Shown here: piece by piece, positions 1 through 64,000 of the stretch
Position numbering within the stretch: the first letter of the stretch is position 1
Layout of the letters: each line of letters opens with the position of its first letter
Notes under the pieces: model-generated
What the model saw: only the letters and a program-made list of their open reading frames with translations
Database searches by the model: none
Told to the model about the DNA's origin: nothing
Translations under genes and position numbers: made by a program
Source: Phoronis australis
Lineage: Eukaryota > Animalia > Phoronida
DNA length: 64,000 bases
Reading direction: 5' to 3'
Assembly (NCBI GenBank): GCA_002633005.1
Contig: NMRA01000028.1
Location: 542,183 to 606,182, forward strand

Positions 1-1817
1 AACTGTTGCCTCTGACTAGGTGCTTTCAAATGGTTTGCTATCGAATAGGGTTGCACATATGTTTTGTATACCATCTGAAATTGCAATTATTTCTCAGCCA
101 TTTTGTGTTGTGCTGACGGCAGCTGTGTGCATTGGTGTATAGTGCGTTTTAAGCTATGCTATCAAACTGTAACATTTTTATTTGATTTCCAGGGTTTTAT
201 GGGATTGAGAAAAATGTCAAGTTTCCCAGATTTTCTACAATAAAATTACGTCCCTTGGCAAAGTGTTTGTTTTATTCAGGTGGCAGTGAAATATTATGCA
301 GGTAGTCCTATCAATTTACCTTCATATGACCGACTAATGCAGACCAGAACGAAGGCGAAGTACTTTAGGGGGGAGAAAATAAGATTGCACCCTCCTCTGC
401 AAAACATCAGATTCCTTCCTATCGCCACAACTGTGCCCTCTCTTGTTTTCACCAAACTCGCCCACCACCCCCCTCCCTCCCGCCACGTGGGTGCGGATTT
501 TGCTGTTTGGAGGGGGAGGGGGTGTAAACCCCGTGTTTCAACAAAATTTCACGATAATAGATCACTTTTAGAACTGTACGTGCAATTTCTGTTCAATTTG
601 TTGTTCTAGTCGACTCTAAATTTTCACCTCCTTTGGGTGAACTTATGATAGGGACATGAATTCTGCAGGATTTTTGTGTGTAACGGAGGGTTCAAATACT
701 TTGGACCTGAGAGAAACTCGTAGGCTTAGTGTGTGCTGCGAAATACACAGAGAATTAGCGTATACAATGTTGTAGAAGGAATATCGATTGGGTGACTTCG
801 GTTATAACACATACTAGGCGTTGATGAAAGCGTGTGTTATCAAGCGAGAAGCAATTTTCCATACCAGTCCATTGGTACAATTATTCCGTGTTAAAGTCTA
901 TGCAGACTGACTAAGAATTACAATACATTAGCTACCTGCAGTGCACTAAACCCAGAGGTATTTATGGCCTTCACAACTTCCCACTACTCTGTGGTGGTGT
1001 TCTAAACAAATGCAAAATACTGAATAACCAAAAACGAAAGAAAACTGACCCAATATATCAATAGACGTTGAGTTACCCAATACTTTGATAACAATCGACA
1101 AATGATGTAAAAATACGACAAAAAACACATAAAAAGTACACAATGCATTGTGCAATACAACGCCGGAGTGCTCCGACATCTGCTGAGAACTAAGGAAGGT
1201 AAATTGCAATATGGTAAACAAAAATTCCTACGCCAACACAGAAAAACAATTTCCAATCTTACACTGTGCCGTTGTTGTCAAACTCTAAGTGAATAAACAG
1301 TTAACAATTAAAGCAGGTTATTGATCATGATTTTTTGATTAATTCAAAGAAAATTTACTTTAGATTTGAAAGATTTAACATAGCGTCTAAGTAAACGCCC
1401 TCGTTGAAATACTTTTGCATATCAAAAATCTGCATATAATAACTCATAGTTAGCATCATCGCCGAATAAGTTGTCAGTTGAAGTCACTGGTGTTGCGTCC
1501 ATGAAGTGTTTTATTGGGTCGCTGATGGTAGCGGAAATAAAACCCTCACATGATGAGAAATGCTATGAGACTGTCTTTATAAGAATAAAATGCCTAGTTC
1601 AGTTTTGGCGTTTTAGCTTGCTAGACGTTGAAATGCATCTTTAACATTAGAATTTAGACATAAGTTCCTCACATCACATGGAGCCTCCCTAAGAATCGTG
1701 TAATTTTCAAAGGATACCTGTGTTGCTACTATGCTGTATAATTAGGTACAAAACATCAGTGGCAGCTTTTATTTTAGAATAAAACACAACCCAGTGATTC
1801 AACGAGCTTAATAAATC

Positions 1818-1823
1818 TTTATT
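1818..1823 (-). terminator. Polyadenylation signal AATAAA of the prepropeptide gene
   Basis: tttatt on + strand, ~70 nt downstream of the TGA stop. Confidence 0.55.
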
Positions 1824-1891
1824 GAAATCGGAATTCTTGCAAACAAATTACATCCGCGTCCAGTAATTTTCCTCACTTTGATAACATTTCG

Positions 1892-4800
1892 TCATTGTCT
1901 GAAAAAAGATGAAAGTTTGTTGTAAGATCCAATAGTTGACATTACTGCAGCCCACATTGTCTCATCGTCATATGTAAATATGTAGACACGCGCTACGACG
2001 CAACATTCAGTTCAATTCGTTCATTTCTTAAAACATTTCGACCGCATTTGTAATATTCCTTACCAAGTCAGCTAAACGGGCAAGCGTGACATCCACTTTA
2101 ATCCACTCACCAAGAACTGTCATGACCATTCTGTGACGCAGTGAATATGTGTTTTAGTTGAATCTACTTTTATCGCTCAGTTGAGACGCCGATTTTAATT
2201 GCCAGTGATGAGACTTAAGATTGGATGAAATCATTAAACAAGAGTTTAGTTTTAAAGTCAGTTGTGCAAAACAAATATCAGCCAGACGTTAGTAAAAACA
2301 TCAAAATTACTAGTGAAAACACAAAAAACACAAATACTATCAAAGCGGCCTAGAACGTGAAAAACAGCCTAAATTGCAATATTCAAAGTAGTTTTCTCCA
2401 CTGAAACAAAAGTGAAACTGTTCACTAGGTATTTTTACGGTTTGTTCGTAGAGATGTCGAATTTCTGTTGATGTCAAATTTTCCTTTAGTTTCAAACTTC
2501 AAAAAAGAGAACGATCTGTCATATATACTATATCGAAATTGTGACCTTTGCTCTTTGAGGAGGACAAAACCATGGAGATTTCAAGCAGGAGCACGTCCGA
2601 CTTCTTTGACCCCGTGCGTGCATATTTATAATTGGGGGAGGAGAACTTGAAAACTGTATTGGGATGAAATAGTTTATATTTCGCCTGTGTTTCGAAAATA
2701 GTGAATCTGGCGATATTTCTAGAAACTCTTACTATATTTAAAGTGAATAACTCTCACGTTAGCATCTCCAAGAAATAGATTCCCCACGATCTGTATAAAA
2801 GATGTTTTTTAACGAATTAACAAATATATAAAAACAGTACCTCATACGCAGGACAAGAACTTGTACACAATTTGTTGTTTAAAGCGCTGTTAACAAACTC
2901 CGGTTTTTCGTATTTACGACTTTATGGCCAGTGCCAAAAGACTCTGATTTTCGTAAACAACTTGACAGCTACGAATTTTTAGCTTAAAAAGTTTAATCAT
3001 CAAGTCACCTGTTTACACGCTCCGATTGACTCTAAACAACAGTCGTCTTCGACTAATAAAAACGTGCAGACTAAGATACTGCAGTCCCAATTTTTCCAAG
3101 GAACGTTTTTAAAGAGATTGCTGGCCAGTCCCTGTGTTGTTTCTGATACGCGACTGAGTGAAATATTCTGAATATATTAGATGTTTCAGGCTATTAAAAA
3201 CACGATGTAATGACGTGGACTATGAATGTTTCCATTCACTATCGCGAAATAGAACCAAGTCTAAAAGAAATCTTGTGTCTTCGGTACACATCTAAATGTC
3301 AAGAAAATTAGGTACCAAAAAGATAACTTATTTTTAGTAGTTTACAATACATGAAATTCTGTTCGTCTCATTTGTTTCGCACATTTCTGAAATGCAGCGT
3401 TTCAATGAACGAAAACCCCGGTATACTATGTTTTTTAAGTTCATGCGCGGTGACCCTGGCACGGTACTTCAATGCCACTGGATAACGGCCTGTGTAGTGA
3501 CGCATTGTTTTGCGCACATTAACCAATCCAAGGCCACCATTATTCACATTGGTTTCGTCTTAGTAGACGGTACAGAATTAATTAAGTGAAACATAATTTA
3601 ACATTAACAAGCTAATAAAAGCAACCTCTTTTCCTGGTTCATGTCTTCCACTGTTAGTTGTTTCTGGAACTCTTCAGCATTGGACTCTGCACGCCGATCA
3701 ATTCTTGCACCCATTACATTTGCAGTAAAACCCTCCACTACACTGTAATACAAGTACCCAATATGGTCGAAAATTAGACAATCTGTTTAGTTTTGCTTAT
3801 AAAAATGTTCAACAAATATATATTACGAAAGTGCGTCAAGATTTCCTGATAAAGGTGTCTGTCACGTTTTCCCGTGAGGTGGATGGGCGCAGGTTGTTAC
3901 CGACCGGTGCTAATAGCTTTCGGTGCGACGATAGACTGAGGACAGGTTCGAGTTAATCACCTTATTAGCTTCGACAAGTCTACTCAAACAAAACGCCCGA
4001 CGTAATGTCAGTTCTAAGCTCCAGCCAGTGCTGGGAAGCCTTGACTTGCGATGAACTTCTGAGACACTTTCAGGTACTGTTATACTCATTGTTTCAATAA
4101 CCTGCTGTCTCTGTAGCTGGCTCTGTTTATTAATGCTGTAACTCCTGATTCTGTTTACTGCAACTCAACTATAACTTTCATCTCCAACTGTATCGAACTT
4201 ACTTGCCTTCAACTCTCTTGTAACTCTCCGCCACTAACCCATGTTTTGGCATTGATAGTATCTTAAAGTGTTCTGGAATATTTCATCAATTTAAGGACAT
4301 TCTAGAACTTTCCGGAATCTACCCAATCAATCTACAAACATACAATGCATACTAGGCTCTAGTGTGTTACAGACTAAATTAAGCACTAGCGTACTAGAAT
4401 CTTCTAGAATGTTCCTTGCCATTCTGTTCTAAACAACTTAGACAATCACTGTTCTGATCTCATGGGTCATGTTAATGAAGTGCAGTCTGCTAATGAACTA
4501 AGAAAGCAGTAACATAAAAATAAAACCTTTTTAACCAAGATCAGTATCAGTCCACTCCTGACAGTATCAAATGTTTTAGAAAATTCCATTAACTTTGACC
4601 AGAATTTTATAACAGCAAATTCCAGCATTGTGTTTCTGTAATTTCATTACAAATAGCTTATTCCCGATAAAGGCGTCGTTACTCCGTGAAATTAACTGAA
4701 ATCAAACATTTGGCCTATTAGTTTAAAACGCTTAAAATATCCGGTGGGCTCCCGCATTGCCTCAGTTATAGCTATTTGAGAAGAGTGTCGGACTACGGCC

Positions 4801-5490
4801 GCGGAGGTTGTGGTTTCGAGATCACTCATGACCAACCAAATAAGGCCCAGTGTCAGAGGATGACGTACTCGAATGGTATGATAAGTGATTGATTAAACAA
4901 TATGTTTCCAAGGTACGAGAGATGTTCCCTTTATCAGCCTATCAAGAAGTGGACGTAGGTTTTATTATTGTTAGAATTCTCACGTCGCAGTCGACAAACT
5001 CTCCACAGTTTAATAAAATCTTACCCACTCTACAGCAGTGTATTTTAAGTGAGGTTAACAAGTAAAGTCACCGGCCTTGATTTAAGCGACAATTGGCGAT
5101 TTGAAATGAAACCACAAAAATGAAACAGATTTAATTTTTTCATGGCTCTGATCAAAGCTAATTAACTACAAAACATCTGCTGTAGTACATACAGTAATGT
5201 CAAAATTGCGTTTTGGGCCGTAAAACGGATAAAGTTCCTTTAATGAACTATGTGCAAGTAAAAGATGAACTTTGGACCGTCTTAGACAACACGGGTCGTA
5301 GACCTCTAATAAAACAATCCCATAGATTTATAATTTGTATTTTAGATGGCAAGGAGGAAGGTGATGTCGTTTTAATTTTAAATATATTCTGCGATAATGA
5401 GTTCAATTACAATAATTATAGTAATACTTACTTTGTCGTAATCACAGAAGTAATAACCAACAAAGCGAAGAAAAATGCAGCAGTCTTCAT
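1892..5490 (-). CDS. Small secreted prepropeptide gene (60 aa, 3 coding exons): MKTAAFFFALLVITSVITTNVVEG-FTANVMGARID-RR-AESNAEEFQKQLTVEDMNQEKRQ
   Basis: Exons 5490-5432 (ATG, donor GTAAGT, phase 2), 3742-3626 (acceptor ttacag, donor GTTGCT, phase 2) and 1898-1892 (acceptor ttttttcag, TGA). Phases are consistent, there is a hydrophobic signal peptide, RR and KR dibasic sites, and AATAAA on the - strand at 1818-1823. Confidence 0.75.
3626..3742 (-). CDS. Prepropeptide coding exon 2 (VVEGFTANVMGARIDRRAESNAEEFQKQLTVEDMNQEK)
   Basis: 117-nt open exon with AG/GT borders, in phase with exons 1 and 3. Confidence 0.75.
3860..4563. mobile_element. Solo LTR (704 bp) in an intron of the prepropeptide gene
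   Basis: Termini TGTCA...TGACA; flanking 5-bp TSD GTGTC (3855-3859) / GTATC (4564-4568) with 1 mismatch; no internal ORF. Confidence 0.6.
4752..4835 (+). mobile_element. tRNA-derived SINE head (degenerate)
   Basis: A-box-like TGCCTCAGT, then AGAGTGTCGGACT and B-box-like GGTTTCGAG; no intact cloverleaf. Confidence 0.35.
5432..5490 (-). CDS. Prepropeptide coding exon 1 (signal peptide MKTAAFFFALLVITSVITT)
   Basis: Acceptor ttttctag 6 nt before the ATG (context gaagccATG); donor GTAAGT. Confidence 0.75.
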
Positions 5491-6243
5491 GGCTTCCTAG
5501 AAAATGAGACGGAAAGGAATTGGATTAGACACAAACACTCGTTATTTATGATTGTTCAGTCGTTCTTGTGATTGGTTAAAATTAAAAATTTCAATACTAA
5601 CCACGAAAGTGACCTTGAATGAATCTTTGAAATCTTCAAATTGATCCTTGTACAATTAAGATCAGGTTTTATAGATTTCAATATAGTGGTAATCGAGTAT
5701 CATAAGTATATTATTATAACGGCGACCGGGTTATAGTTTTATAACATATAAATAAAGTTCACACTGACGCACGCAAACTTATTATTCTAATCATTATATA
5801 ATATAATGTAATATATTTTATATTAATGAGTTGAATTTATTAAATTACCTGCAGGCCTACTGGTTATTAAGTTTGACAAAGACAGTTTCATATCCACGAA
5901 TACTCAGTACACGTAAACATTCGTTTGGGGTGGCGGAGGTGGACAGGAAGGTGGTGGGGGTAGTTTGGGTTGTGCCCCCTCCCAATAATGTTTACCCTCC
6001 TACAGACCATTATGGTATGTGTTAATTATAACACAAAGCGTATAATAAATAAGCATGATTTATTCGTTCTTATCCGATGTATTTCGAAATGAGTAACTTT
6101 TATGGGGGTGTATCATCGCCTGTGTACGCCTAAACAGATGATGTAACCGCCGACCCTATATAGACACATCAGTTTTCTGCCACCTGAATGTGTGCTCTTT
6201 GTTTGTAAATGTACTACTTTCTGTATAAAACGCACTCTTATAC

Positions 6244-6340
6244 CCCTCAGTCAAACTGAAGTTTGCGTGCCCACTCGACAGCCGATGTCGGCAGGTTCTG
6301 GAATTGACATACAAAGCAGAAAGGCGGTGTGTTTTATGTT
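6244..6340 (-). promoter_or_regulatory. Candidate core promoter and non-coding first exon of the prepropeptide gene
   Basis: On the - strand: CATAAAA (~6338-6332), an Inr-like TCAATT ~30 nt downstream, and a donor GTATAA at 6243. An upstream UTR exon is implied by the acceptor just before the ATG. Confidence 0.3.
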
Positions 6341-7796
6341 ATGAATAATGGGGTTGGATATGAGGTTCATAAGTTATTCCAGAGAAAAAAAATTCAAAGA
6401 AGAAAGATAAGTATATTAAAATATGTTAACAACATACAATGTCATCTTTTCACCGTCAATTTTGTCCATTCAAATAAAAAAACGTGCGCTCGTAGATTCT
6501 TGATAAATTCGCCGGGTATCGTGTGTTTTTGTTCATTTTTTATTTTCTCTATTTAGTGTCTTGTAAGCCCACTCAGGGCTGAGTTCCTTTATGGAAAGTT
6601 GACTTTTGCTATACTGTGGAACTTGTCACTCAGTCTGATCAATGACTAAAAATCTCTGCCAAACACCGCTATCCTAATTTAAACATTTAAAATTTCAGCA
6701 TACTGAAGTGATACACTCTATCACAGTGCTAAACGCAGTATAGGTGGCGCTGTGTCAGAGGGTAACTGAAGTGAAGCCAATGTTGTTGCTTTCCTAATAA
6801 ACAGAGTTCTGATGGATTTTAAATGAAACGTGAAACAAGAAAAACATTCGAAAATGTTCCACACATGCTACAAAAATGACATAGAGGCGAAGCGGATAAT
6901 TGCATCTCCGCCAGTGCGGCTTGTTCACTGACTTTTATCAGGGCAAGGACGTGGTCTTCGCCTCGTCGATCACTTCATAGCGTAGGTGCGGTCGTGCCCC
7001 ACAAATGACCTGGAGGTCAAGAGAGATCCATTGCTTTTGGTTCCCACTCACGTTCTACTACAATTGCGCCTCAACTCACTGCTCCCAACTACATAACGAT
7101 TAGCTCTTGCTATCCATTTTGGCGTCAGGCATTTTAATCAATACTTCTATGCCAGAGTTTCTGTCAACTGATCAGTAGACGTTATTTGGCCCGTGTCCAT
7201 CAGAATTGCTCAAGAAGCGTCGATTACGAGAGAGCATCTCTCGCATGTTCCCAGACCCGTGTCTGTTAGGCTCCTTGATGGCAGAGTTTTCAGAGGACAC
7301 TGACGTGGATCAGACAATTTGTCGTCGCTACGATCAACCTCCTGCCATTATATAACCACCTCATGTGGTTGTAGATCGGCATTCTGTGTGGTTCCATGAG
7401 CCCCAACTGTAGATATCGAATCACCTGGCTCTCTGTCTCCGATTATGTAGTGCGAAGTCCTTTTGGGGTCCTTTGTCACGTGACGGCTGGGTGCGCGTTA
7501 TTTCGTTCTGTTAAGGGTATCTTACAAGCCAGATGACATAGTTCTCTAGAGTTAGCCTTGCTCATATGGTTTAGTATTAAGGAACTGTTAATTTAGGGTA
7601 GACCTTGCTTGAGTTTTTTCCAATTAGGCCTGCGTTTCCACTAGAGGGGATGAATGCTATAGTCTGGTATAGTTCACTATATATGTATTGAATGAGCACA
7701 AATACAAACGTCTCGATGAACTAAAAACCCTTAATGAAAGGAATGTAATTTATCAGTTAAAAAATTACCATTTAATCATATTTCTTTTCACTGTAG

Positions 7797-7936
7797 TGTC
7801 GTTAATGCTTTTACTGCTGGCGGAGGTGGTAATGTCCTTGGTGAGCAAATCTTGCTCGGACTGAGTGCAGAGGCCGACGTAGAGTCACTGATTACTGCTT
7901 TAAAAGCAGACGATCTGAACGTAAACACGAGAGGAG
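7797..7936 (+). CDS. Paralogous prepropeptide exon or pseudo-exon (VVNAFTAGGGGNVLGEQILLGLSAEADVESLITALKADDLNVNTRG)
   Basis: Strong acceptor tttcttttcactgtag with the same phase-2 start as exon 3742-3626. Aligns VVxxFTA..NVxG...AE....E.....L..(E/D)D(M/L)N. Possible donors GTGAGC (7841) or GTTGTA/GTAAGC (7937/7940). No intact signal-peptide exon found. Confidence 0.55.
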
Positions 7937-9929
7937 GTTGTAAGCATATGCTTTTTTAAGACATAAAGTAATTGTAACTAGCGACTGGTCTCGTGCATGG
8001 TACCCCGATCATTCTGAAGGGAAACTGTTAGATTCGCCGCTCAAAGGCCTAGTCATTTCTGGCCAGTGATAATCAGTGCATCCAGTATTGTAAAAGGAAC
8101 CTTTGTTAAACGAACAAGTTTCTTATTGCTAACTAAGATCAAGTTGGCTTGAAACGACAGGTTGGCGCAGGACATGCTTTCTAACAATTAACTGTACAGC
8201 TGTTTCCAAACTTACAGTAGAAATAGTAGTTCACTACCCGAATAAAGCTCGAGTTCAGGTATTTTTGATAACTGTTGGCTCGATTCTATGTTAATCACTG
8301 CTTCATGGCAAGAAGATAGACTTTTTCGCATTACATGTAGCCTATACCAGACGTTTTATCACAATAAGGGTGACAGCACTGCAAAAAAATGGGATATACT
8401 TCTATGGACTACGAATACTGATGTGCCGTAGGATAGTTAGGTTGACCTTAGTATGAAAACCCCACTTGCCATCATGGAATTGGGCTTAAATGATCAGTGG
8501 AAGGTTTATCACGACTGAAGGAACTGAAAGTTCATAAGTGGTCTAAATCAAAAGTTTAAGTGTCTTCTTGGACGGCCCAACGCGAGGTTATAGCGGCTTT
8601 AATATAAAATTGTGAGAACGCGAGGAAAATCTCGTTTTTATTGGGGTATCAGGGGTTCCTGGAGTGTCATTCAGTTTCAATTATGGCATTACTACGATCT
8701 GGTAATGCCTTCCTGATTATACCTGCCAACATTACCTGTGTTATTAGTTACTCCCATTCAGCAAGTAAAGATGCACTTTTAATAGTTTACGCAGTAATAA
8801 ATTCAACTGTATTCGGCATACTTTAAAGTTATGTTGTATTTCAAGTAAAAAGCGTGCTTGTATAGATATCTGGGACAAATACCTCAGTAAATGTCACTAT
8901 CATGATTCACACATCGGAAAAGGTTTTTTTAATCCGGTTCAGTAAACAAGGTATTCGCCGCCGTGATTTGAAAAGAAAAATTGCATTTTAACCGACACCT
9001 TAGTTGTCAGTGATTTAAAAAACCTTTATTTTTTCTAAAGGCTAGCTGACTGTATAAAAAAATGAAAGGAAATGTTCGACACAACAAATGAAAGCCCTTC
9101 AAGTGTCAGTCAGTGAGTGAACTTAAGCATCACAAAAACTCCTGAACGGTATCCGAGAATAATTCAATCTTGCATAGACCCTCTGAAACAATTTTCTTGC
9201 TCATATAGTTTAAAATGTTTTGGTATGGCATAACACTTCTATGGCGGACTTGTTAAAGTTACTAATGGAAACCTGAGACAACTTAGGAAAATGACTCATG
9301 AACTCAGTTTACTTTTGACAAAATCTGGATAGAAACGGCCTTCGGTCATTGGCCTTCAGTTACTGCATTTGCCGAGTTGTTTCACACTGAACGAATTCCC
9401 GGAACATCTTAAATTTAGTTTCGCGGACGCCGACAACTTGAAATCACATCCCTGCGGCAAACATTCGGAATCTCTTCAAGTACCGGTATTTCAGAATGTA
9501 AACATAGCCAGAACTGGTCAGTTTGCCGCAACTTCGAGTGTTACTCAACTATTGCTGACTGTGGCTGACTACGTCCGGCGGCGTCACCCAGCGTGTTCTA
9601 TCACATTAACCGAGTCGGTTTATTCTCTAAGTCTAACCTTTCAAGTTTCTTTATTTCAGCATAAAGACAATAGATGTCTATGATTTTGCAGTCAACGTAG
9701 TACAGTACAGGCCTATAGGCTACCGGCGTTCTATAGTCGGGGGCTTATAAGGTGCTGGGGATCTCAGCATGTTGCACATATTTGGATGGGATTAAATAAA
9801 GCGAGGTGCATTCTCAAAGTTCGAACGTTAATTCAAGATTTAAGTTATGAAAGTAACATGGCCATTTTTAATTATGTCAACTGACTCGACAACGCAAGCG
9901 GCAAACAAGAGCGTGAAATATTTTGGTAC

Positions 9930-9975
9930 CCACAGATGACGCTGTCGTCAGTCACTTCCTCATTTGGTTCCGCTT
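9930..9975 (+). promoter_or_regulatory. Putative promoter of the BAR-domain gene
   Basis: CpG-richer stretch with TGACG/CGTCA half-CRE sites and an ETS-like CACTTCCT ~100 bp upstream of ATG 10060. Confidence 0.3.
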
Positions 9976-10059
9976 CTGATTCACGAGCAGTGTGTATGTT
10001 GTGATCGATCACATGTTTCGGTTTACTTCGATCTGTGTGTTAGCGTCAGTTGTTCAGTT

Positions 10060-10240
10060 ATGGCAGATCACCGTAAGACAGCCGCAGCCAACAAGTTCTC
10101 ACTTGGACTTGTTTTACCTGGTTTAAAAAAGGCGGTTAAGAACTTGTCGACTGGAGGACACACCGAACTGGGCAACGTTTTGTTTGACCAGAAGGTTGTC
10201 ATACACAATCACAACAAAACTGTTTTGTCAAAACTTCAAG
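10060..10240 (+). CDS. BAR gene exon 1 (MADHRK...VLSKLQ)
   Basis: ATG at 10060, donor GTTTGT at 10241, phase 1. Confidence 0.8.
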
Positions 10241-13200
10241 GTTTGTAACTACTGACTGTCTAAGACTAAAACAAAGTGCTGTGAAACATTTCTGCAGTCT
10301 GTCTTTAAACTCTGTTGTAGCAGTGGCCTGAGATTTTCTGGGTTAACTAGATTGAGCTCTAATTTAAGTTATCAGTTAGGTTCGAGTTATGAAGACTTTC
10401 ATGGACCCTGATTTAGAGAATCAGGCAATCAATGAATAATGCCTGCTATTTAGTGGATGAAACTGGTTCTCTAAGTCAGGTTATTGTATTAAGACATGAA
10501 ATTGTCTCTTCTTAGCAATAGAGACTGTGGCCATCCCAGTAGGCCCTATGCCGGAAGTTTTTTGATGAACTATGATGTCTCAAACGATTAAACCATCAAA
10601 GTCACGTTGCTATTACTTTTTTGCGCATAGAAAGACACCTTGGCTTAGGAGGCCATCAATGTCTTTAATTCATTCCAACTCCAACAAATACTCTTGTAAT
10701 CAAACTTTCTTTTTTGTGAGCATTCCTTCATTCAGTTTCCTAAATCGGAAACTGGAATTTTTACACTGCTTGCACCAGGGTTACATGCCCTGGCACGAGC
10801 AGTGTGGTATGCGTCTCGGAATTTTGTGGGTTTCAACTTAGTTGGGCGCCAATGTTGATAAAGGCTGTAATATTATTGTGGTTTGTACTGGAACTACACT
10901 TACCTTATATGACACAATTCGTTAGAATGGTTTATTATGTAACTCTTGCCAAACTTGTGCATTGCAAAAACATGTTGTGCAGTAGTTAGTCAGTGTGCAA
11001 TAATGTAGTGTTCAAGTAAAGACGTCTTCTTCACTGACCTCTCTCCACACGACATTACATGGTGTCAGGAGTTGGCGATTTTTTGTTCAGTTGTTGCTTA
11101 GTGTTCTAAACAATGGCTGCTATAGCTAGACTTGAGCCTGCTGGAACCATTTGTACAGTTGGAGACTGACAAAACAGGAGAAAGTTGGAGTCAGTGGCGG
11201 CAGAGATTTGACATTAACCTGATCGCGAGCGGACTCGAGGATGCATCAGATAAACAGAAAGTTAACATTTTACTTCACCTCCTTGGAGCAGATGGTGTCA
11301 AATTGTTTAATGCATTTGATTTGTCACCATAAGACAGGTACTGACACGTTTTGACGAACAGTGGCCATAAGAAATACTGCAATATTCGCCAACAAGCATA
11401 TTTGGAACACAACCAGAAGGCCGGTGAGTCGCTATGGCTTTTGTAGCCGATCTACAGCATCGCGCAAAGGGATGTGACTATGGTGACAGAGTACACATTT
11501 GTGACAGAATTGTCAATGGTGTCCGCGACAGTCACATCAAGTTGAAACTTCTAGACTTTGAAGTAAATGACTACTCTTCGGAGAATGTCATTAAAATTTG
11601 TCGCGCAAGTGAACTGTCTTAACAGCACCTAAAAAACCTATCAGCGAAGGACAATGTTTGTCACACAAGGCACAAGATGTTGTGTAAAAAATGCATGAGA
11701 ATGCGTTAAGAGGACAACTGTCCTGCTAGAGGCAAAACATGTCACGTTTGTGGCAGTTTTGGCCATTTTGCGAACTCGAAAATTTGCAAAGTACAACAGA
11801 GATCGCTGCAACAGCAAAACCATTATCAACAACAGAGAAGAGAACAAGCTAGAGGGCGTCAAAGAGGAAATCGTGGTTGGAATCACTGAGGACACACAAA
11901 TGTTCACAGAACAGAAAAGGACGAAATGGCAAATATGATGGAACAATGCAGTATTGAGATGTGTTCGGGATAAATCCAAATTTTGCATATGTACAAATTC
12001 TGATGATTGGAATGTCACAGTCGGTAAGTCACGCTTATTCTTAGCAATTGATACGTTTGCAGATTGCAATGTACTGCCACTAGCTACAGTGAGGAAGTTA
12101 GGTAGGTAACACCTGTTGAAACAAAGCAATGTTATGATTATTCATGACAAATCATAGAAAGCGTATGGTAAAACTGTATTGCCAGCTGTTTATAATAATA
12201 AGACACATGCTAGAGTTTCTTGTACTGGACAACAGGAAACAAGTAGATTTGTTATGTCGTGATGACAGTATGAAATTAAATGTTGTCCAGAGAGTGTTTG
12301 AAGTTGACTCTCAGAAAAAAAAGCAAATCACAACTGTTTTGTAAGAAAATACAGTGATGTGTTTGAAGAAACAATTGAGTGTATTCCAGCGGAATGCAAT
12401 ATTCAGGTAGATTTGTCTATACCGCCAGTAGTAGTTCACACTCCCAGCTTAGTTCCCGCTGGTATCAGAGAGCAGATAAAAGTGGAATTAGACCATTTAG
12501 AAAGGTGTGGCATTATCGCGAAGGTCACTGAGCCAACACCTTGGATGTCTCCATTAGTATGTGTTCGGAAATGCAAGAATAGAGTCAGGTTGTGTATTGA
12601 TCCCTCTAGCTTAAATAAGGCTATTTTGTGTAAACACCATCCGATGAGTTCAATTGATGATATTGTAACCAGATAACATGGGAGTAAAATTTTCAGTGTA
12701 CTTGATGAAAACATGGTTTACTACCAAATCAGGCTTTGTGACCAAAGTTCTTACTATACAGCATTTAATACCCCATTTGGGCGATACAGACATCTTAGGT
12801 TGCCAGTGGGCTTGAAAAGTTCCCCAGAAATTTATCAAAGGGCTATGCAAAGTATGTTTGGTCACATTTCGGGAGTGAAAGTTGTGATGGAAGATATTCT
12901 AATTCATGGCAAAACACCTCAAGAGCATGAACGGCTCACAGCTGTACTTGAGATAGCCAGAAAACAAGGGCTAAAATTGAATCTAAATTTAAGACTAAGA
13001 TTAGTCAATCCCAAATTTGTTAGTGGGGGCGGCGCACCATAGGGGGCTGGGGGGGGGCTATAGCCCCCACTTTTTTTAGTGCTATGCCGAACATGGTCTC
13101 TAGGCGGTGAACCACGGGTTGCTGAGGGGGCTTTAGCCCTCCCCCACTTTTTTCAGTGCTGCTCCACCCATGTACGGGGTCATGTTTTGACTGCTGATGG

Positions 13201-16200
13201 TGTAAAACCATCCCAAGAGAGAATTCAGGCTATTGTTAATATGCCAGAACCAATCAATGAACAAGAACTGCAGTCAGCGTTGGGAATGATCGCATATGTG
13301 TCCAAATTTATCCCAAACTTTAGTCAGTTGAGTGCTCCATTACGACAAATGAAAAATTCAGGCTCTTGGAAGTCAGGCGAGGTAGAATCGAAAGCTTTTT
13401 CAAGTATCAAGAAAGCTTTGTGTAACTCCCCTGTATTAATATACTTAGATATCAACAAACCAATTATACACTAAGTGTTGATGCTACCACCAAGGTTTGT
13501 AAGGTTGATATTCTAGCAAATTGTATGCATGATGAAATTGCTATGGAAACATGCGATGATGTGGTGTATTGCAAAAACATGTTGTTGTACAGTAGTTAGT
13601 CAGTCCGCAATAAAGTAGTGTTCAAGTAAAGACGTCTTCTTCTCTCCTCTCTCCACAAGACATTACGAACGCATTCAGATACTTTTCTTGGTCCTGTCGG
13701 GAATCAAACCACTTACTTCCTACAACAAATTCTAGCATCCAGATTGATTGGCTAAAGAGCAATTACCTAATGTACTGGAAGATTTAGAGTTTTCTCTTAA
13801 TATTGAGGGTATGGCACAACTGGAAGTCATGTTATAATAAACCACTCTTGGTCTGTATTTCATACTTTTACATTACTGTGAAGTGAGTTAAGAAGTAATT
13901 GGGACCTAGATTATTGCTCAAGGGAAAGTATTCAAGTACATGCACTGATATAGTCAGAGAAGTTAACATTTTTTGGTTTTGTGACATATTTCCGGTGTCG
14001 GTGCCAATCAAAATAGTCTGCCTTGGATGTCGCTCAATCAGTAAAGCCAAAAGCATTAGCTTACATGGCAGATAAATCTAATATACCACAGCAGGTAAAG
14101 CGCACAATGACATTGTCGGATATCCCATATTTTGCATGCTGTTGAGAAATTTGAAGAAATGCATTTCAACAGGGGAACAAGTCCTGCGTTAATATTACAT
14201 TTTAGAGTGACTCTCCGTAGGGGAATAAATGGGTTCTGCTGTGAGTTGATTACTGTTTGTATTTATGAAAAGGGCTTGAACTTCACTGGTCGTACTTTCT
14301 AGATAAGAAAGAAATTGAAAATTGTGAACAATTTTTGGTGGTCGTAAATATAGGGTGGTCACTATCTGAAGTGATTACTATTCAAGTAACTGAATTTGTT
14401 TAGCCTACTCGAAATGAACAACAAAAAACAGAGGGTTTCAGTTACTTCTAAGGCACTCGTCCTTGTACACTATTGGCAAATTGGTCATGCCCACTTGCAA
14501 ATGATGTCATGATGTATGATGAATCTGTATACTGCACAGATTGTGTAGCGTGCAGAACAGTGAGCCAAACTCTCAGTCCACAGGAGGTGCTGATGTACAC
14601 ATAGTGCATTGGGTATGGTTTTCACTTCAGTCCTGACTAATAAACCAGTCCACTAGATTTCAGATTGGTAAGCTCATTTGTAAACTGAAGCCAAAAATGA
14701 ATGATTCGAATGAAACAACTCGTGAAAGTTGAGAGTGGGTTGAAGTTTTAGTTTTATATTGTGTAACAGAAGTGCTGTACTGACAATAAGAGCCTGTATT
14801 AGATTGCAACCAAAGTAATTGGACTAATTAACAATGAGTTAATCGACTTCACTCTGAGCATCTGGCTCCTGTTAGTTTCCTGGAATTCGGCTATTCAAAA
14901 TTTGTTCAAACTTTTTTTTCATGCTGTGTATTGAGTGCTTGGGTAAAATTTATTACTCTACCGTTATGATACTGAATTGTTAAAAGAGTTACAGTTTTCT
15001 AAATTATCACTTCATTTGTTTTAAATGCCTTCTGAGTTTTTTGTAAAAATCTTAAAAGTCCTTATTTTTTGTTACTCCTCTTGCTATAGTTGAACCTCCT
15101 AGTAACAATTCCTAACCCCGATTTAGGGAACATTACATAAAGCGTGCCATAATATCTGAAGGTATTCATATAACTCTAATCAATAGGTTTTTTACTGAGA
15201 TAGTCAGCCAAATTTAGACATTTTTCTAGGTTGCTATGCAAGATTAGTAATATCAGGAAGGTATATCTCTTCCTGGTAATAAATATTCAAGATGAAGGTA
15301 AGCCATTGTGCAGTTGTTGAATTAAGTGTACTTCAAGTAATGAACATGGATATGACTGTTTGGCTTGCATATTTCAGATGCTGATAACTTGTTGAAATGG
15401 TCTCAGAATGATGATAACATAGAATTGCGCTCATTATTTTTTAAATTTGCTGAACTGGAACAGTTGTCAGCTCAGGTACATCAACAATACACTGTGCAGG
15501 TGAGTCAATACCCTCACTGTAACCATATGTTCATATTTGTACTTATGATAATAGCAATAACATTAAAACAACAGTTCATTTCAACAAACATCGCAAGCAT
15601 GATGCCCAATAACTAGGATATAGCATTCTTCTTCAAGCAAGGAATTCCTTCAGTTTTGCTTTGTATAAAAAGTTATCAGCATGGCACTAATATTGTGATT
15701 GCCGATACCAACAGAAAATAAATAATAAATCAATTAGTTATTTTCTGTTAGTTGCGTTTCAATAATTCTCCATATTTACCTCTCATACCTTCATTTTGAC
15801 CGCTGCTATGATAATGCAATTTAAATTCTTTTTAAATCTTTTCATGAAGCAGGTTACCTTAATGCCAAGTTGCATTTGGCGACCTGCCAAAAATCTGGGT
15901 TCGCTAAATCTGAAAAACCCAGGTCATCCAGTATGGCAGTAGTTTATTATCTCCAAATCCTATATTCCTCTAATCAATATCTCAGTCAGAAACATCAGAT
16001 CAAGTTAGTCAGATCCATACCTAACCTTAATCTGAGTCATCAAGCTGTGGCATGCTGGTTGATGAACTCCAGATCTTCGACTTCACCGTGGGGTGCTTCT
16101 CTGTGTTTTGACTTGGACAAGTGTAATGTTTTCCCAAATCAACAGTTTTCAGTGTTGCCACATTAGATTCTCAATTCAGTGTCACTGCATTTGTGGTGAT

Positions 16201-19200
16201 ACGTTATTGAAGTTTCAAAGGTTCTTACTACTAACTAAGGAACATGATGAAACATTTGTAACAGTTTCTTTTCCAAAATTTCTAAATAATAGGACTTGTG
16301 TCAAGGGGGAGTATCATAGGCAGTTGACAAACCTTTAGTGTCATAAAATTGCTAAATAATAGGGCTTGTGTCATGGGGGAATATCGTAGGCACTTGACAA
16401 ACCTTTAGTGTCATTTTTAAAAGTTTAGCTGTATAATATGTGATGTTTTTGTTTTAGCTCGATTCATATCGCAAGACATACAAACAGGTTCTTAAGGTCG
16501 AACGTACTTTAGATGAACTCAGCAAGGTGTGTGAGTCGAACAGAGTTAAGGTTGACAAACTGTCCAAGGTTCACAGCCAGACAAAGAAACCATCTGAACA
16601 TCAGTTGCAAGAGATAGACAAGGTATTGTCTTGTTCACTAGTTGCAGCGTTCTCTCAAAACCTCTTTTTCAATTTCCAAAGGCTTCCAACACTGTTGAAA
16701 ATGCCCACAATTTTTCAAAACGTTGACTGGTGGTAGCTATGGTACAGAGTTTGAACATGGAACAGTGTTGATTTGGTGTTACATGTACCTTTTATGAAAA
16801 AATGTGAAAATGAAAATCTCAATTATCTGACATATTGTGTCCTAAATTGGTGATATTTACCATATTAGGTAAGCAGCATGATAACTTTATATGGAAACCA
16901 TTTTCATTTCTTAGCATCCATAATTTTTCGCAAACCTCGCATGCAGTTTTTCTCAAACCATGCATACAGTTTGTGAATTTCAAATCTCTTGTTTTTTGCA
17001 GTGAATTATGTAGTATGCAATCAGCTTAATTCACAAAAGTGAGTCAGTGAAATATTCAGTCATTGTTTGGGGGACCCCATATGCATACTAGTATCATCCT
17101 GAGTGATCAGAAAATTGAGCCTTTGGGCACTAATTCACTAAGTACTCGCTGAAACTCGTATTATCTGACCTTTCACTCGCTTTTAGCACCAAAGAACATG
17201 GTTCTTTGAGCATTGGCTTAATTTTCTAGATAAAGTCATCCATTCATTAATGGCTGGTCATGTATACACATTCACAACTAGTTTTTGAATTAAGATAATG
17301 AATTAAAAGATATTGTTGTAATCCTGGTTTATACTAAATGAAGTGCAGTGCAAGGAATGCTATTCCAAGCAACATTGGTAGAGCACAACATTTTTATAGC
17401 TGTTCAAACGGAGCCTTTTTTACTTGATCAACATTGCTTGGAATACCACTTTTTGAAGTGATATTCCTTTAGACATGATTGTGTTTTTGTTTACAGTCAT
17501 ATCTACACTTGTTGTGTGTTACGGTCAATAGGTTACGAAATGATAAGTAAAACAGTAAAACTGATGTAACATGGATCCAATCTGATTGAGAGCTTTCATC
17601 TCCGTAAGGTTAAATTGGGTTTATCTGAAGGGCTGTGGGCACGAATTAGAAGAATTATATATGAATGTAAAACTTATGCGGCAAGGAAATTGCAAACATT
17701 TTTAAGTTTGGTGAGCATGCCATCTATTGGCCATATAGGTCACGTGATGTGGCTAACAGATGGCGTGCCAACCAGACTTAAAAATCTTTTGGAATATTTA
17801 GTCTGTGTTTAGGAAGAGTCAGGCTTGTGGGAGTTACACTGCAGTTATTTGAAGTTTTGATTTATTACTTAAGAAATGATTGAAATTCATGGTTCAAATA
17901 AGATGTTTTAATTCCATGTATATTAATAAAAGTCTTGTTGTTTGGTAGGCCCTCTCAACATCTGAAGATTCAGTGGCTGCCTTGGCTGTGAAAACAGAAC
18001 AGGTGTCTATATTCAAGGTATTACCTACCATTGGTGTGACGTTCTTCCACAAATTAGAACAAAAATTATTTACAAAATTACCCTTTTTCATTTTTCAAAA
18101 GCTCACTACATGTGTTAAAAATGCTCAGAATTTCACCAGCTTTAAATTGGAATATACCACTCAGGTTGGATATATTAGACATTTGTGTACTATATGAGAA
18201 TAACCTTCATCACATGAACAAGATAGAGCTATGATAACTGAATGAGTGAGTACCCTTCACCATGTAACTTGTGGATATATCTGTACATGTAAATTTATAT
18301 GCATGTGTTTGTGCGTACAATGTATCCCTATATGTATTTTATGTACATCTACGCTATGAAGTTATCAGACATTGTTTTTCTTCAAAAGGTAAAGTGCTCT
18401 AACTAGGCTGATATTGCTTATATTGTTAGCATGCTAAAGTGCGCTGCGCTGTCCTAAACTTACTGGAGGCTGAACAAGCGCTGCACGAGAAAAGTCTGGA
18501 TATTATCAGCGCCAAGAAGCGACTACTCAGTACTCTTCTACCCAAAGATATTCCCAGGAAGGCAAACATCGACGCAAAAGGTGATGGTGACATTGCTGGT
18601 CATATGTATGCAGCATAAATCTTGTAGCTTCTGAAGCTTTGTTCTGTATTATTTGATGATGCAAACAAAATATGCAATTTGCTTGATGCATCTCCTATGT
18701 TCACCTTGTATGTATTCTGTGGACTGTGTTTCTCGACAGTCGACAATCTCAAGTTTTTCTCTGCTACGCAGTGACGCATCACTTGTGTCCCTTCTTGTTA
18801 ATGTCTAAAAATTCAGTGGGTTGGTGTTAATCCAACTACAACTGAACGCACACATTTAGAGGAGAATTGGTTGAAAATGCAGATGCTGGCGTTTAGCCAA
18901 ACGTGACTATTAAGCCAATGGATGTAGTATCTGGGGGTTCTAGTGAAATGTGAGCCAAGTCTTTCCTCTTTCATTCCACATAAATATTATGTGAAAATTA
19001 TTTAATTAGACTTCAGCAAAGTACAAAAGTCTCTGTCATATAACTGCAGGGATCGGATATTTTTGTAGAAATTATTTCTGAACTGTGTTGTGCTTACAAT
19101 TTCATGAAAAAAATTATGTTAAAATCTCACCAATTGCGAGTAAAAACTTTTGCCAGAATTATGTTTTTTTTTTTTAAGGGCTTCTAACATTGTTGTGAGT

Positions 19201-22200
19201 TCCCAGTTTTTCGAAATATTTCCTCGTGGTACAAAACCTTGACATGGTTAGGTATCTTAAAAGTTGCTGCTACGTATGTTTCATGAAAAAAATATGATTT
19301 CACGTGTCTGTCATATTTTGTCCTAAATTTGTGAGATTTTATCGTATTTAGTATGAGCACAAGACAAAATTTGTGACATTTTAGTCACACCCAAGTACTG
19401 AGTTGAGCCAAAACTGAAATTTCTAAGAAAGACTGCACCTAAAACAAATATATGGTAAAAATTCTCCAGTTAGGGCATGGAAAATTTACTGATTTTGCTC
19501 AAAGTTTGTATCATGAGAAATACGTAGGCAATATTATCCGTCCCGTAAATTCAAGAACTGTGATAAGAAAAGTTTAGTGTTGGCAGCTATTTTTTGACAA
19601 TTTTATTTCAGACTTTGCTGATACAGAATACAGTGTCTAATATTTGAGAAATATGATGAATACCATAATTGACACTGTCCCAATCCTCAGAATCAAGAAA
19701 ACAAGTTCAAATTTGGCTTGAATTTCAGTGTCCCAAATTTTAGAGACTGTCCCAAATTGGAGAATTTTTACCTTAAGTAACGGTTTCTGTGCGTAGTACA
19801 TTGGTCAATATCCACACCACTGACTCACTGTGGTTATAGAATGTATGTCAGACTAGCTTTTTTATGGTGCAATGCTTGTCATTTGCTTATCAAGTATTTG
19901 TGTGAAAATTTTCTTATCTGCAAAGCCCGGCTTTACCTCTTCTGTAACTTATGTGCAAGATGTTGAATCTCATAACTAGCATATTCTGAACTCTCAGCAA
20001 ATGGCTTACTAACAGAATGATTGCGCTATTTGAATTCATTTAAATTATTTGTTGTTGCTCTGTGTTTCACCTCACACGTGCACGTTTGCCGTTGATAGCA
20101 TGTTGTGTTGTTTGTTGTCTGCAGAGCTAGTTGAGTGCGGTAAGCTAGTATCCGATGTGGCTGCATCGTTGAACCTGTCTAGACCGATCATAACTGACCC
20201 TGCCACGCCCTCACCCACACATGAGGTTAGTAAAACCACTTCCTTGTATATCTAGTGTGCAGTTTACAAATATTCATAACACCAGTAGTTCCCCTGTTGC
20301 TGCATTAAAACAGTACCTTAGCGAGCCGATTTCTTTTTATTTAATACACCATGTTTCAATTTTTGCAGTATGATGTCTGTTTAACTGTGACATTCATAGT
20401 AACATTCAAAGTTACAATTAGAGTGTCCATATATGTAATATTAAGTCTCTCATGTGATGTTTCACATTTTCACATTCCAGGCTCAGCTATTCAGCTATCC
20501 ATTGGGGGTAACCGAACAATTATCTTCTCAGACAGGACCATAAACCTTTTGCTAAGGTGTCCAACTGGGACAGTTGTATGACTAAGAGCAGGGTTTACAA
20601 AAAGCTGCTTTTACTTTCCTTGCGTATGAAGGACACCCTCAACATTCAAAGCCTCTATGCGGATTGATTACCCCTCCAAGCCCAAAATGAGATTGTGAAA
20701 TGTAACTTCTCTGTTGAGTATTTTATGCCTTTTATTTCATTTCAGAACTCAGGATTCTTGAAAGGCTTCCTTCGAAACAATTGGAAAAATCAAAACAAGA
20801 AAAAAGTTAAGAAGCATGATGAGGTGTTTAATAAGCAGGCTGCCCTCAAAATCTTGTCAGACTGGCCCCCTGTGAAGACTACAGGTAAGGCATTGTTTTC
20901 TGTTGAAAATGATGACTACTTTTCCACTGCCCTCTGTTGGTGATTAGTAACTACACCATTCGTCTCAGTGATTGCCAATTGTGTCAGCAGGTGGTCCAAA
21001 GCTTTTAACTGACAATTGCACTCCAGTCTACTTTGTATGTAGCTAAGTGACAATTAAAGTTCTGAGTTTTATCATTACTTTGAGATGGTAATTGAAATTA
21101 TTTTATTTGGACAAATTCTGAAGTTACATTTTATACTCAACAGTTTTCCATATTGTCTGCATACCTTCATATTGACAGTTGCTTTGGCGACACGGTTTCA
21201 ATTCCTTTTAAAAGTAACGCAGATATCATTGTGATTTCCATGACGGGGATCTTCTTGTTAGCAAGCCATCAGCATGTAATCGAACTCAAAAATCTTTAAT
21301 GCCTTCTTATGTCATCCAGATTTTGATGTTACATTTGCTTTTAAGTTACTGTAAAATATAAATCCCTGCATGAATGCAAACCTGAATCAAAGCATTGCAG
21401 TTCCCACCAGCATGCTATTCTAAAAAAGGTGGATTTTCAAATGCTAAAATGTTCACAAGTTGTTTATGAAAACTTTGAACAGCATGTTCACACTGAGCAT
21501 ACGGACATACAGTTTACAGTTGCATCGATGTTATTAAATCACATTTATTAATTGTTTTGCATTAACGACTTTTGTATGACCCCAAAATATGACATGTTTC
21601 CTAAAATATAATTGATAACTCTTTAGTCGCTTCTGAGCATCTGGAATTTTTTCAAAATCTCTCCACAGTGATATGGGTAAAAAACTGTTAGCTGAGTGAC
21701 CAAGTGAGTGATCAACATACGATTGAAAGCCCTAGCATTGTCTCCTTTGGCTTCACCTCGGTCATTGTCACATTTTTGGGGTCTGACAACCAACATATTG
21801 ACCTTGGTGAAAGTCAGGAGATGTATATAGTCATGAAATTGTTCAAGTAAATGCCTCTATTGATTGAACACATCGTTAAGAAAATGCTGATTTATCTAGT
21901 GTGCTTGTAGTGTGTCTGTAATACCATGTTTCTTGCTTTTGTTCCTTGGATAAGTTTACTGAGCGTTGAGACAAAATCCCAGTAAAGACTGGTCTTCAGA
22001 TGAGTTTTTATGTAGTGCCCATTGTTTGTCATAAATGTTTGTCTGTATGACCATCAGAGAGGCTTATATATCAGAATGGTGTATTGAAAAATACAAGTAA
22101 TTTATATTCTTTGATGTTTTCCGTTTTCTTTTGCTGTGTAGTTGAATGTCATATCGCAGTTATAGTGATATTGTGTGATATCATACCTCAGGTGCTGAGA

Positions 22201-22986
22201 GTGATGATAATGACGAACATGATTATACCGAGCCCTTCAGCCACCTCAAGCCTACACCCCTACCTCGGTCAGCTGTGTGTAAGTCTGTGAGTGCAGTGGC
22301 TGGTCGTTCAGCCCCCAAGCCACTTCCAAGACCTGCCAGGTCACTGGGTGACCTCACTGAGACTAAGCATTATGATGATGCCAGAGTTAAGAGATCAACA
22401 CAGTCAGTGTGTATCAGTGAAGAGGTTTATCAAGCTAATGACTACTTGGATGTCTTGCCTCAAGAGGTCAACGATGATGAAGGTAAGGACATACTTGTGT
22501 GGATTCAATGATTTGTGAATTAATGTTCACTGATATTTAACAAGTCTCAACATATGCATTCCGTAACTTTTGAGATTTTTTGAAAATTTCTGAATAACAG
22601 TCAGAATGGTGTATCCACAGAAGCCAGGTCATCCGTTCTGGAGTAAGCTAGTTTTAATTCATGCCCATCGGAATTTTCCCCGGACTTTATCCAGTTGAAT
22701 CCAATTTTTGGAAATTTTACTGTATTTGGCCAAAATGCACAGAAATAGTAACTGTGAGATCAGCTCAACATTTAGTTTGTTAAAGATGTGCTTCCATGAC
22801 ATGTTGTTCAACAAAACAGATTCAACAAGGTAATGATGTATGTGTGGAGTAGCTGCATGACTAATGGTTGTTTCAGACTCCAGCAGCGAAGATGATGAAG
22901 AGTACATGCATCTCTTTGACATTATTCCACCCAAGAATCACAACGACACGTATGCAACACCTACAGGAGTTACAAATAATGTTTAA
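10060..22986 (+). CDS. Pil1/Lsp1-like (eisosome-type) BAR-domain protein with a Tyr/Pro-motif tail, 442 aa, 9 exons
   Basis: Exons 10060-10240, 15378-15499, 16458-16622, 17949-18017, 18430-18580, 20125-20225, 20746-20884, 22192-22482, 22877-22986. All introns are GT-AG, phases 1,0,0,0,1,0,1,1 join into 1329 nt with a single stop. Motifs QKVVI...DADNLLKW, LDSYRKTYKQVLKVERTL, KVRCAV...HEKSLDI...KRLLSTL and KLVSDVAASLN parallel recalled Pil1 EKNVL...DAAKQLSIW, YDQYRLTLKSIRDIEGSV, KLRAAF...HSEKIALI...KALLELL and KQIIIDAESALN. Confidence 0.85.
10401..10480. mobile_element. Truncated copy of the palindromic MITE at 30362-30477, opposite orientation
   Basis: atggaccctgatttagagaa...ctggttctctaagtcagg. 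Confidence 0.65.
11113..13490 (+). pseudogene. Disrupted gag-pol (Gag, Zn knuckle, protease, RT, start of RNase H)
   Basis: Fragments in ORFs 11132, 11434, 12359, 12713 and 13079 with many stops and frameshifts; catalytic xxDD decayed to MEDI. Confidence 0.88.
13024..13172. mobile_element. GC-rich MITE (CATGGGCG...CGCCCATG family) inserted into the Gypsy RT
   Basis: Interrupts RT between PKFV and GHVLT; homologous to 33548-33696 and 29022-29445. Confidence 0.75.
15378..15499 (+). CDS. BAR gene exon 2 (DADNLLKWSQ...QQYTVQ)
   Basis: Acceptor atttcag, donor GTGAGT. Confidence 0.85.
16292..16414. repeat. ~70-bp direct tandem duplication
   Basis: ctaaataatagg..ttgtgtca.gggga.tatc.taggca.ttgacaaacctttagtgtcat present twice. 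Confidence 0.7.
16458..16622 (+). CDS. BAR gene exon 3 (LDSYRKTYK...QEIDK)
   Basis: Acceptor tttttgttttag, donor GTATTG. Confidence 0.85.
17949..18017 (+). CDS. BAR gene exon 4 (ALSTSEDSVAALAVKTEQVSIFK)
   Basis: Acceptor ttgtttggtag, donor GTATTA, phase 0/0; restores the BAR helix register. Confidence 0.75.
18430..18580 (+). CDS. BAR gene exon 5 (HAKVRCAVL...NIDAK)
   Basis: Acceptor tattgttag, donor GTGATG. Confidence 0.8.
19453..19773. mobile_element. ~320-bp MITE
   Basis: TIR GGTAAAAATTCTCCA / TGGAGAATTTTTACC, flanked by TA. Confidence 0.55.
20125..20225 (+). CDS. BAR gene exon 6 (ELVECGKLVSDVAASLN...PTHE)
   Basis: Acceptor tgtctgcag, donor GTTAGT. Confidence 0.8.
20746..20884 (+). CDS. 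BAR gene exon 7 (NSGFLKGFLRNNWK...PPVKTT)
   Basis: Acceptor tttcatttcag, donor GTAAGG. Confidence 0.8.
22192..22482 (+). CDS. BAR gene exon 8 (Tyr/PxPxPR motif tail)
   Basis: Acceptor acctcag, donor GTAAGG, 291 nt open. Confidence 0.8.
22877..22986 (+). CDS. BAR gene terminal exon (DSSSEDDEEYMHLF...TYATPTGVTNNV*)
   Basis: Acceptor tgtttcag, TAA at 22984-22986. Confidence 0.8.
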
Positions 22987-23607
22987 CAAAGCCTTGGTCA
23001 CAAATGGTGTTTCATATAAAATGGGAATTACTTGTTACTTGTTTCTGTTCTTTCTGAGCTTTGATTCAAACAGTATTGTCAGAAACATGTTGTTATTTTT
23101 GTGTTTTTTTTTATTTGTTTGACTATTTATTTATTGTTGACACTGTAATCTGATTAGGAGGAGGAAAGCAATTGTTTGAATTGAAAGTGGCATTTTCTTG
23201 CTTTAACAGGGTTAAATTGTGGTAAATTGTAAAGTAATATTGTCATGTAATGTGTACTTTTTGAGAAATTGCCATTTTTATTGTTAATTATTTTGTGTGG
23301 TGAGTGGAGTGTGAACTGTGGCTGTCCTTAATTTGCAAGATATTATGAACAGTTAGCAACTAATGTGCCACATGGTACCTGCAGCATGTATTTTTCTTTT
23401 GTATTTTGTCTGACCAGTAGTTTCCTATTTAAAGTCACTTCGATCATTTCATCCAGAATTTGTTTAGTATATAATATGCATGTATTTAAGCCCATGCACC
23501 TATATCCGAAATAATGCATTCTTTCAACAAATGCAACGTCTGTCATTTTGTTATGAGCCAGTCAACCTTCACCCATATATAATAATTATATTAAATTAAT
23601 TTTAAAA

Positions 23608-24340
23608 TTTTACCGAGTGATTTATAAGTGGTCCGTCAATTTTCTCTGAGCGTCCGGTGTCCGCAGCTGTATCTCCTAAATCCCTTACAGGATCTTGATG
23701 AGATTTGGCAGACGTGTTCCTATGAAGCTGATGACAACAAATTTCGAATCTCTCCGACTACAGATGTGCCCCCTAGTGGCAATTTTAGATTTTTACCCTT
23801 ACCTCTTTATCTTCGGAAGTCCTCAATGGATTTTCATAAAATTTGGCAGGTATGCATATATTAGTGAGATGACGCTATCCTCTCGTTTTTGGATGGATTC
23901 AATGTGTTTTGCACCTCTTAGTGGCCATTTTTACTGTTTTCGAGTCTGTTTTTTGGCGTCCGCCCTTCTATCAATCAAACTGTTCTGGAGTTGATTTTGA
24001 AAAATGGCATATATGTTCTTATTGTGAAGGGGGTGGCTGACAATGATTTTCCAATGACTTTGACTACTGTGGCGCATCCTAGTGGCAGTTTTTTTTTGCG
24101 CCCACAGCTGTATCTCCTAAACACTCTGCAGGATGTTTAATTAAATTTAGCAAATGTATTTATATGAAGATGACAACGGACGACGATGACTTTCAGACAT
24201 ATCTGACAAACGCTGTACCCCCTAGTGGCAATTTCATTTTTTTCCTTTTTCCTTAGTTTGTTTGAAGTTCCTTGGCAGATTTTTATGAAATTTAAAATAG
24301 CTTTCTATTAAAAAATGATGTCATGTTCCCGTTTTCACAA
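23608..24340 (+). mobile_element. Helentron/DINE-1-like non-autonomous element with ~150-bp internal tandem units
   Basis: T-rich start and gtccgtc-like motif; repeated units of gctgtatctcctaaa...gat.tt.atgaaatttggca and cc.ctagtggc; related fragment at ~40420-40690. Confidence 0.55.
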
Positions 24341-27300
24341 CTGTTTCATGAAAGTAAATAAATGTCACTTCAGTAGAAGTGCAAAGTCTCTGAAAACTTG
24401 CACAAAAATGCTGTTACTGAGATAATTTCATAATATTATTTCAAAACTGCGATGGGCTCATAATTATGTGGCTGAATCTTTTTTCAGCATTTGTGAAGTG
24501 GCTAGGTAGTCTTTTAAGACAGAAAAGTCTTAAGTCTTTTTCATGAAACAGATCCTGCTGTTTTCGCCTGGCTGGCCAACACTTTGGTTTATTATGCTCC
24601 TGTATGGTATGTTACATCATTCTTTGCTCATGATTAGTTACTTTTATGGAAAATTAATAATTAGAATCTCTGTGTAGAAATGGAAATCAATGTAATGTGA
24701 AGGTTTTTAAGAAGAAATACTCAGTTGAAAAAACACTTATTGCTTTTCATGTGACCTCGGAATATTTTGTGGTCTCATATAGACAGCACCCCCTCCCTCC
24801 CTTCTTTTTGTGATAATCTATATTTGTTCATGGATTATCTCGAAAATAGCTCTACTTAAAGACAGACAGTGATAAAATTTGACACAGAGTTATGCGGGGG
24901 GGGGGGCTTCGCCAACACTAACCGTTTTTGGGACGCAGTTGACCATTAACCAATAATTCTTCTCTTCTCACAAAAATAATTGCCAAAATTACTTTCTGTT
25001 TCTAAAGGCTGGTTACCTCACTACATGCACTTTCATGTAAGAAGGTCATGCTTGCAACAAATATGGAAACTTTGCCAAATGTTGTTTTAGGACGTGTAGA
25101 CAATTCAATGCAAGCTGATAATAGACAACAATTATCTCTTTCCTTATTGTTGTGGAGAAATATGACGAAATAAACTTTTGCCTTTTCGTTATACTGTGTT
25201 ACAACAAGGTGTTTCTGAAGTTACCATGGATGGCTCTAGTGTTGAAGACAGTTTAGCTTGAACTGGATTGGTGTCTGACTTTTTTGGTTTAGTATATTTG
25301 GTACCAATCAAAAAACCAACTTGCCTGCCTTACTGCAAATTCTTTCATTCTACCTGCTCAGTATAAACGTGCGTTTGCCCTTGATTTGGCATTTCCTGTC
25401 GTGAGACAGTTCTCACTCCTTCCTATGTGTATTTCTATAAAAAATATGCAATTTTTAAATGATTTCTGTCAAATCGCACTAGTCAGTCGAAACACATTAT
25501 AGAGCCTTTCACATGGCATTTCGGTTTTCCATTTTTTAAAAAATCCCGGATTTGAAGTTCATATGTGCCAAGATTTAAAATTGTTTGATTTCGCAAAAAT
25601 TGATTAGCGACTACAAGCGTGAGAAATAAAATCAACCGTGGTGAACTGGATAAAAACACGTTTGAAGTTTTCCAGTCATCACAAACAACCAAAACGAATA
25701 GCTCAGGATGGCGCGTTGGTTTTGCATCAGGGATACTCATGATTCAAGTGTATTGATCTGTGGTTAAAAAGATTGTCAGAGATGGGATCAAAATGACAAC
25801 TTTACAATTTTCGAGTCAATTTATTTTTTTCACAAAATGTAAAAGAAGAATCAAAGGGCAAGACGAATTTAAAATTTTAAAAATTCAATATTCAGTATTA
25901 ATACTCCTCACTCTGGTGGGTTTTTTTCGCATTCACTTCACGCAGGCCTATTGTACCATATGGTCCAATACATGCTCCTGTATTCAAAACTGCGCCCACA
26001 CATTCCGAATTTTCGGCGCATGTGCTTATGCTTATTTGTCGCCTGTTACGTGCTTGCAAGTGACGATTCGGACATGTACGCATTAGATCCTTTTTAAAGT
26101 TGCATTTCGCTTTGTTGGGCTGGCTAAAAATTGTAAATTGAATTAGGCCTTTTACTCGCTTATTGGTCTCGTGATATTTTATATCGTTACACAATTCCTT
26201 TACTAACATGAACATAAAAACCATCCGCGACTCAACTCTTCAGTTGGTAAACCCTAAAATTGCGAATTCGAAAATAGCGCTTTTGCATTGTCCGTGACTT
26301 GAGTTGGTTACAGAAATAGCATCCTATCACGGTAAGGATAGTTAGGAGAACGGTCTCATTCCATTTTATTTTAGCGGTGCTAAACGACGACATGTAGCTT
26401 CAAATTATGTCCAGTTATTTAACTCGTGGATTCAAATGGTGGTGGAGAATCTTGCGAATGGTAGGCTGTCACGCTAGGTTGCGTCAACAACGGTATGATC
26501 GGCTAACGTCAAAACTGATGAAGAGTGAATCCCAAACAACAAGTCTGATGACTTGGGAGTCTGGTCGACTAGACCTCGGACCACTAATGGTTTGAGCCTA
26601 GACGTGCATACATCTGTGCTTACATGTACAGTTCACACACCTGTGTATGTACTCCTGCAGTCTGCACACTATTTAGTATGCCACCTAACTAGTGTCTGTG
26701 TTTGTTTTTAGCTGTTTTTCATTTGGAAACTAACCGTTGACATTCTCACTGATTTTACTGTAAAAACAAACAGAACTACCGTGAATAAACCAGCGTTCCC
26801 TCGTCGAGACGAACTCTTGATGTAGGCACTATCGCTATAAAATTGGTATCGACTTGTTCCTTCGGCTACTTACATGAGAAAAAATTGGAGTTGCAAAGAA
26901 CTGACCGTTCGTAATTCCTTGATGTTATGCTTTGCAAATAAAACGACACGCCGTGACAACTGAGACCTTGCAAATCGTCGTTTCGAGCATGACGAGCTGT
27001 CAGTTCTTTCGAAGGCTTGAAATCACCTCCAGCTTGACTAAAGAGTAATTTCATAACGTAGGGGAAGAGACCAGGGCTAGATCGGCCCCAATTTTGAAAA
27101 ACAGAAATTTCCAACCGTCTCCCAACTTCTTGAACAATATTTGAAAACAGGAATTTTCAGGAAGTCTTTATGGGATATGAAATGGTGATGTCACAGAAGT
27201 GCAATATGAATTCTAAGTGATCAGGTCCGAAAGGCCAAAAACAGGCCAAGTTTAATAAACCCTCGGGGTAACTTCGGTTCACTTAAATGCAATAACTGTC

Positions 27301-29021
27301 TCGCAGTTTCACGCTATAGTCTTCCAAAAACCATAGAACTCTAGGACAAGAGTTCTGTGCAATAACATTATGGTGAGTCGGAACAAACGATAAGTTACGA
27401 GTGTGCTCTCATGGCGCATGCATGCACGTGTGCTTGCGCATATTTCTGTGAACTCTAGACATTTTTTTTTTGAAATCTTTAAGAATTGAAGTTTTGAAAC
27501 ACCAAGAATAACAATAAAAATTTTATTGCGTAGAATAGTGCGATCCACTATGGGCCAAACGTGCCCCATGAGTTATAGGCGAGGAAACGTGCTGTCAAAC
27601 CGAAAGTTGGTTGTATTGCCGGGTTGTTTTGCACGGACCATACGTTTTCAGTGCCTCGAGGACACTAATGAATATTAGCCTAAATCTAAGGAAAGGGTGC
27701 GCCTGTAAAGGACATCCAACTGCGCCTAAGCGAAACTTAAGTGCTTATGTATATGTGAGAAATACTTTACTAAAAAAATCTTCGAGTTAGAAAACGTGTG
27801 ATTTCAGGTATAGGTTCTAATGCCTGGCACTAAGATTACTATTTGGCTGTCCATTTTAAATTCTTTTAATCGAAGTGATTTGAGATTTAAGATAATGTGT
27901 ATATTTAGCCAACTATCCACAAAACTATAGAACTTAACTCAATAAACATTTTCTGTGAGTAAAAAAAACTGTTGAATATCATGTTTACTTTATACCAATC
28001 TGATATCGATTGGGTGACCTGACCATATCTTTCTAGTAAACTTTAGCAAAAAAGGTAAATTGATAATAAAACGATATCAATAGCATTGACCACATTCCGT
28101 TTCGGATGAATGATCAAAAGGAAATCTCAAAAACTTTGTTACAGTTTACTAAGTCATCACTTCATGCAATTTTTTAGTTTTTCCGTTGAAATCAAACAGT
28201 CCAATGTTCATACAAAAGCGTTAAAAAATCCTAACAGCGTTTTGGAGAACCCTACATAAAGCTCAAGAGCTGAAATTTCGTATGACCGATCAGCCATTTG
28301 TGTGACATGATGTTCTTAAGTTAGCCAAATTTGGGCATTTTTCTAGAATCCTACATAACCTACATAAGTTTATCCGATTTTGAATTATTGCCGAATGAAC
28401 CGTAAACTCAGCGAAGTCACAGATATAGATTATAGTTACAGGCAATGCGACATTTTTGATTCCGCAACTGTAGGATTGAGCAACCCTAAATCTGAAGCGT
28501 TTTCTAAGTCGCTAAAGGTTTCGATGTCCTTGCTGGTCATGAAAGTAAAATTCTGTCACGGGCAAAGAATCATGAGACCAATTTCATGAGATTATAAGTG
28601 GCCTAATTCGATTTTCGTTTTTAGCAAGCTATACAGGGCGAAATGCAGCTTTTATGCCAAAAAGAAAATTGTATGGAATTCATTTTTGTTTCCTGAAATA
28701 AATTTGAGAGCAGCTTGTTTATACTAACGGATTTGTACTATGTAGTCGACATTGCTTTGCTATGAGAAGTTGGTTTCACTAACCGCTGCAGCAGACAAAA
28801 CTGGGCAGGCAATATATATTTAATTTTAGTTACTAGTTCCTCAGAGGTTCATTTTGTGAGATTCTAACAACGACTGAAGCCGATCGTTTGGTAGCCTATT
28901 TGTCTATAACAAGTTACAATTAACATACAATCCGGGATACAATCTCAGATTGAAGGCGTCTCGGCCGGGGAGCCGCCGGTAGACTTCAATTTACACTTGC
29001 CGCAATACAAGCCTACTCTGG

Positions 29022-29445
29022 CATGGGAAGCGCACCTGGGGGGCTGGCCGGAGGCTATAGCCCGGGCACCACTTTTTTCAGACTACGCCGCACATGGTCT
29101 ATAGGCGGTGCACCACAGGGGGCTGAGGGGGCTTTAGCCCTCACTTTTTCAGCGCTGCGCTGGAGTGAGGGAGTCTACTGCCTCCACTTATATTTCAGTG
29201 CTGCGCTGCGCATGGACACTGGCCACGGCGCACCCAGTGCTGTAGTCAGAAATAGAGGTGAGTAGGCCTAGGCGCCCATTGTATCACCTTGAGCACTAAA
29301 CGTAACTTACGGTACGTAGGTGCTTCGTTCAAATGCCAAAAGGTGGTTGGCTGCGCCTACGTGCGCCTGTGCCTCACTACAGCACTGAGCGCGAGTAGAC
29401 TATAGCCTCCCGGATTTTTACAACCTGGGTGCTGCGTCGCCCATG
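29022..29445. mobile_element. Longer, composite member of the CATGGGCG MITE family
   Basis: catggg...gggggct.ggggg.ctatagccc..tttttcagtgctgcg...cgcccatg, shared with the 33548 copy. Confidence 0.6.
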
Positions 29446-29639
29446 TACTGCCAATATTTTGAAAGAAATATGTCGAATATTCAAGCTAGAATAAACTGCA
29501 CACGGTTTTGAAGGTTTGCTACTAGGGAATTTCAAGCGGTTTCATTTCCGTCGGTATATCCAGCCGACTACTTTCTGGCTCCACCGTTTTATTGCCTGTC
29601 AGTCATCAACTTGTCCAAGTCTGGAGGACGCCCACCGTC

Positions 29640-29813
29640 TAGACAAATGACGTCATCAACACTCACTGCGCCAACGAGATTTTACGTTATTTGAACAAAA
29701 GCGGTTTTTATGAATCATGTTGCAGTTTGAATTAAAGGTCAAATTTGAACATTTCTACTGATCTACCCACGTCTTCCAGTTTTTATGCCACTGAATGACT
29801 TCTAATCCCCATG
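29640..29813 (+). promoter_or_regulatory. Candidate promoter and first exon of the disordered-protein gene
   Basis: Full CRE TGACGTCA at 29648-29655; the exon ends ATG|GTGAGT at 29813. Confidence 0.45.
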
Positions 29814-32800
29814 GTGAGTATTGTCGGTACCAAATTCATGTTAACAGTCATCAATTAACAACGTAAACCAGCCGCGGAAGTTGGACTGTCTCTGAGACTG
29901 AGTCTGAGACTGAGAGTGAGAGCCAGGCTTAGTTTAGGCAATTACATCGCCCCCGAATGCCTAACCACTAACCAGCCAACCGAGGGGCTACGCATACGTG
30001 TTGCCTAAGCCAGGCCCTGCTAGTACTAGTAGAGGCAGAGCCCAACCAGGGCCGGGATCCTCACCAGGGCTCACGGATACATAAGCTGCCCCTGATTCGA
30101 AGAACCAATTCTTTCTGTAATAAACAGCCATGTTATTCACTATTCAGTGATTGCTTGCATCATTGCATGAATAAATCGTGGGACAGCTATATCTGACCAG
30201 TGCCCCAGGACCAAGTCTGAACCATGGAGGCCGTTCCCAACTCAAATAAATACTTCCACACCGTCAAACTTTCGTTCAGGACGATTCAAGGCGAAGAATT
30301 GTCCACCTCATTGACTAAATTATGTTCTGACAGATTTTGACACTTCAGGACAAATGTCCAAGGCACTAGTCGGATATAATGGACCCTGATTTAGAGAACC
30401 AGTTTCATCCACGGCCCCATTATTTAGTGATTGCCTGGTTCTCTAAGTCAGGGTCCATTATATATCCGACTAGTGCCATGTCCAATACCTAGAGAAAATA
30501 GCAAAATCTTTGCAGATCATGAGATGAGACCATGGCAGCTTATTTCTATCTTGTAGAACATACTTCCAGTTAGGCAATTACATCGACCCTGGATGCCCCA
30601 TAGTTACATCCCCACAAAAAGTTACTCTTTTCAAAATGCAGCAAATAAAATCGAATGAACCATAGAAACATAGAGTTATAATTAACTCATACCATGACTC
30701 TGGATACAATTTAGTCAGCAAAACTTGAACAAATCGATGAAAAATCTGTCGCGGTTTGCTCGAGTTTCTGTTACCGGGTGCTATTGTGAGGAAGTTACAT
30801 GAAATCATGCATGTTGATGAATAAAAAGTCCAGGGGACACAAATGTTACAAATTTCAACTGATACCTTCTCATACCATTTTGCAAGTGTCACACGCTCAG
30901 TCTCACGCTAGCCTTTGCCTAACTCACGTGACTCAGTTGACCTACTTAAGGTTATCGCGCGCGTGGTGAAAAAGTTAACGGCAATCAAAAAAGTAGAGTT
31001 GGAATTCTTTGCCAAAGTCACCTTAATTCTCACAACTAAGCTTCATCGAAGATATGTATAGAAGTAGAAAGGACCAATGAAGAAAGTAAGTGCTTTTTTA
31101 CTAATAATTTTAAGTGTGGAATGTATTTTTGACAAGGTGAAAACTCAAAATCGGTGGCCAAATTTGGCCTACCTCCCGTTTAAAATACACGTAACGAAAT
31201 GCATACAGAAAGCGAATGGAAGTATTGTAGCCCCTAAATGGCCAACCGAGGGGCTACATGTTGCCCAACTTCCAGTACACACCATAAGTAAAGAACAACC
31301 AAGTCATCAAATGCTACATGACAAAATTCACGGATTGTCAAACAAGAAATGAGGTTACTGAAACAAGGATATGCTGTAAATGAAATACATACCCTTTATG
31401 TGTAAGTGGAATGTTCTATTGAACAAACCATATTGTTACATGGTTTGTAAAGGCTCTAAACAGCAGTGGTCAACACTAATGGATGTCCAACCATAGGCAA
31501 CTTTGTTGTGAGGCAAGGGAGTCTTCAAATTTACCCGTCCAGCTGACAAGTTAACTTGAAGCATTTATGTAAAATCCATACACACTCATCTCAACTTGAT
31601 GGCTAACCTCTGCTTATCATATCAGAGTTTGGTAACTTGTCTTGAGTTTTTATCCTTGCACGCAGTTTCACAAACACAGGGAAGAGATGTGAAATGCAAT
31701 GGTAAGATTTAGAGTCTGTACAGAATTGGTGCCCCAAAGTGTATATACAAAAAGTAACAGATCCGTTGTCCTAAAGCGTAGGTAGAGAACTAGTGCCCCA
31801 AAGTGTATGTACACAAAGTAACAGTTACGGTCTACTAAAGTGTAGGTAGAGAACTAGTGCCCCAAAGTGTATGTACACAAAGTAACAGTTACGGTCTACT
31901 AAAGTGTATGTAGAGAAATGGTGCCCCAAAGTGTATGTACACAAAGTAACAGTTACGGTCTACTAAAGTGTAGGTAGAGAAATGGTGCCCCAAAGTGTAT
32001 GTACACAAAGTAACAGTTACGGTCTACTAAAGTGTAGGTAGAGAAATGGTGCCCCAAACTGTATGTACAGACCTGTCTGCAAAGTGTTTTTTATAAAGAA
32101 ATAAATTCCTTGAATAAAAATGTGAATTGTTCCAGTTTTCAATGCCATTAAATAACATTGGACGTTGATACAATCTATGTACATGTGAAGTTTTAAACAC
32201 ACCAATTAAATCAATGTTGCCTAACAACACTTCTTGTCTCACATCCAGCCTCTATTAGCGTTGGAATCTGGGGAACATCTCAAAACGAGGTCGTTTGGTC
32301 AGATTTTTAACAATACTAAATAAAGCTACAATTTTTTATTTGCATGCGCGCACCCAGGGGGGGGGCCTCGAATGAGCCCCTCATTTAGCGAAGTGGGCAA
32401 AAAGGTCCGCCCCCGAGAGATAAAAAGCCGGAGAAAATGGGACAAAAGTCCACTAAAGAAGCGNNNNNNNNNNNNNNNNNNNNNNNNNNNNNNNNNNNNN
32501 NNNNNNNNNNNNNNNNNNNNNNNNNNNNNNNNNNNNNNNNNNNNNNNNNNNNNNNNNNNNNNNNNNNNNNNNNNNNNNNNNNNNNNNNNNNNNNNNNGCC
32601 ATTGTTCAATGCTAGTCACTGATCTCTTGTGTTCAACCCATGACGTCACATGGCGGGAAATGTGAAAATTTGCAAAATTGAAAGAAAAATCAAAATTTCG
32701 AGCTAATTACACAAAATAAACATGGATTTAGCTAAATTTTACGTCATACATTTAGTCTGTGGCCACCGATAATTCACAATGTGCAAAAACCCATGTTGTG

Positions 32801-35800
32801 TACTGTTTAATCCATTAAACATGCACAAAAGCGCAATTCACAGTGGTGCTCCCTTTTTTTTATTAGTTCGCCCGGCTTTTTTGTTACCAAAAGGTCCTCA
32901 AAGTCAGGAATTCGAGCCCCCCCATATTGAAGGCTGGGTGCGCGCATGATTTGTATGCGTATTTCAACACTTCAAATTTTACTCATTTTCTGTAATTGCT
33001 GCGCAATGACTTTAGTTGTTGTCTGTTCCATTTTGGACAATCAGTATGAAATGTTGAAGTACACATCCAAAACACACAAATCAACTTTTGATTTTAGAAC
33101 ACTCACTGTTATAAAATTTGTCTCAACTTGATCCGTACTCAGGCGAGAAGTGAATTCCTGGTTTGCAAAGAGCTGACACTTCATTATTGCCTGAGTGCAT
33201 GCCTGCCAAATAACATGTCACGTTGTTATAAACCAACTTGTAGAACCTGATCTGGAGCATTAGCAAGATAAGCACTCTTTTGAAGCTCTGAAGTCTCCTC
33301 TAGTTTAAGTATGAACGAATAATTAATGACCAATTTCTTCATGGTAAATGGTTTTAATAAAAAATTGTGACGGAAGAAACATTTATTGCTGCTTTAGTAA
33401 GTTACAGTTTGACTTTGTCATTGGTTAGGAGCAGAAGCAACATGGGCAACATCACATATATGACTGGTTGTTGTTGGACACACAATGTGGGCAACACTAT
33501 GTACATGGCTGGTTGTTGTTGGACACACAACGTGGGCAACACTATGTCATGGGCGGCTCACCATAGGGGGCAGGGGGGGCTATAGCCCCAGTTTTTCAGT
33601 GCTACGCTGCCCATGGTCTATAGGCAGTGCACCACAGGGGGGCTGGCTGGCTTTAGCCCCCCACCCCCCAGTTTTTTCAGTGCTGCGTTGCCCATGTATG
33701 TACATGGCTGTATGTCAGTCACTCAGTAGTTACATCAGCAATGAGACGAGAGTGTGTGTTAATGTAGCTACAGTCAGGGTCATACACATTAAACATTTGC
33801 TCTAATCTCTTAATCATATTAGCAATACCATCTTCTCTCGATCTGAAGCCATGTGTCTCCTATCTGAAGCCATGCAGCCGCACCATTACTGGGGAACAGG
33901 GCGCCTACCAAAAGGAAACCTTTTCAACTCACCTTGTCGAAGTTACAAGGAATGTTTTTAGATAGCTTTGCTTTGATGCTCTTTCTGTAAACTTGTATTA
34001 TTCCACTTGTTAAATTTTGCTAGTTCAACAAATGCAGACATAAAGCAAATTTGTAAATTTTGTGTTTTTGTCATTTCAGACATCTGAAGCAATGCCTTAT
34101 AAAGATAATGCAAGAGTGTCTTCAAGACTAAGAGTACAAAGCAAAGATAAAAAGGGAAATGGAACTAAGAAAAAGAATATATTGGGGATAGAGAGAGACT
34201 CTGCTTCTATCACAGTCACTGAGAAACCATCATGTGAGGCTGCTGTGGGCAAGATGCTTGTAGATAAAGTATTGTCCAGTAGTAGCATGGAGTCCAGTAG
34301 AAGAAGGGTACTAATTAAGCCAAATAGATTCAATGTTACGTTGGGTGAGAGTGAAGACAAGGGAAAGAAAAGGGAAAAGGTCTCTGTTGGTGTCCTTAGA
34401 CATAGGAAATGTAAGGATGGATTAGAACTACCTATGGAGGAATCAAAGCATGGGAACTGTGGTGTTAAACAGCCTACCAATAACAAAGCACGGAAGAATG
34501 CAGGTATTAGTGAGATGAAGGCTGAGAAAAGCATGATGACTGGCCTTGGAAAACGAGGGGGGGAAGACACCGTGAATGGTTCTACAGGTAAACGAGCAAA
34601 ATTAGACAGGACCTCTTTTGGCAAGGATGGACAAAGAAAAGGCAATCATGTTGGCAAGACAGGAAAAGAGAACGTAAAAAGTCACAGGTCCTCAGTTTGT
34701 AAAAACAGCAGAGTTCAGGAACCACGTGATGCCATCAAGGCAGAGACGCTGGCTATGAAGAGAACAACTAGGCAACAACTGAAATCAAGACAAACCATTA
34801 ACAGTTCCACGGCAGTGTACATCAGTGAGCCGAGAAATAAGTCTGCAACTGCAAAACAATTTTTTTCGTGCAATGAAACAAAGTGCACTGCAATATCAGA
34901 AAAGGGACGTGGCACAAGAAATCAGTCTGCCAAATCGGGCCTGCCAGATACTCACAGATCTACTAGGTGGTCTACAGTTTCTGTTGCAAGTGACAAGACC
35001 ACATCTAGAACAAGGCTGGCTGGTAGGCACTACCAAAGCACTTCTGCATTCAGCACTATTAAACCAGTCACGAGTCAGTCACAGATAGCGCCTGTGGTGG
35101 CAAGCAGTGACAACGTCCCTGCCTCTGCCCAGTCTAGCTCCAGGTTAAATGTGAGGTGGTTACCAGCCAGTGATCGTCAGCTGCGCAGTCGTAAGCCAGT
35201 CACCATAAAGCGGTCGGCCTACCCATCTACCACAGATGCCATTCGTAAGAAGTACAGGCGGCAATCCTTAGGTAGTACTTGCACTAAGCCCAACCTGATT
35301 ACCAAATCGGCCAGTGGGATTTCAACAACTGATTCAGTAAATACCTTGCAGACAAATTCATGTGTTGCCAAAATGGATACTTGCCTTGATAAATCTGCCA
35401 GTGTTTGCACAGTGGAGGCTGTTTATGTTGATAAGAGGGCTATGTACAAAAAGGATCCTATTCTTGCCTGCCTCTTATCAGACACTAATGGTGTACCCAA
35501 CGATTCTGATCCTCACAACGGCTTAGGTGGAGAATTAGTGTTGGCAGATTCAAATGCTGATTGTTTTGTGAAGGGTCGAAGGGGGCAGACTGGTGACAGA
35601 AGCTCACAAATTAACACGCCAATTGTCATGGCTTTGGAGGGTCAGTCTGAACATGATTCTGAAGCAACCAACAACAGCAGTAGCAGCAGCAAACACGATG
35701 AGTTATGTATCGGCTGTGAACTACAGCCAGCTACTGTAGAGCAGTGCTGCCACAATTCAGAGGGCAAGGAGCTGCTTACGAGTACAGAACATAATACACC

Positions 35801-38800
35801 TCCACCGTGGAGTGTGGTGGAGAGTGGTCTGGATAACTCACTGTCACACACTTTGACTGATGGCGTTGACTGTAATCCTGAAGTTAATGTTCCGAGCTAT
35901 GAACACAAAACTTGCGAGCAACATGTACAAGATGTAATGAACATATCCAGTTCTTTTAAAAACAATAAAAGTGAAGTGGCTGACAATATGCAGGATGATG
36001 TGTTTGAGGACGTGTACAACGATTCGAGTAGGCCTATATCAGCAGAGTCTATGGAGGATGTTACTTTTTCTGCCGACATGGATCACGATCTTCTTGAAAT
36101 GCTTGGTCTGTCTGATGAAAAACCAGTTGACAAGAAACATGTAAATAAGGATGAAATGTCCATTAAGTCACATGGCCTTAAGAGATGCCAGGCCAAGTCG
36201 AGGCTTGTGAGAAAGCGACCGAGTGTAATGGAGAAGCCATTCTTTGAGACGGTACAGAGTGTTTTGAATTCACGCAGGAATACCATGCCTACATTTCAAG
36301 TATCGCAGAGCGAGTTGACTGAACTGAGCAAGGGTCTTGCTGCTACCGCGCAAACTCGTCGTGATTCTCATTTTGACAGGAGTTTCAGCCTACCTGTGAT
36401 TGAAGAAAACCATGGAGAAGAAACTGGGGTAAGTTATACATCTCAACACACGTGCCACTTTGATGAATACTTTCAGTGTATCTGGAGATCTGACGGGGCA
36501 TAGGAAACATCTCCTCTGATTTGGTGTGGCCACTCCAACTTCAGAGGAGATGACAGCAGTTTGTTTGTAGAATTATTTCTGCAATACTGTGTTGCTATAA
36601 TTATTCTTGAATGTTGCCGGGTTGTAGCATGGTTACTGCAGTGCAGTCTGACTAAGTCTTGATAAATGAACTAATCAAGAAACGTCGAAATTTGTGCGGT
36701 ATGTAAGTATTTAAAAAGTCGATGAGGAATGTTTGCATGGCTTTATTAAGTGCAAAACATGAATACTGGAATTTTTATCTGAGAAAGAGTCAGTTGCATG
36801 ATGTTTTGTGTGCTATCAGTAAAATGGTAGCAACAGATTGTTACGGGTCAGTCACTGATGTCGTATGTTACACAAATTTAAAATAATTATGAAATGCACC
36901 ATTGTGCACAATTAAATTGATGGCGGTAGGAGATGACTGTTTAGGCAATCACCTCTCTGAGCTGTTGATTTGTGAAGCGCATGAACTTTAACCGCTCACG
37001 TGAAATACAGTAATCTGGTGGGTGGGTGCTTTTAGGCACCTATTGTGTTTAGATAAATGTCCATCATTTAAGATATCAACAATGAGAAGCTGGTCTCAGT
37101 CCATTTTATTAAGATTGACATTCTCCTGTTCTGTTATTTAAAGGTGAAGGCAACCTTTTTTCATGTCACTTTTAGCAAAAATAAGGTTTGTTGATTATCC
37201 CAGACACATTTTTCACTTAATTACAGCTTTTCGTAATTTGATTAATTTCTCGTCCCGTACTCCGGAAGTGACATTTTGGGAGGCAAGAGTTTCGTGCCAA
37301 TTTCTTTTCATATAGTCTGACTGTGAGAGCAGTCGAGTCAGTCATTGTTCTACCTCGGTTGTTATAAGTTCTGTTGTCGTTTGCTTTTGCTTACGAGTCA
37401 GTCAACATGCCACGCTGTTGCTGCGTACTGGGGTGTACTCATTATCGTCTCACGTACAGAGGAAGAACTGTCCCACTTGCCCGAGTGTTCACGACACACT
37501 CCCACTTAAGGGTTATCTGAGCACCCAAACTGCTTACATTCTGCCGTGTGGCTCCCTCGCCACACCTGGTACCTTCCAAATAGCTCCAATACAAGTCCAC
37601 AATGAATTTATCAAACTTAGGCTCACCGATCTGTTCATTGGATGACGAACTGTCCTCTTCACTGGGTGTCAAACTGGGCCTGTATTCACTCCCACTACTC
37701 AACATCGCTGCAGGGCTGCTTACAGGCTCTGGGCTAGAGACAACAGCGCAGGGCAAATCACTGCTAGTTCCCGGAATTGCACGCAATGGGGTATGTTCGA
37801 AGGCACGGGTGACAGTAGATGAAGTGCCTCCAGTCACTATATAGTGACCACAGCTCGCGAGGCTTCTCGCTTCAAAAACGCACTTCTCGGGGTTGGCGAC
37901 GGGGCACTGCCGGGAATCAACAGCGACGGTGTGGTACCCTTCTTCAGGCGTTGTTTCGCAGAGACCTTCATCAATTCAGCGTACATATCTGTCATAATCT
38001 GACGGCAGAAAATGTTTGCCACACACTCGGTAACCCTCCACTGCTTTGTACGTTGCGTGAACGGGTAGCGCTGCATTCTTCCCATGAACGAGCTAGCCAA
38101 GTACGGCGAAGTGTGTCATCCTTCGTAAAGCGACGCAAGGTACCCAAAGAGACGATAATGAGTACATTCCGGCACACAGCAACAGCGTGGCATGTTGACT
38201 GACTTGTAAACAAAAGCAAACGACGATCGAAGTTATCTCAACCGAGGTAGAACAATGATTGACTCGACAGCTCTCACAGTCAGACTATAATGAAAAGAAA
38301 TTGGGGCGAAATTCTTGCCTCCCAAAACGTCACTTCCGGAGTAGACGACGAGTAATTAATTAAATTACGAAAAGCAGTAAATAAGTGAAAAATATGTCTG
38401 GGATAATCAACGAACCTTATTTTTGCTAAAACTGACATGAAAAAAGGTTGCCTTCGCCTTTAAATGAAAAAATGCCCACCTCAAAATACATGATTAATCT
38501 ACTAATTGATGCATGTGTGTGGTCTACTAATTGATGCATGTGTGTGTTGGTATGTTAAAGTACATGAATCTTTATAAGGGTGATGTTATTAGCCGAGTTT
38601 GCTGTACCGATCATTGTCATGATGCGAAAAGCTGAGTGTAAATACTTATTCGGATCAGCAACCAAGGCTACTAAGTCATATGCATATTAAAACGTATGTA
38701 ATTTAACATATTTATGCTACATGTTAAAGATTGCAACTCATATTTTTCTTAGATAACCGTGTCTCGTGACTGCAGGGATATACCCAGGTTTCAAAAACCC

Positions 38801-41800
38801 GCTCGCCAGCTTGGCAAGTACGCCAGAAAATCTACTTGCCTAGCCCAAAGTTCAGTTGCCCGGCGTTTTGTGTAGGTCTACAAACTTGCTGCCAAGGTCA
38901 ATAAAAATGATCTATTTGTGGCGCTGCGTTGATGTCACCATCTATTAGGGCTAGTATTGTTTTTAAAATTCCTACCAAAGTAACTTTCGACGTCGATGAA
39001 TTCCCAGCAACGCAAGACGACTAGCATTGCTATGCCCCAATGTGGGTAAAAGACTGACCAGATAAAATCTGACACAAAATTTATTTCATTAAAAAATAAA
39101 CTCTTCCTTGAGTACACTAAAGTATTTACCGTTGTTGGAATAGTTGGCGTTCTACCATTATTCGCTGCTAAAAATTGCGGCACTATCTTTGCGTCAGCTT
39201 TCGGCGCATTGAAATATTGCATCGCCCATTGGACAGTTTCTTTGCTCGCAGATTCTTCAATCAACTGTCGTTCTTTTACGAGATTGAGATTGCGTTCACG
39301 TCACAACAAATCATCGCAGTTGGTTTGACTTCTGAGTTTTTAATATTTTGATACCAGCAAACCCAATATTTCATTACAAACTTTGCTGTCATCTAAGTTC
39401 TCCCGAGAGATGTCGTACAACTTTTGGAAATGGCGCATGCGTACTGTTTTCAAAACAACGACATACTTTTTTGTTACAAAAAGCGGAGAACGACCCAAGA
39501 AAATGATGTTTATTAAGATAGTTCTTCATTTAAATGGCGGTAACGGGCAAGGTGAGAAGCGGTTGTTTTCAATGTTATTTATAAAATAATCTTGGCTACA
39601 CTGTACAATAAGTAAGTTCCAAGAAATATGGTATTTCACTTGCTGTGAGCACATGGGCCACTCTAACTCCTTCCCCCCTTTCCTTCGTTTTGGACTAGTC
39701 CACCTTTTTGCAGGACCCACCACATGTCGCACTTACAATGGCCTTTTGTTTAGACGAATCCCATAACAGTTAACTTCTGCAGACTTCGTAGGAGCACACT
39801 ACGCCTATGTTTGTTACTGCCGAAGCATCGAGACGCGTACCAATCTTAACCTTAAATTCATGATAAAACAGTACAGGGAGGAGAAAATTTATTCATTTTC
39901 ATCTGGGAAACGATGGAGTGCTTTTGCGCTCTGAAAATTCGCTCGCCACCTGGGCGACCGGCAAGTGAACTTCTGCTCGCCCAGCACCATTTTTACTCGC
40001 ATTGGCCACTGGGCGAGTGGCTAAGTATATCCCTGGACCCTACAATACATTTTTGGGTTATTACACGCGACACCTTATTGCATGGGCATATCGAGGTGTA
40101 TGTGTTGAAAAGGTCAACTTAGAGACAAAAAATCAAAATTGTGGCTATACTAACATTTCTGGTCTCATCTGAACTCAGGAATGTACATAGTCTTAACAAC
40201 AATTTTGTTGTACCTCCTGAGTTAGTAAGCATTATATTTTTTGACGTTTGCCTCCATAATAGAGTTCCTGGACCTGAATGAAATTTCAGGAAATCTTACA
40301 AACAGGTTTTTATTGTGGAGGCAATGATTATTTCTCATTATTGCATGGCTTCAATATATTTCTACACCATCTAATGGACATTACTACTTGTTTTGAGTCT
40401 CTTTTTGGCATTCGCCTCTCTCCGCCAAACCATCTAAGGAATCATGAAAATTGACAGATGTGTTCCTATTGAGAATGGCAGGATTGATATTAAGATTTGG
40501 ACAGCTCAGGACTACTGTGACATCCTCAAGTGGTTGTTTTTGCATCCACTGCTGTATCTCTAAGCCCTCACAGGATTTTTTGTTAAATTTGGCGAGTGTA
40601 TTTCTACAACCGCGACAATCAAAAAGTTGGCACAGGGAAAGAGTAAAACCTTGGGAATTCCAGAAGTGCCCATGTCCAAACTAGTGGTTACAGTGGTAGA
40701 ATGTTTTGAAACATATTGGCTGCTGCCAAGTAGCCACTCGGATCAAAATTGCACAGCATTAACTGCACCAACATTTGCTCCGGCATGTCATTTTGAAAAT
40801 TACTTAAAAACGAGGAAAGGCAAGATATTCTTGTTTTCAACTGTTCATTTAAAGTACGTTTCTGTCACAAGAAAATCCTGGCTAACCATTTCTTTGCCTT
40901 ATGATGGCCCTAATTATTGCAAGACGGGGAAGTTGTTTTGCATTGCACAGAGGTTTCGTACAATAAATTAAAAATATTTGTACAAGTAATGTGTTTTATA
41001 GAGCATGGAATTGCCATACCTGACAACAAATCCAGCTGACTTTTAAATTTGCTGAAATAAAAAAAAAACAATTAATTGACAAGCCCATATATGCTCGGTT
41101 GTATGTCTCAGTATTCAGTATATCATCGCACTTTATTGGAGAATGCAACCAAAAGCACTATTTTAAGCTGTAAATCAGAGCCAACCTGCTTGTACATTGT
41201 TCTCTGTCCACATGATAATTGCGAGACAGAATCTCCACACATTGTCACAGCAGGGCTTCATCCAGGATTTCGAAAATAGGGTGTCCAAAATGGGGTTCCC
41301 AATATTCCAGGGCGTCCATGATTCCAGCGACGCTTTACCCCCATGGGCCCCACCTTCCACTACATTTCATCTGTAATGCCCCACACAAGCAGTGGTGTTT
41401 TTAAAAAAGATGAAAAACAGAAACTACAGCTCTGAAACACCAGTTTGAAGTTAACCAAGTTTGTGCCACTATAGACTTGATTCATGCGGCGGACATTAAA
41501 ATCCAAAGCGAGGCTCACTGCGATAAACAAAGCGGAAGTTGACATTGCGTGAGTTAAATGGCTGGTCTTTCGAGTCCAACTTGGATATTAAATCTTAAAA
41601 ATGTGTCGATAATTAACCACAGAGACGCAGAAAAATACATAAAGGACAAGTTAATGCACCAAAGAGTTGTCTGACGAAAGGGTAATAATTTTTTTTTCGG
41701 GACCAAATTGCGGGCGATCGTAGTGTTACCGGTTAGGTATCATGCTGAATGCAGGGTTACGTTTCTTCTTGTAAATTGTTGATAAAAATGCTTTCTATGT

Positions 41801-44800
41801 GAACCAGGTCATCTGCTCATGTTGTTGACTAAGTTGATATGTTCGACAGTGGTCGCTCATCGCATTTTGCTGTCTTGTGCAATTATTCACATCTGGTTCA
41901 ATTTGTTAAACATCAAGCATAGCCCTAGGTGAGGTAGGGACTATTGGGACTAACAGTTGATTTGTTATTGATCTGAAAGAATAATTGATGTTATTAAAAA
42001 TATTTTATTAATTTTAATAAAAAACCACTGGCAGGCTCATAATTGAAAATAAAAATTATTTGATCACCAATTTTGCTTTCTTGATTTTGATAATTCTTAG
42101 TCTATTTCATGTGTTAGGTTTCAAATATCGTTCTGGACAAAGTTGAATTTTAAAATTAAAACACCCAATTCGTTTGTCCAAAGCATAACCTTGTTTTAGA
42201 GCTCAATTTCAGTTAACTGGACAGAGCAAGCATAGTTATTATGTTTCTTCAGGAGCCTCGTTCATCCGAGGGGAAAGGTGCCTGTGCCTCAGTTCCGAGT
42301 GAGGGGAAAATCTACCTCCTGATCACCATCAGTAGCTCCCCGCCCTGTTGCAAGCTCTCATAGGCTCTGTCTCAGTTTAAAGTAGCATTTTGTGCTCTTT
42401 CAAATTGCCACCTGTTTGGATACAGGTAATTTGAACTTTGGAGAGAGCTGAATTTTCAATCTCTAGGGGAATTTTTAGGCCCTCGTGGGGGGAATTTCGC
42501 GTGATATTTTTGAGAGGGGAATAGGGCCGATAGTCTGTCCCAAAATCGAGGGATTGAGGGCCCTGTCCTGTTTGGAATAAAAAACGCATTTTGCTTTCAC
42601 CCGTAGTCATGAAAACACAGCCTGGCTGGCCGAAGATTTTCCAGTTGTTGCTTTGCTTAGCAACAGAGATGCTACAAAATATGATCTAACTTTCGAAAAC
42701 ATAAATTTTACACGGACATATTTTCCTTCGTCCAACGCTTCCGAATCTCAACGTCCTTATGGATTGTAAAGCAGACAGTTGAGTGTCCGTAGTTTTTCTA
42801 GCTGTTCGAGCAATGTGGAATACAACTATGCCAATAAGCTAACGGAGCTATCATAGCGAGCCTTGTTTTGGAACGCGCCTCCTGTCAGCGTGAATTACTG
42901 TAGGTCTATATAAAGTTCTGAATAGCTATTTATGATAAGACCACTGAAAGAAGAGATTGCACTAGAAAACACTTGGGCAACTGTACATGTGCAAATGATT
43001 GATATGTCTTCACAGTAGTTTGAACATTGCAACATTTTATATACATTGTATGTTTCTTTCTGACTTGAAAGGGCCAACATTTCTCTCTTAAACTATCACT
43101 AATCTTTGATTATCAACTAGTCCTAATAATGTTACAATGTGGGTGTCCTAACTGGAGAAAATGATACATTGGGTGTCCTTGCCAGAGCGTCCAGGGCCCG
43201 GTCTCCAATCTCCGTACTCAGACTCGAATCATGCTCAAACTCACACTTCATACTCAACTCGAGTACAGACTCAGCTTTGGTGTATTCAATGTCATACTCG
43301 AAAAATCTGTACTCGAAATTTCGAGCACGTACTCAGTTTTCGAGTGTACTCGAACTGAAGTGTATCTCATCTATATTTCGAGTACGATTTTGAGTAAAAA
43401 TTCGGAGTCTATGCTCAAATTTCAAGTTTGGTATGGCAGTGTGCTTGAAATCGTACTCGAAAATAAATACGAGCCAGAGAACAAAATATCGAAAGGGAAC
43501 CAAGAAACATAGAAAATCTAAAAAAATAAGTCCTCTTACCGTATCTCAGCACTTGAATTTCAGTTCAGATATAATAGTTTTCATCTTAAATCTTCTTATT
43601 CTTCACCTTATTAACCCGCCGTATCACTGTATGTTATATGGCCGCCATTCTACCTCTACAATTCCTGGCAATAGGCGCATTGTAATCCCTTGTCGGCGAG
43701 TCATAACAAGCGTCGAAAGCAGTTGTGGGAAAAGACGTGTGAGAAGTTTGTGCTGCCCTTATTTCGGAATGTGTGCCTACGGTTTGTAGGGTTTCCAAAA
43801 GACGAGGAGGGGAGGGAAGTTAAAAAAAAGTTCGCTTCCCTGTCAGGTACATTTCTCATCATAACTTAGTCATCTATAATTCCTCAATCCCCAAATGCTG
43901 GAATTCCAGATTTTGTTTGCCGATTTCTAAGTAGACGTCTCGTCCCGTTCACTGCCACTGGTGAACTCTCAATGCCTGCACAAGTATTGTTTTTTAACGC
44001 ACGTGCCAAATGTCAACTCACTTGATACATCCCGGTAAAATACAAAGATACAGTATCAAACTTTGACATCAGTGTAGGCCTACACAGCAATGGGTTTTAT
44101 GTCAAGACTAAATTAGCAACAGAGATGTGATGTGATAAGCTGTTACATATTTCTTAAGACATTTTCGGGACTGGGTGAGTAACTCAAGAAGTAAAGCTTA
44201 ATAATTGCCAAATTTATCAAAGAAATGACATAAGAATATTTATTGAAACTAAAAAATGAATAACAGTTACAGAACACTCAGAATTCCACGTTATAGACAT
44301 ACTCTTTAGCGACAGCAGACGATAATGTAGGCCTAGTTCTTAGGGTGGTCTATTCCAATAGGGAGCGATGAATCAGCGCGGCTTTGCGTGATTTTGCATT
44401 TCACATTATAAAGAGTTCCATAGCAACTCGAGTATGAGTGTCAGATTTGAGTACGTTTGGAGTCTACTCGAAATACGATATTAGATACGCTTTTTTGAGT
44501 ACGACTCCAGTGAGCACGATTTTGAGTATGAAATCTCGAGTATGAGTATGAGTCTGAGTACGGAGATTGGAGACCGGGCCCAGATTAGTGCTCGGGCGTC
44601 CATTTGGACCCCAGGACATACGCTGCATAAAGGCCTGTGTCACAGTCATGTATCCAGCATATCTACCACCCCTGGTTATCTAAAAGTGGCATTCAGATCA
44701 TCTTTAGCAACCTTTTTGTGACATTTCCATGACATGCAAGCAACATTTTAGAATATGACATAAGATGCCTGCAGTCATAACAAAGTTGATCCTTTTGGTT

Positions 44801-47800
44801 TTTTATTTTGTATTTTGTTCATCAATTTTATATTTAATTTTCAATATCAATATTGTTGATTTACTGTATAGAAGTTAACAGATTTTGAAAACATGTTTTT
44901 ATGGTGTTTCTTAGAAACTTTTATTACAAAAATAACTTAACTTGATAAGCACTGTTTGAAAATGTTAAGTAGACGGATTTTCTCTCTAGCAATGTTATAA
45001 GAAATCTTGACTTCAGTGTAAAATCGACATAACTTCATAGATACACATAAATGCCTGAGTGATTTTTCACAGCAAACTTTACAACACTGTACTGGCTTGG
45101 TCAGTGTGCAGTCATTTGTTGTTAACACATGGTCACTCAAGTGCCTTCACTTCTTTCTAGTCCAGTTGAAAGGCAATTTAACATTACCTATTGAATATAT
45201 GATCCCTCACTCTCCTGCCTGGTCAGTCTTCTGTGTGAATGTAACCTCTTTTTGTGAGCAGGTTTTCTCAGATAGACATCAGCCTTACCAGGTAATTTCT
45301 GACCTCCTGAAGAGAGGTATTATATACTTGAGTTGGTCATCTTTTGTTGAACCTCACAAATAGATGGGCAGATATGCCCTCTCTTAAAATATGATGCTAT
45401 CACCAGCCAGGGTGGGTGGCCGAAGGGTGAGTGCCTTCTCTCATATTGTCTTCATTGTCTCATTAATCTCATTGGATATTGTAACTTTATGCATTTTCGT
45501 TACTGGGATGTAGTGATGTTCTTTACAAAAGGCTCATTTCATCAATGTATAGAACTTTATTTTCTGTGCAAGGTTAGCACTGCATGATATACACAGGAGC
45601 AGGGTTTTGACAACTACTTAAATTTGTAATTGACTAAATGACATTTATTCCATTGCTTTGCCTTTAATGACTAGTAGTGTCTGGTTCAGCCATAAATATA
45701 CATTGTTTTCTGTTTTCTTGGTTACTAGAATATTTCCCCGGAACTCCTTTCAACTCTTTGTATCATGTTGCTTGATATAGGGAGAGAGAGACCAGCAATA
45801 AACATTAAATTCTTGGCATAGGTTGCATAACACTGATAGGTTATTATACATAATGTTAGTCATTTGCAAAATTACGTCAGGAGACAGTTATTGGATCAGA
45901 TCAACTGCAGCATATTTACTGTTTGCATCTAAGACTGGGTGGAGATCCTTATGTCTAGGATGATCACCATCCAGCACTCACATCATGGTGAGACAGCTTT
46001 ATTGGTTTGAAGTACACCAATTAGCGCATTGAAAGCACTCCAGAGGTGAGTCAACTGTATGTTGAGATTTTCAATGGAGAAACCTGTTGTTATTAAGTTT
46101 AATCTTTCAAAATTCAAGATTCTCAGTATCTACTTGTTACCGTTTTGTATTCTGGGAAAAGGTTTGATTTTGTTGTCATTTTGGCTTGGGAACACTTAGC
46201 CTCGTATGTTTTATGTGACTGATATTTTACTGCACCCGTTTGACCAGTTTAATTTCAGATGTAGGGTCATCTAATCCAATAATGCCTCTCTAGTGGGCTA
46301 ATGTTACTTACAGATGCCAATATTGGAACTTTATTGGGTAGAGTTCAAATGGGTATAAACTTCTGTGAAATGACTCTTAAATTTNGTCAGTGTGCAGTCT
46401 TTACAACACTGTACTGGCTTGGTCAGTGTGCAGTCTTTACAACACTGTACTGGCTTGGTCAGTGTGCAGTCTTTACAACACTGTACTGGCTTGGTCAGTG
46501 TGCAGTCATTTGCTGTTAACACATGGTCACTCAAGTGCCTTCACTTCTTTCTAGTCCAGTTGAAAGGCAATTTAACATTACCTATTGAATATATGATCCT
46601 TCACTTTCCTGCCTGGTCAGTCTTCTGTGTGAATGTAACCTCTTTTTGTGAGCAGGTTTTCTCAGATAGACATCAGCCTTAATTTCTGACCTCCTGAAGA
46701 GAGGTATTATATACTTGAGTTGGTCATCTTTTGTTGAACCTCACAAATAGATGGGCAGATATGCACTCTCTTAAAATATGATGCTATCACCAGCCAGGGT
46801 GGGTGGCCGAACGGTGAGTGCCTTCTCTCATATTGTCTTTTCATTGTCTCACTAATCTCATTGGATATTGTAACTTTATGCATATGTGTTACTGGGATGT
46901 AGTGATGTTCTTTACAAAAGGCTCATTTCATCAATGTATAGAACTTTATTTTCTGTGCAAGGTTAGCACTGTATGATATACACAGGAGCAGGGTTTTGAC
47001 AACTACAGAAATTTGTGATTGACTAAATAAATGACATTTATTCCATTTTTTTTCCTTTTAATGACTAGTGGTGTTTGGTTTCTGCCATAAATATATTTTT
47101 GTTCTCTGTTTTCTTGGTTACTTGAATATTTCCCTGGAAGTACTCCTTTCAACTCTTTGTATAATGTTGCTTGACATAGGGAGAGAGATACCAGAAATAA
47201 ACATTAAATTCTTGGCATAGGTTGCATAATACTGATAGGTTATTATACATAATGTTAGTCATTTGCAAAATTACATCAGGAGACAGTTATTAGATCAGAT
47301 CAACTGCAGCATATTCTACTATTTGCATCTAAGACTGGGTGGAGATCCTTATGTCTAGGGTGATCACTGTCCAGCACTCACATCTTGGTGAGACAGCTTT
47401 ATTGGTTTGAAGTACTCCAATTAGCGCATTGAAAGCACTCCAGAGGTGAGTCAACTGTATGTAGAGATTTTCAATGGAGAAACCTGTGGTTATTAAGTTT
47501 AATCTTTGAAAATTCAAGATTCTCAGTATCTACTTGTTACCGTTTTGTATTCTGGGAAAAGGTTTGATTTTGTTGTCATTTTGGCTTGGGAACACTTGGC
47601 CTGGTATGTTTTATGTGACTGATATTTTACTGCACCCGTTTGACCAGTTTAATTTCAGATGTAGGGTCATCTAATCCAATAATGCCTCTCTAGTGGGCTA
47701 ATGTTACTTACAGATGCCAATATTGGAACTTTATTGGGTAGAGTTCAAATGGGTATAAACTTCTGTGAAATGACTCTTAAATTTGTTTATTTGAACAGCA

Positions 47801-50800
47801 GCTGTCTGGCATCCGTAGGTGAGTTTTTTTTGAATGAATTAATTTCACCTTTTTCGACATCAATTTTTCTCAATAACTATCCTGGCGAACATCTGCACAA
47901 ATTTATTACACCTCCCCCCCCTCGACTGGCAAAGGGCCTCTTCTGTCAGGAATTTCACGTGCCAGATATGAGATTGTCCAACCTAGTATGTGCTATATCG
48001 CTGGTTGCTCAATTTATCCAAAAAGATGCAAAGTAGTCCTTTTACAATATTGACCGACTTAGGAAGCATTAAAAGGACTACACGAATTGGAAAACATTGA
48101 TTTTGTGATGAAGTTTTGTTATTGCTGGTATGCGTAGTGTTGTGCTAGACTTTTCAAGTATACTGGTATTAGCCAAACTGGCTAAAACCTTTGAAATCTT
48201 TTAGTGATTTGGCAAAGTTATTATCCAAAGATTTCAATATTTGCCAATATCACACATTTGGTGAAATACACAATATTAAGTATTGCAGAGACAGGATGCC
48301 GATGCTTCTTACAAGACAGGATTTAGCAATAACCCTTTATGATTGGCATATGTCCCGAATAATATATAAATGATACATGCGTTGCAAGCCTCGTTACAAG
48401 AGAAGAAAAGGAGATCGATGTATGCGATATAAGATCATTTGTTATGACTACCGTATTCGCCCTAATAAGCCCCCAGGCACTTGGAAAAATTCACTTCAGG
48501 AAGGGGGGTGCTTATTATAGCCCAAAGTGGTTGAAACCCGGTCTCCGAATCAGGCGAAATCATAAGCTAGAATCCATCAAATTTATGCTCTGTGACGCCT
48601 AACTGTAACCTATGACAGAGTTTCTATAAAATTGCTATCAAACTTTGTTGTTAAATTACGAGCATATTTAAAAAATCCCAGTGCGAAAACTTGCCAACTG
48701 ATGCGTCGCTGCCTCGTGATCGCCGATAGGTCAACTTGAATTCTTGAGTAAAAATACAGTTTCGACTCAACAAATTATCTGAAGTCCGCTTTAAGTTTTC
48801 AAAATAGTAAGATTTTTATGTTCCTGTGGTGTCGGGATTAACTGCATGTTAAGTCCAAATTTGTGCTAGATCGTACTCCGCAACACGAGAAAAATCTCTG
48901 GACGAACACACATGTTGTTGTCACGTGATGTTTGTTTTGAAGTTCGTCTGCGTATGGTGTGAATGAGCGAACGCGTTCGTGTCATCAGAGTTCACTTGCC
49001 AGAGTAAATGCGATGTAACGATTTAGGTGTGCATTGTAACTAAGGAAATTAATACTAGCTGTAAAGCAGAACGTGTTTAATTTAGCACTTGATCTCATCT
49101 GTTAAAAATGTTCGAGAATTGTCTCGTCCGATGTCATTGAGTCGGCGGGTGACTGGATGCGTGACAGTCTAACAGTTATTTTTCGGGGGTGTAAGGGTGC
49201 GGAAGTGTTCACTATCAGTGGGTCATTTTGACTTTAAAAACATCAATTACGACTAATTTAATAACTCCCCCTTAAAAATAACACAAACGTTTTTACGGTA
49301 TTAGAAACTTTTGGAAATAAGTGCCAGTATTGATTTCTTGCCGATGCTGTGCTACCCGTTTAATGAATAGATTATGTTCCCGGAGACTAATCCTCGATGA
49401 CAGGTGCTTGAATGTAGCACGTGCTTCCTGGCCACGTGCTTTGAACTGAACAAAGGTCAAGTTTTTATTAATCCATGATTCGCTGTTTTCATGTGTAGAA
49501 AGAAATTTGGATTCCTGTTGAGGGAGATCTGGACGGGAAAGATACAATAGAATCCCTTTGACAAGTAGGCTGCGTCTGCTCTGAAAGGCCACTATTGGAC
49601 ACGTCCCTCGCAAGATCAGCAAAACTTGCACTCTTTTTTGACGTGTTACGTCCCTCGCAAGATCAGCAAAACTTGCACTCTTTTTGACGTGTATAGTCAC
49701 GGCTAAGTACTGACATAGCGGCGAGGCTTGTGGTCTACAATTCCTCCCACAATGATTTTTTCAGGACTGTCGGATCTTATAATTGATAAATTGAAGACAT
49801 CACTGTAGAATTTTAAAACTGTAGGTAGGTATTTTTCGCTTCTGCACGGCGTTCATGGACTGGGCGCTTATCGCAAAGTCTGAAAACTCGTGGAGGGCAC
49901 TTATAGGGGCATGGGTGCTTATTAGGGCGAATACTGTAATATCACAAGTAAAGATAGTGAATACAGATAAGTAAAATAAAAAATATAATCTCTGGTAAGA
50001 TGGGCAATAAAAAAGCACCAGCCACGTGGAAGTACGAGAGAATGACGAAAGGGAGTGATAGAGGGAGGGAAAAATTAATAAGTTTTGGAACATATGACAA
50101 TGTGGCTAGAACAAAGGTTAGCTGAAAACGAGGTTACAATAACAAAGAAAATGCCTTAGGACACGTGACAATCATCAGCCTATGAGAGTCAAGAGCTGAC
50201 CAAACTCAAGGCACGTGATAACTACAGACCAATAAGAAGGCTGGGAAAACGACGTGTAGTCGTACACAAAGGAATAATGGGATAGACCAATATGAGGGGG
50301 AAATATGGTTGCATCACATTAAACCCCAATAGGTACCACTGGCAAGTTAGGATGTCATAACCATAATTTTTGATGGAGAAGTGTTTGTGTTGTCCCTAAA
50401 ATAGCATGCTGGTTGTAATTTTGGTGTTTACTGAGGGAAGACAGTCCCTAACCAAGGCTCAGAATTAACTTTGTTGACTGGTTGGCCTTTCTGACCACTC
50501 AAATTCAGTTCAACTTGTCCCAATTCAAGATGAGCTTGTCCAAAAACTGGACCCAAAGGCAAATGAACCCTCACCGTATTTTTCACAGAATGCAAAACAT
50601 CACTCCATCTTTAAACACCAACCATTGAAAAGTTTCCAATCACAGTAGCTCAAAATGCTTTCCGCTTGAGTTCATAGGCCTTGCTAGGTTTAATACACTT
50701 GAAGCTGAGGACTCCCTAGAGTTTGGATCATTGGCAAGATCATAAACACATACTTAGCAATAGAAGTCTGAGACATTGTTACATACATTACAAAGCAGAC

Positions 50801-53800
50801 AGATGGAAAATTGCTGTTGATCTTCAATGCCGTAATAGGAGATGTGGATTTGAAAACATCAAATAATTAGTGCAATCATTGTTAACATTAAGTAATGCTA
50901 GTTTGCTTTCAAGCTTCCTGTGTTTCATTCGTGACTGTCTTGAAGTGATTGACCAGTGGCCGCTATGCAGGTGAGCGCTGAATCTACCTAGTTCGCTTAT
51001 TATGGCATTGATCAGGCAGAAGTCTCATCGTCCGCTTCAAGCCGGAAAGGCATTCCCTTGCAAGTCACTAAGTAAGTCACTAACTGGAAGTCTTTTTTGA
51101 TGGCTTATATATTACAAATGCTTCACAGAAAGTACTTTGTGTGTGCATGTGTGCATTCAAAGTAGTTAATTTAGTGGTCCAATACAAAAGTGGTTTTTTG
51201 AATCCGTGCATGATGGTACATTGGTGCCTTAAGCGGTAGTTCTTGTTGGGTTGATCGAAGGAAGGTGGCTCCATTTGAATGGTCAGAAAAGTCTTGTGCA
51301 TCAGCGACCTTGGTTTGAAATTTTCTTGCATGTGCTCCCCAAAGATCAGACTTTATTTAATGTCAGCTGTAAAATTACAATTCCTCATATTATAAGGCTT
51401 AATTTTTTCCGTCTAATAGGAAGTTGAGATCCTAAGGAGGACACAACTTGCNNNNNNNNNNNNNNNNNNNNNNNNNNNNNNNNNNNNNNNNNNNNNNNNN
51501 NNNNNNNNNNNNNNNNNNNNNNNNNNNNNNNNNNNNNNNNNNNNNNNNNNNNNNNNNNNNNNNNNNNNNNNNNNNNNNNNNNNNNNNNNNNNNNNNNNNN
51601 NNNNNNNNNNNNNNNNNNNNNNNNNNNNNNNNNNNNNNNNNNNNNNNNNNNNNNNNNNNNNNNNNNNNNNNNNNNNNNNNNNNNNNNNNNNNNNNNNNNN
51701 NNNNNNNNNNNNNNNNNNNNNNNNNNNNNNNNNNNNNNNNNNNNNNNNNNNNNNNNNNNNNNNNNNNNNNNNNNNNNNNNNNNNNNNNNNNNNNNNNNNN
51801 NNNNNNNNNNNNNNNNNNNNNNNNNNNNNNNNNNNNNNNNNNNNNNNNNNNNNNNNNNNNNNNNNNNNNNNNNNNNNNNNNNNNNNNNNNNNNNNNNNNN
51901 NNNNNNNNNNNNNNNNNNNNNNNNNNNNNNNNNNNNNNNNNNNNNNNNNNNNNNNNNNNNNNNNNNNNNNNNNNNNNNNNNNNNNNNNNNNNNNNNNNNN
52001 NNNNNNNNNNNNNNNATAATCTCTGGTAAGATGGGCAATAAAAAAGCACCAGCCACGTGGAAGTACGAGAGAATGACGAAAAGGAGTGATAGAGGGAGGG
52101 AAAAATTAATAAGTTTTGGAACATATGACAATGTGGCTAGAACAAAGGTTAGCTGAAAACGAGGTTACAATAACAAAGAAAATGCCTTAGGACACGTGAC
52201 AATCATCAGCCTGTGAGAGTCAAGAGCTGACCAAACTCAAGGCAACTACAGATCAATAAGAAGGCTGGGAAAATGACGTGTAGTCGTACACAAAGGAATA
52301 ATGGAATAGACCAATATGAGGGGAAAATATGGTTGCATCACATTAAACCCCAATAGGTACCACTGGCAAGTTAGGATGTCATAACCATAATTTTTGATGG
52401 AGAAGTGTTTGTGTTATCCCTAAAATAGCATGCTGGTTGTAGTTTTGGTGTTTACTGAGGGAAGACAGTCCCTAACCAAGGCTCAGAATTAACTTTGTTG
52501 ACTGGTTGGCCTTTCTGACCACTCAAATTCAGTTCAACTTGTCCGAATTCAAGATGATGTTGTCCAAAAACTGGACCCAAAGGCAAATGAACCCTCACCG
52601 TATTTTTCACAGAATGCAAAACATCACTCCATCTTTAAACACCAACCACTGAAAAGTTTCCAATCACAGTAGCTCAAAATGCTTTCCGCTTGAGTTCATA
52701 GGCCTTGTTAGATTTAATACACTTGAAGCTGAGGACTCCCTAGAGTTTGGATCATTGGCAAGATCATAAACACATACTTAGCAATAGAAGTCTGAGACAT
52801 TGTTACATATACAAAGCAGACAGATGGAAAATTGCTGTTTATCTTCAATGCCGTAATAGGCGATGTGGATTTGAAAACATCAAATAATTAGTGCAATCAT
52901 TGTTAACATTAATTAATGCTAGTTTGCTTTCAAGCTTCCTGTGTTTCATTCGTGGCTGTCTTGAAGTGATTGACCAGTGGCCACTATGCAGGTGAGCGCT
53001 GAATCTACCTAGTTCGCTTATTATGGCATTGATCAGGCAGAAGTCTCATCATCCGCTTCAAGCCGGAAAGGCATTCCCTTGCAAGTCACTAAGTAAGTCA
53101 CTAACTGGAAGTCTTTTTTGATGGCTTATATATATTACAAATGCTTCATAGAAAGTACTTTGTGTGTGCATGTATGCATTCAAAGTAGTTAATTTAGTGG
53201 TCCAATACAAAAGTGGTTTTTTGAATCCCTGCATGATGGTACATTGGTGCCTTAAGCGGTAGTTCTTGTTGGGTTGATCGAAGGAAGGTGGCTCCATTTG
53301 AATGGTCAGAAAAGTCTTGTGCATCAGCGACCTTGGTTTGAAATTTTCTGCCATGTGCTCCCCAAAGATCAGACTTTATTTAATGTCAGCTGTAAAATTA
53401 CAATTCCTCATATTATAAGGCTTAATTTTTTCCGTCTAATAGGAAGTTGAGATCCTAAGGAGGACACAACTTGCCTTTAAGTAACCATCAGTAAGTTTTT
53501 ATTGGAACCTTAGCGGAACCCTACCTTATTTGGGCAGAAAAAAATACCGGAATGAGTTTTTTTCTGAAGCAGGCATGAATTAGTTTTTTAGCTGATACAC
53601 TTTTCAACTTTATTGCAAAAAAATGATGAAAGCATTCATGTAAGCAGCCCGTGGCCAGCTTATTATGTATATGTGTACAGTGCTTGCATTGCAAAATTGG
53701 ATTCTTTGCACAAAAGGCTGTTGGGCTATTGAACTATTACTCTATTCTAAATGGTAATCCATCGTCTACAATCCGCCCATATTTTCTTTCATTCTTGCTT

Positions 53801-54285
53801 GTTAAAGTCCCATGTCAGTTGTGGATCCCTGTAGGCATTAACCTGATAAACCGTTTGGGTTTATAACAACCTCTCACTTCTCAAAAGTTTTTGAGTTCTC
53901 TAATTTAAGGGGCCTGGGCTGTAACATGGATGAGTGGTAATCATCATCTACTGAAATTTGTGATCTTGAAATTGGCACAGTTTTGAGGTCAACATTCCCA
54001 ATGTGACAGTGTCTGAGCCAAACTGGCTAAAAACTACAGTGGTGAGTGTTGCTCTTATTTGTTTCCATATGTCACAGCAAACGCGTGCAATAAAGCACCA
54101 AAAGTGAGTCCCAATTTCTCAGGGTGTCCATGACCAATGATGCATGACTGCGTTTTTATAACCCCATGTCAACCTGAGATTGTTGTGTGGAGACTGACAT
54201 GGGTCTTCTATAGGTTATGGTTTTCTTACATCCCATCTTAAATACTTTTTGATCCTAGGCAGCCACTGCACTGTTAAGGCTGTAG
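29811..54285 (+). CDS. Uncharacterised ~819-aa basic, Ser/Thr-rich disordered protein with C-terminal short linear motifs (gene model)
   Basis: Exons 29811-29813 (ATG), 34080-36428, 47799-47818, 53981-54041 and 54259-54285 (TAG); phases 0,0,2,0 join in frame. C-terminus ...EETG-QLSGIRSFEVNIPNVTVSEPNWLKTTV-AATALLRL*. Additional exons between 36428 and 47799 are possible. Confidence 0.5.
29935..30007. mobile_element. Minimal ~73-bp derivative of the 30571-31267 element
   Basis: TAGGCAATTACATCG...CCAACCGAGGGGCTAC..TGTTGCCTA; near-TSD AGCCAGGCT/AGCCAGGCC, the left copy offset by 5 bp. Confidence 0.55.
30362..30477. mobile_element. 116-bp palindromic MITE, Merlin-like (GG termini, 8-bp TSD)
   Basis: TIR GGCACTAGTCGGATAT(A)ATGGACCCTGA.TTAGAGAACCAG (~41 bp); perfect TSD ATGTCCAA at 30354-30361 and 30478-30485. 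Confidence 0.75.
30571..31267. mobile_element. ~700-bp non-autonomous DNA transposon with a 9-bp TSD (MULE-like)
   Basis: Termini TAGGCAA...TTGCCCA; perfect TSD ACTTCCAGT at 30562-30570 and 31268-31276. Confidence 0.7.
31720..32069. repeat. 64-bp minisatellite, ~5.4 copies
   Basis: Unit ggtgccccaaagtgtatgtacacaaagtaacagttacggtctactaaagtgtaggtagagaaat recurs at 31728, 31792, 31856, 31920, 31984 and 32048. Confidence 0.9.
32343..32948. mobile_element. Non-autonomous DNA transposon with a 5-bp TSD (spans an N gap)
   Basis: 15-bp TIR CATGCGCGCACCCAG; TSD ATTTG on both sides. Confidence 0.7.
33548..33696. mobile_element. 149-bp GC-rich MITE with a 5-bp TSD
   Basis: CATGGGC...GCCCATG; TSD TATGT on both sides; inserted in a ~45-bp tandem repeat (33440-33547). 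Confidence 0.8.
34080..36428 (+). CDS. Large 2349-nt internal exon (783 codons) of the disordered protein
   Basis: Longest ORF in the window; acceptor tttttgtcatttcag at 34079, donor GGG|GTAAGT at 36429. Confidence 0.85.
37142..38459 (-). mobile_element. Kolobok-type DNA transposon deletion derivative with ~310-bp TIRs and a disrupted THAP-transposase N-terminus
   Basis: TTAA TSD (37138-41, 38460-63) and AGG...CCT termini. - strand from ATG 38193: MPRCCCVPEC...RFTKDDTLRRTW...VCGKHF...RLKKGTTPSL (THAP), then EPKF.KFIV...RC...LGAQITLKWEC. Confidence 0.85.
38773..40035. mobile_element. hAT-like non-autonomous element
   Basis: TIR CAGGGATATAC / GTATATCCCTG with subterminal (c)tcgcc/ttgcc repeats; no clear TSD. 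Confidence 0.6.
41473..42907 (-). mobile_element. ISL2EU/Harbinger-like non-autonomous element, copy 1
   Basis: AT|AGAC...GTCT|AT termini; collinear homology to 58176-60154. Confidence 0.65.
43195..44580. mobile_element. PIF/Harbinger (Tourist-like) non-autonomous element
   Basis: 31-bp perfect TIR GGCCCGGTCTCCAATCTCCGTACTCAGACTC; 3-bp TSD CAG; subterminal arrays of TACTC/GAGTA. Confidence 0.8.
45077..47784. repeat. Near-identical tandem duplication across a single N (probable haplotype overlap)
   Basis: 45077-46384 vs 46386-47784, N at 46385. Confidence 0.8.
46386..46507. repeat. 36-bp tandem repeat, ~3.4 copies
   Basis: gtcagtgtgcagtctttacaacactgtactggcttg repeated head to tail. Confidence 0.85.
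48451..49936. mobile_element. Tc1/mariner (pogo/Tigger-like) non-autonomous element
   Basis: TA TSD; TIR C(C/A)GTATTCGCCCTAATAAGC; internal 46-bp duplication at ~49590-49692. Confidence 0.75.
49985..53474. repeat. Near-identical duplication across an N gap (probable haplotype overlap)
   Basis: 49985-51451 vs 52016-53474, gap 51452-52015. Confidence 0.8.
53981..54041 (+). CDS. Candidate exon (FEVNIPNVTVSEPNWLKTTV)
   Basis: Acceptor cacag, donor GTGAGT; phase-2 start matches micro-exon 47799-47818 (aacag / GTGAGT). Confidence 0.45.
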
Positions 54286-57200
54286 TTAGCAAGTTAAAAG
54301 AGACACAACTACTGGTTCTTACGGTGTTTCTTACTTTCAATATTTGGTACGGGTGTCCATGTGTAATAGGGCCTTCAAGTGCTGAACATGGTGTCCTAGC
54401 TAGGCTGCCTACATTTAAGTTGGGATGTAAAAGTAAGAACCCTAAAATTTGAGATACTCGAAATCTAGAAGAGAAACTCAGTTGCATGGACATTACAAAA
54501 TCAGTAAACCAGGAAATGTGGAATATGATTCAAGCCGTTAAACACTCAAAACTGGCATCATGCGGCAAATGTATTATGTTTTCGAAAGGATTTCAGTTAT
54601 TCGTTTAATCATTGAATCATAGGTAACTTTCCATTAAATTGTGCGAATTTCAAGTTTTTGCCAGAGGTGCCTCTGTTTACTCTTGCTGTATTGGAAAATA
54701 CTACTTCTGTGATACCCACTTTTTGCAGATAGTAAAAAATTAAAACTGTCCAACTCCGCGAAGCACAATTTTCCTGCTATTGCTGCAGTGAGAAATTCCT
54801 TAGCAAAGGCTGTGTAACAGAGGGGGCTTTGGTGAACATTGCTGAGGAGTCATTTGTGTACTGTCCATCCTGTTTGCTATCTTAGATTTCAGATAGAGAA
54901 ATGTGTTGAAAGTGTAGACTAGCAAAGTTCACAGGCAAGTTAAATCTCCCGACAGCTGGCAATGCAAACTCAAGTTGGCGTTTCAGCAGAAACTATGCAA
55001 TTTGCTAGTCTGGAAAAAATGCCAGCTTTCCACTGAGACTGGCTTTTTTACAAAAAGAAATTTGAGTAGAATGAAACCAATTGCTAAAAACAAGGCAATT
55101 CAACTAACATAAGTCAGGTTTAAAAGTCAGCAAATTAGTTTGGATTCTATGTAATTTTGGCTGTACTGATGCAATGGAATGCTGTAAGTAAGGGAGGGCA
55201 TCTGTAAATTCAGTCGTGGGCTTTACAATTATACTCCATTACTTTGTTGATCATGTCAGTCTAATCATCATTCATGCCATCATTTATGGAAAAGGCGTTT
55301 GGTCATTTATCATAACGCAGTGATAAGACGTAATGAATTATGAAGAGTGATGATAAACCTTGCGTGAAAATTATTCCAACTGCTCATCAACCATTTATAT
55401 CACATTCCATTCATATGAATGTATAGAAATTATTGATAGCAATCCTTGTAAAAATCTTATTTTAGATTATGATCAGCCGAAATTGTCCATAACTTCAGTA
55501 AACAACAACAGAATGGCACCTTGATCAGATTATGTCAACAAACTGTAAAACATACTGTTATACTGTTGTAACTGTTGCCCCACAGACTGTCTGTAAATGT
55601 AAATGTCCTTTCTGTTTTGAGTTTTCCTGATTTGATTAATTGCTATTGCTAATTAGGTGCCATGTCCATAAAATTCTGTGCGTATCTTTCCTAGTTTATT
55701 TCAGTGATTTTCAGACTGAAGTTAGATTGACAGCGGGGATACACCTACTCTCAAAATACGCTGATACGGGTCAATACTTCAGTAGGTGAAGTGAACTGGA
55801 GCATTGTCAAAAGATAAAGTGTGAAGCACTCTGAGCTGAAAGATTAACAAGTGGTATAGTGCAGGTTTAATTGAGCAAGAGGAGGCCTGTCTATTGGATC
55901 AACTGTGTTTTGGTGATGAAATGTGAGGCTTGCAGCCAGCTCGTCTGTCTGAACCATAGCAATCTTGTCTTTACCTAGGTTTTGTGTGTTGGGAGATGAC
56001 TTAGTAAGGTGAAATGGAGGAGGTGAGGTTGTGACGGTCTTACTTGGACTGACAAGATTTGGAGCAAGTTTGTGTAAAGCAGGAAGGATATTGAGTAGCC
56101 TTGGTACAAAGCAGTATACTAAATATTTTTTGACGATGGCATTCATGCAGCTTACTGGTAGGCCTGAGATATTGAGGTACATGACGATGTTTATGCACCA
56201 TGAAAAAATATGATTTTAAAGAATTTATGGAAATATGGGTGAAGACATGATATTTTAATGGATGTTTGTGACCATAATTTTATTTCTGTATTGATACTAT
56301 ATTACTTTCACTGAAGAATAAGATTTTTCCTACTTTTCACCTCGTTCAGCTAAAAATGAAAAAACATAATTAGACCTTTTACTCTGGTAGGACTTCATTT
56401 GCTTTACTAGTGACTTGAGTAGGTAAATGGACGAGAAAACTAACATGGTAAGGAACATTATAAGACCAAATTTATGCGATTAAAATTCCTAACTCAATTG
56501 TTATTTTTGCCAATCACACAGGTTGAAATACAACTTTAAATGTTATATTTTTGTAGCAATAGTCTTTGATTTCTTGCCCTGTGTATGGTGTTGCCTTATT
56601 TATTTTAACATTATCCGCTATATTTGCAATCATTACCTTACGCTTTTGTTTCAGAAAATAAAATGGGTCAGGTTTGCAATGCAAAAGTTTCAAATGTTGA
56701 TTGTCAATTAGTCCAAATATTTGATTACCAACTTTATGCAAATATTTGATGATCGTTCCTTTACTTTGTTTGACTTGAACAGTTTATTTCTTTAATCAAT
56801 GTTTTATGCTGTATGATGTATTCAGTATAGGCAGGGTGTGAGTGATTGAGTTTTAAACAGTTTGGGGTCACTTTATAAATTCAGTATTCACACTAGGGCA
56901 ACTGGTCTTATCACCCCCTTTCATTGACTCATTCACATGGACTGTTTACCTGGTTATTAAACTTGAACTTGATTTATTAATGCCTGAGCTGTTTATGTAT
57001 CAGGCATCTGAGGACAAACTTCATGCAGTCTGGCCACAAAACTGGTGTTGTCTCTTTGGAGAACTTGTCATTGTACACTGAAGTAGCTACTGAGACATAG
57101 CAGTGAAGCCTCTCACTTGCTCAGTTTGTTTTCTTTTTGGTAAGTTAATTCTGGTTGGGTTTTGTGGACATGTATCATACGTGGACAGTAGTCCATGAAC

Positions 57201-58175
57201 CAGAGACATTAGCTATGTACTTGGGTGGAGGAATCTGCTTAAAGAATAGAAACAGTGAATTCTGACCCATGATACTTCTGAAATTTTTTGCGACCACCGG
57301 AATTTGAGGCCCAATGTGAATGGTGATTTAAATCGTCGTAAATTTAGAATGGTATTAAAGTTTGAATGCTCAGAAAGACGGGATTAGTGCGTAGACTTAG
57401 GTTTAGACCAGATTATTTTCATGACCAGTCTGTTCGATCTAATTGTTCTGTCTGGGGTCTGCTTGTGTTCAGTTTGTTTGCGCCTTTGCGGTTCTGAACC
57501 TAACAGTTGCAGAAATGAAATTTATAGCTTAGACCATTATGTAAAAATCATCTGTGGCGAATTTGCCTCTCATTTTTATTTTGTTTTTCTTGCTAACAAG
57601 TCTTACGTTCATAGTAGAAGGGGTTATCAAGCACAAGCTAGCAAATATATCTCACCATCAAGACTTTAGACTGCCATGAACAGCTGTATTCCTCAGAATG
57701 TTTAGCTACGTTAGATCGCTACTAGGGCCAGTGTGCGGTTGTGTATTCATGACAATTCCTGGCCTTCATCTCTATTGATAGAAGGGTTTGATGACAGATA
57801 TAGATATCTTCTTTTAGTATATGCACAATTCCGTGATAAGGTCCACCTCAAGACAAAAAATTAAGAACATGACTACTAACATTTCTGGTCTCATTTGAAA
57901 GCCCAGTCTCTCTAATTTCAGGATCCGTATTTGACTATCCTATAACTCAATTATTTGCCTAAATGGCCCCATTTTTGGAGGTCACTTGACTCTAAAAAAT
58001 TAGCTCGATTTTCATGTGTGTTGCTAGTTATTGCCAAAAGTAAGCCAGATTACGGGTATTTCACTATATCATCAAATTTGTGCAATCACATGAAGCCCAA
58101 ACTTTATAAAAATAACGTTTCAACTTTGGCACATCATTGACCTCTTGGGGTCAAAGACCAACTCCTGGATATCAT

Positions 58176-60154
58176 AGACTCTATTTACGCAGCGGACATT
58201 AAAATCCAAAGCGAGGCTCACTGCGGTAAACAAAGCGGAAATTTACATTGCGTCGGTCTTTGGAGTCCAACCTGAATATTAAATCTTAAAAAATGTGTCA
58301 ATAATTAACTACAGCGACGTAGGAAAATACAGTTAAAGAACAAGTCAATGCACCAAAGAGTTGTCTGACGAAAGGATATATTTTTTTCCGGAAAACTAGG
58401 TTCGAAACATGAAAAGTAAACATGACCAAATTTGCTGCGATCGTAGTGTTACGGATTAGGTATCATGCTGAATGTAGGGTTACGTTTCTTCAAATAAATT
58501 CTTGATAAAAATGCTTTCTACACGAACCAGGTCATCTGGTCGTATTGCTGACGAGATATATTCGACAGTGGTGGCTCATAGCATTTTGCTGTCATGTGCA
58601 ATTAGTCTCATCTGGTTTAATTTGTTGATCAAGAGTAGGCCTATTAGCTTCAAGCATAGCCTAGGTCCTGTGAGGCACTACCGGGACTAACAGTTGATTT
58701 GTCATTGATCTGAAATAATACTTGATGTTATTAAATATATATTTTGATTACGATAAAAAAGTACACTCGCGACTGAAAATAAAAATTATATGACCATCAA
58801 TTCTGCTTTCTTGGTTTTAATAATTATGTCTATTTCATGTGTTATATTTTTCAAATATCAATCTCGACTAAGTTGAATTTTAAAATTAAAACACCTAATT
58901 CTTTCGTCCAAAGCATAACCTCGTTTAGAGCTCAATTTCAGTTAACTGGACAGAAAACAGTGGCGGATTTAGAGGGGAGCCAAGGGGCTATGCCCCAGCC
59001 CCCCTAAAATTCTCCCAGATTCCATTTGGCAGTTCAGGAGCGCGAATTTTTGACGGGCAAAATCCTGGCTAATACTCTGCCTTGCCCCCCCCCCCCCAAC
59101 TCAAAGTCCTGGATCCCCTGGAACAAGCATAGTTATCATGTTTCTTCAGAGGCCTCGTTCATATCCGAGGGGAAAGGTGCTTCATGTGTGTGCGGCCTTC
59201 TGAGGGGGAACGTTTCGCCGAGTGACGGGTCAGTGAAAACTCTACTGACCTCCCGATCACCATCAATAGTACCCCGCCCTTTTGCAAGCTCTCATAGCTC
59301 TGTCTCAAGTAGCATTTTCAGTGGCTGATCTAGGATACCATATAGGCCTAGTGAGGGGGGCCCGACATCCTCGGAGAAGCGGGCAAAGCGTGATTGCATG
59401 CACGCAGGCGGCCGTAAGTTGCGGGCGCCTATGATGTATACCTTCTGCTCAGGAAATCTGTCGTTGGACTAAAAAAAATAAAACTGAACGTGTTTTCCCC
59501 CCTCGTCCGCTACTGGTCCTAGCTCGAACTCAGTACAAGTTTCCTCCCGCTTCACGTTTTGCTGGTTTATTTTGCTTGCGGCAGTCAAATGGGGGGCGGG
59601 CCCCTGACCCCCTCTAAATCCGCCTATGATTTTGTACTTTTTCAAATTGTCACCTCTGTGGTCACAGGTGATTTGAACCGTTGGAGAGAAATTTTCAATC
59701 ACAAAGGTGATTTTTAGGCCTCGTGGCCAGGAATTTCGCGTGATTTTTCAATATTTTTGAGAGGGGAATAGGGCCGATATTTGGCCCCAAAATTGAGGGC
59801 CCTGTCCTTTTTGTAAAGAAAATGCATCGCGCTTCAACCCATAGTCATGAAAACACAGCCTGGCTGGCCGAAGATTCTCCGGTCCTCATTGCTATGGCGG
59901 CATCCAGTCCGAGATGCGACAAATTAGGATTCAAAAACAGTTATAAATTTTACACAGACATTTTCCTTCGTCGCGGCGTATGGCAAGGACCCAACGCTTC
60001 CGAATCCCAACGTCCTTAGGGATTATAAAACAGAGTGTCCGTATTTTTTCTAGCTGTTCGAGCAACGCGGAGTACAACTTCGCGGATAAGCCAACAGAGC
60101 TATCGTAGCGAGCCTCGTTTTGGAACACGCCATCTGTCGGCGTGAATAGGGTCT
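58176..60154 (-). mobile_element. ISL2EU/Harbinger-like element, copy 2, with a THAP remnant and nested GC-rich MITEs
   Basis: TIR AGAC(T/C)CTATT(T/C)ACGC with AT TSD. - strand FIIPKDVGIRKRWVLAIRRDEGK is THAP-like. Insertions absent from copy 1 at ~58958-59120, ~59319-59515 and ~59516-59628. Confidence 0.7.
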
Positions 60155-60779
60155 ATGGAGCCATTCGTCCGTCACAAAAAAGTGCTAAAAAGTTTAGTTA
60201 CTTTAAAATTTTTAATTCAAAATTAAAATAATTCTAGATTCTTTTTTAACTTGTTACTCAATACTATTGACCAAAATTTTAGATCCGAGGGATTATTTGT
60301 TAAGTCAGAAATTGTGTGACAGACGTACAGCAAATTTGTAGGTCCGTCACGTACGTAAACTTGCTGAAGATGAAATGTATCTCACATCTGAGAACCTTGA
60401 AACGATTAAATATAACACAAAGACAGCTTTAAAATCAAGTAATTAAAGTTGCTACAGATTTAAACTTGCTGCATTGGTCTTTTGCAATCTCAAAAGTATA
60501 TGCAAAAAAGTTCAAAAAATAGTTCACAATGTCATCTAGTTGTTATTATTAGAATTCAGCTTATTAAAACAAGGTACTTATGACAGAGGATTGGTCCTGA
60601 AAAGCTACGTTATGAGAAAAAATTCAATATTCAGGTGGTGACTTGAAGCAATTGATTTGTCAGAAAGCAAAAGTGGTGTTCGATCCTTGTAACTTGCTCA
60701 TGAAATGAATGTTTACATCAGTTTGATTATCCATGATTGATATACTTCTTTATCAGGGAGGTTTTACTCTAATGTAAGT

Positions 60780-61560
60780 GTAAGGTAACTCCAGACTTTC
60801 AGATTCGACATACATGTCTGTGGAGCATGCCAGCAAATTATTTGGCATGCAAATTACTGGTTTCAGCTCTTCAACTACAGGTTTAGACAGTATTCTGGCC
60901 AAGTATGTCAAGGGTGCTGCTGGGGTCATCGATGAACTTTTCATTATCTTCTGGTATAATTTAAAGTGGGCAAGAGTGTTTCTCTTATACAAAAAGAATT
61001 CAAAAACTGATGTCAGTAATTGCAGACCAGTTTCAAGTTGAAGTGTGATGTCTAAGGTTTTGACAGAGTAGTATTTAACCAATTGTGTGTATATCTAGTC
61101 AATTCCAACCTGTTATGTGCATTTCAATTAGGGGTTTGACAATCATGTTCCACTGACACGTGTATTGTCCAGCCTACTGATTACATAGCGTTTAAAATTG
61201 ACAGTGAAAATCTTGTGGGAATAGTTTTGTATACTTAGAAAAAGCTTTTGATTCTGTCAATCACAACATAATCATTGGAAAATTGGATGCAATTGGTCTG
61301 AATAACCTCGCTTCACGTCAGTATTCGACAGAAACAGCTCGTTGATCTTCATGGAGAAAAATGCTGTTTTGAGATGATAAGTTGTGAAGTATTACAAGGA
61401 TCCATCCTTGATTGGGCCACTTGTCAATGATCTGGAATTGATCATTACATGTAAACTATTGTAAACTGATCTGTAACTCTTTCTGATCTCTAGTAAGACG
61501 CATAGTGATATGAAAATGTTTCAATGGCAGATGAACTCAAAGCTGAATTTCAACCTGTTT
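60780..61560 (+). pseudogene. Decayed CR1/L2-type LINE reverse-transcriptase fragment (duplicated at 62399-62990)
   Basis: Frameshifted motifs TGLDSI.AKYVK, ARV..LYKKNSKTDV.N.RPVS, STDT, KAFDSVNH, V.QGSIL.GP. Confidence 0.8.
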
Positions 61561-63566
61561 GGCTAAAAGAACAAACAATAGGCCTTTAACTCGCACAAAA
61601 TCAGTCTCATAATAGTATTCCTTTCCATGATGAGACTTCCGTTCCATCTCAAATCACAAGCAGTCCGTTTGTGCACCTCCATTTGTGCACCTCCGTTCGT
61701 GTACCTGTCTCAAATTTGCAGTTTGGTTGGATTGCCACAGTACACTGGGAAGGGTTTCTTGAATCCGCGGATGGTTTCTATGTTCTTGTTGCTAACAGAA
61801 ATGGAATTGTGATTGCATCAAGGAATGTTATGAGACTGATTTCATGAGATTAATACGCCCAATTGGATTTTCGTTGTTTAGCCACCTGAGTGTGATGAAT
61901 TGCAGCTTTGAGTGAAATTTGATTTTGTCCCTGTGTTTGGGTAAAACTAAGTTGATTTTTTGTTTGATAAATGGCAAAGTCACCTAATCCTAATTGTGGT
62001 TTAAACATTTCATGTCTTGGTACTATGATTCACAGTACCATAGGAGAGACTATGAAAATTAAGATATTCCAAAAAGTTTATTGTGATGTAAATTTCTATA
62101 TGGTAGTACTGTATTCCTTAATTTTTCACTCAGTGTCATCATAGATTATAGACAACAGATTCGCAACTCCGGCATATTCTTACGAGCTGAGTTGAACTCT
62201 CCTGACCTATCTGCTGCAGTTTCCGGTCAGTGTAATTTGACGAGAAATACCTGCATCTACTTTACTGTCCAAAACAGCGAAAAAAACATTAATTTATATT
62301 AATTTCGGTATTGAAACGCTTTTCAAAGTCTTTCAATAGTAGAAGTGTTGGTATTGTGAGTACTTTTGGCAATGCTACTGGTAATTAATTTCAAAATNGC
62401 AAGAGTGTTTCTCTTATACAAAAAGAATTCAAAAACTGATGTCAGTAATTGCAGACCAGTTTCAAGTTGAAGTGTGATGTCTAAGGTTTTGACAGAGTAG
62501 TATTTAACCAATTGTGTGTATATCTAGTCAATTCCAACCTGTTATGTGCATTTCAATTAGGGGTTTGACAATCATGTTCCACTGACACGTGTATTGTCCA
62601 GCCTACTGATTACATAGCGTTTAAAATTGACAGTGAAAATCTTGTGGGAATAGTTTTGTATACTTAGAAAAAGCTTTTGATTCTGTCAATCACAACATAA
62701 TCATTGGAAAATTGGATGCAATTGGTCTGAATAACCTCGCTTCACGTCAGTATTCGACAGAAACAGCTCGTTGATCTTCATGGAGAAAAATGCTGTTTTG
62801 AGATGATAAGTTGTGAAGTATTACAAGGACCCATCCTTGATTGGGCCACTTGTCAATGATCTGGAATTGGTCATTACATGTAAACTAGTGTAAACTGATC
62901 TGTAACTCTTTCTGATCTCTAGTAAGACACATAGTGATATGAAAATGTTTCATTGGCAGATGAACTCAAAGCTGAATTTCAACCTGTTTGGCTAAAAGAA
63001 CAAATAATAGGCCTTTAACTCGCACAAAATCAGTCTCATAATAGTATTCCTTTCCATGATGAGACTTCCGTTCCATCTCAAATCACAAGCAGTCCGTTTG
63101 TGCACCTCCGTTTGTACACCTCCGTTCGTGTACCTGTCTCAAATTTGCAGTTTGGTTGGATTGCCACAGTACACTGGGAAGGGTTTCTTGAATCCACGGA
63201 TGGTTTCTATGTTCTTGTTGCTAACAGAAATGGAATTGTGATTGCATCAAGGAATGTTATGAGACTGATTTCATGAGATTAATATGCCCAATTGGATTTT
63301 CGTTGTTTAGCCACCTGAGTGTGATGAATTGCAGCTTTGAGTGAAATTTGATTTTGTCCCTGTGTTTGGGTAAAACTAAGTTGATTTTGTTTGATTAATG
63401 GCAAAGTCACCTAATCCTAATCGTGGTTTAAACATTTCCTGTCTTGGTACTATGATTCACAGTACCATAGGAGAGACTATGAAAATTAAGATATTCCAAA
63501 AAGTTTATTGTGATGTAAATTTCTATATGGTAGTACTGTATTCCTTAATTTTTCACTCAGTGTCAT
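60970..63566. repeat. Near-identical duplication across a single N (probable haplotype overlap)
   Basis: 60970-62139 vs 62399-63566, N at 62398. Confidence 0.8.
61710..61791 (-). CDS. Candidate terminal exon of a - strand gene entering from the right (NKNIETIRGFKKPFPVYCGNPTKLQI*); duplicate at 63139-63220
   Basis: Acceptor ttccatttctgttag; the one difference I see between the two copies within the exon is synonymous (CGC/CGT). Confidence 0.3.
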
Positions 63567-64000
63567 TACAATAGTTACTACTGGTATTACGCCGCCTATC
63601 TAAAACATGCTAAATCTAAACTTCACATTTCACATACCGGTATCAAAAATATCAGTTTTGTTCTGAACCTGCGGAATAGCTTTTTAAATGTTAAGTTTTA
63701 AAAATCTTACTTATGTTGATTAAGTGCTGAGTTAAATGAAGCCTCCAATAACAAATCTGATAATTTCTGGTTCTTTATAAACTTTGATGGTCATAACACT
63801 TAAATTTCACTCCACCGCATGGTAGTTGTAGAAATACCTTTGCTAAACTGTTACGTACTATAATATAACTTATTCAACTCATTAAACAAAATTTTTAATA
63901 ATATGATGTTAGATGACAAATTTATTAATATATTAATTTTTTTCAATACTTTATGTAGGTTACTAATTTTCATTTACACTTTTGTTAATTTATTTAATGT

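What the first reader, a model, noticed from the sequence alone, without database searches (positions are those of the whole stretch)
10060..20225. An eisosome-type (Pil1/Lsp1-like) BAR domain encoded by an intron-rich animal gene
Seen: six GT-AG exons, shown only as fragments in the ORF track, splice in phase into a ~260-aa helical domain. Against S. cerevisiae Pil1 recalled from memory, LGNVLFDQKVVIHNHNKTVLSKLQDADNLLKW aligns without gaps to LSQLVKIEKNVLRSMELTANERRDAAKQLSIW (including the Trp). After one gap, ELRSLFFKFAEL...QQYTVQLDSYRKTYKQVLKVERTL aligns to DVSDITDKLGVL...DQFIDRYDQYRLTLKSIRDIEGSV. Further matches are HAKVRCAV..HEKSLDI..KRLLSTL to RSKLRAAF..HSEKIALI..KALLELL, and GKLVSDVAASLN to SKQIIIDAESALN. 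Established: Pil1/Lsp1 polymerise to form eisosome membrane furrows and are generally treated as fungal. Inference: this animal carries an overlooked Pil1-family scaffold, either retained from the opisthokont ancestor or acquired long ago and intronised, which suggests an eisosome-like membrane-furrow system in an invertebrate.
Basis: partly seen in the sequence, partly recalled or inferred. Interest (0 to 1): 0.9.

Follow-up and report, generated by a model that had tools for sequence, protein, structure and literature searches.

The report
Animal BAR protein resembling yeast Pil1
This is a real, spliced animal gene for a likely membrane-bending BAR protein whose first half looks like the yeast eisosome proteins Pil1/Lsp1, which papers say animals lack, but whose family placement is only probable because its third helix looks more like the FAM92/CIBAR family.

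Summary
The gene is real and longer than reported: nine exons (10060-22986, + strand), all eight GT-AG joints seen in RNA reads, one 442-aa frame. Residues ~35-215 match two independent BAR profiles equally (z 6.8 each), so a BAR domain is well supported. The family is split by helix. For Pil1: an 84-residue gap-free match over helices 1-2, the short helix 2 of Pil1 (Trp-to-Tyr spacing 37, Pil1 36-37, FAM92-like 44), and Pil1's lipid-binding K66, R126, K130. Against: the Pil1 profile scores it 13.7 bits, below human CIBAR1 (15.5); helix 3 fits FAM92-like proteins (z 4.7), not Pil1 (z 0.3); R133 and the fungal helix-3 motif are lost; the tree support is weak (79/61). It is not a CIBAR orthologue (7.7 against 66-71 bits). 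No animal homologue could be retrieved and no full-length fold was run. Odds: BAR 0.9, Pil1 branch 0.6. This scan noted animal Pil1-like genes before on other DNA.

The parts
10060..10240 (+). Exon 1 (aa 1-60): predicted N-terminal helix with a basic amphipathic face (aa 19-29), a Gly break, then the start of BAR helix 1; K45 sits at Pil1 K66
   Evidence: helices 7-29 and 34-59, mean pLDDT 73, single sequence
10241..15377 (+). Intron 1 (5137 nt), holding a decayed LTR retroelement at about 10860-13670
15378..15499 (+). Exon 2 (aa 61-101): end of helix 1 with W68 (Pil1 W89), loop, first half of helix 2
16458..16622 (+). Exon 3 (aa 102-156): D-x-Y-R-x-T-x-K motif (R106, K110 = Pil1 R126, K130; L113 at R133), rest of helix 2, break at aa 143-147 with P146, start of helix 3
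   Evidence: helices at exon residues 2-41 and 47-54, pLDDT 92
17949..18017 (+). Exon 4 (aa 157-179): helix 3, first half; fungal helix-3 motif not kept
18430..18580 (+). Exon 5 (aa 180-229): helix 3, second half, with an E-x3-H-x-K-x-L-D motif of FAM92/CIBAR type
20125..20225 (+). Exon 6 (aa 230-263): short likely helix at the distance of Pil1's last helix (not significant), then Pro/Thr/Ser linker
20746..20884 (+). Exon 7 (aa 264-310): basic and aromatic patch, net charge +8 over aa 266-286; candidate second membrane anchor
22192..22482 (+). Exon 8 (aa 310-407): likely disordered tail with two PxPLPR motifs (aa 330, 351) and Y321, Y370, Y389, Y394
22877..22986 (+). Exon 9 coding part (aa 407-442 and stop): acidic run, Y416, Y432

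Best explanation
A transcribed nine-exon animal gene encodes a 442-aa protein with a likely N-terminal BAR domain that probably belongs to the Pil1/Lsp1 branch, followed by a likely disordered docking tail. Most likely it dimerises into a crescent, binds acidic plasma-membrane lipids such as PI(4,5)P2 through K45, R106, K107, K110 and K114, inserts the basic amphipathic helix at aa 19-29 (and perhaps the patch at aa 266-286), and so senses or holds curved membrane. The tail would then recruit CIN85/CD2AP-type SH3 adaptors through two PxxxPR motifs and SH2 proteins through phosphorylated tyrosines. Shown: exons, splicing, reading frame, motifs, profile scores. Inferred: fold of the whole domain, dimer, lipid binding, partners, descent from the Pil1 branch. 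In this reading the short helix 2 and the Y-R-x-T-x-K motif are derived traits shared with fungal Pil1, and the FAM92-like helix 3 is an ancestral trait that Dikarya Pil1 lost.
For: Splicing. BAR: gapped profile scores z 6.8 against 19 fungal Pil1-type and 21 Asgard FAM92-like rows, 0 of 300 shuffles each; both reference sets were validated (PF13805 in 5 of 5 tested; Pil1/Lsp1 chains; CIBAR1 at E 1e-18). Pil1 branch: window 37-120 fits Pil1 58-141 without gaps, score 48.7, next register -4.4, shuffles 0/0/1 of 3000, 37 other BAR-like decoys at most 21.8. Trp-to-Tyr spacing 37 against 36-37 in 19 of 19 Pil1 rows and 44 in 19 of 21 FAM92-like rows (2 not parsed); reciprocal controls mostly need a 7-8 residue gap (5 of 6), the window needs none. 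aa 30-125: Pil1 z 5.6, FAM92-like z 0.4. K66, R126, K130 are lipid-binding residues in PMC11324527. The window covers profile positions 15-178 of 184, CIBAR1 only 62-150. Best tree joins it to Pil1, 79/61. An unnamed, mostly arthropod cluster of 176 proteins resembles fungal Pil1 in the ESM Atlas at 0.85, a lead only. Tail: two PxxxPR, 19 of 20000 shuffles; 5 of 6 tyrosines with D/E at -1 or -2, 482 of 20000; PxxxPR binds CIN85 SH3 (PMC2833206).
Against: HMMER with the Pil1 core profile gives 13.7 bits for aa 1-263 and 7.0 for the full protein; human CIBAR1 gets 15.5. With the helix 1-2 profile the window gets 13.8, unrelated PDB chains up to 14.5 and an Asgard FAM92-like protein 13.6. hhalign probability 4.6% to Pil1 and 3.6% to FAM92-like. 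With gaps allowed, the helix 1-2 lead over decoys is thin: 49.5 against 46.4, and 2 and 13 of 37 decoys reach it with the two sub-profiles. The gap-free block was chosen after seeing the alignment. Helix 3: FAM92-like z 4.7, Pil1 z 0.3, 42.3 against at most 29.9 for 20 Pil1 rows. R133 is Leu, R70 is His, and 3 of 15 invariant columns of Pil1 172-187 are kept (that motif was the fetch primer, so its invariance is partly by selection). A clade with FAM92-like proteins is not rejected (p-AU 0.27). No intron position is shared exactly with Dikarya PIL1 genes. The Pil1 profile holds 20 closely related fungal rows only.
Confidence: 0.6

Rival explanations
1. A fast-evolving offshoot of the FAM92/CIBAR family that lost two turns of helix 2; it would work like CIBAR at ciliary or organelle membranes, and the Pil1 likeness is convergence among basic BAR faces.
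For: Helix 3 (aa 170-209) fits the FAM92-like profile without gaps, z 4.6-4.7; whole domain z 7.1 against 5.6 for Pil1; p-AU 0.27 for this clade; same layout of BAR plus acidic tail (CIBAR layout recalled).
Against: True CIBAR1 scores 66-71 bits on the same profile, the window 7.7; exons 1, 2, 3 and 5 hit neither PF06730 nor the CIBAR1 chains; helix 1-2 fits the FAM92-like profile at z 0.4 and lacks the proline before the conserved Leu. Counted by eye: 11 of 88 identities to CIBAR1 against 22 of 88 to the Pil1 consensus (alignment centred on Pil1).
Confidence: 0.17
2. An unnamed classical BAR family of its own, about equally far from Pil1 and FAM92, acting as a tyrosine-phosphorylated membrane adaptor.
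For: Equal whole-domain scores; end branch 2.69 and near-equal path lengths to both groups, 4.72-4.79; no homologue found with exons 1, 3 or 2+5; tail unlike fungal Pil1 tails in alignment A1.
Against: The shared short helix 2 together with W68, Y105, R106, T108, K110 and E116 in one gap-free register is hard to get by chance. The blank searches have low power below about 50% identity (simulation).
Confidence: 0.15
3. Not a BAR domain: a generic coiled-coil protein whose long helices score against any helical profile.
For: All scores are below database significance; coiled coils reach similar bits on the helix 1-2 profile.
Against: Collinear matches to two separately built BAR profiles, with helix breaks predicted at the expected places; 191 decoy frames from archaeal loci reach at most 21.8 on the gap-free block.
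Confidence: 0.07
4. Fungal contamination or a recent transfer from a fungus.
For: None found beyond the Pil1 likeness.
Against: Introns of 394-5137 nt, an LTR element inside intron 1, repeat-rich flanks, splicing in RNA under the same species label, and only about 19-27% identity to fungal Pil1, whose members are 43-92% identical to the first row.
Confidence: 0.01

Closest known systems
Saccharomyces cerevisiae Pil1 and Lsp1 (Pfam PF13805; PDB 3PLT, 8QB7, 8QB8)
   Same: Stand-alone N-terminal BAR with a predicted amphipathic helix in front; short first half of helix 2; L58, K66, A83, L86, W89, K103, D123, Y125, R126, T128, K130, E136, E211, K212 kept in register.
   Different: About 19-27% identity; R133 and R70 not kept; fungal helix-3 motif lost; tip 5 residues longer; no Pro-rich N-terminal extension of yeast type; 190-aa tail with PxxxPR and tyrosine motifs; lattice formation untested.
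CIBAR1/FAM92A (Pfam PF06730; PDB 8CEG, 9UHD) and Asgard FAM92-like BAR proteins
   Same: Classical BAR; E-x3-H-x-K-x-L-[DE] in helix 3; P-S-[DE] at the tip.
   Different: Helix 2 is 7-8 residues longer and has a proline kink in FAM92-type proteins; profile score 7.7 against 66-71 bits for CIBAR1.
BAR adaptors with SH3-ligand and phosphotyrosine tails (works-like comparison, from general knowledge)
   Same: Membrane-binding BAR plus disordered tail with docking motifs; PxxxPR is a CIN85 SH3 ligand (PMC2833206).
   Different: No PX, PH, SH3 or RhoGAP domain in the spliced frame, so not an SNX-BAR, APPL, endophilin, amphiphysin or SH3BP1 orthologue by layout.

Membership tests
BAR superfamily | Three long helices collinear with known BAR domains | tested here: met
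   z 6.8 against both a Pil1 and a FAM92-like profile; no Pro or Gly in aa 75-141 and 147-215; predicted helix breaks at aa 30-33 and 143-147
BAR superfamily | Crescent-shaped dimer that binds membranes | not tested
   No full-length model; only single exons were folded
Pil1/Lsp1 (PF13805) | Profile hit above the family cut-off (27 bits) | tested here: inconclusive
   Pfam saw single exons only: no hit. Local profile of 20 fungal rows: 13.7 bits, below CIBAR1 at 15.5
Pil1/Lsp1 (PF13805) | Short first half of helix 2 (Trp-to-Tyr spacing 36-37, no proline kink) | tested here: met
   Window 37; Pil1 36-37 in 19 of 19; FAM92-like 44 in 19 of 21. The feature is defined from these calls, not from a paper
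Pil1/Lsp1 (PF13805) | PI(4,5)P2 pocket R126, K130, R133 | tested here: inconclusive
   2 of 3 kept (R106, K110); L113 at R133, with K114 beside it
Pil1/Lsp1 (PF13805) | Phosphatidylserine site K66, R70 | tested here: inconclusive
   K45 kept, H49 at R70
Pil1/Lsp1 (PF13805) | N-terminal amphipathic helix (Pil1 39-48) with sterol-binding aromatics | tested here: inconclusive
   Predicted helix 7-29, hydrophobic moment 0.62 at aa 19-29 against 0.47 in L078; no sequence match (815 of 1000 shuffles)
Pil1/Lsp1 (PF13805) | Near-invariant helix-3 motif of Dikarya Pil1 (residues 172-187) | tested here: not met
   3 of 15 invariant columns kept; invariance partly set by the primer. So it is filed as Pil1-like, not as a member of the fungal family proper
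Pil1/Lsp1 (PF13805) | Extra C-terminal helix after the BAR (Pil1 244-262) | tested here: inconclusive
   Candidate at the right distance (aa 231-248), score at chance level
Pil1/Lsp1 (PF13805) | One clade with fungal Pil1 | tested here: inconclusive
   79/61 in the best tree, long branches, alternative p-AU 0.27
Pil1/Lsp1 (PF13805) | Self-assembly into a lattice that holds plasma-membrane furrows | not testable with these tools
   Needs tubulation assays and microscopy
FAM92/CIBAR (PF06730) | Strong hit to a CIBAR-type profile | tested here: not met
   7.7 bits against 66.5 and 70.7 for CIBAR1
FAM92/CIBAR (PF06730) | Long helix 2 with Pro-Leu kink (spacing 44) | tested here: not met
   Spacing 37, Gln in place of Pro; CIBAR1 aligns to the Asgard profile without gaps there
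FAM92/CIBAR (PF06730) | E-x3-H-x-K-x-L-[DE] in helix 3 | tested here: met
   aa 194-203, gap-free block 170-209, z 4.6-4.7
SNX-BAR, APPL, endophilin/amphiphysin, SH3BP1-type | Companion PX, PH, SH3 or RhoGAP domain | tested here: not met
   The RNA-defined frame has no room upstream and no such Pfam hit in exons 6-9

The most novel reading that the evidence does not exclude
Animals keep a branch of the eisosome scaffold: this protein polymerises on PI(4,5)P2 membrane into Pil1-type lattices that hold furrows or tubes, and its tail couples that tension-sensitive scaffold to tyrosine-kinase and CIN85/CD2AP signalling, giving invertebrates an eisosome-derived membrane domain without a cell wall.
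Probability: 0.2. Interest if true: 0.88.

Novelty: new variant of a known kind. Interest (0 to 1): 0.6.

Why it matters
Papers state that Pil1/Lsp1 hits are restricted to fungi (PMC3128537), that such furrows belong to walled organisms (PMC5753163) and that animals have no direct orthologues (PMC10010689). A transcribed animal Pil1-like gene would move the origin of the scaffold to at least the opisthokont ancestor and give a named candidate to test for unexplained plasma-membrane folds in invertebrates. Its mixed Pil1 and FAM92 traits would also help to place Pil1 within BAR evolution. If it is only a new BAR family, it is still an undescribed membrane adaptor, but of less general interest.

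Tried and rejected
Homologue searches found nothing: exon 1 (48 candidates), exon 3 (5), exons 2+5 stacked (239); none at E <= 10. A simulation shows low power under about 50% identity, so these blanks show neither absence nor novelty. The full HMMER search of cluster representatives did not run, so animal relatives stay unfetched. ESM Atlas with exon 1: no usable hit. Single exons against Pfam and PDB: no BAR hit; a 50-aa piece of a distant FAM92-like protein is also missed, so these blanks exclude close orthologues only. Fold search with the exon 3 model gave generic helices, best Z 5.4, uninformative. Alignments of exons onto Pil1 rows were misplaced by MAFFT and dropped. No RNA holder was listed by index; runs came by species label. 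No whole genome is held, so paralogues and synteny were not examined. PF13805 rang in 0 of 43 Asgard genomes and 0 of 14 controls, which shows nothing. Intron comparison: no exact match; three window introns lie within 1-2 codons of Dikarya introns, not taken as evidence. The tree test for a clade with the third group did not finish; 13 of 19 Pil1 rows, 12 of 21 FAM92-like rows and 6 of 14 other hits were used. PPxY and P(T/S)AP motifs are absent from the tail. Rows left out: of 118 fungal loci only 20 long open frames were aligned; L255 and L264 (stops inside) and the duplicates L270, L274 were left out of the decoys.


Full report
GENE STRUCTURE. Three more exons follow at 20746-20884, 22192-22482 and 22877-22986; the nine give one 442-aa frame. 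Raw RNA reads of three runs under the same species label cross all 8 of 8 introns (X1/X2/X3 reads 0/0/9, 7/0/7, 10/2/5, 4/6/10, 2/6/6, 6/5/6, 3/5/3, 2/0/25), on the strand expected for a + RNA. The runs are one study, 18-19% of each was read, and depth on the exons is low. The start codon is the first in-frame ATG after a stop at 9937. Introns are 394-5137 nt; intron 1 holds a decayed retroelement (RVT_1, E 2.4e-14). This layout fits an animal and not a fungal contig; the lineage was not determined and no genome is held.

REFERENCE SETS. A short recalled primer fetched 118 fungal loci; 20 long open frames were aligned; 5 of 5 tested are PF13805, and L078 is numbered 1:1 with yeast Pil1. As a rival set, PF06730 searches of Asgard genomes (8 of 43; 22 of 301) gave 23 intact FAM92-like proteins, 21 of them single-domain; their profile finds CIBAR1 at 66.5-70.7 bits. 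Fourteen weaker PF09325/PF03114 hits served as further decoys; these are not verified BARs. The idea of using Asgard proteins came from earlier scan notes.

IS IT A BAR? Likely yes. Residues 1-263 score z 6.8 against each profile, 0 of 300 shuffles, collinear through helices 1-3 for Pil1 (profile 15-178 of 184) and helices 2-3 for FAM92-like. Single-exon models put helix breaks at aa 30-33 and 143-147. No score reaches database significance: 7.7-13.8 bits by HMMER, hhalign 4.6% and 3.6%. No full-length model exists.

WHICH FAMILY? The signal is split. Helices 1-2 are Pil1-like. Window 37-120 lies on Pil1 58-141 without a gap when the one-residue-longer fungal type is used: score 48.7, next register -4.4, shuffles 0/0/1 of 3000, 8 of 34 highly conserved columns identical; 37 decoys reach at most 21.8. 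The spacing from the Trp ending helix 1 to the Tyr of the Y-R-x-T-x-K motif is 37; it is 36-37 in 19 of 19 Pil1 rows and 44 in 19 of 21 FAM92-like rows, which also have a proline there. Aligning Pil1 to the FAM92-like profile needs 7-8 gap positions in this stretch, so the window shares an indel state with Pil1. PMC11324527 (passages) names R126, K130, R133 for PI(4,5)P2 and K66, R70 for phosphatidylserine; the window keeps K66, R126, K130 and not R70, R133. Helix 3 points the other way: aa 150-225 score z 4.7 on the FAM92-like profile and z 0.3 on Pil1, through an E-x3-H-x-K-x-L-D motif that CIBAR1 also shows. The Pil1 register for helix 3 (offset 12) is the best one on that profile but marginal. 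Human CIBAR1 scores higher on the Pil1 core profile than the window does, 15.5 against 13.7. With gaps allowed the helix 1-2 lead over decoys shrinks to 49.5 against 46.4 and vanishes for sub-profiles. The tree joins the window to Pil1 at 79/61 on long branches and does not reject a FAM92 clade, p-AU 0.27. It is not a CIBAR orthologue (7.7 bits). My reading, an inference: the short helix 2 and basic motif are derived and shared with Pil1, the helix-3 motif is ancestral. Odds: Pil1 branch 0.6, FAM92 offshoot 0.17, separate BAR family 0.15, not BAR 0.07.

TAIL AND MECHANISM. After a basic, aromatic patch (aa 266-286, net +8) the tail is rich in Pro, Gly and acid and has no real Pfam hit. It has two PxPLPR motifs (PxxxPR twice in 19 of 20000 shuffles), the ligand type of CIN85 SH3 domains (PMC2833206, passages), and six tyrosines, five with an acidic residue just before (482 of 20000), as in tyrosine-kinase docking sites (general knowledge). 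These motif counts were picked after looking at the sequence and their conservation is unknown. The likely mechanism is a BAR dimer bound to PI(4,5)P2 membrane with an inserted amphipathic helix, whose tail gathers SH3 and SH2 adaptors. Whether it forms a static eisosome-like lattice is open; the loss of R133 and of the fungal helix-3 motif argues for caution.

LITERATURE. PMC3128537 (passages): most significant hits restricted to fungi. PMC10010689 (passages): no direct orthologues of Pil1 or LSP-1 in animals. PMC5753163 (passages): furrows in walled organisms. PMC12470953, PMC13312728, PMC3257569, PMC6723945, PMC11481674 (passages): nothing on animal members. Nine searches ran (listings and abstract starts only); none listed a paper on an animal Pil1-like protein. 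The library lacks most subscription papers. Lee et al. 2015 (PMC4588622), the main survey of eisosome evolution, was not held; it and its supplements may bear on novelty. No supplements were read.

EARLIER SCAN NOTES. Four notes on other animal genomes and one on a choanoflagellate describe a Pil1-like family. They are unchecked AI notes; I could not link this gene to those sequences (searches found no look-alikes). My only own check is the Atlas lead: an unnamed mostly arthropod cluster of 176 near fungal Pil1, 0.85, 170 of 256 features. One note reports a PPPY tail motif in nearly all relatives; this protein has none, so it may be a different paralogue.

VERDICT. Observation confirmed and extended; interpretation partly supported. 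A transcribed animal BAR gene, probably but not surely of the Pil1 branch, with an adaptor-type tail: new variant of a known kind, interest 0.6.

Noticed in passing
window 10860-13670 (+), in intron 1: Decayed LTR retroelement on the gene's strand: zinc knuckle, reverse transcriptase (E 2.4e-14) and RNase H pieces with stops, and a 100-nt direct repeat at 10957-11058 and 13564-13666, 94 of 100 alike. A short high-copy repeat sits inside it at about 13027-13170.
   Followed up: partly
window 22192-22986: In run X3 the exon 8-9 joint has 25 reads against 3 for exon 7-8, and depth rises to about 15 from 3-4. This may be a shorter transcript starting in or before exon 8; exon 8 has no in-frame Met. 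X1 and X2 do not show it.
   Followed up: no
window 34044-36503 (+): Open frame of 819 codons, basic first half and acidic Ser-rich second half, no Pfam hit; probably one large exon of a neighbouring gene.
   Followed up: partly
window 23620-24330: Repeat with two similar copies, covered 210-280 fold by stranded RNA reads at 90% likeness, so a highly transcribed repeat family.
   Followed up: no
alignments A4, A7, A8: CIBAR1 is the best non-Pil1 PDB hit of the Pil1 core profile, and Pil1 differs from FAM92-like proteins by a 7-8 residue deletion in helix 2: a usable family marker.
   Followed up: partly
L271, L273, L275, L277, L278 (Asgard genomes): A family of about 410-aa helical proteins with weak PF03114 hits (1 of 5 over the cut-off), distinct from the 215-aa FAM92-like set; BAR status unverified.
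   Followed up: no
window introns 1, 2, 4 against fungal PIL1 loci: Three window introns lie within 1-2 codons of Dikarya PIL1 intron positions (82 phase 1 / 83 phase 0; 121 phase 0 / 120 phase 1; 191 / 190 phase 0) but none coincides.
   Followed up: yes

Follow-up and report, generated by a model that had tools for sequence, protein, structure and literature searches.

A gene on the plus strand of the 64,000-nucleotide stretch of Phoronis australis DNA analysed here (the window) is spliced and expressed, with exons 3 to 9 joined in a single chain, and the C-terminal tail of its product carries a non-random pair of PxPxPR motifs, which are predicted ligands of CIN85/CD2AP. Tentatively, and at somewhat less than an even chance, we read the product as a divergent Pil1-type BAR protein that would form a membrane-binding dimer and whose likely disordered tail would recruit both CIN85/CD2AP and SH2 adaptors.

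The spliced gene (10060-22986) has nine exons and encodes 442 amino acids. All eight introns run from GT to AG, and no stop codon interrupts the frame. RNA reads cover the joints 3>4, 4>5, 5>6, 6>7, 7>8 and 8>9, while exons 1 and 2 are supported by RNA depth on the plus strand. For the joints leading into the tail, runs X2-X4 contain 6, 5 and 6 reads (6>7), 3, 5 and 3 reads (7>8), and 2, 0 and 25 reads (8>9), in each case together with one X1 contig. Since the joints run from exon 3 to exon 9, exons 7-9 do not stem from a different transcript, but lie in the same gene as the helical domain. Of the first-pass annotation, which saw a BAR scaffold fused to a signalling tail, the fusion is thus borne out by one splice chain; its premise of a Pil1-type BAR is weakly supported.

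Coordinates of the gene and its features in the window; ligand, helix and alignment assignments are predictions.
Feature	Position	Strand	Remarks
Exon 1, aa 1-60	10060..10240	+	Short N-terminus (putative start), segment aligned to the Pil1 amphipathic helix, beginning of helix 1; K45 ~ Pil1 K66; RNA depth
Exon 2, aa 61-101	15378..15499	+	Trp/Asp-rich turn aligned to the Pil1 helix 1-2 junction; RNA depth
Exon 3, aa 102-156	16458..16622	+	Long helix; R106, K110 aligned to Pil1 PI(4,5)P2 residues R126, K130; helix break at Lys-Pro (Pil1 tip in the alignment)
Exon 4, aa 157-179	17949..18017	+	Predicted helix 3; RNA joints, alignment
Exon 5, aa 180-229	18430..18580	+	Predicted helix 3 ends here; RNA joints, alignment
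Exon 6, aa 230-263	20125..20225	+	Linker with Pro-rich end; RNA joints
Exon 7, aa 264-309	20746..20884	+	Predicted helix aa 265-301, start aromatic/basic; RNA joints, single-sequence model
Amphipathic/polybasic segment, aa 266-286	20752..20814	+	8 Lys/Arg, no Asp/Glu
Exon 8, aa 310-406	22192..22482	+	Low-complexity tail: Tyr321 (YxxP), Tyr370, Tyr389, Tyr394 (YxxV), both PxPxPR; RNA joints
PxPxPR motif 1, PTPLPR, aa 330-335	22251..22268	+	Predicted CIN85/CD2AP SH3 ligand
PxPxPR motif 2, PKPLPR, aa 351-356	22314..22331	+	Predicted CIN85/CD2AP SH3 ligand
Exon 9 coding part, aa 407-442 + stop	22877..22986	+	Acidic stretch, Tyr416 (YxxL), Tyr432 (YxxP); RNA joint 8>9
Tail Tyr, first codon positions	Tyr321 22224; Tyr370 22371; Tyr389 22428; Tyr394 22443; Tyr416 22903; Tyr432 22951		
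Transcribed 3' UTR	22987..23500 (at least)	+	Plus-strand RNA depth reaches 23500

Sequence comparison suggests, weakly, that the N-terminal domain is kin to the Pil1-type BAR. With Saccharomyces cerevisiae Pil1/Lsp1 (Pfam PF13805; PDB 8qb7, 8qb8, 3plt) as the reference family, the domain is colinear with 17 fungal Pil1/Lsp1 proteins and 22-26% identical to yeast Pil1; aa ~36-215 align to Pil1 ~57-228, about 180 aa across the three BAR helices, at scores that are weak in absolute bits. All 17 alignments fall into one register and 14 extend to aa 206 or further; they are not independent, since the fungal proteins are closely related (15 aligned proteins are 62-75% identical to yeast Pil1). The mean score for aa 1-229, 10.5 bits, was equalled by none of 200 global shuffles, none of 200 that kept the heptads and one of 200 block-10 shuffles. 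Profiles built from the 17 fungal members gave 0.8-18.9 bits, varying with build and span; the default HMM scored 0.8 bits against the whole protein and 7.4 bits against aa 1-229, a value at which 2 of 592 controls were equally high. The hhalign probability was 1.7%, with one shuffle nearly equal (21.93 vs 21.94).

With whole-domain scores this borderline, the N-terminal domain could belong to another BAR class or be a helical bundle of unrelated origin. In that case we would be dealing with an ordinary animal BAR/coiled-coil adaptor of the PSTPIP2/RICH1 type with a signalling tail; we consider this quite unlikely. Such a reading agrees with the exon-by-exon searches, where none of the seven single-exon peptides (pieces of 35-96 aa) matched PF13805 at its cut-off of 27 bits and no exon reached a Pil1/Lsp1 structure. 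However, the exon-by-exon family scan also brought no other family to its cut-off for any exon, and the nearest look-alike of yeast Pil1 outside PF13805, an arthropod-rich cluster (score 0.79), is a lead only. Exon 3, when folded alone, matched generic coiled coils only. An unrelated fold is also at odds with a single colinear register over about 180 aa in which Pil1 lipid-binding residues are in place. We compared the PI(4,5)P2 pocket (R126/K130/R133), the PS residues (R43/K66/R70) and the sterol-binding aromatics (F33/Y40/F42/F50) of Pil1: K66, R126 and K130 correspond to K45, R106 and K110 in four of four alignments, and R43 corresponds to K23 in three of four, while R133 is replaced by Leu (with Lys next after it) and R70 by His in all four. 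Among the aromatics only F33 is matched by Phe (three of four alignments), Y40, F42 and F50 falling on gaps or non-aromatic residues, and the N-terminal lattice contact of Pil1 (residues 1-8) is not matched, the common residues being Met and a His-Arg pair only.

The likeness to Pil1/Lsp1 thus consists of the colinear helical domain, the equivalents of K66, R126 and K130, and a predicted helix break in exon 3 that coincides with the position of the Pil1 tip in the alignment. The phoronid protein differs in an N-terminus that is ~20 aa shorter and lacks the Pro run, in the eight long introns of its gene, and in a 179-aa tail with PxPxPR motifs and acidic Tyr sites, both of which are absent from 16 fungal tails. 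All 16 of these are acidic, in line with the earlier view of the Pil1 tail, and contain no Yxx[PVLIM], and the same 16 proteins contain no PxxxPR. The segment following the domain, described before as amphipathic and polybasic, is indeed basic, but its amphipathicity is only moderate (hydrophobic moment of 0.43-0.55 over 11-mers, where the protein's best 11-mer reaches 0.72); nor is it specific to animals, since 9 of the 16 fungal tails have a basic patch at the same place, directly behind the domain.

The two PxPxPR motifs are present in the spliced frame as first annotated, and both copies fit the two published core forms of the CIN85 SH3 ligand, PX(P/A)XXR and PXXXPR. PPxY, P[TS]AP and LYP motifs are absent from the protein. 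In shuffles of the tail (aa 310-442, 40,000 rounds each, with all motif tests post hoc), two PxPxPR never arose under global shuffling, and arose 24, 16 and 4 times with blocks of 10, 15 and 25, respectively. The rest of the window holds only two in 127,996 six-frame residues, while the tail pair stands 21 residues apart. This density speaks against the view of the tail as a rapidly evolving disordered spacer peculiar to its lineage, with partnerless motifs that are products of chance. We regard that view as improbable, even though the motifs were chosen post hoc. No orthologues were found in our searches, which weakens the proposed reading of the tail, and the searches run with exon 8 found no relatives of it, as a spacer would predict. 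The RNA differences in the tail, three silent and four amino-acid-changing, with two of the latter altering the +2 residues of Tyr370 and Tyr389, likewise suggest weak constraint. None of the four changes falls on a Tyr, a +3 or a PxPxPR residue, which argues against a mere spacer, although four changes are too few to carry much weight.

The six tail Tyr motifs listed in the first-pass annotation are all found, but the role given to them there has to be scaled back: an SH2-type residue at +3 is seen in four of the six (two YxxP, one YxxV, one YxxL), while Tyr370 and Tyr389 do not fit the pattern, and YxN, YxxM and YxxQ do not occur in the tail. YxxP is the Crk SH2 consensus, and its two copies are at chance level, being reached by 3,638 of 40,000 shuffles; four Yxx[PVLIM] were reached by 1,418 of 40,000. 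The number of Tyr, six in 133 aa, gives P=0.005-0.01 when compared with two low-Tyr controls, 0.05 at a 2% Tyr background and 0.21 at 3%, where the excess is gone. With no motif class other than PxPxPR far in excess of chance, and with amino-acid variants at +2 of two of the Tyr, the tail of a Pil1-like BAR might truly bind CIN85/CD2AP while its Tyr are mostly incidental to its acidic character, with no SH2 switch. We believe this to be unlikely: acidic residues immediately before Tyr are enriched (equalled in 136 of 40,000 global and 628-1,363 of 40,000 block shuffles), and four of the six Tyr join acidic residues upstream to a hydrophobic residue or Pro at +3, compared to none in 803 aa of a control low-complexity ORF.

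For the divergent Pil1-type BAR protein that we favor, we propose that R106, K110 and K45, along with the basic helix of exon 7, would bind PI(4,5)P2, and that the protein would form dimers or a lattice on the plasma membrane. The two PxPxPR motifs would bind CIN85/CD2AP constitutively, with four motifs per dimer providing avidity; phosphorylation of Tyr321, 394, 416 and 432 by Src/Abl-type kinases might then switch on the additional recruitment of SH2 proteins, Crk-type and others.

Animals have been described as being without direct orthologues of Pil1 or LSP-1 in a 2023 paper (PMC10010689), and an earlier survey found significant matches to be largely restricted to fungi (PMC3128537). We speculate, while considering it rather unlikely, that some animals retain an eisosome-type (Pil1) scaffold, here rewired such that the tails of a stretch-sensitive BAR lattice cluster CIN85/CD2AP and, once Tyr-phosphorylated, SH2 adaptors, coupling tension or curvature to pTyr signalling. 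If true, this would suggest that scaffolds of the eisosome type survived in some animals and became wired into their signalling, and the gene would be a direct test case for the gating of tyrosine-kinase adaptors by a stretch-sensitive lattice.

A BAR domain with a pTyr/SH3-ligand tail is a known design and not new in general, and the link to Pil1 is still weak. The first impression of an architecture unlike any named protein thus does not hold for a BAR combined with a pTyr or CIN85-ligand tail, as in PSTPIP2, RICH1, ASAP1 and SH3BP1; it does hold for the pairing with a Pil1-type BAR, which is not described in the literature searched. PSTPIP2, in the available part of its description (PMC8273435), is an F-BAR adaptor without SH3 whose phosphorylated C-terminal Tyr bind SHIP1; it shares with the phoronid protein a BAR-type domain, a Tyr-bearing C-terminal tail and the lack of an SH3, but its domain is not Pil1-like, and that part of the source describes no PxPxPR pair. 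RICH1, SH3BP1 and ASAP1 are BAR-GAP proteins that are recruited by or complexed with CIN85/CD2AP (PMC2702278, PMC4503795). They likewise combine an N-terminal BAR with a proline-rich region, but carry RhoGAP or PH-ArfGAP domains, whereas the exon-by-exon scan recognised no domain after the helical one in our protein. SLP65/BLNK (PMC7016142) joins a curved-membrane anchor to a disordered region that bears pTyr sites and proline-rich motifs for CIN85 binding; unlike the phoronid protein, its natural anchor is a short lipid-binding N-terminus and not a BAR, and it has a C-terminal SH2 domain. The same paper reports that an amphiphysin N-BAR can take the place of this anchor, the resulting fusion with the SLP65 tail being functional in B cells; a BAR with a CIN85/pTyr tail is therefore a viable design. 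The phoronid protein may thus work in the manner of PSTPIP2, with a BAR and a pTyr tail, or of SLP65, with a curved-membrane anchor, CIN85 motifs and pTyr sites, in either case on a Pil1-type scaffold.

The acidic-tyrosine and SH3-ligand tail proposed in the first-pass annotation corresponds to the final three exons (7–9) of a nine-exon gene on the + strand, in which removal of eight GT..AG introns leaves a 442-aa frame without internal stop; the long introns, their interspersed repeats and an LTR element suggest an animal gene. We mapped RNA to the region from three raw runs (X2, X3 and X4) and one contig set (X1), whose contigs span every joint from 3>4 to 8>9 with the exception of 4>5. Every read that crosses a joint is first-mate-minus, the orientation that a stranded library should give for RNA of the + strand, and exon-skipping joints are absent among those listed for exons 4–9. 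Exons 1 and 2 show + strand RNA depth, with joints 1>2 and 2>3 absent among the joints listed; no individual read covers the whole gene. The gene is real, and the alternative that exons 7–9 form a separate transcript, which the annotation itself had raised, fails, as RNA joints link exons 3 through 9.

Exons of the Pil1-like gene and neighboring features (window positions), with reads crossing the joint to the next exon
Feature	Position	Strand	Reads (X2, X3, X4)
Exon-like block	~7797-7939	+	
Exon 1	10060-10240	+	
Intron 1 LTR element	10957-13666		
Direct repeat, first copy	10957-11058		
RVT_1 match	12677-13039		
Direct repeat, second copy	13564-13666		
Exon 2	15378-15499	+	
Exon 3	16458-16622	+	10, 2, 5
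Exon 4	17949-18017	+	4, 6, 10
Exon 5	18430-18580	+	2, 6, 6
Exon 6	20125-20225	+	6, 5, 6
Exon 7	20746-20884	+	3, 5, 3
Exon 8	22192-22482	+	2, 0, 25
Exon 9	22877-22986	+	
Transcribed repeat	23528-24500	mostly + (RNA)	
Low-complexity frame	34092-36500	+	

Upstream of exon 1, a block bounded by AG and GT resembles an exon and is open in a Gly-rich frame; it may be a 5' extension of the gene or part of another. Intron 1 holds a decayed LTR retroelement, by its domain order presumably Ty3/Gypsy; its direct repeats (105 columns, 89.5% identity) flank a broken pol with an RVT_1 match (E 2.4e-14). Just downstream of the 3' UTR is a highly transcribed repeat; at 90% likeness its RNA coverage approaches a depth of 200, probably through reads of its other copies.

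Within exons 8–9, the RNA departs from the window by four amino-acid-changing and three silent differences, none of them at any Tyr, +3 residue or PxPxPR; two of the four changes sit at +2 of Tyr370 and Tyr389, neither of which fits a consensus. At the amino-acid-changing sites 22378, 22435, 22981 and 20167 (D372G, A391G, V442I and S244L) all covering raw-run reads differ from the window, which may thus carry private alleles or reflect another population.

Both PxPxPR motifs reported earlier, PTPLPR and PKPLPR, were located in the spliced frame, and they fit the CIN85 SH3 cores PXXXPR and PX(P/A)XXR given in the available parts of PMC2833206 and PMC2702278, respectively. Chance was assessed with 40,000 shuffles of aa 310–442, all tests being selected after the motifs had been seen: two PxPxPR arose in none of the global shuffles, and in 24, 16 and 4 with block-10, -15 and -25 shuffling. 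Six-frame translation of the whole window gave four PxPxPR in 127,996 residues, including the gene's own two. The tail motifs are real and in part non-random.

The tyrosine case is weaker. All six motifs are present, but only four have an SH2-type +3 residue (Pro, Val or Leu; reached by 1,418/40,000 shuffles), and YxxP, which Crk SH2 domains prefer (PMC5043372, in part), occurs twice, no more than chance would give (3,638/40,000). Acidic residues are enriched at the three positions preceding Tyr (136/40,000 global and 628–1,363/40,000 block shuffles), and the tail is without YxN, YxxM or YxxQ. PPxY, P[TS]AP and LYP motifs are likewise missing from the protein. Nck prefers acidic +1/+2 residues, and we take the YLDV site to be similar to PLC-gamma SH2 sites. 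Six Tyr in 133 aa gave P 0.005 vs fungal tails, 0.01 vs an in-window low-complexity frame and 0.21 vs a 3% Tyr background; that frame (803 aa, open, no Pfam match) served as the Tyr/PxPxPR control.

The view that fungal Pil1 tails lack such motifs held in 16 full-length Pil1/Lsp1 tails (13 Tyr in 1,092 residues, no YxxP or Yxx[PVLIM]; no PxxxPR in the proteins), and we know of no canonical tyrosine-kinase/SH2 signalling in fungi. The amphipathic/polybasic segment of exon 7 is present, with 8 Lys/Arg in a region where a single-sequence model predicts a helix (aa 265–301), but its hydrophobic moment is only moderate. An Arg-rich patch straight after the domain is conserved in 9/16 fungal tails (open frames L011, L019, L022, L034, L038, L042, L046, L057 and L070) and missing from seven yeast-type tails; a basic segment at this place is therefore not animal-specific.

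Single-exon searches with the N-terminal domain matched no family or structure. To probe the Pil1 premise, 113 metagenome loci were retrieved with a sequence pattern based on PIL1/lsp-1 primers from the literature (PMC9964885, in part). They gave 18 open frames of at least 200 aa, short or interrupted ones being excluded, and the 17 unique frames formed the fungal set with which the spliced protein was compared. PF13805 was found in 4/4 members tested, one being yeast Pil1 letter for letter, and a profile of the set gave significant E-values in the PDB for Pil1/Lsp1 only. The Phoronis protein aligned to 17/17 of the fungal proteins, which are close kin, in one register at 3.9–16.7 bits, and in 14 cases the alignment extended at least as far as aa 206; the mean for aa 1–229 (10.5 bits) was reached by 0/200 global, 0/200 heptad-keeping and 1/200 block-10 shuffles. 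By contrast, a default HMM of the set scored only 0.8 bits for the whole protein and 7.4 bits for aa 1–229, with 2/592 controls equally high; low-entropy HMMs gave 16–19 bits vs control maxima of 15–16.5, and the hhalign probability was 1.7%. Among the lipid-binding residues named in a cryo-EM study (R126, K130, K66, R43, R133, R70 and four sterol-binding aromatics; PMC11324527, in part), R126, K130 and K66 correspond to R106, K110 and K45 in 4/4 alignments and R43 to Lys in 3/4; R133, R70 and 3/4 aromatics are not conserved. In a single-sequence model of exon 3 a helix break coincides with the Pil1 tip position; fold searches with this model were uninformative. From these alignments, confined to Pil1/Lsp1, kinship of the domain to Pil1 appears likely but not established, and the family link is weak.

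No orthologue was found with single-exon queries in word searches, phmmer (1.84 billion proteins), contig scans or an Atlas search. A yeast Pil1 search minus PF13805 clusters left one unnamed 76-member cluster (score 0.79), with Arthropoda as the commonest phylum among the 4 members of known phylum, which is a lead only. According to the available text of PMC10010689, direct orthologues of Pil1/LSP-1 are lacking in animals, and according to that of PMC3128537 matches are chiefly confined to fungi; PMC12470953, PMC13312728 and PMC5487894, in part, add no information on animals. Our literature searches, mostly at title level, returned no description of an animal Pil1 relative or of a Pil1-type scaffold combined with a signalling tail.

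The function proposed for the protein is plausible. In the most likely working model, a membrane-bound BAR dimer would display four CIN85/CD2AP ligands, and its tails would offer several conditional SH2 sites. The first-pass annotation recognized this architecture from no named protein, which stands for the Pil1-type scaffold but not for BAR proteins with phosphotyrosine or CIN85-ligand tails. A close precedent is PSTPIP2, an F-BAR protein whose phosphotyrosine tail binds SHIP1 (PMC8273435); the BAR proteins RICH1 and ASAP1 are recruited via CIN85 SH3 domains (PMC2702278), SH3BP1 and RICH1 are associated with CD2AP (PMC4503795), and the SLP65 tail is functional when fused to an N-BAR (PMC7016142), all according to the accessible portions of these papers.
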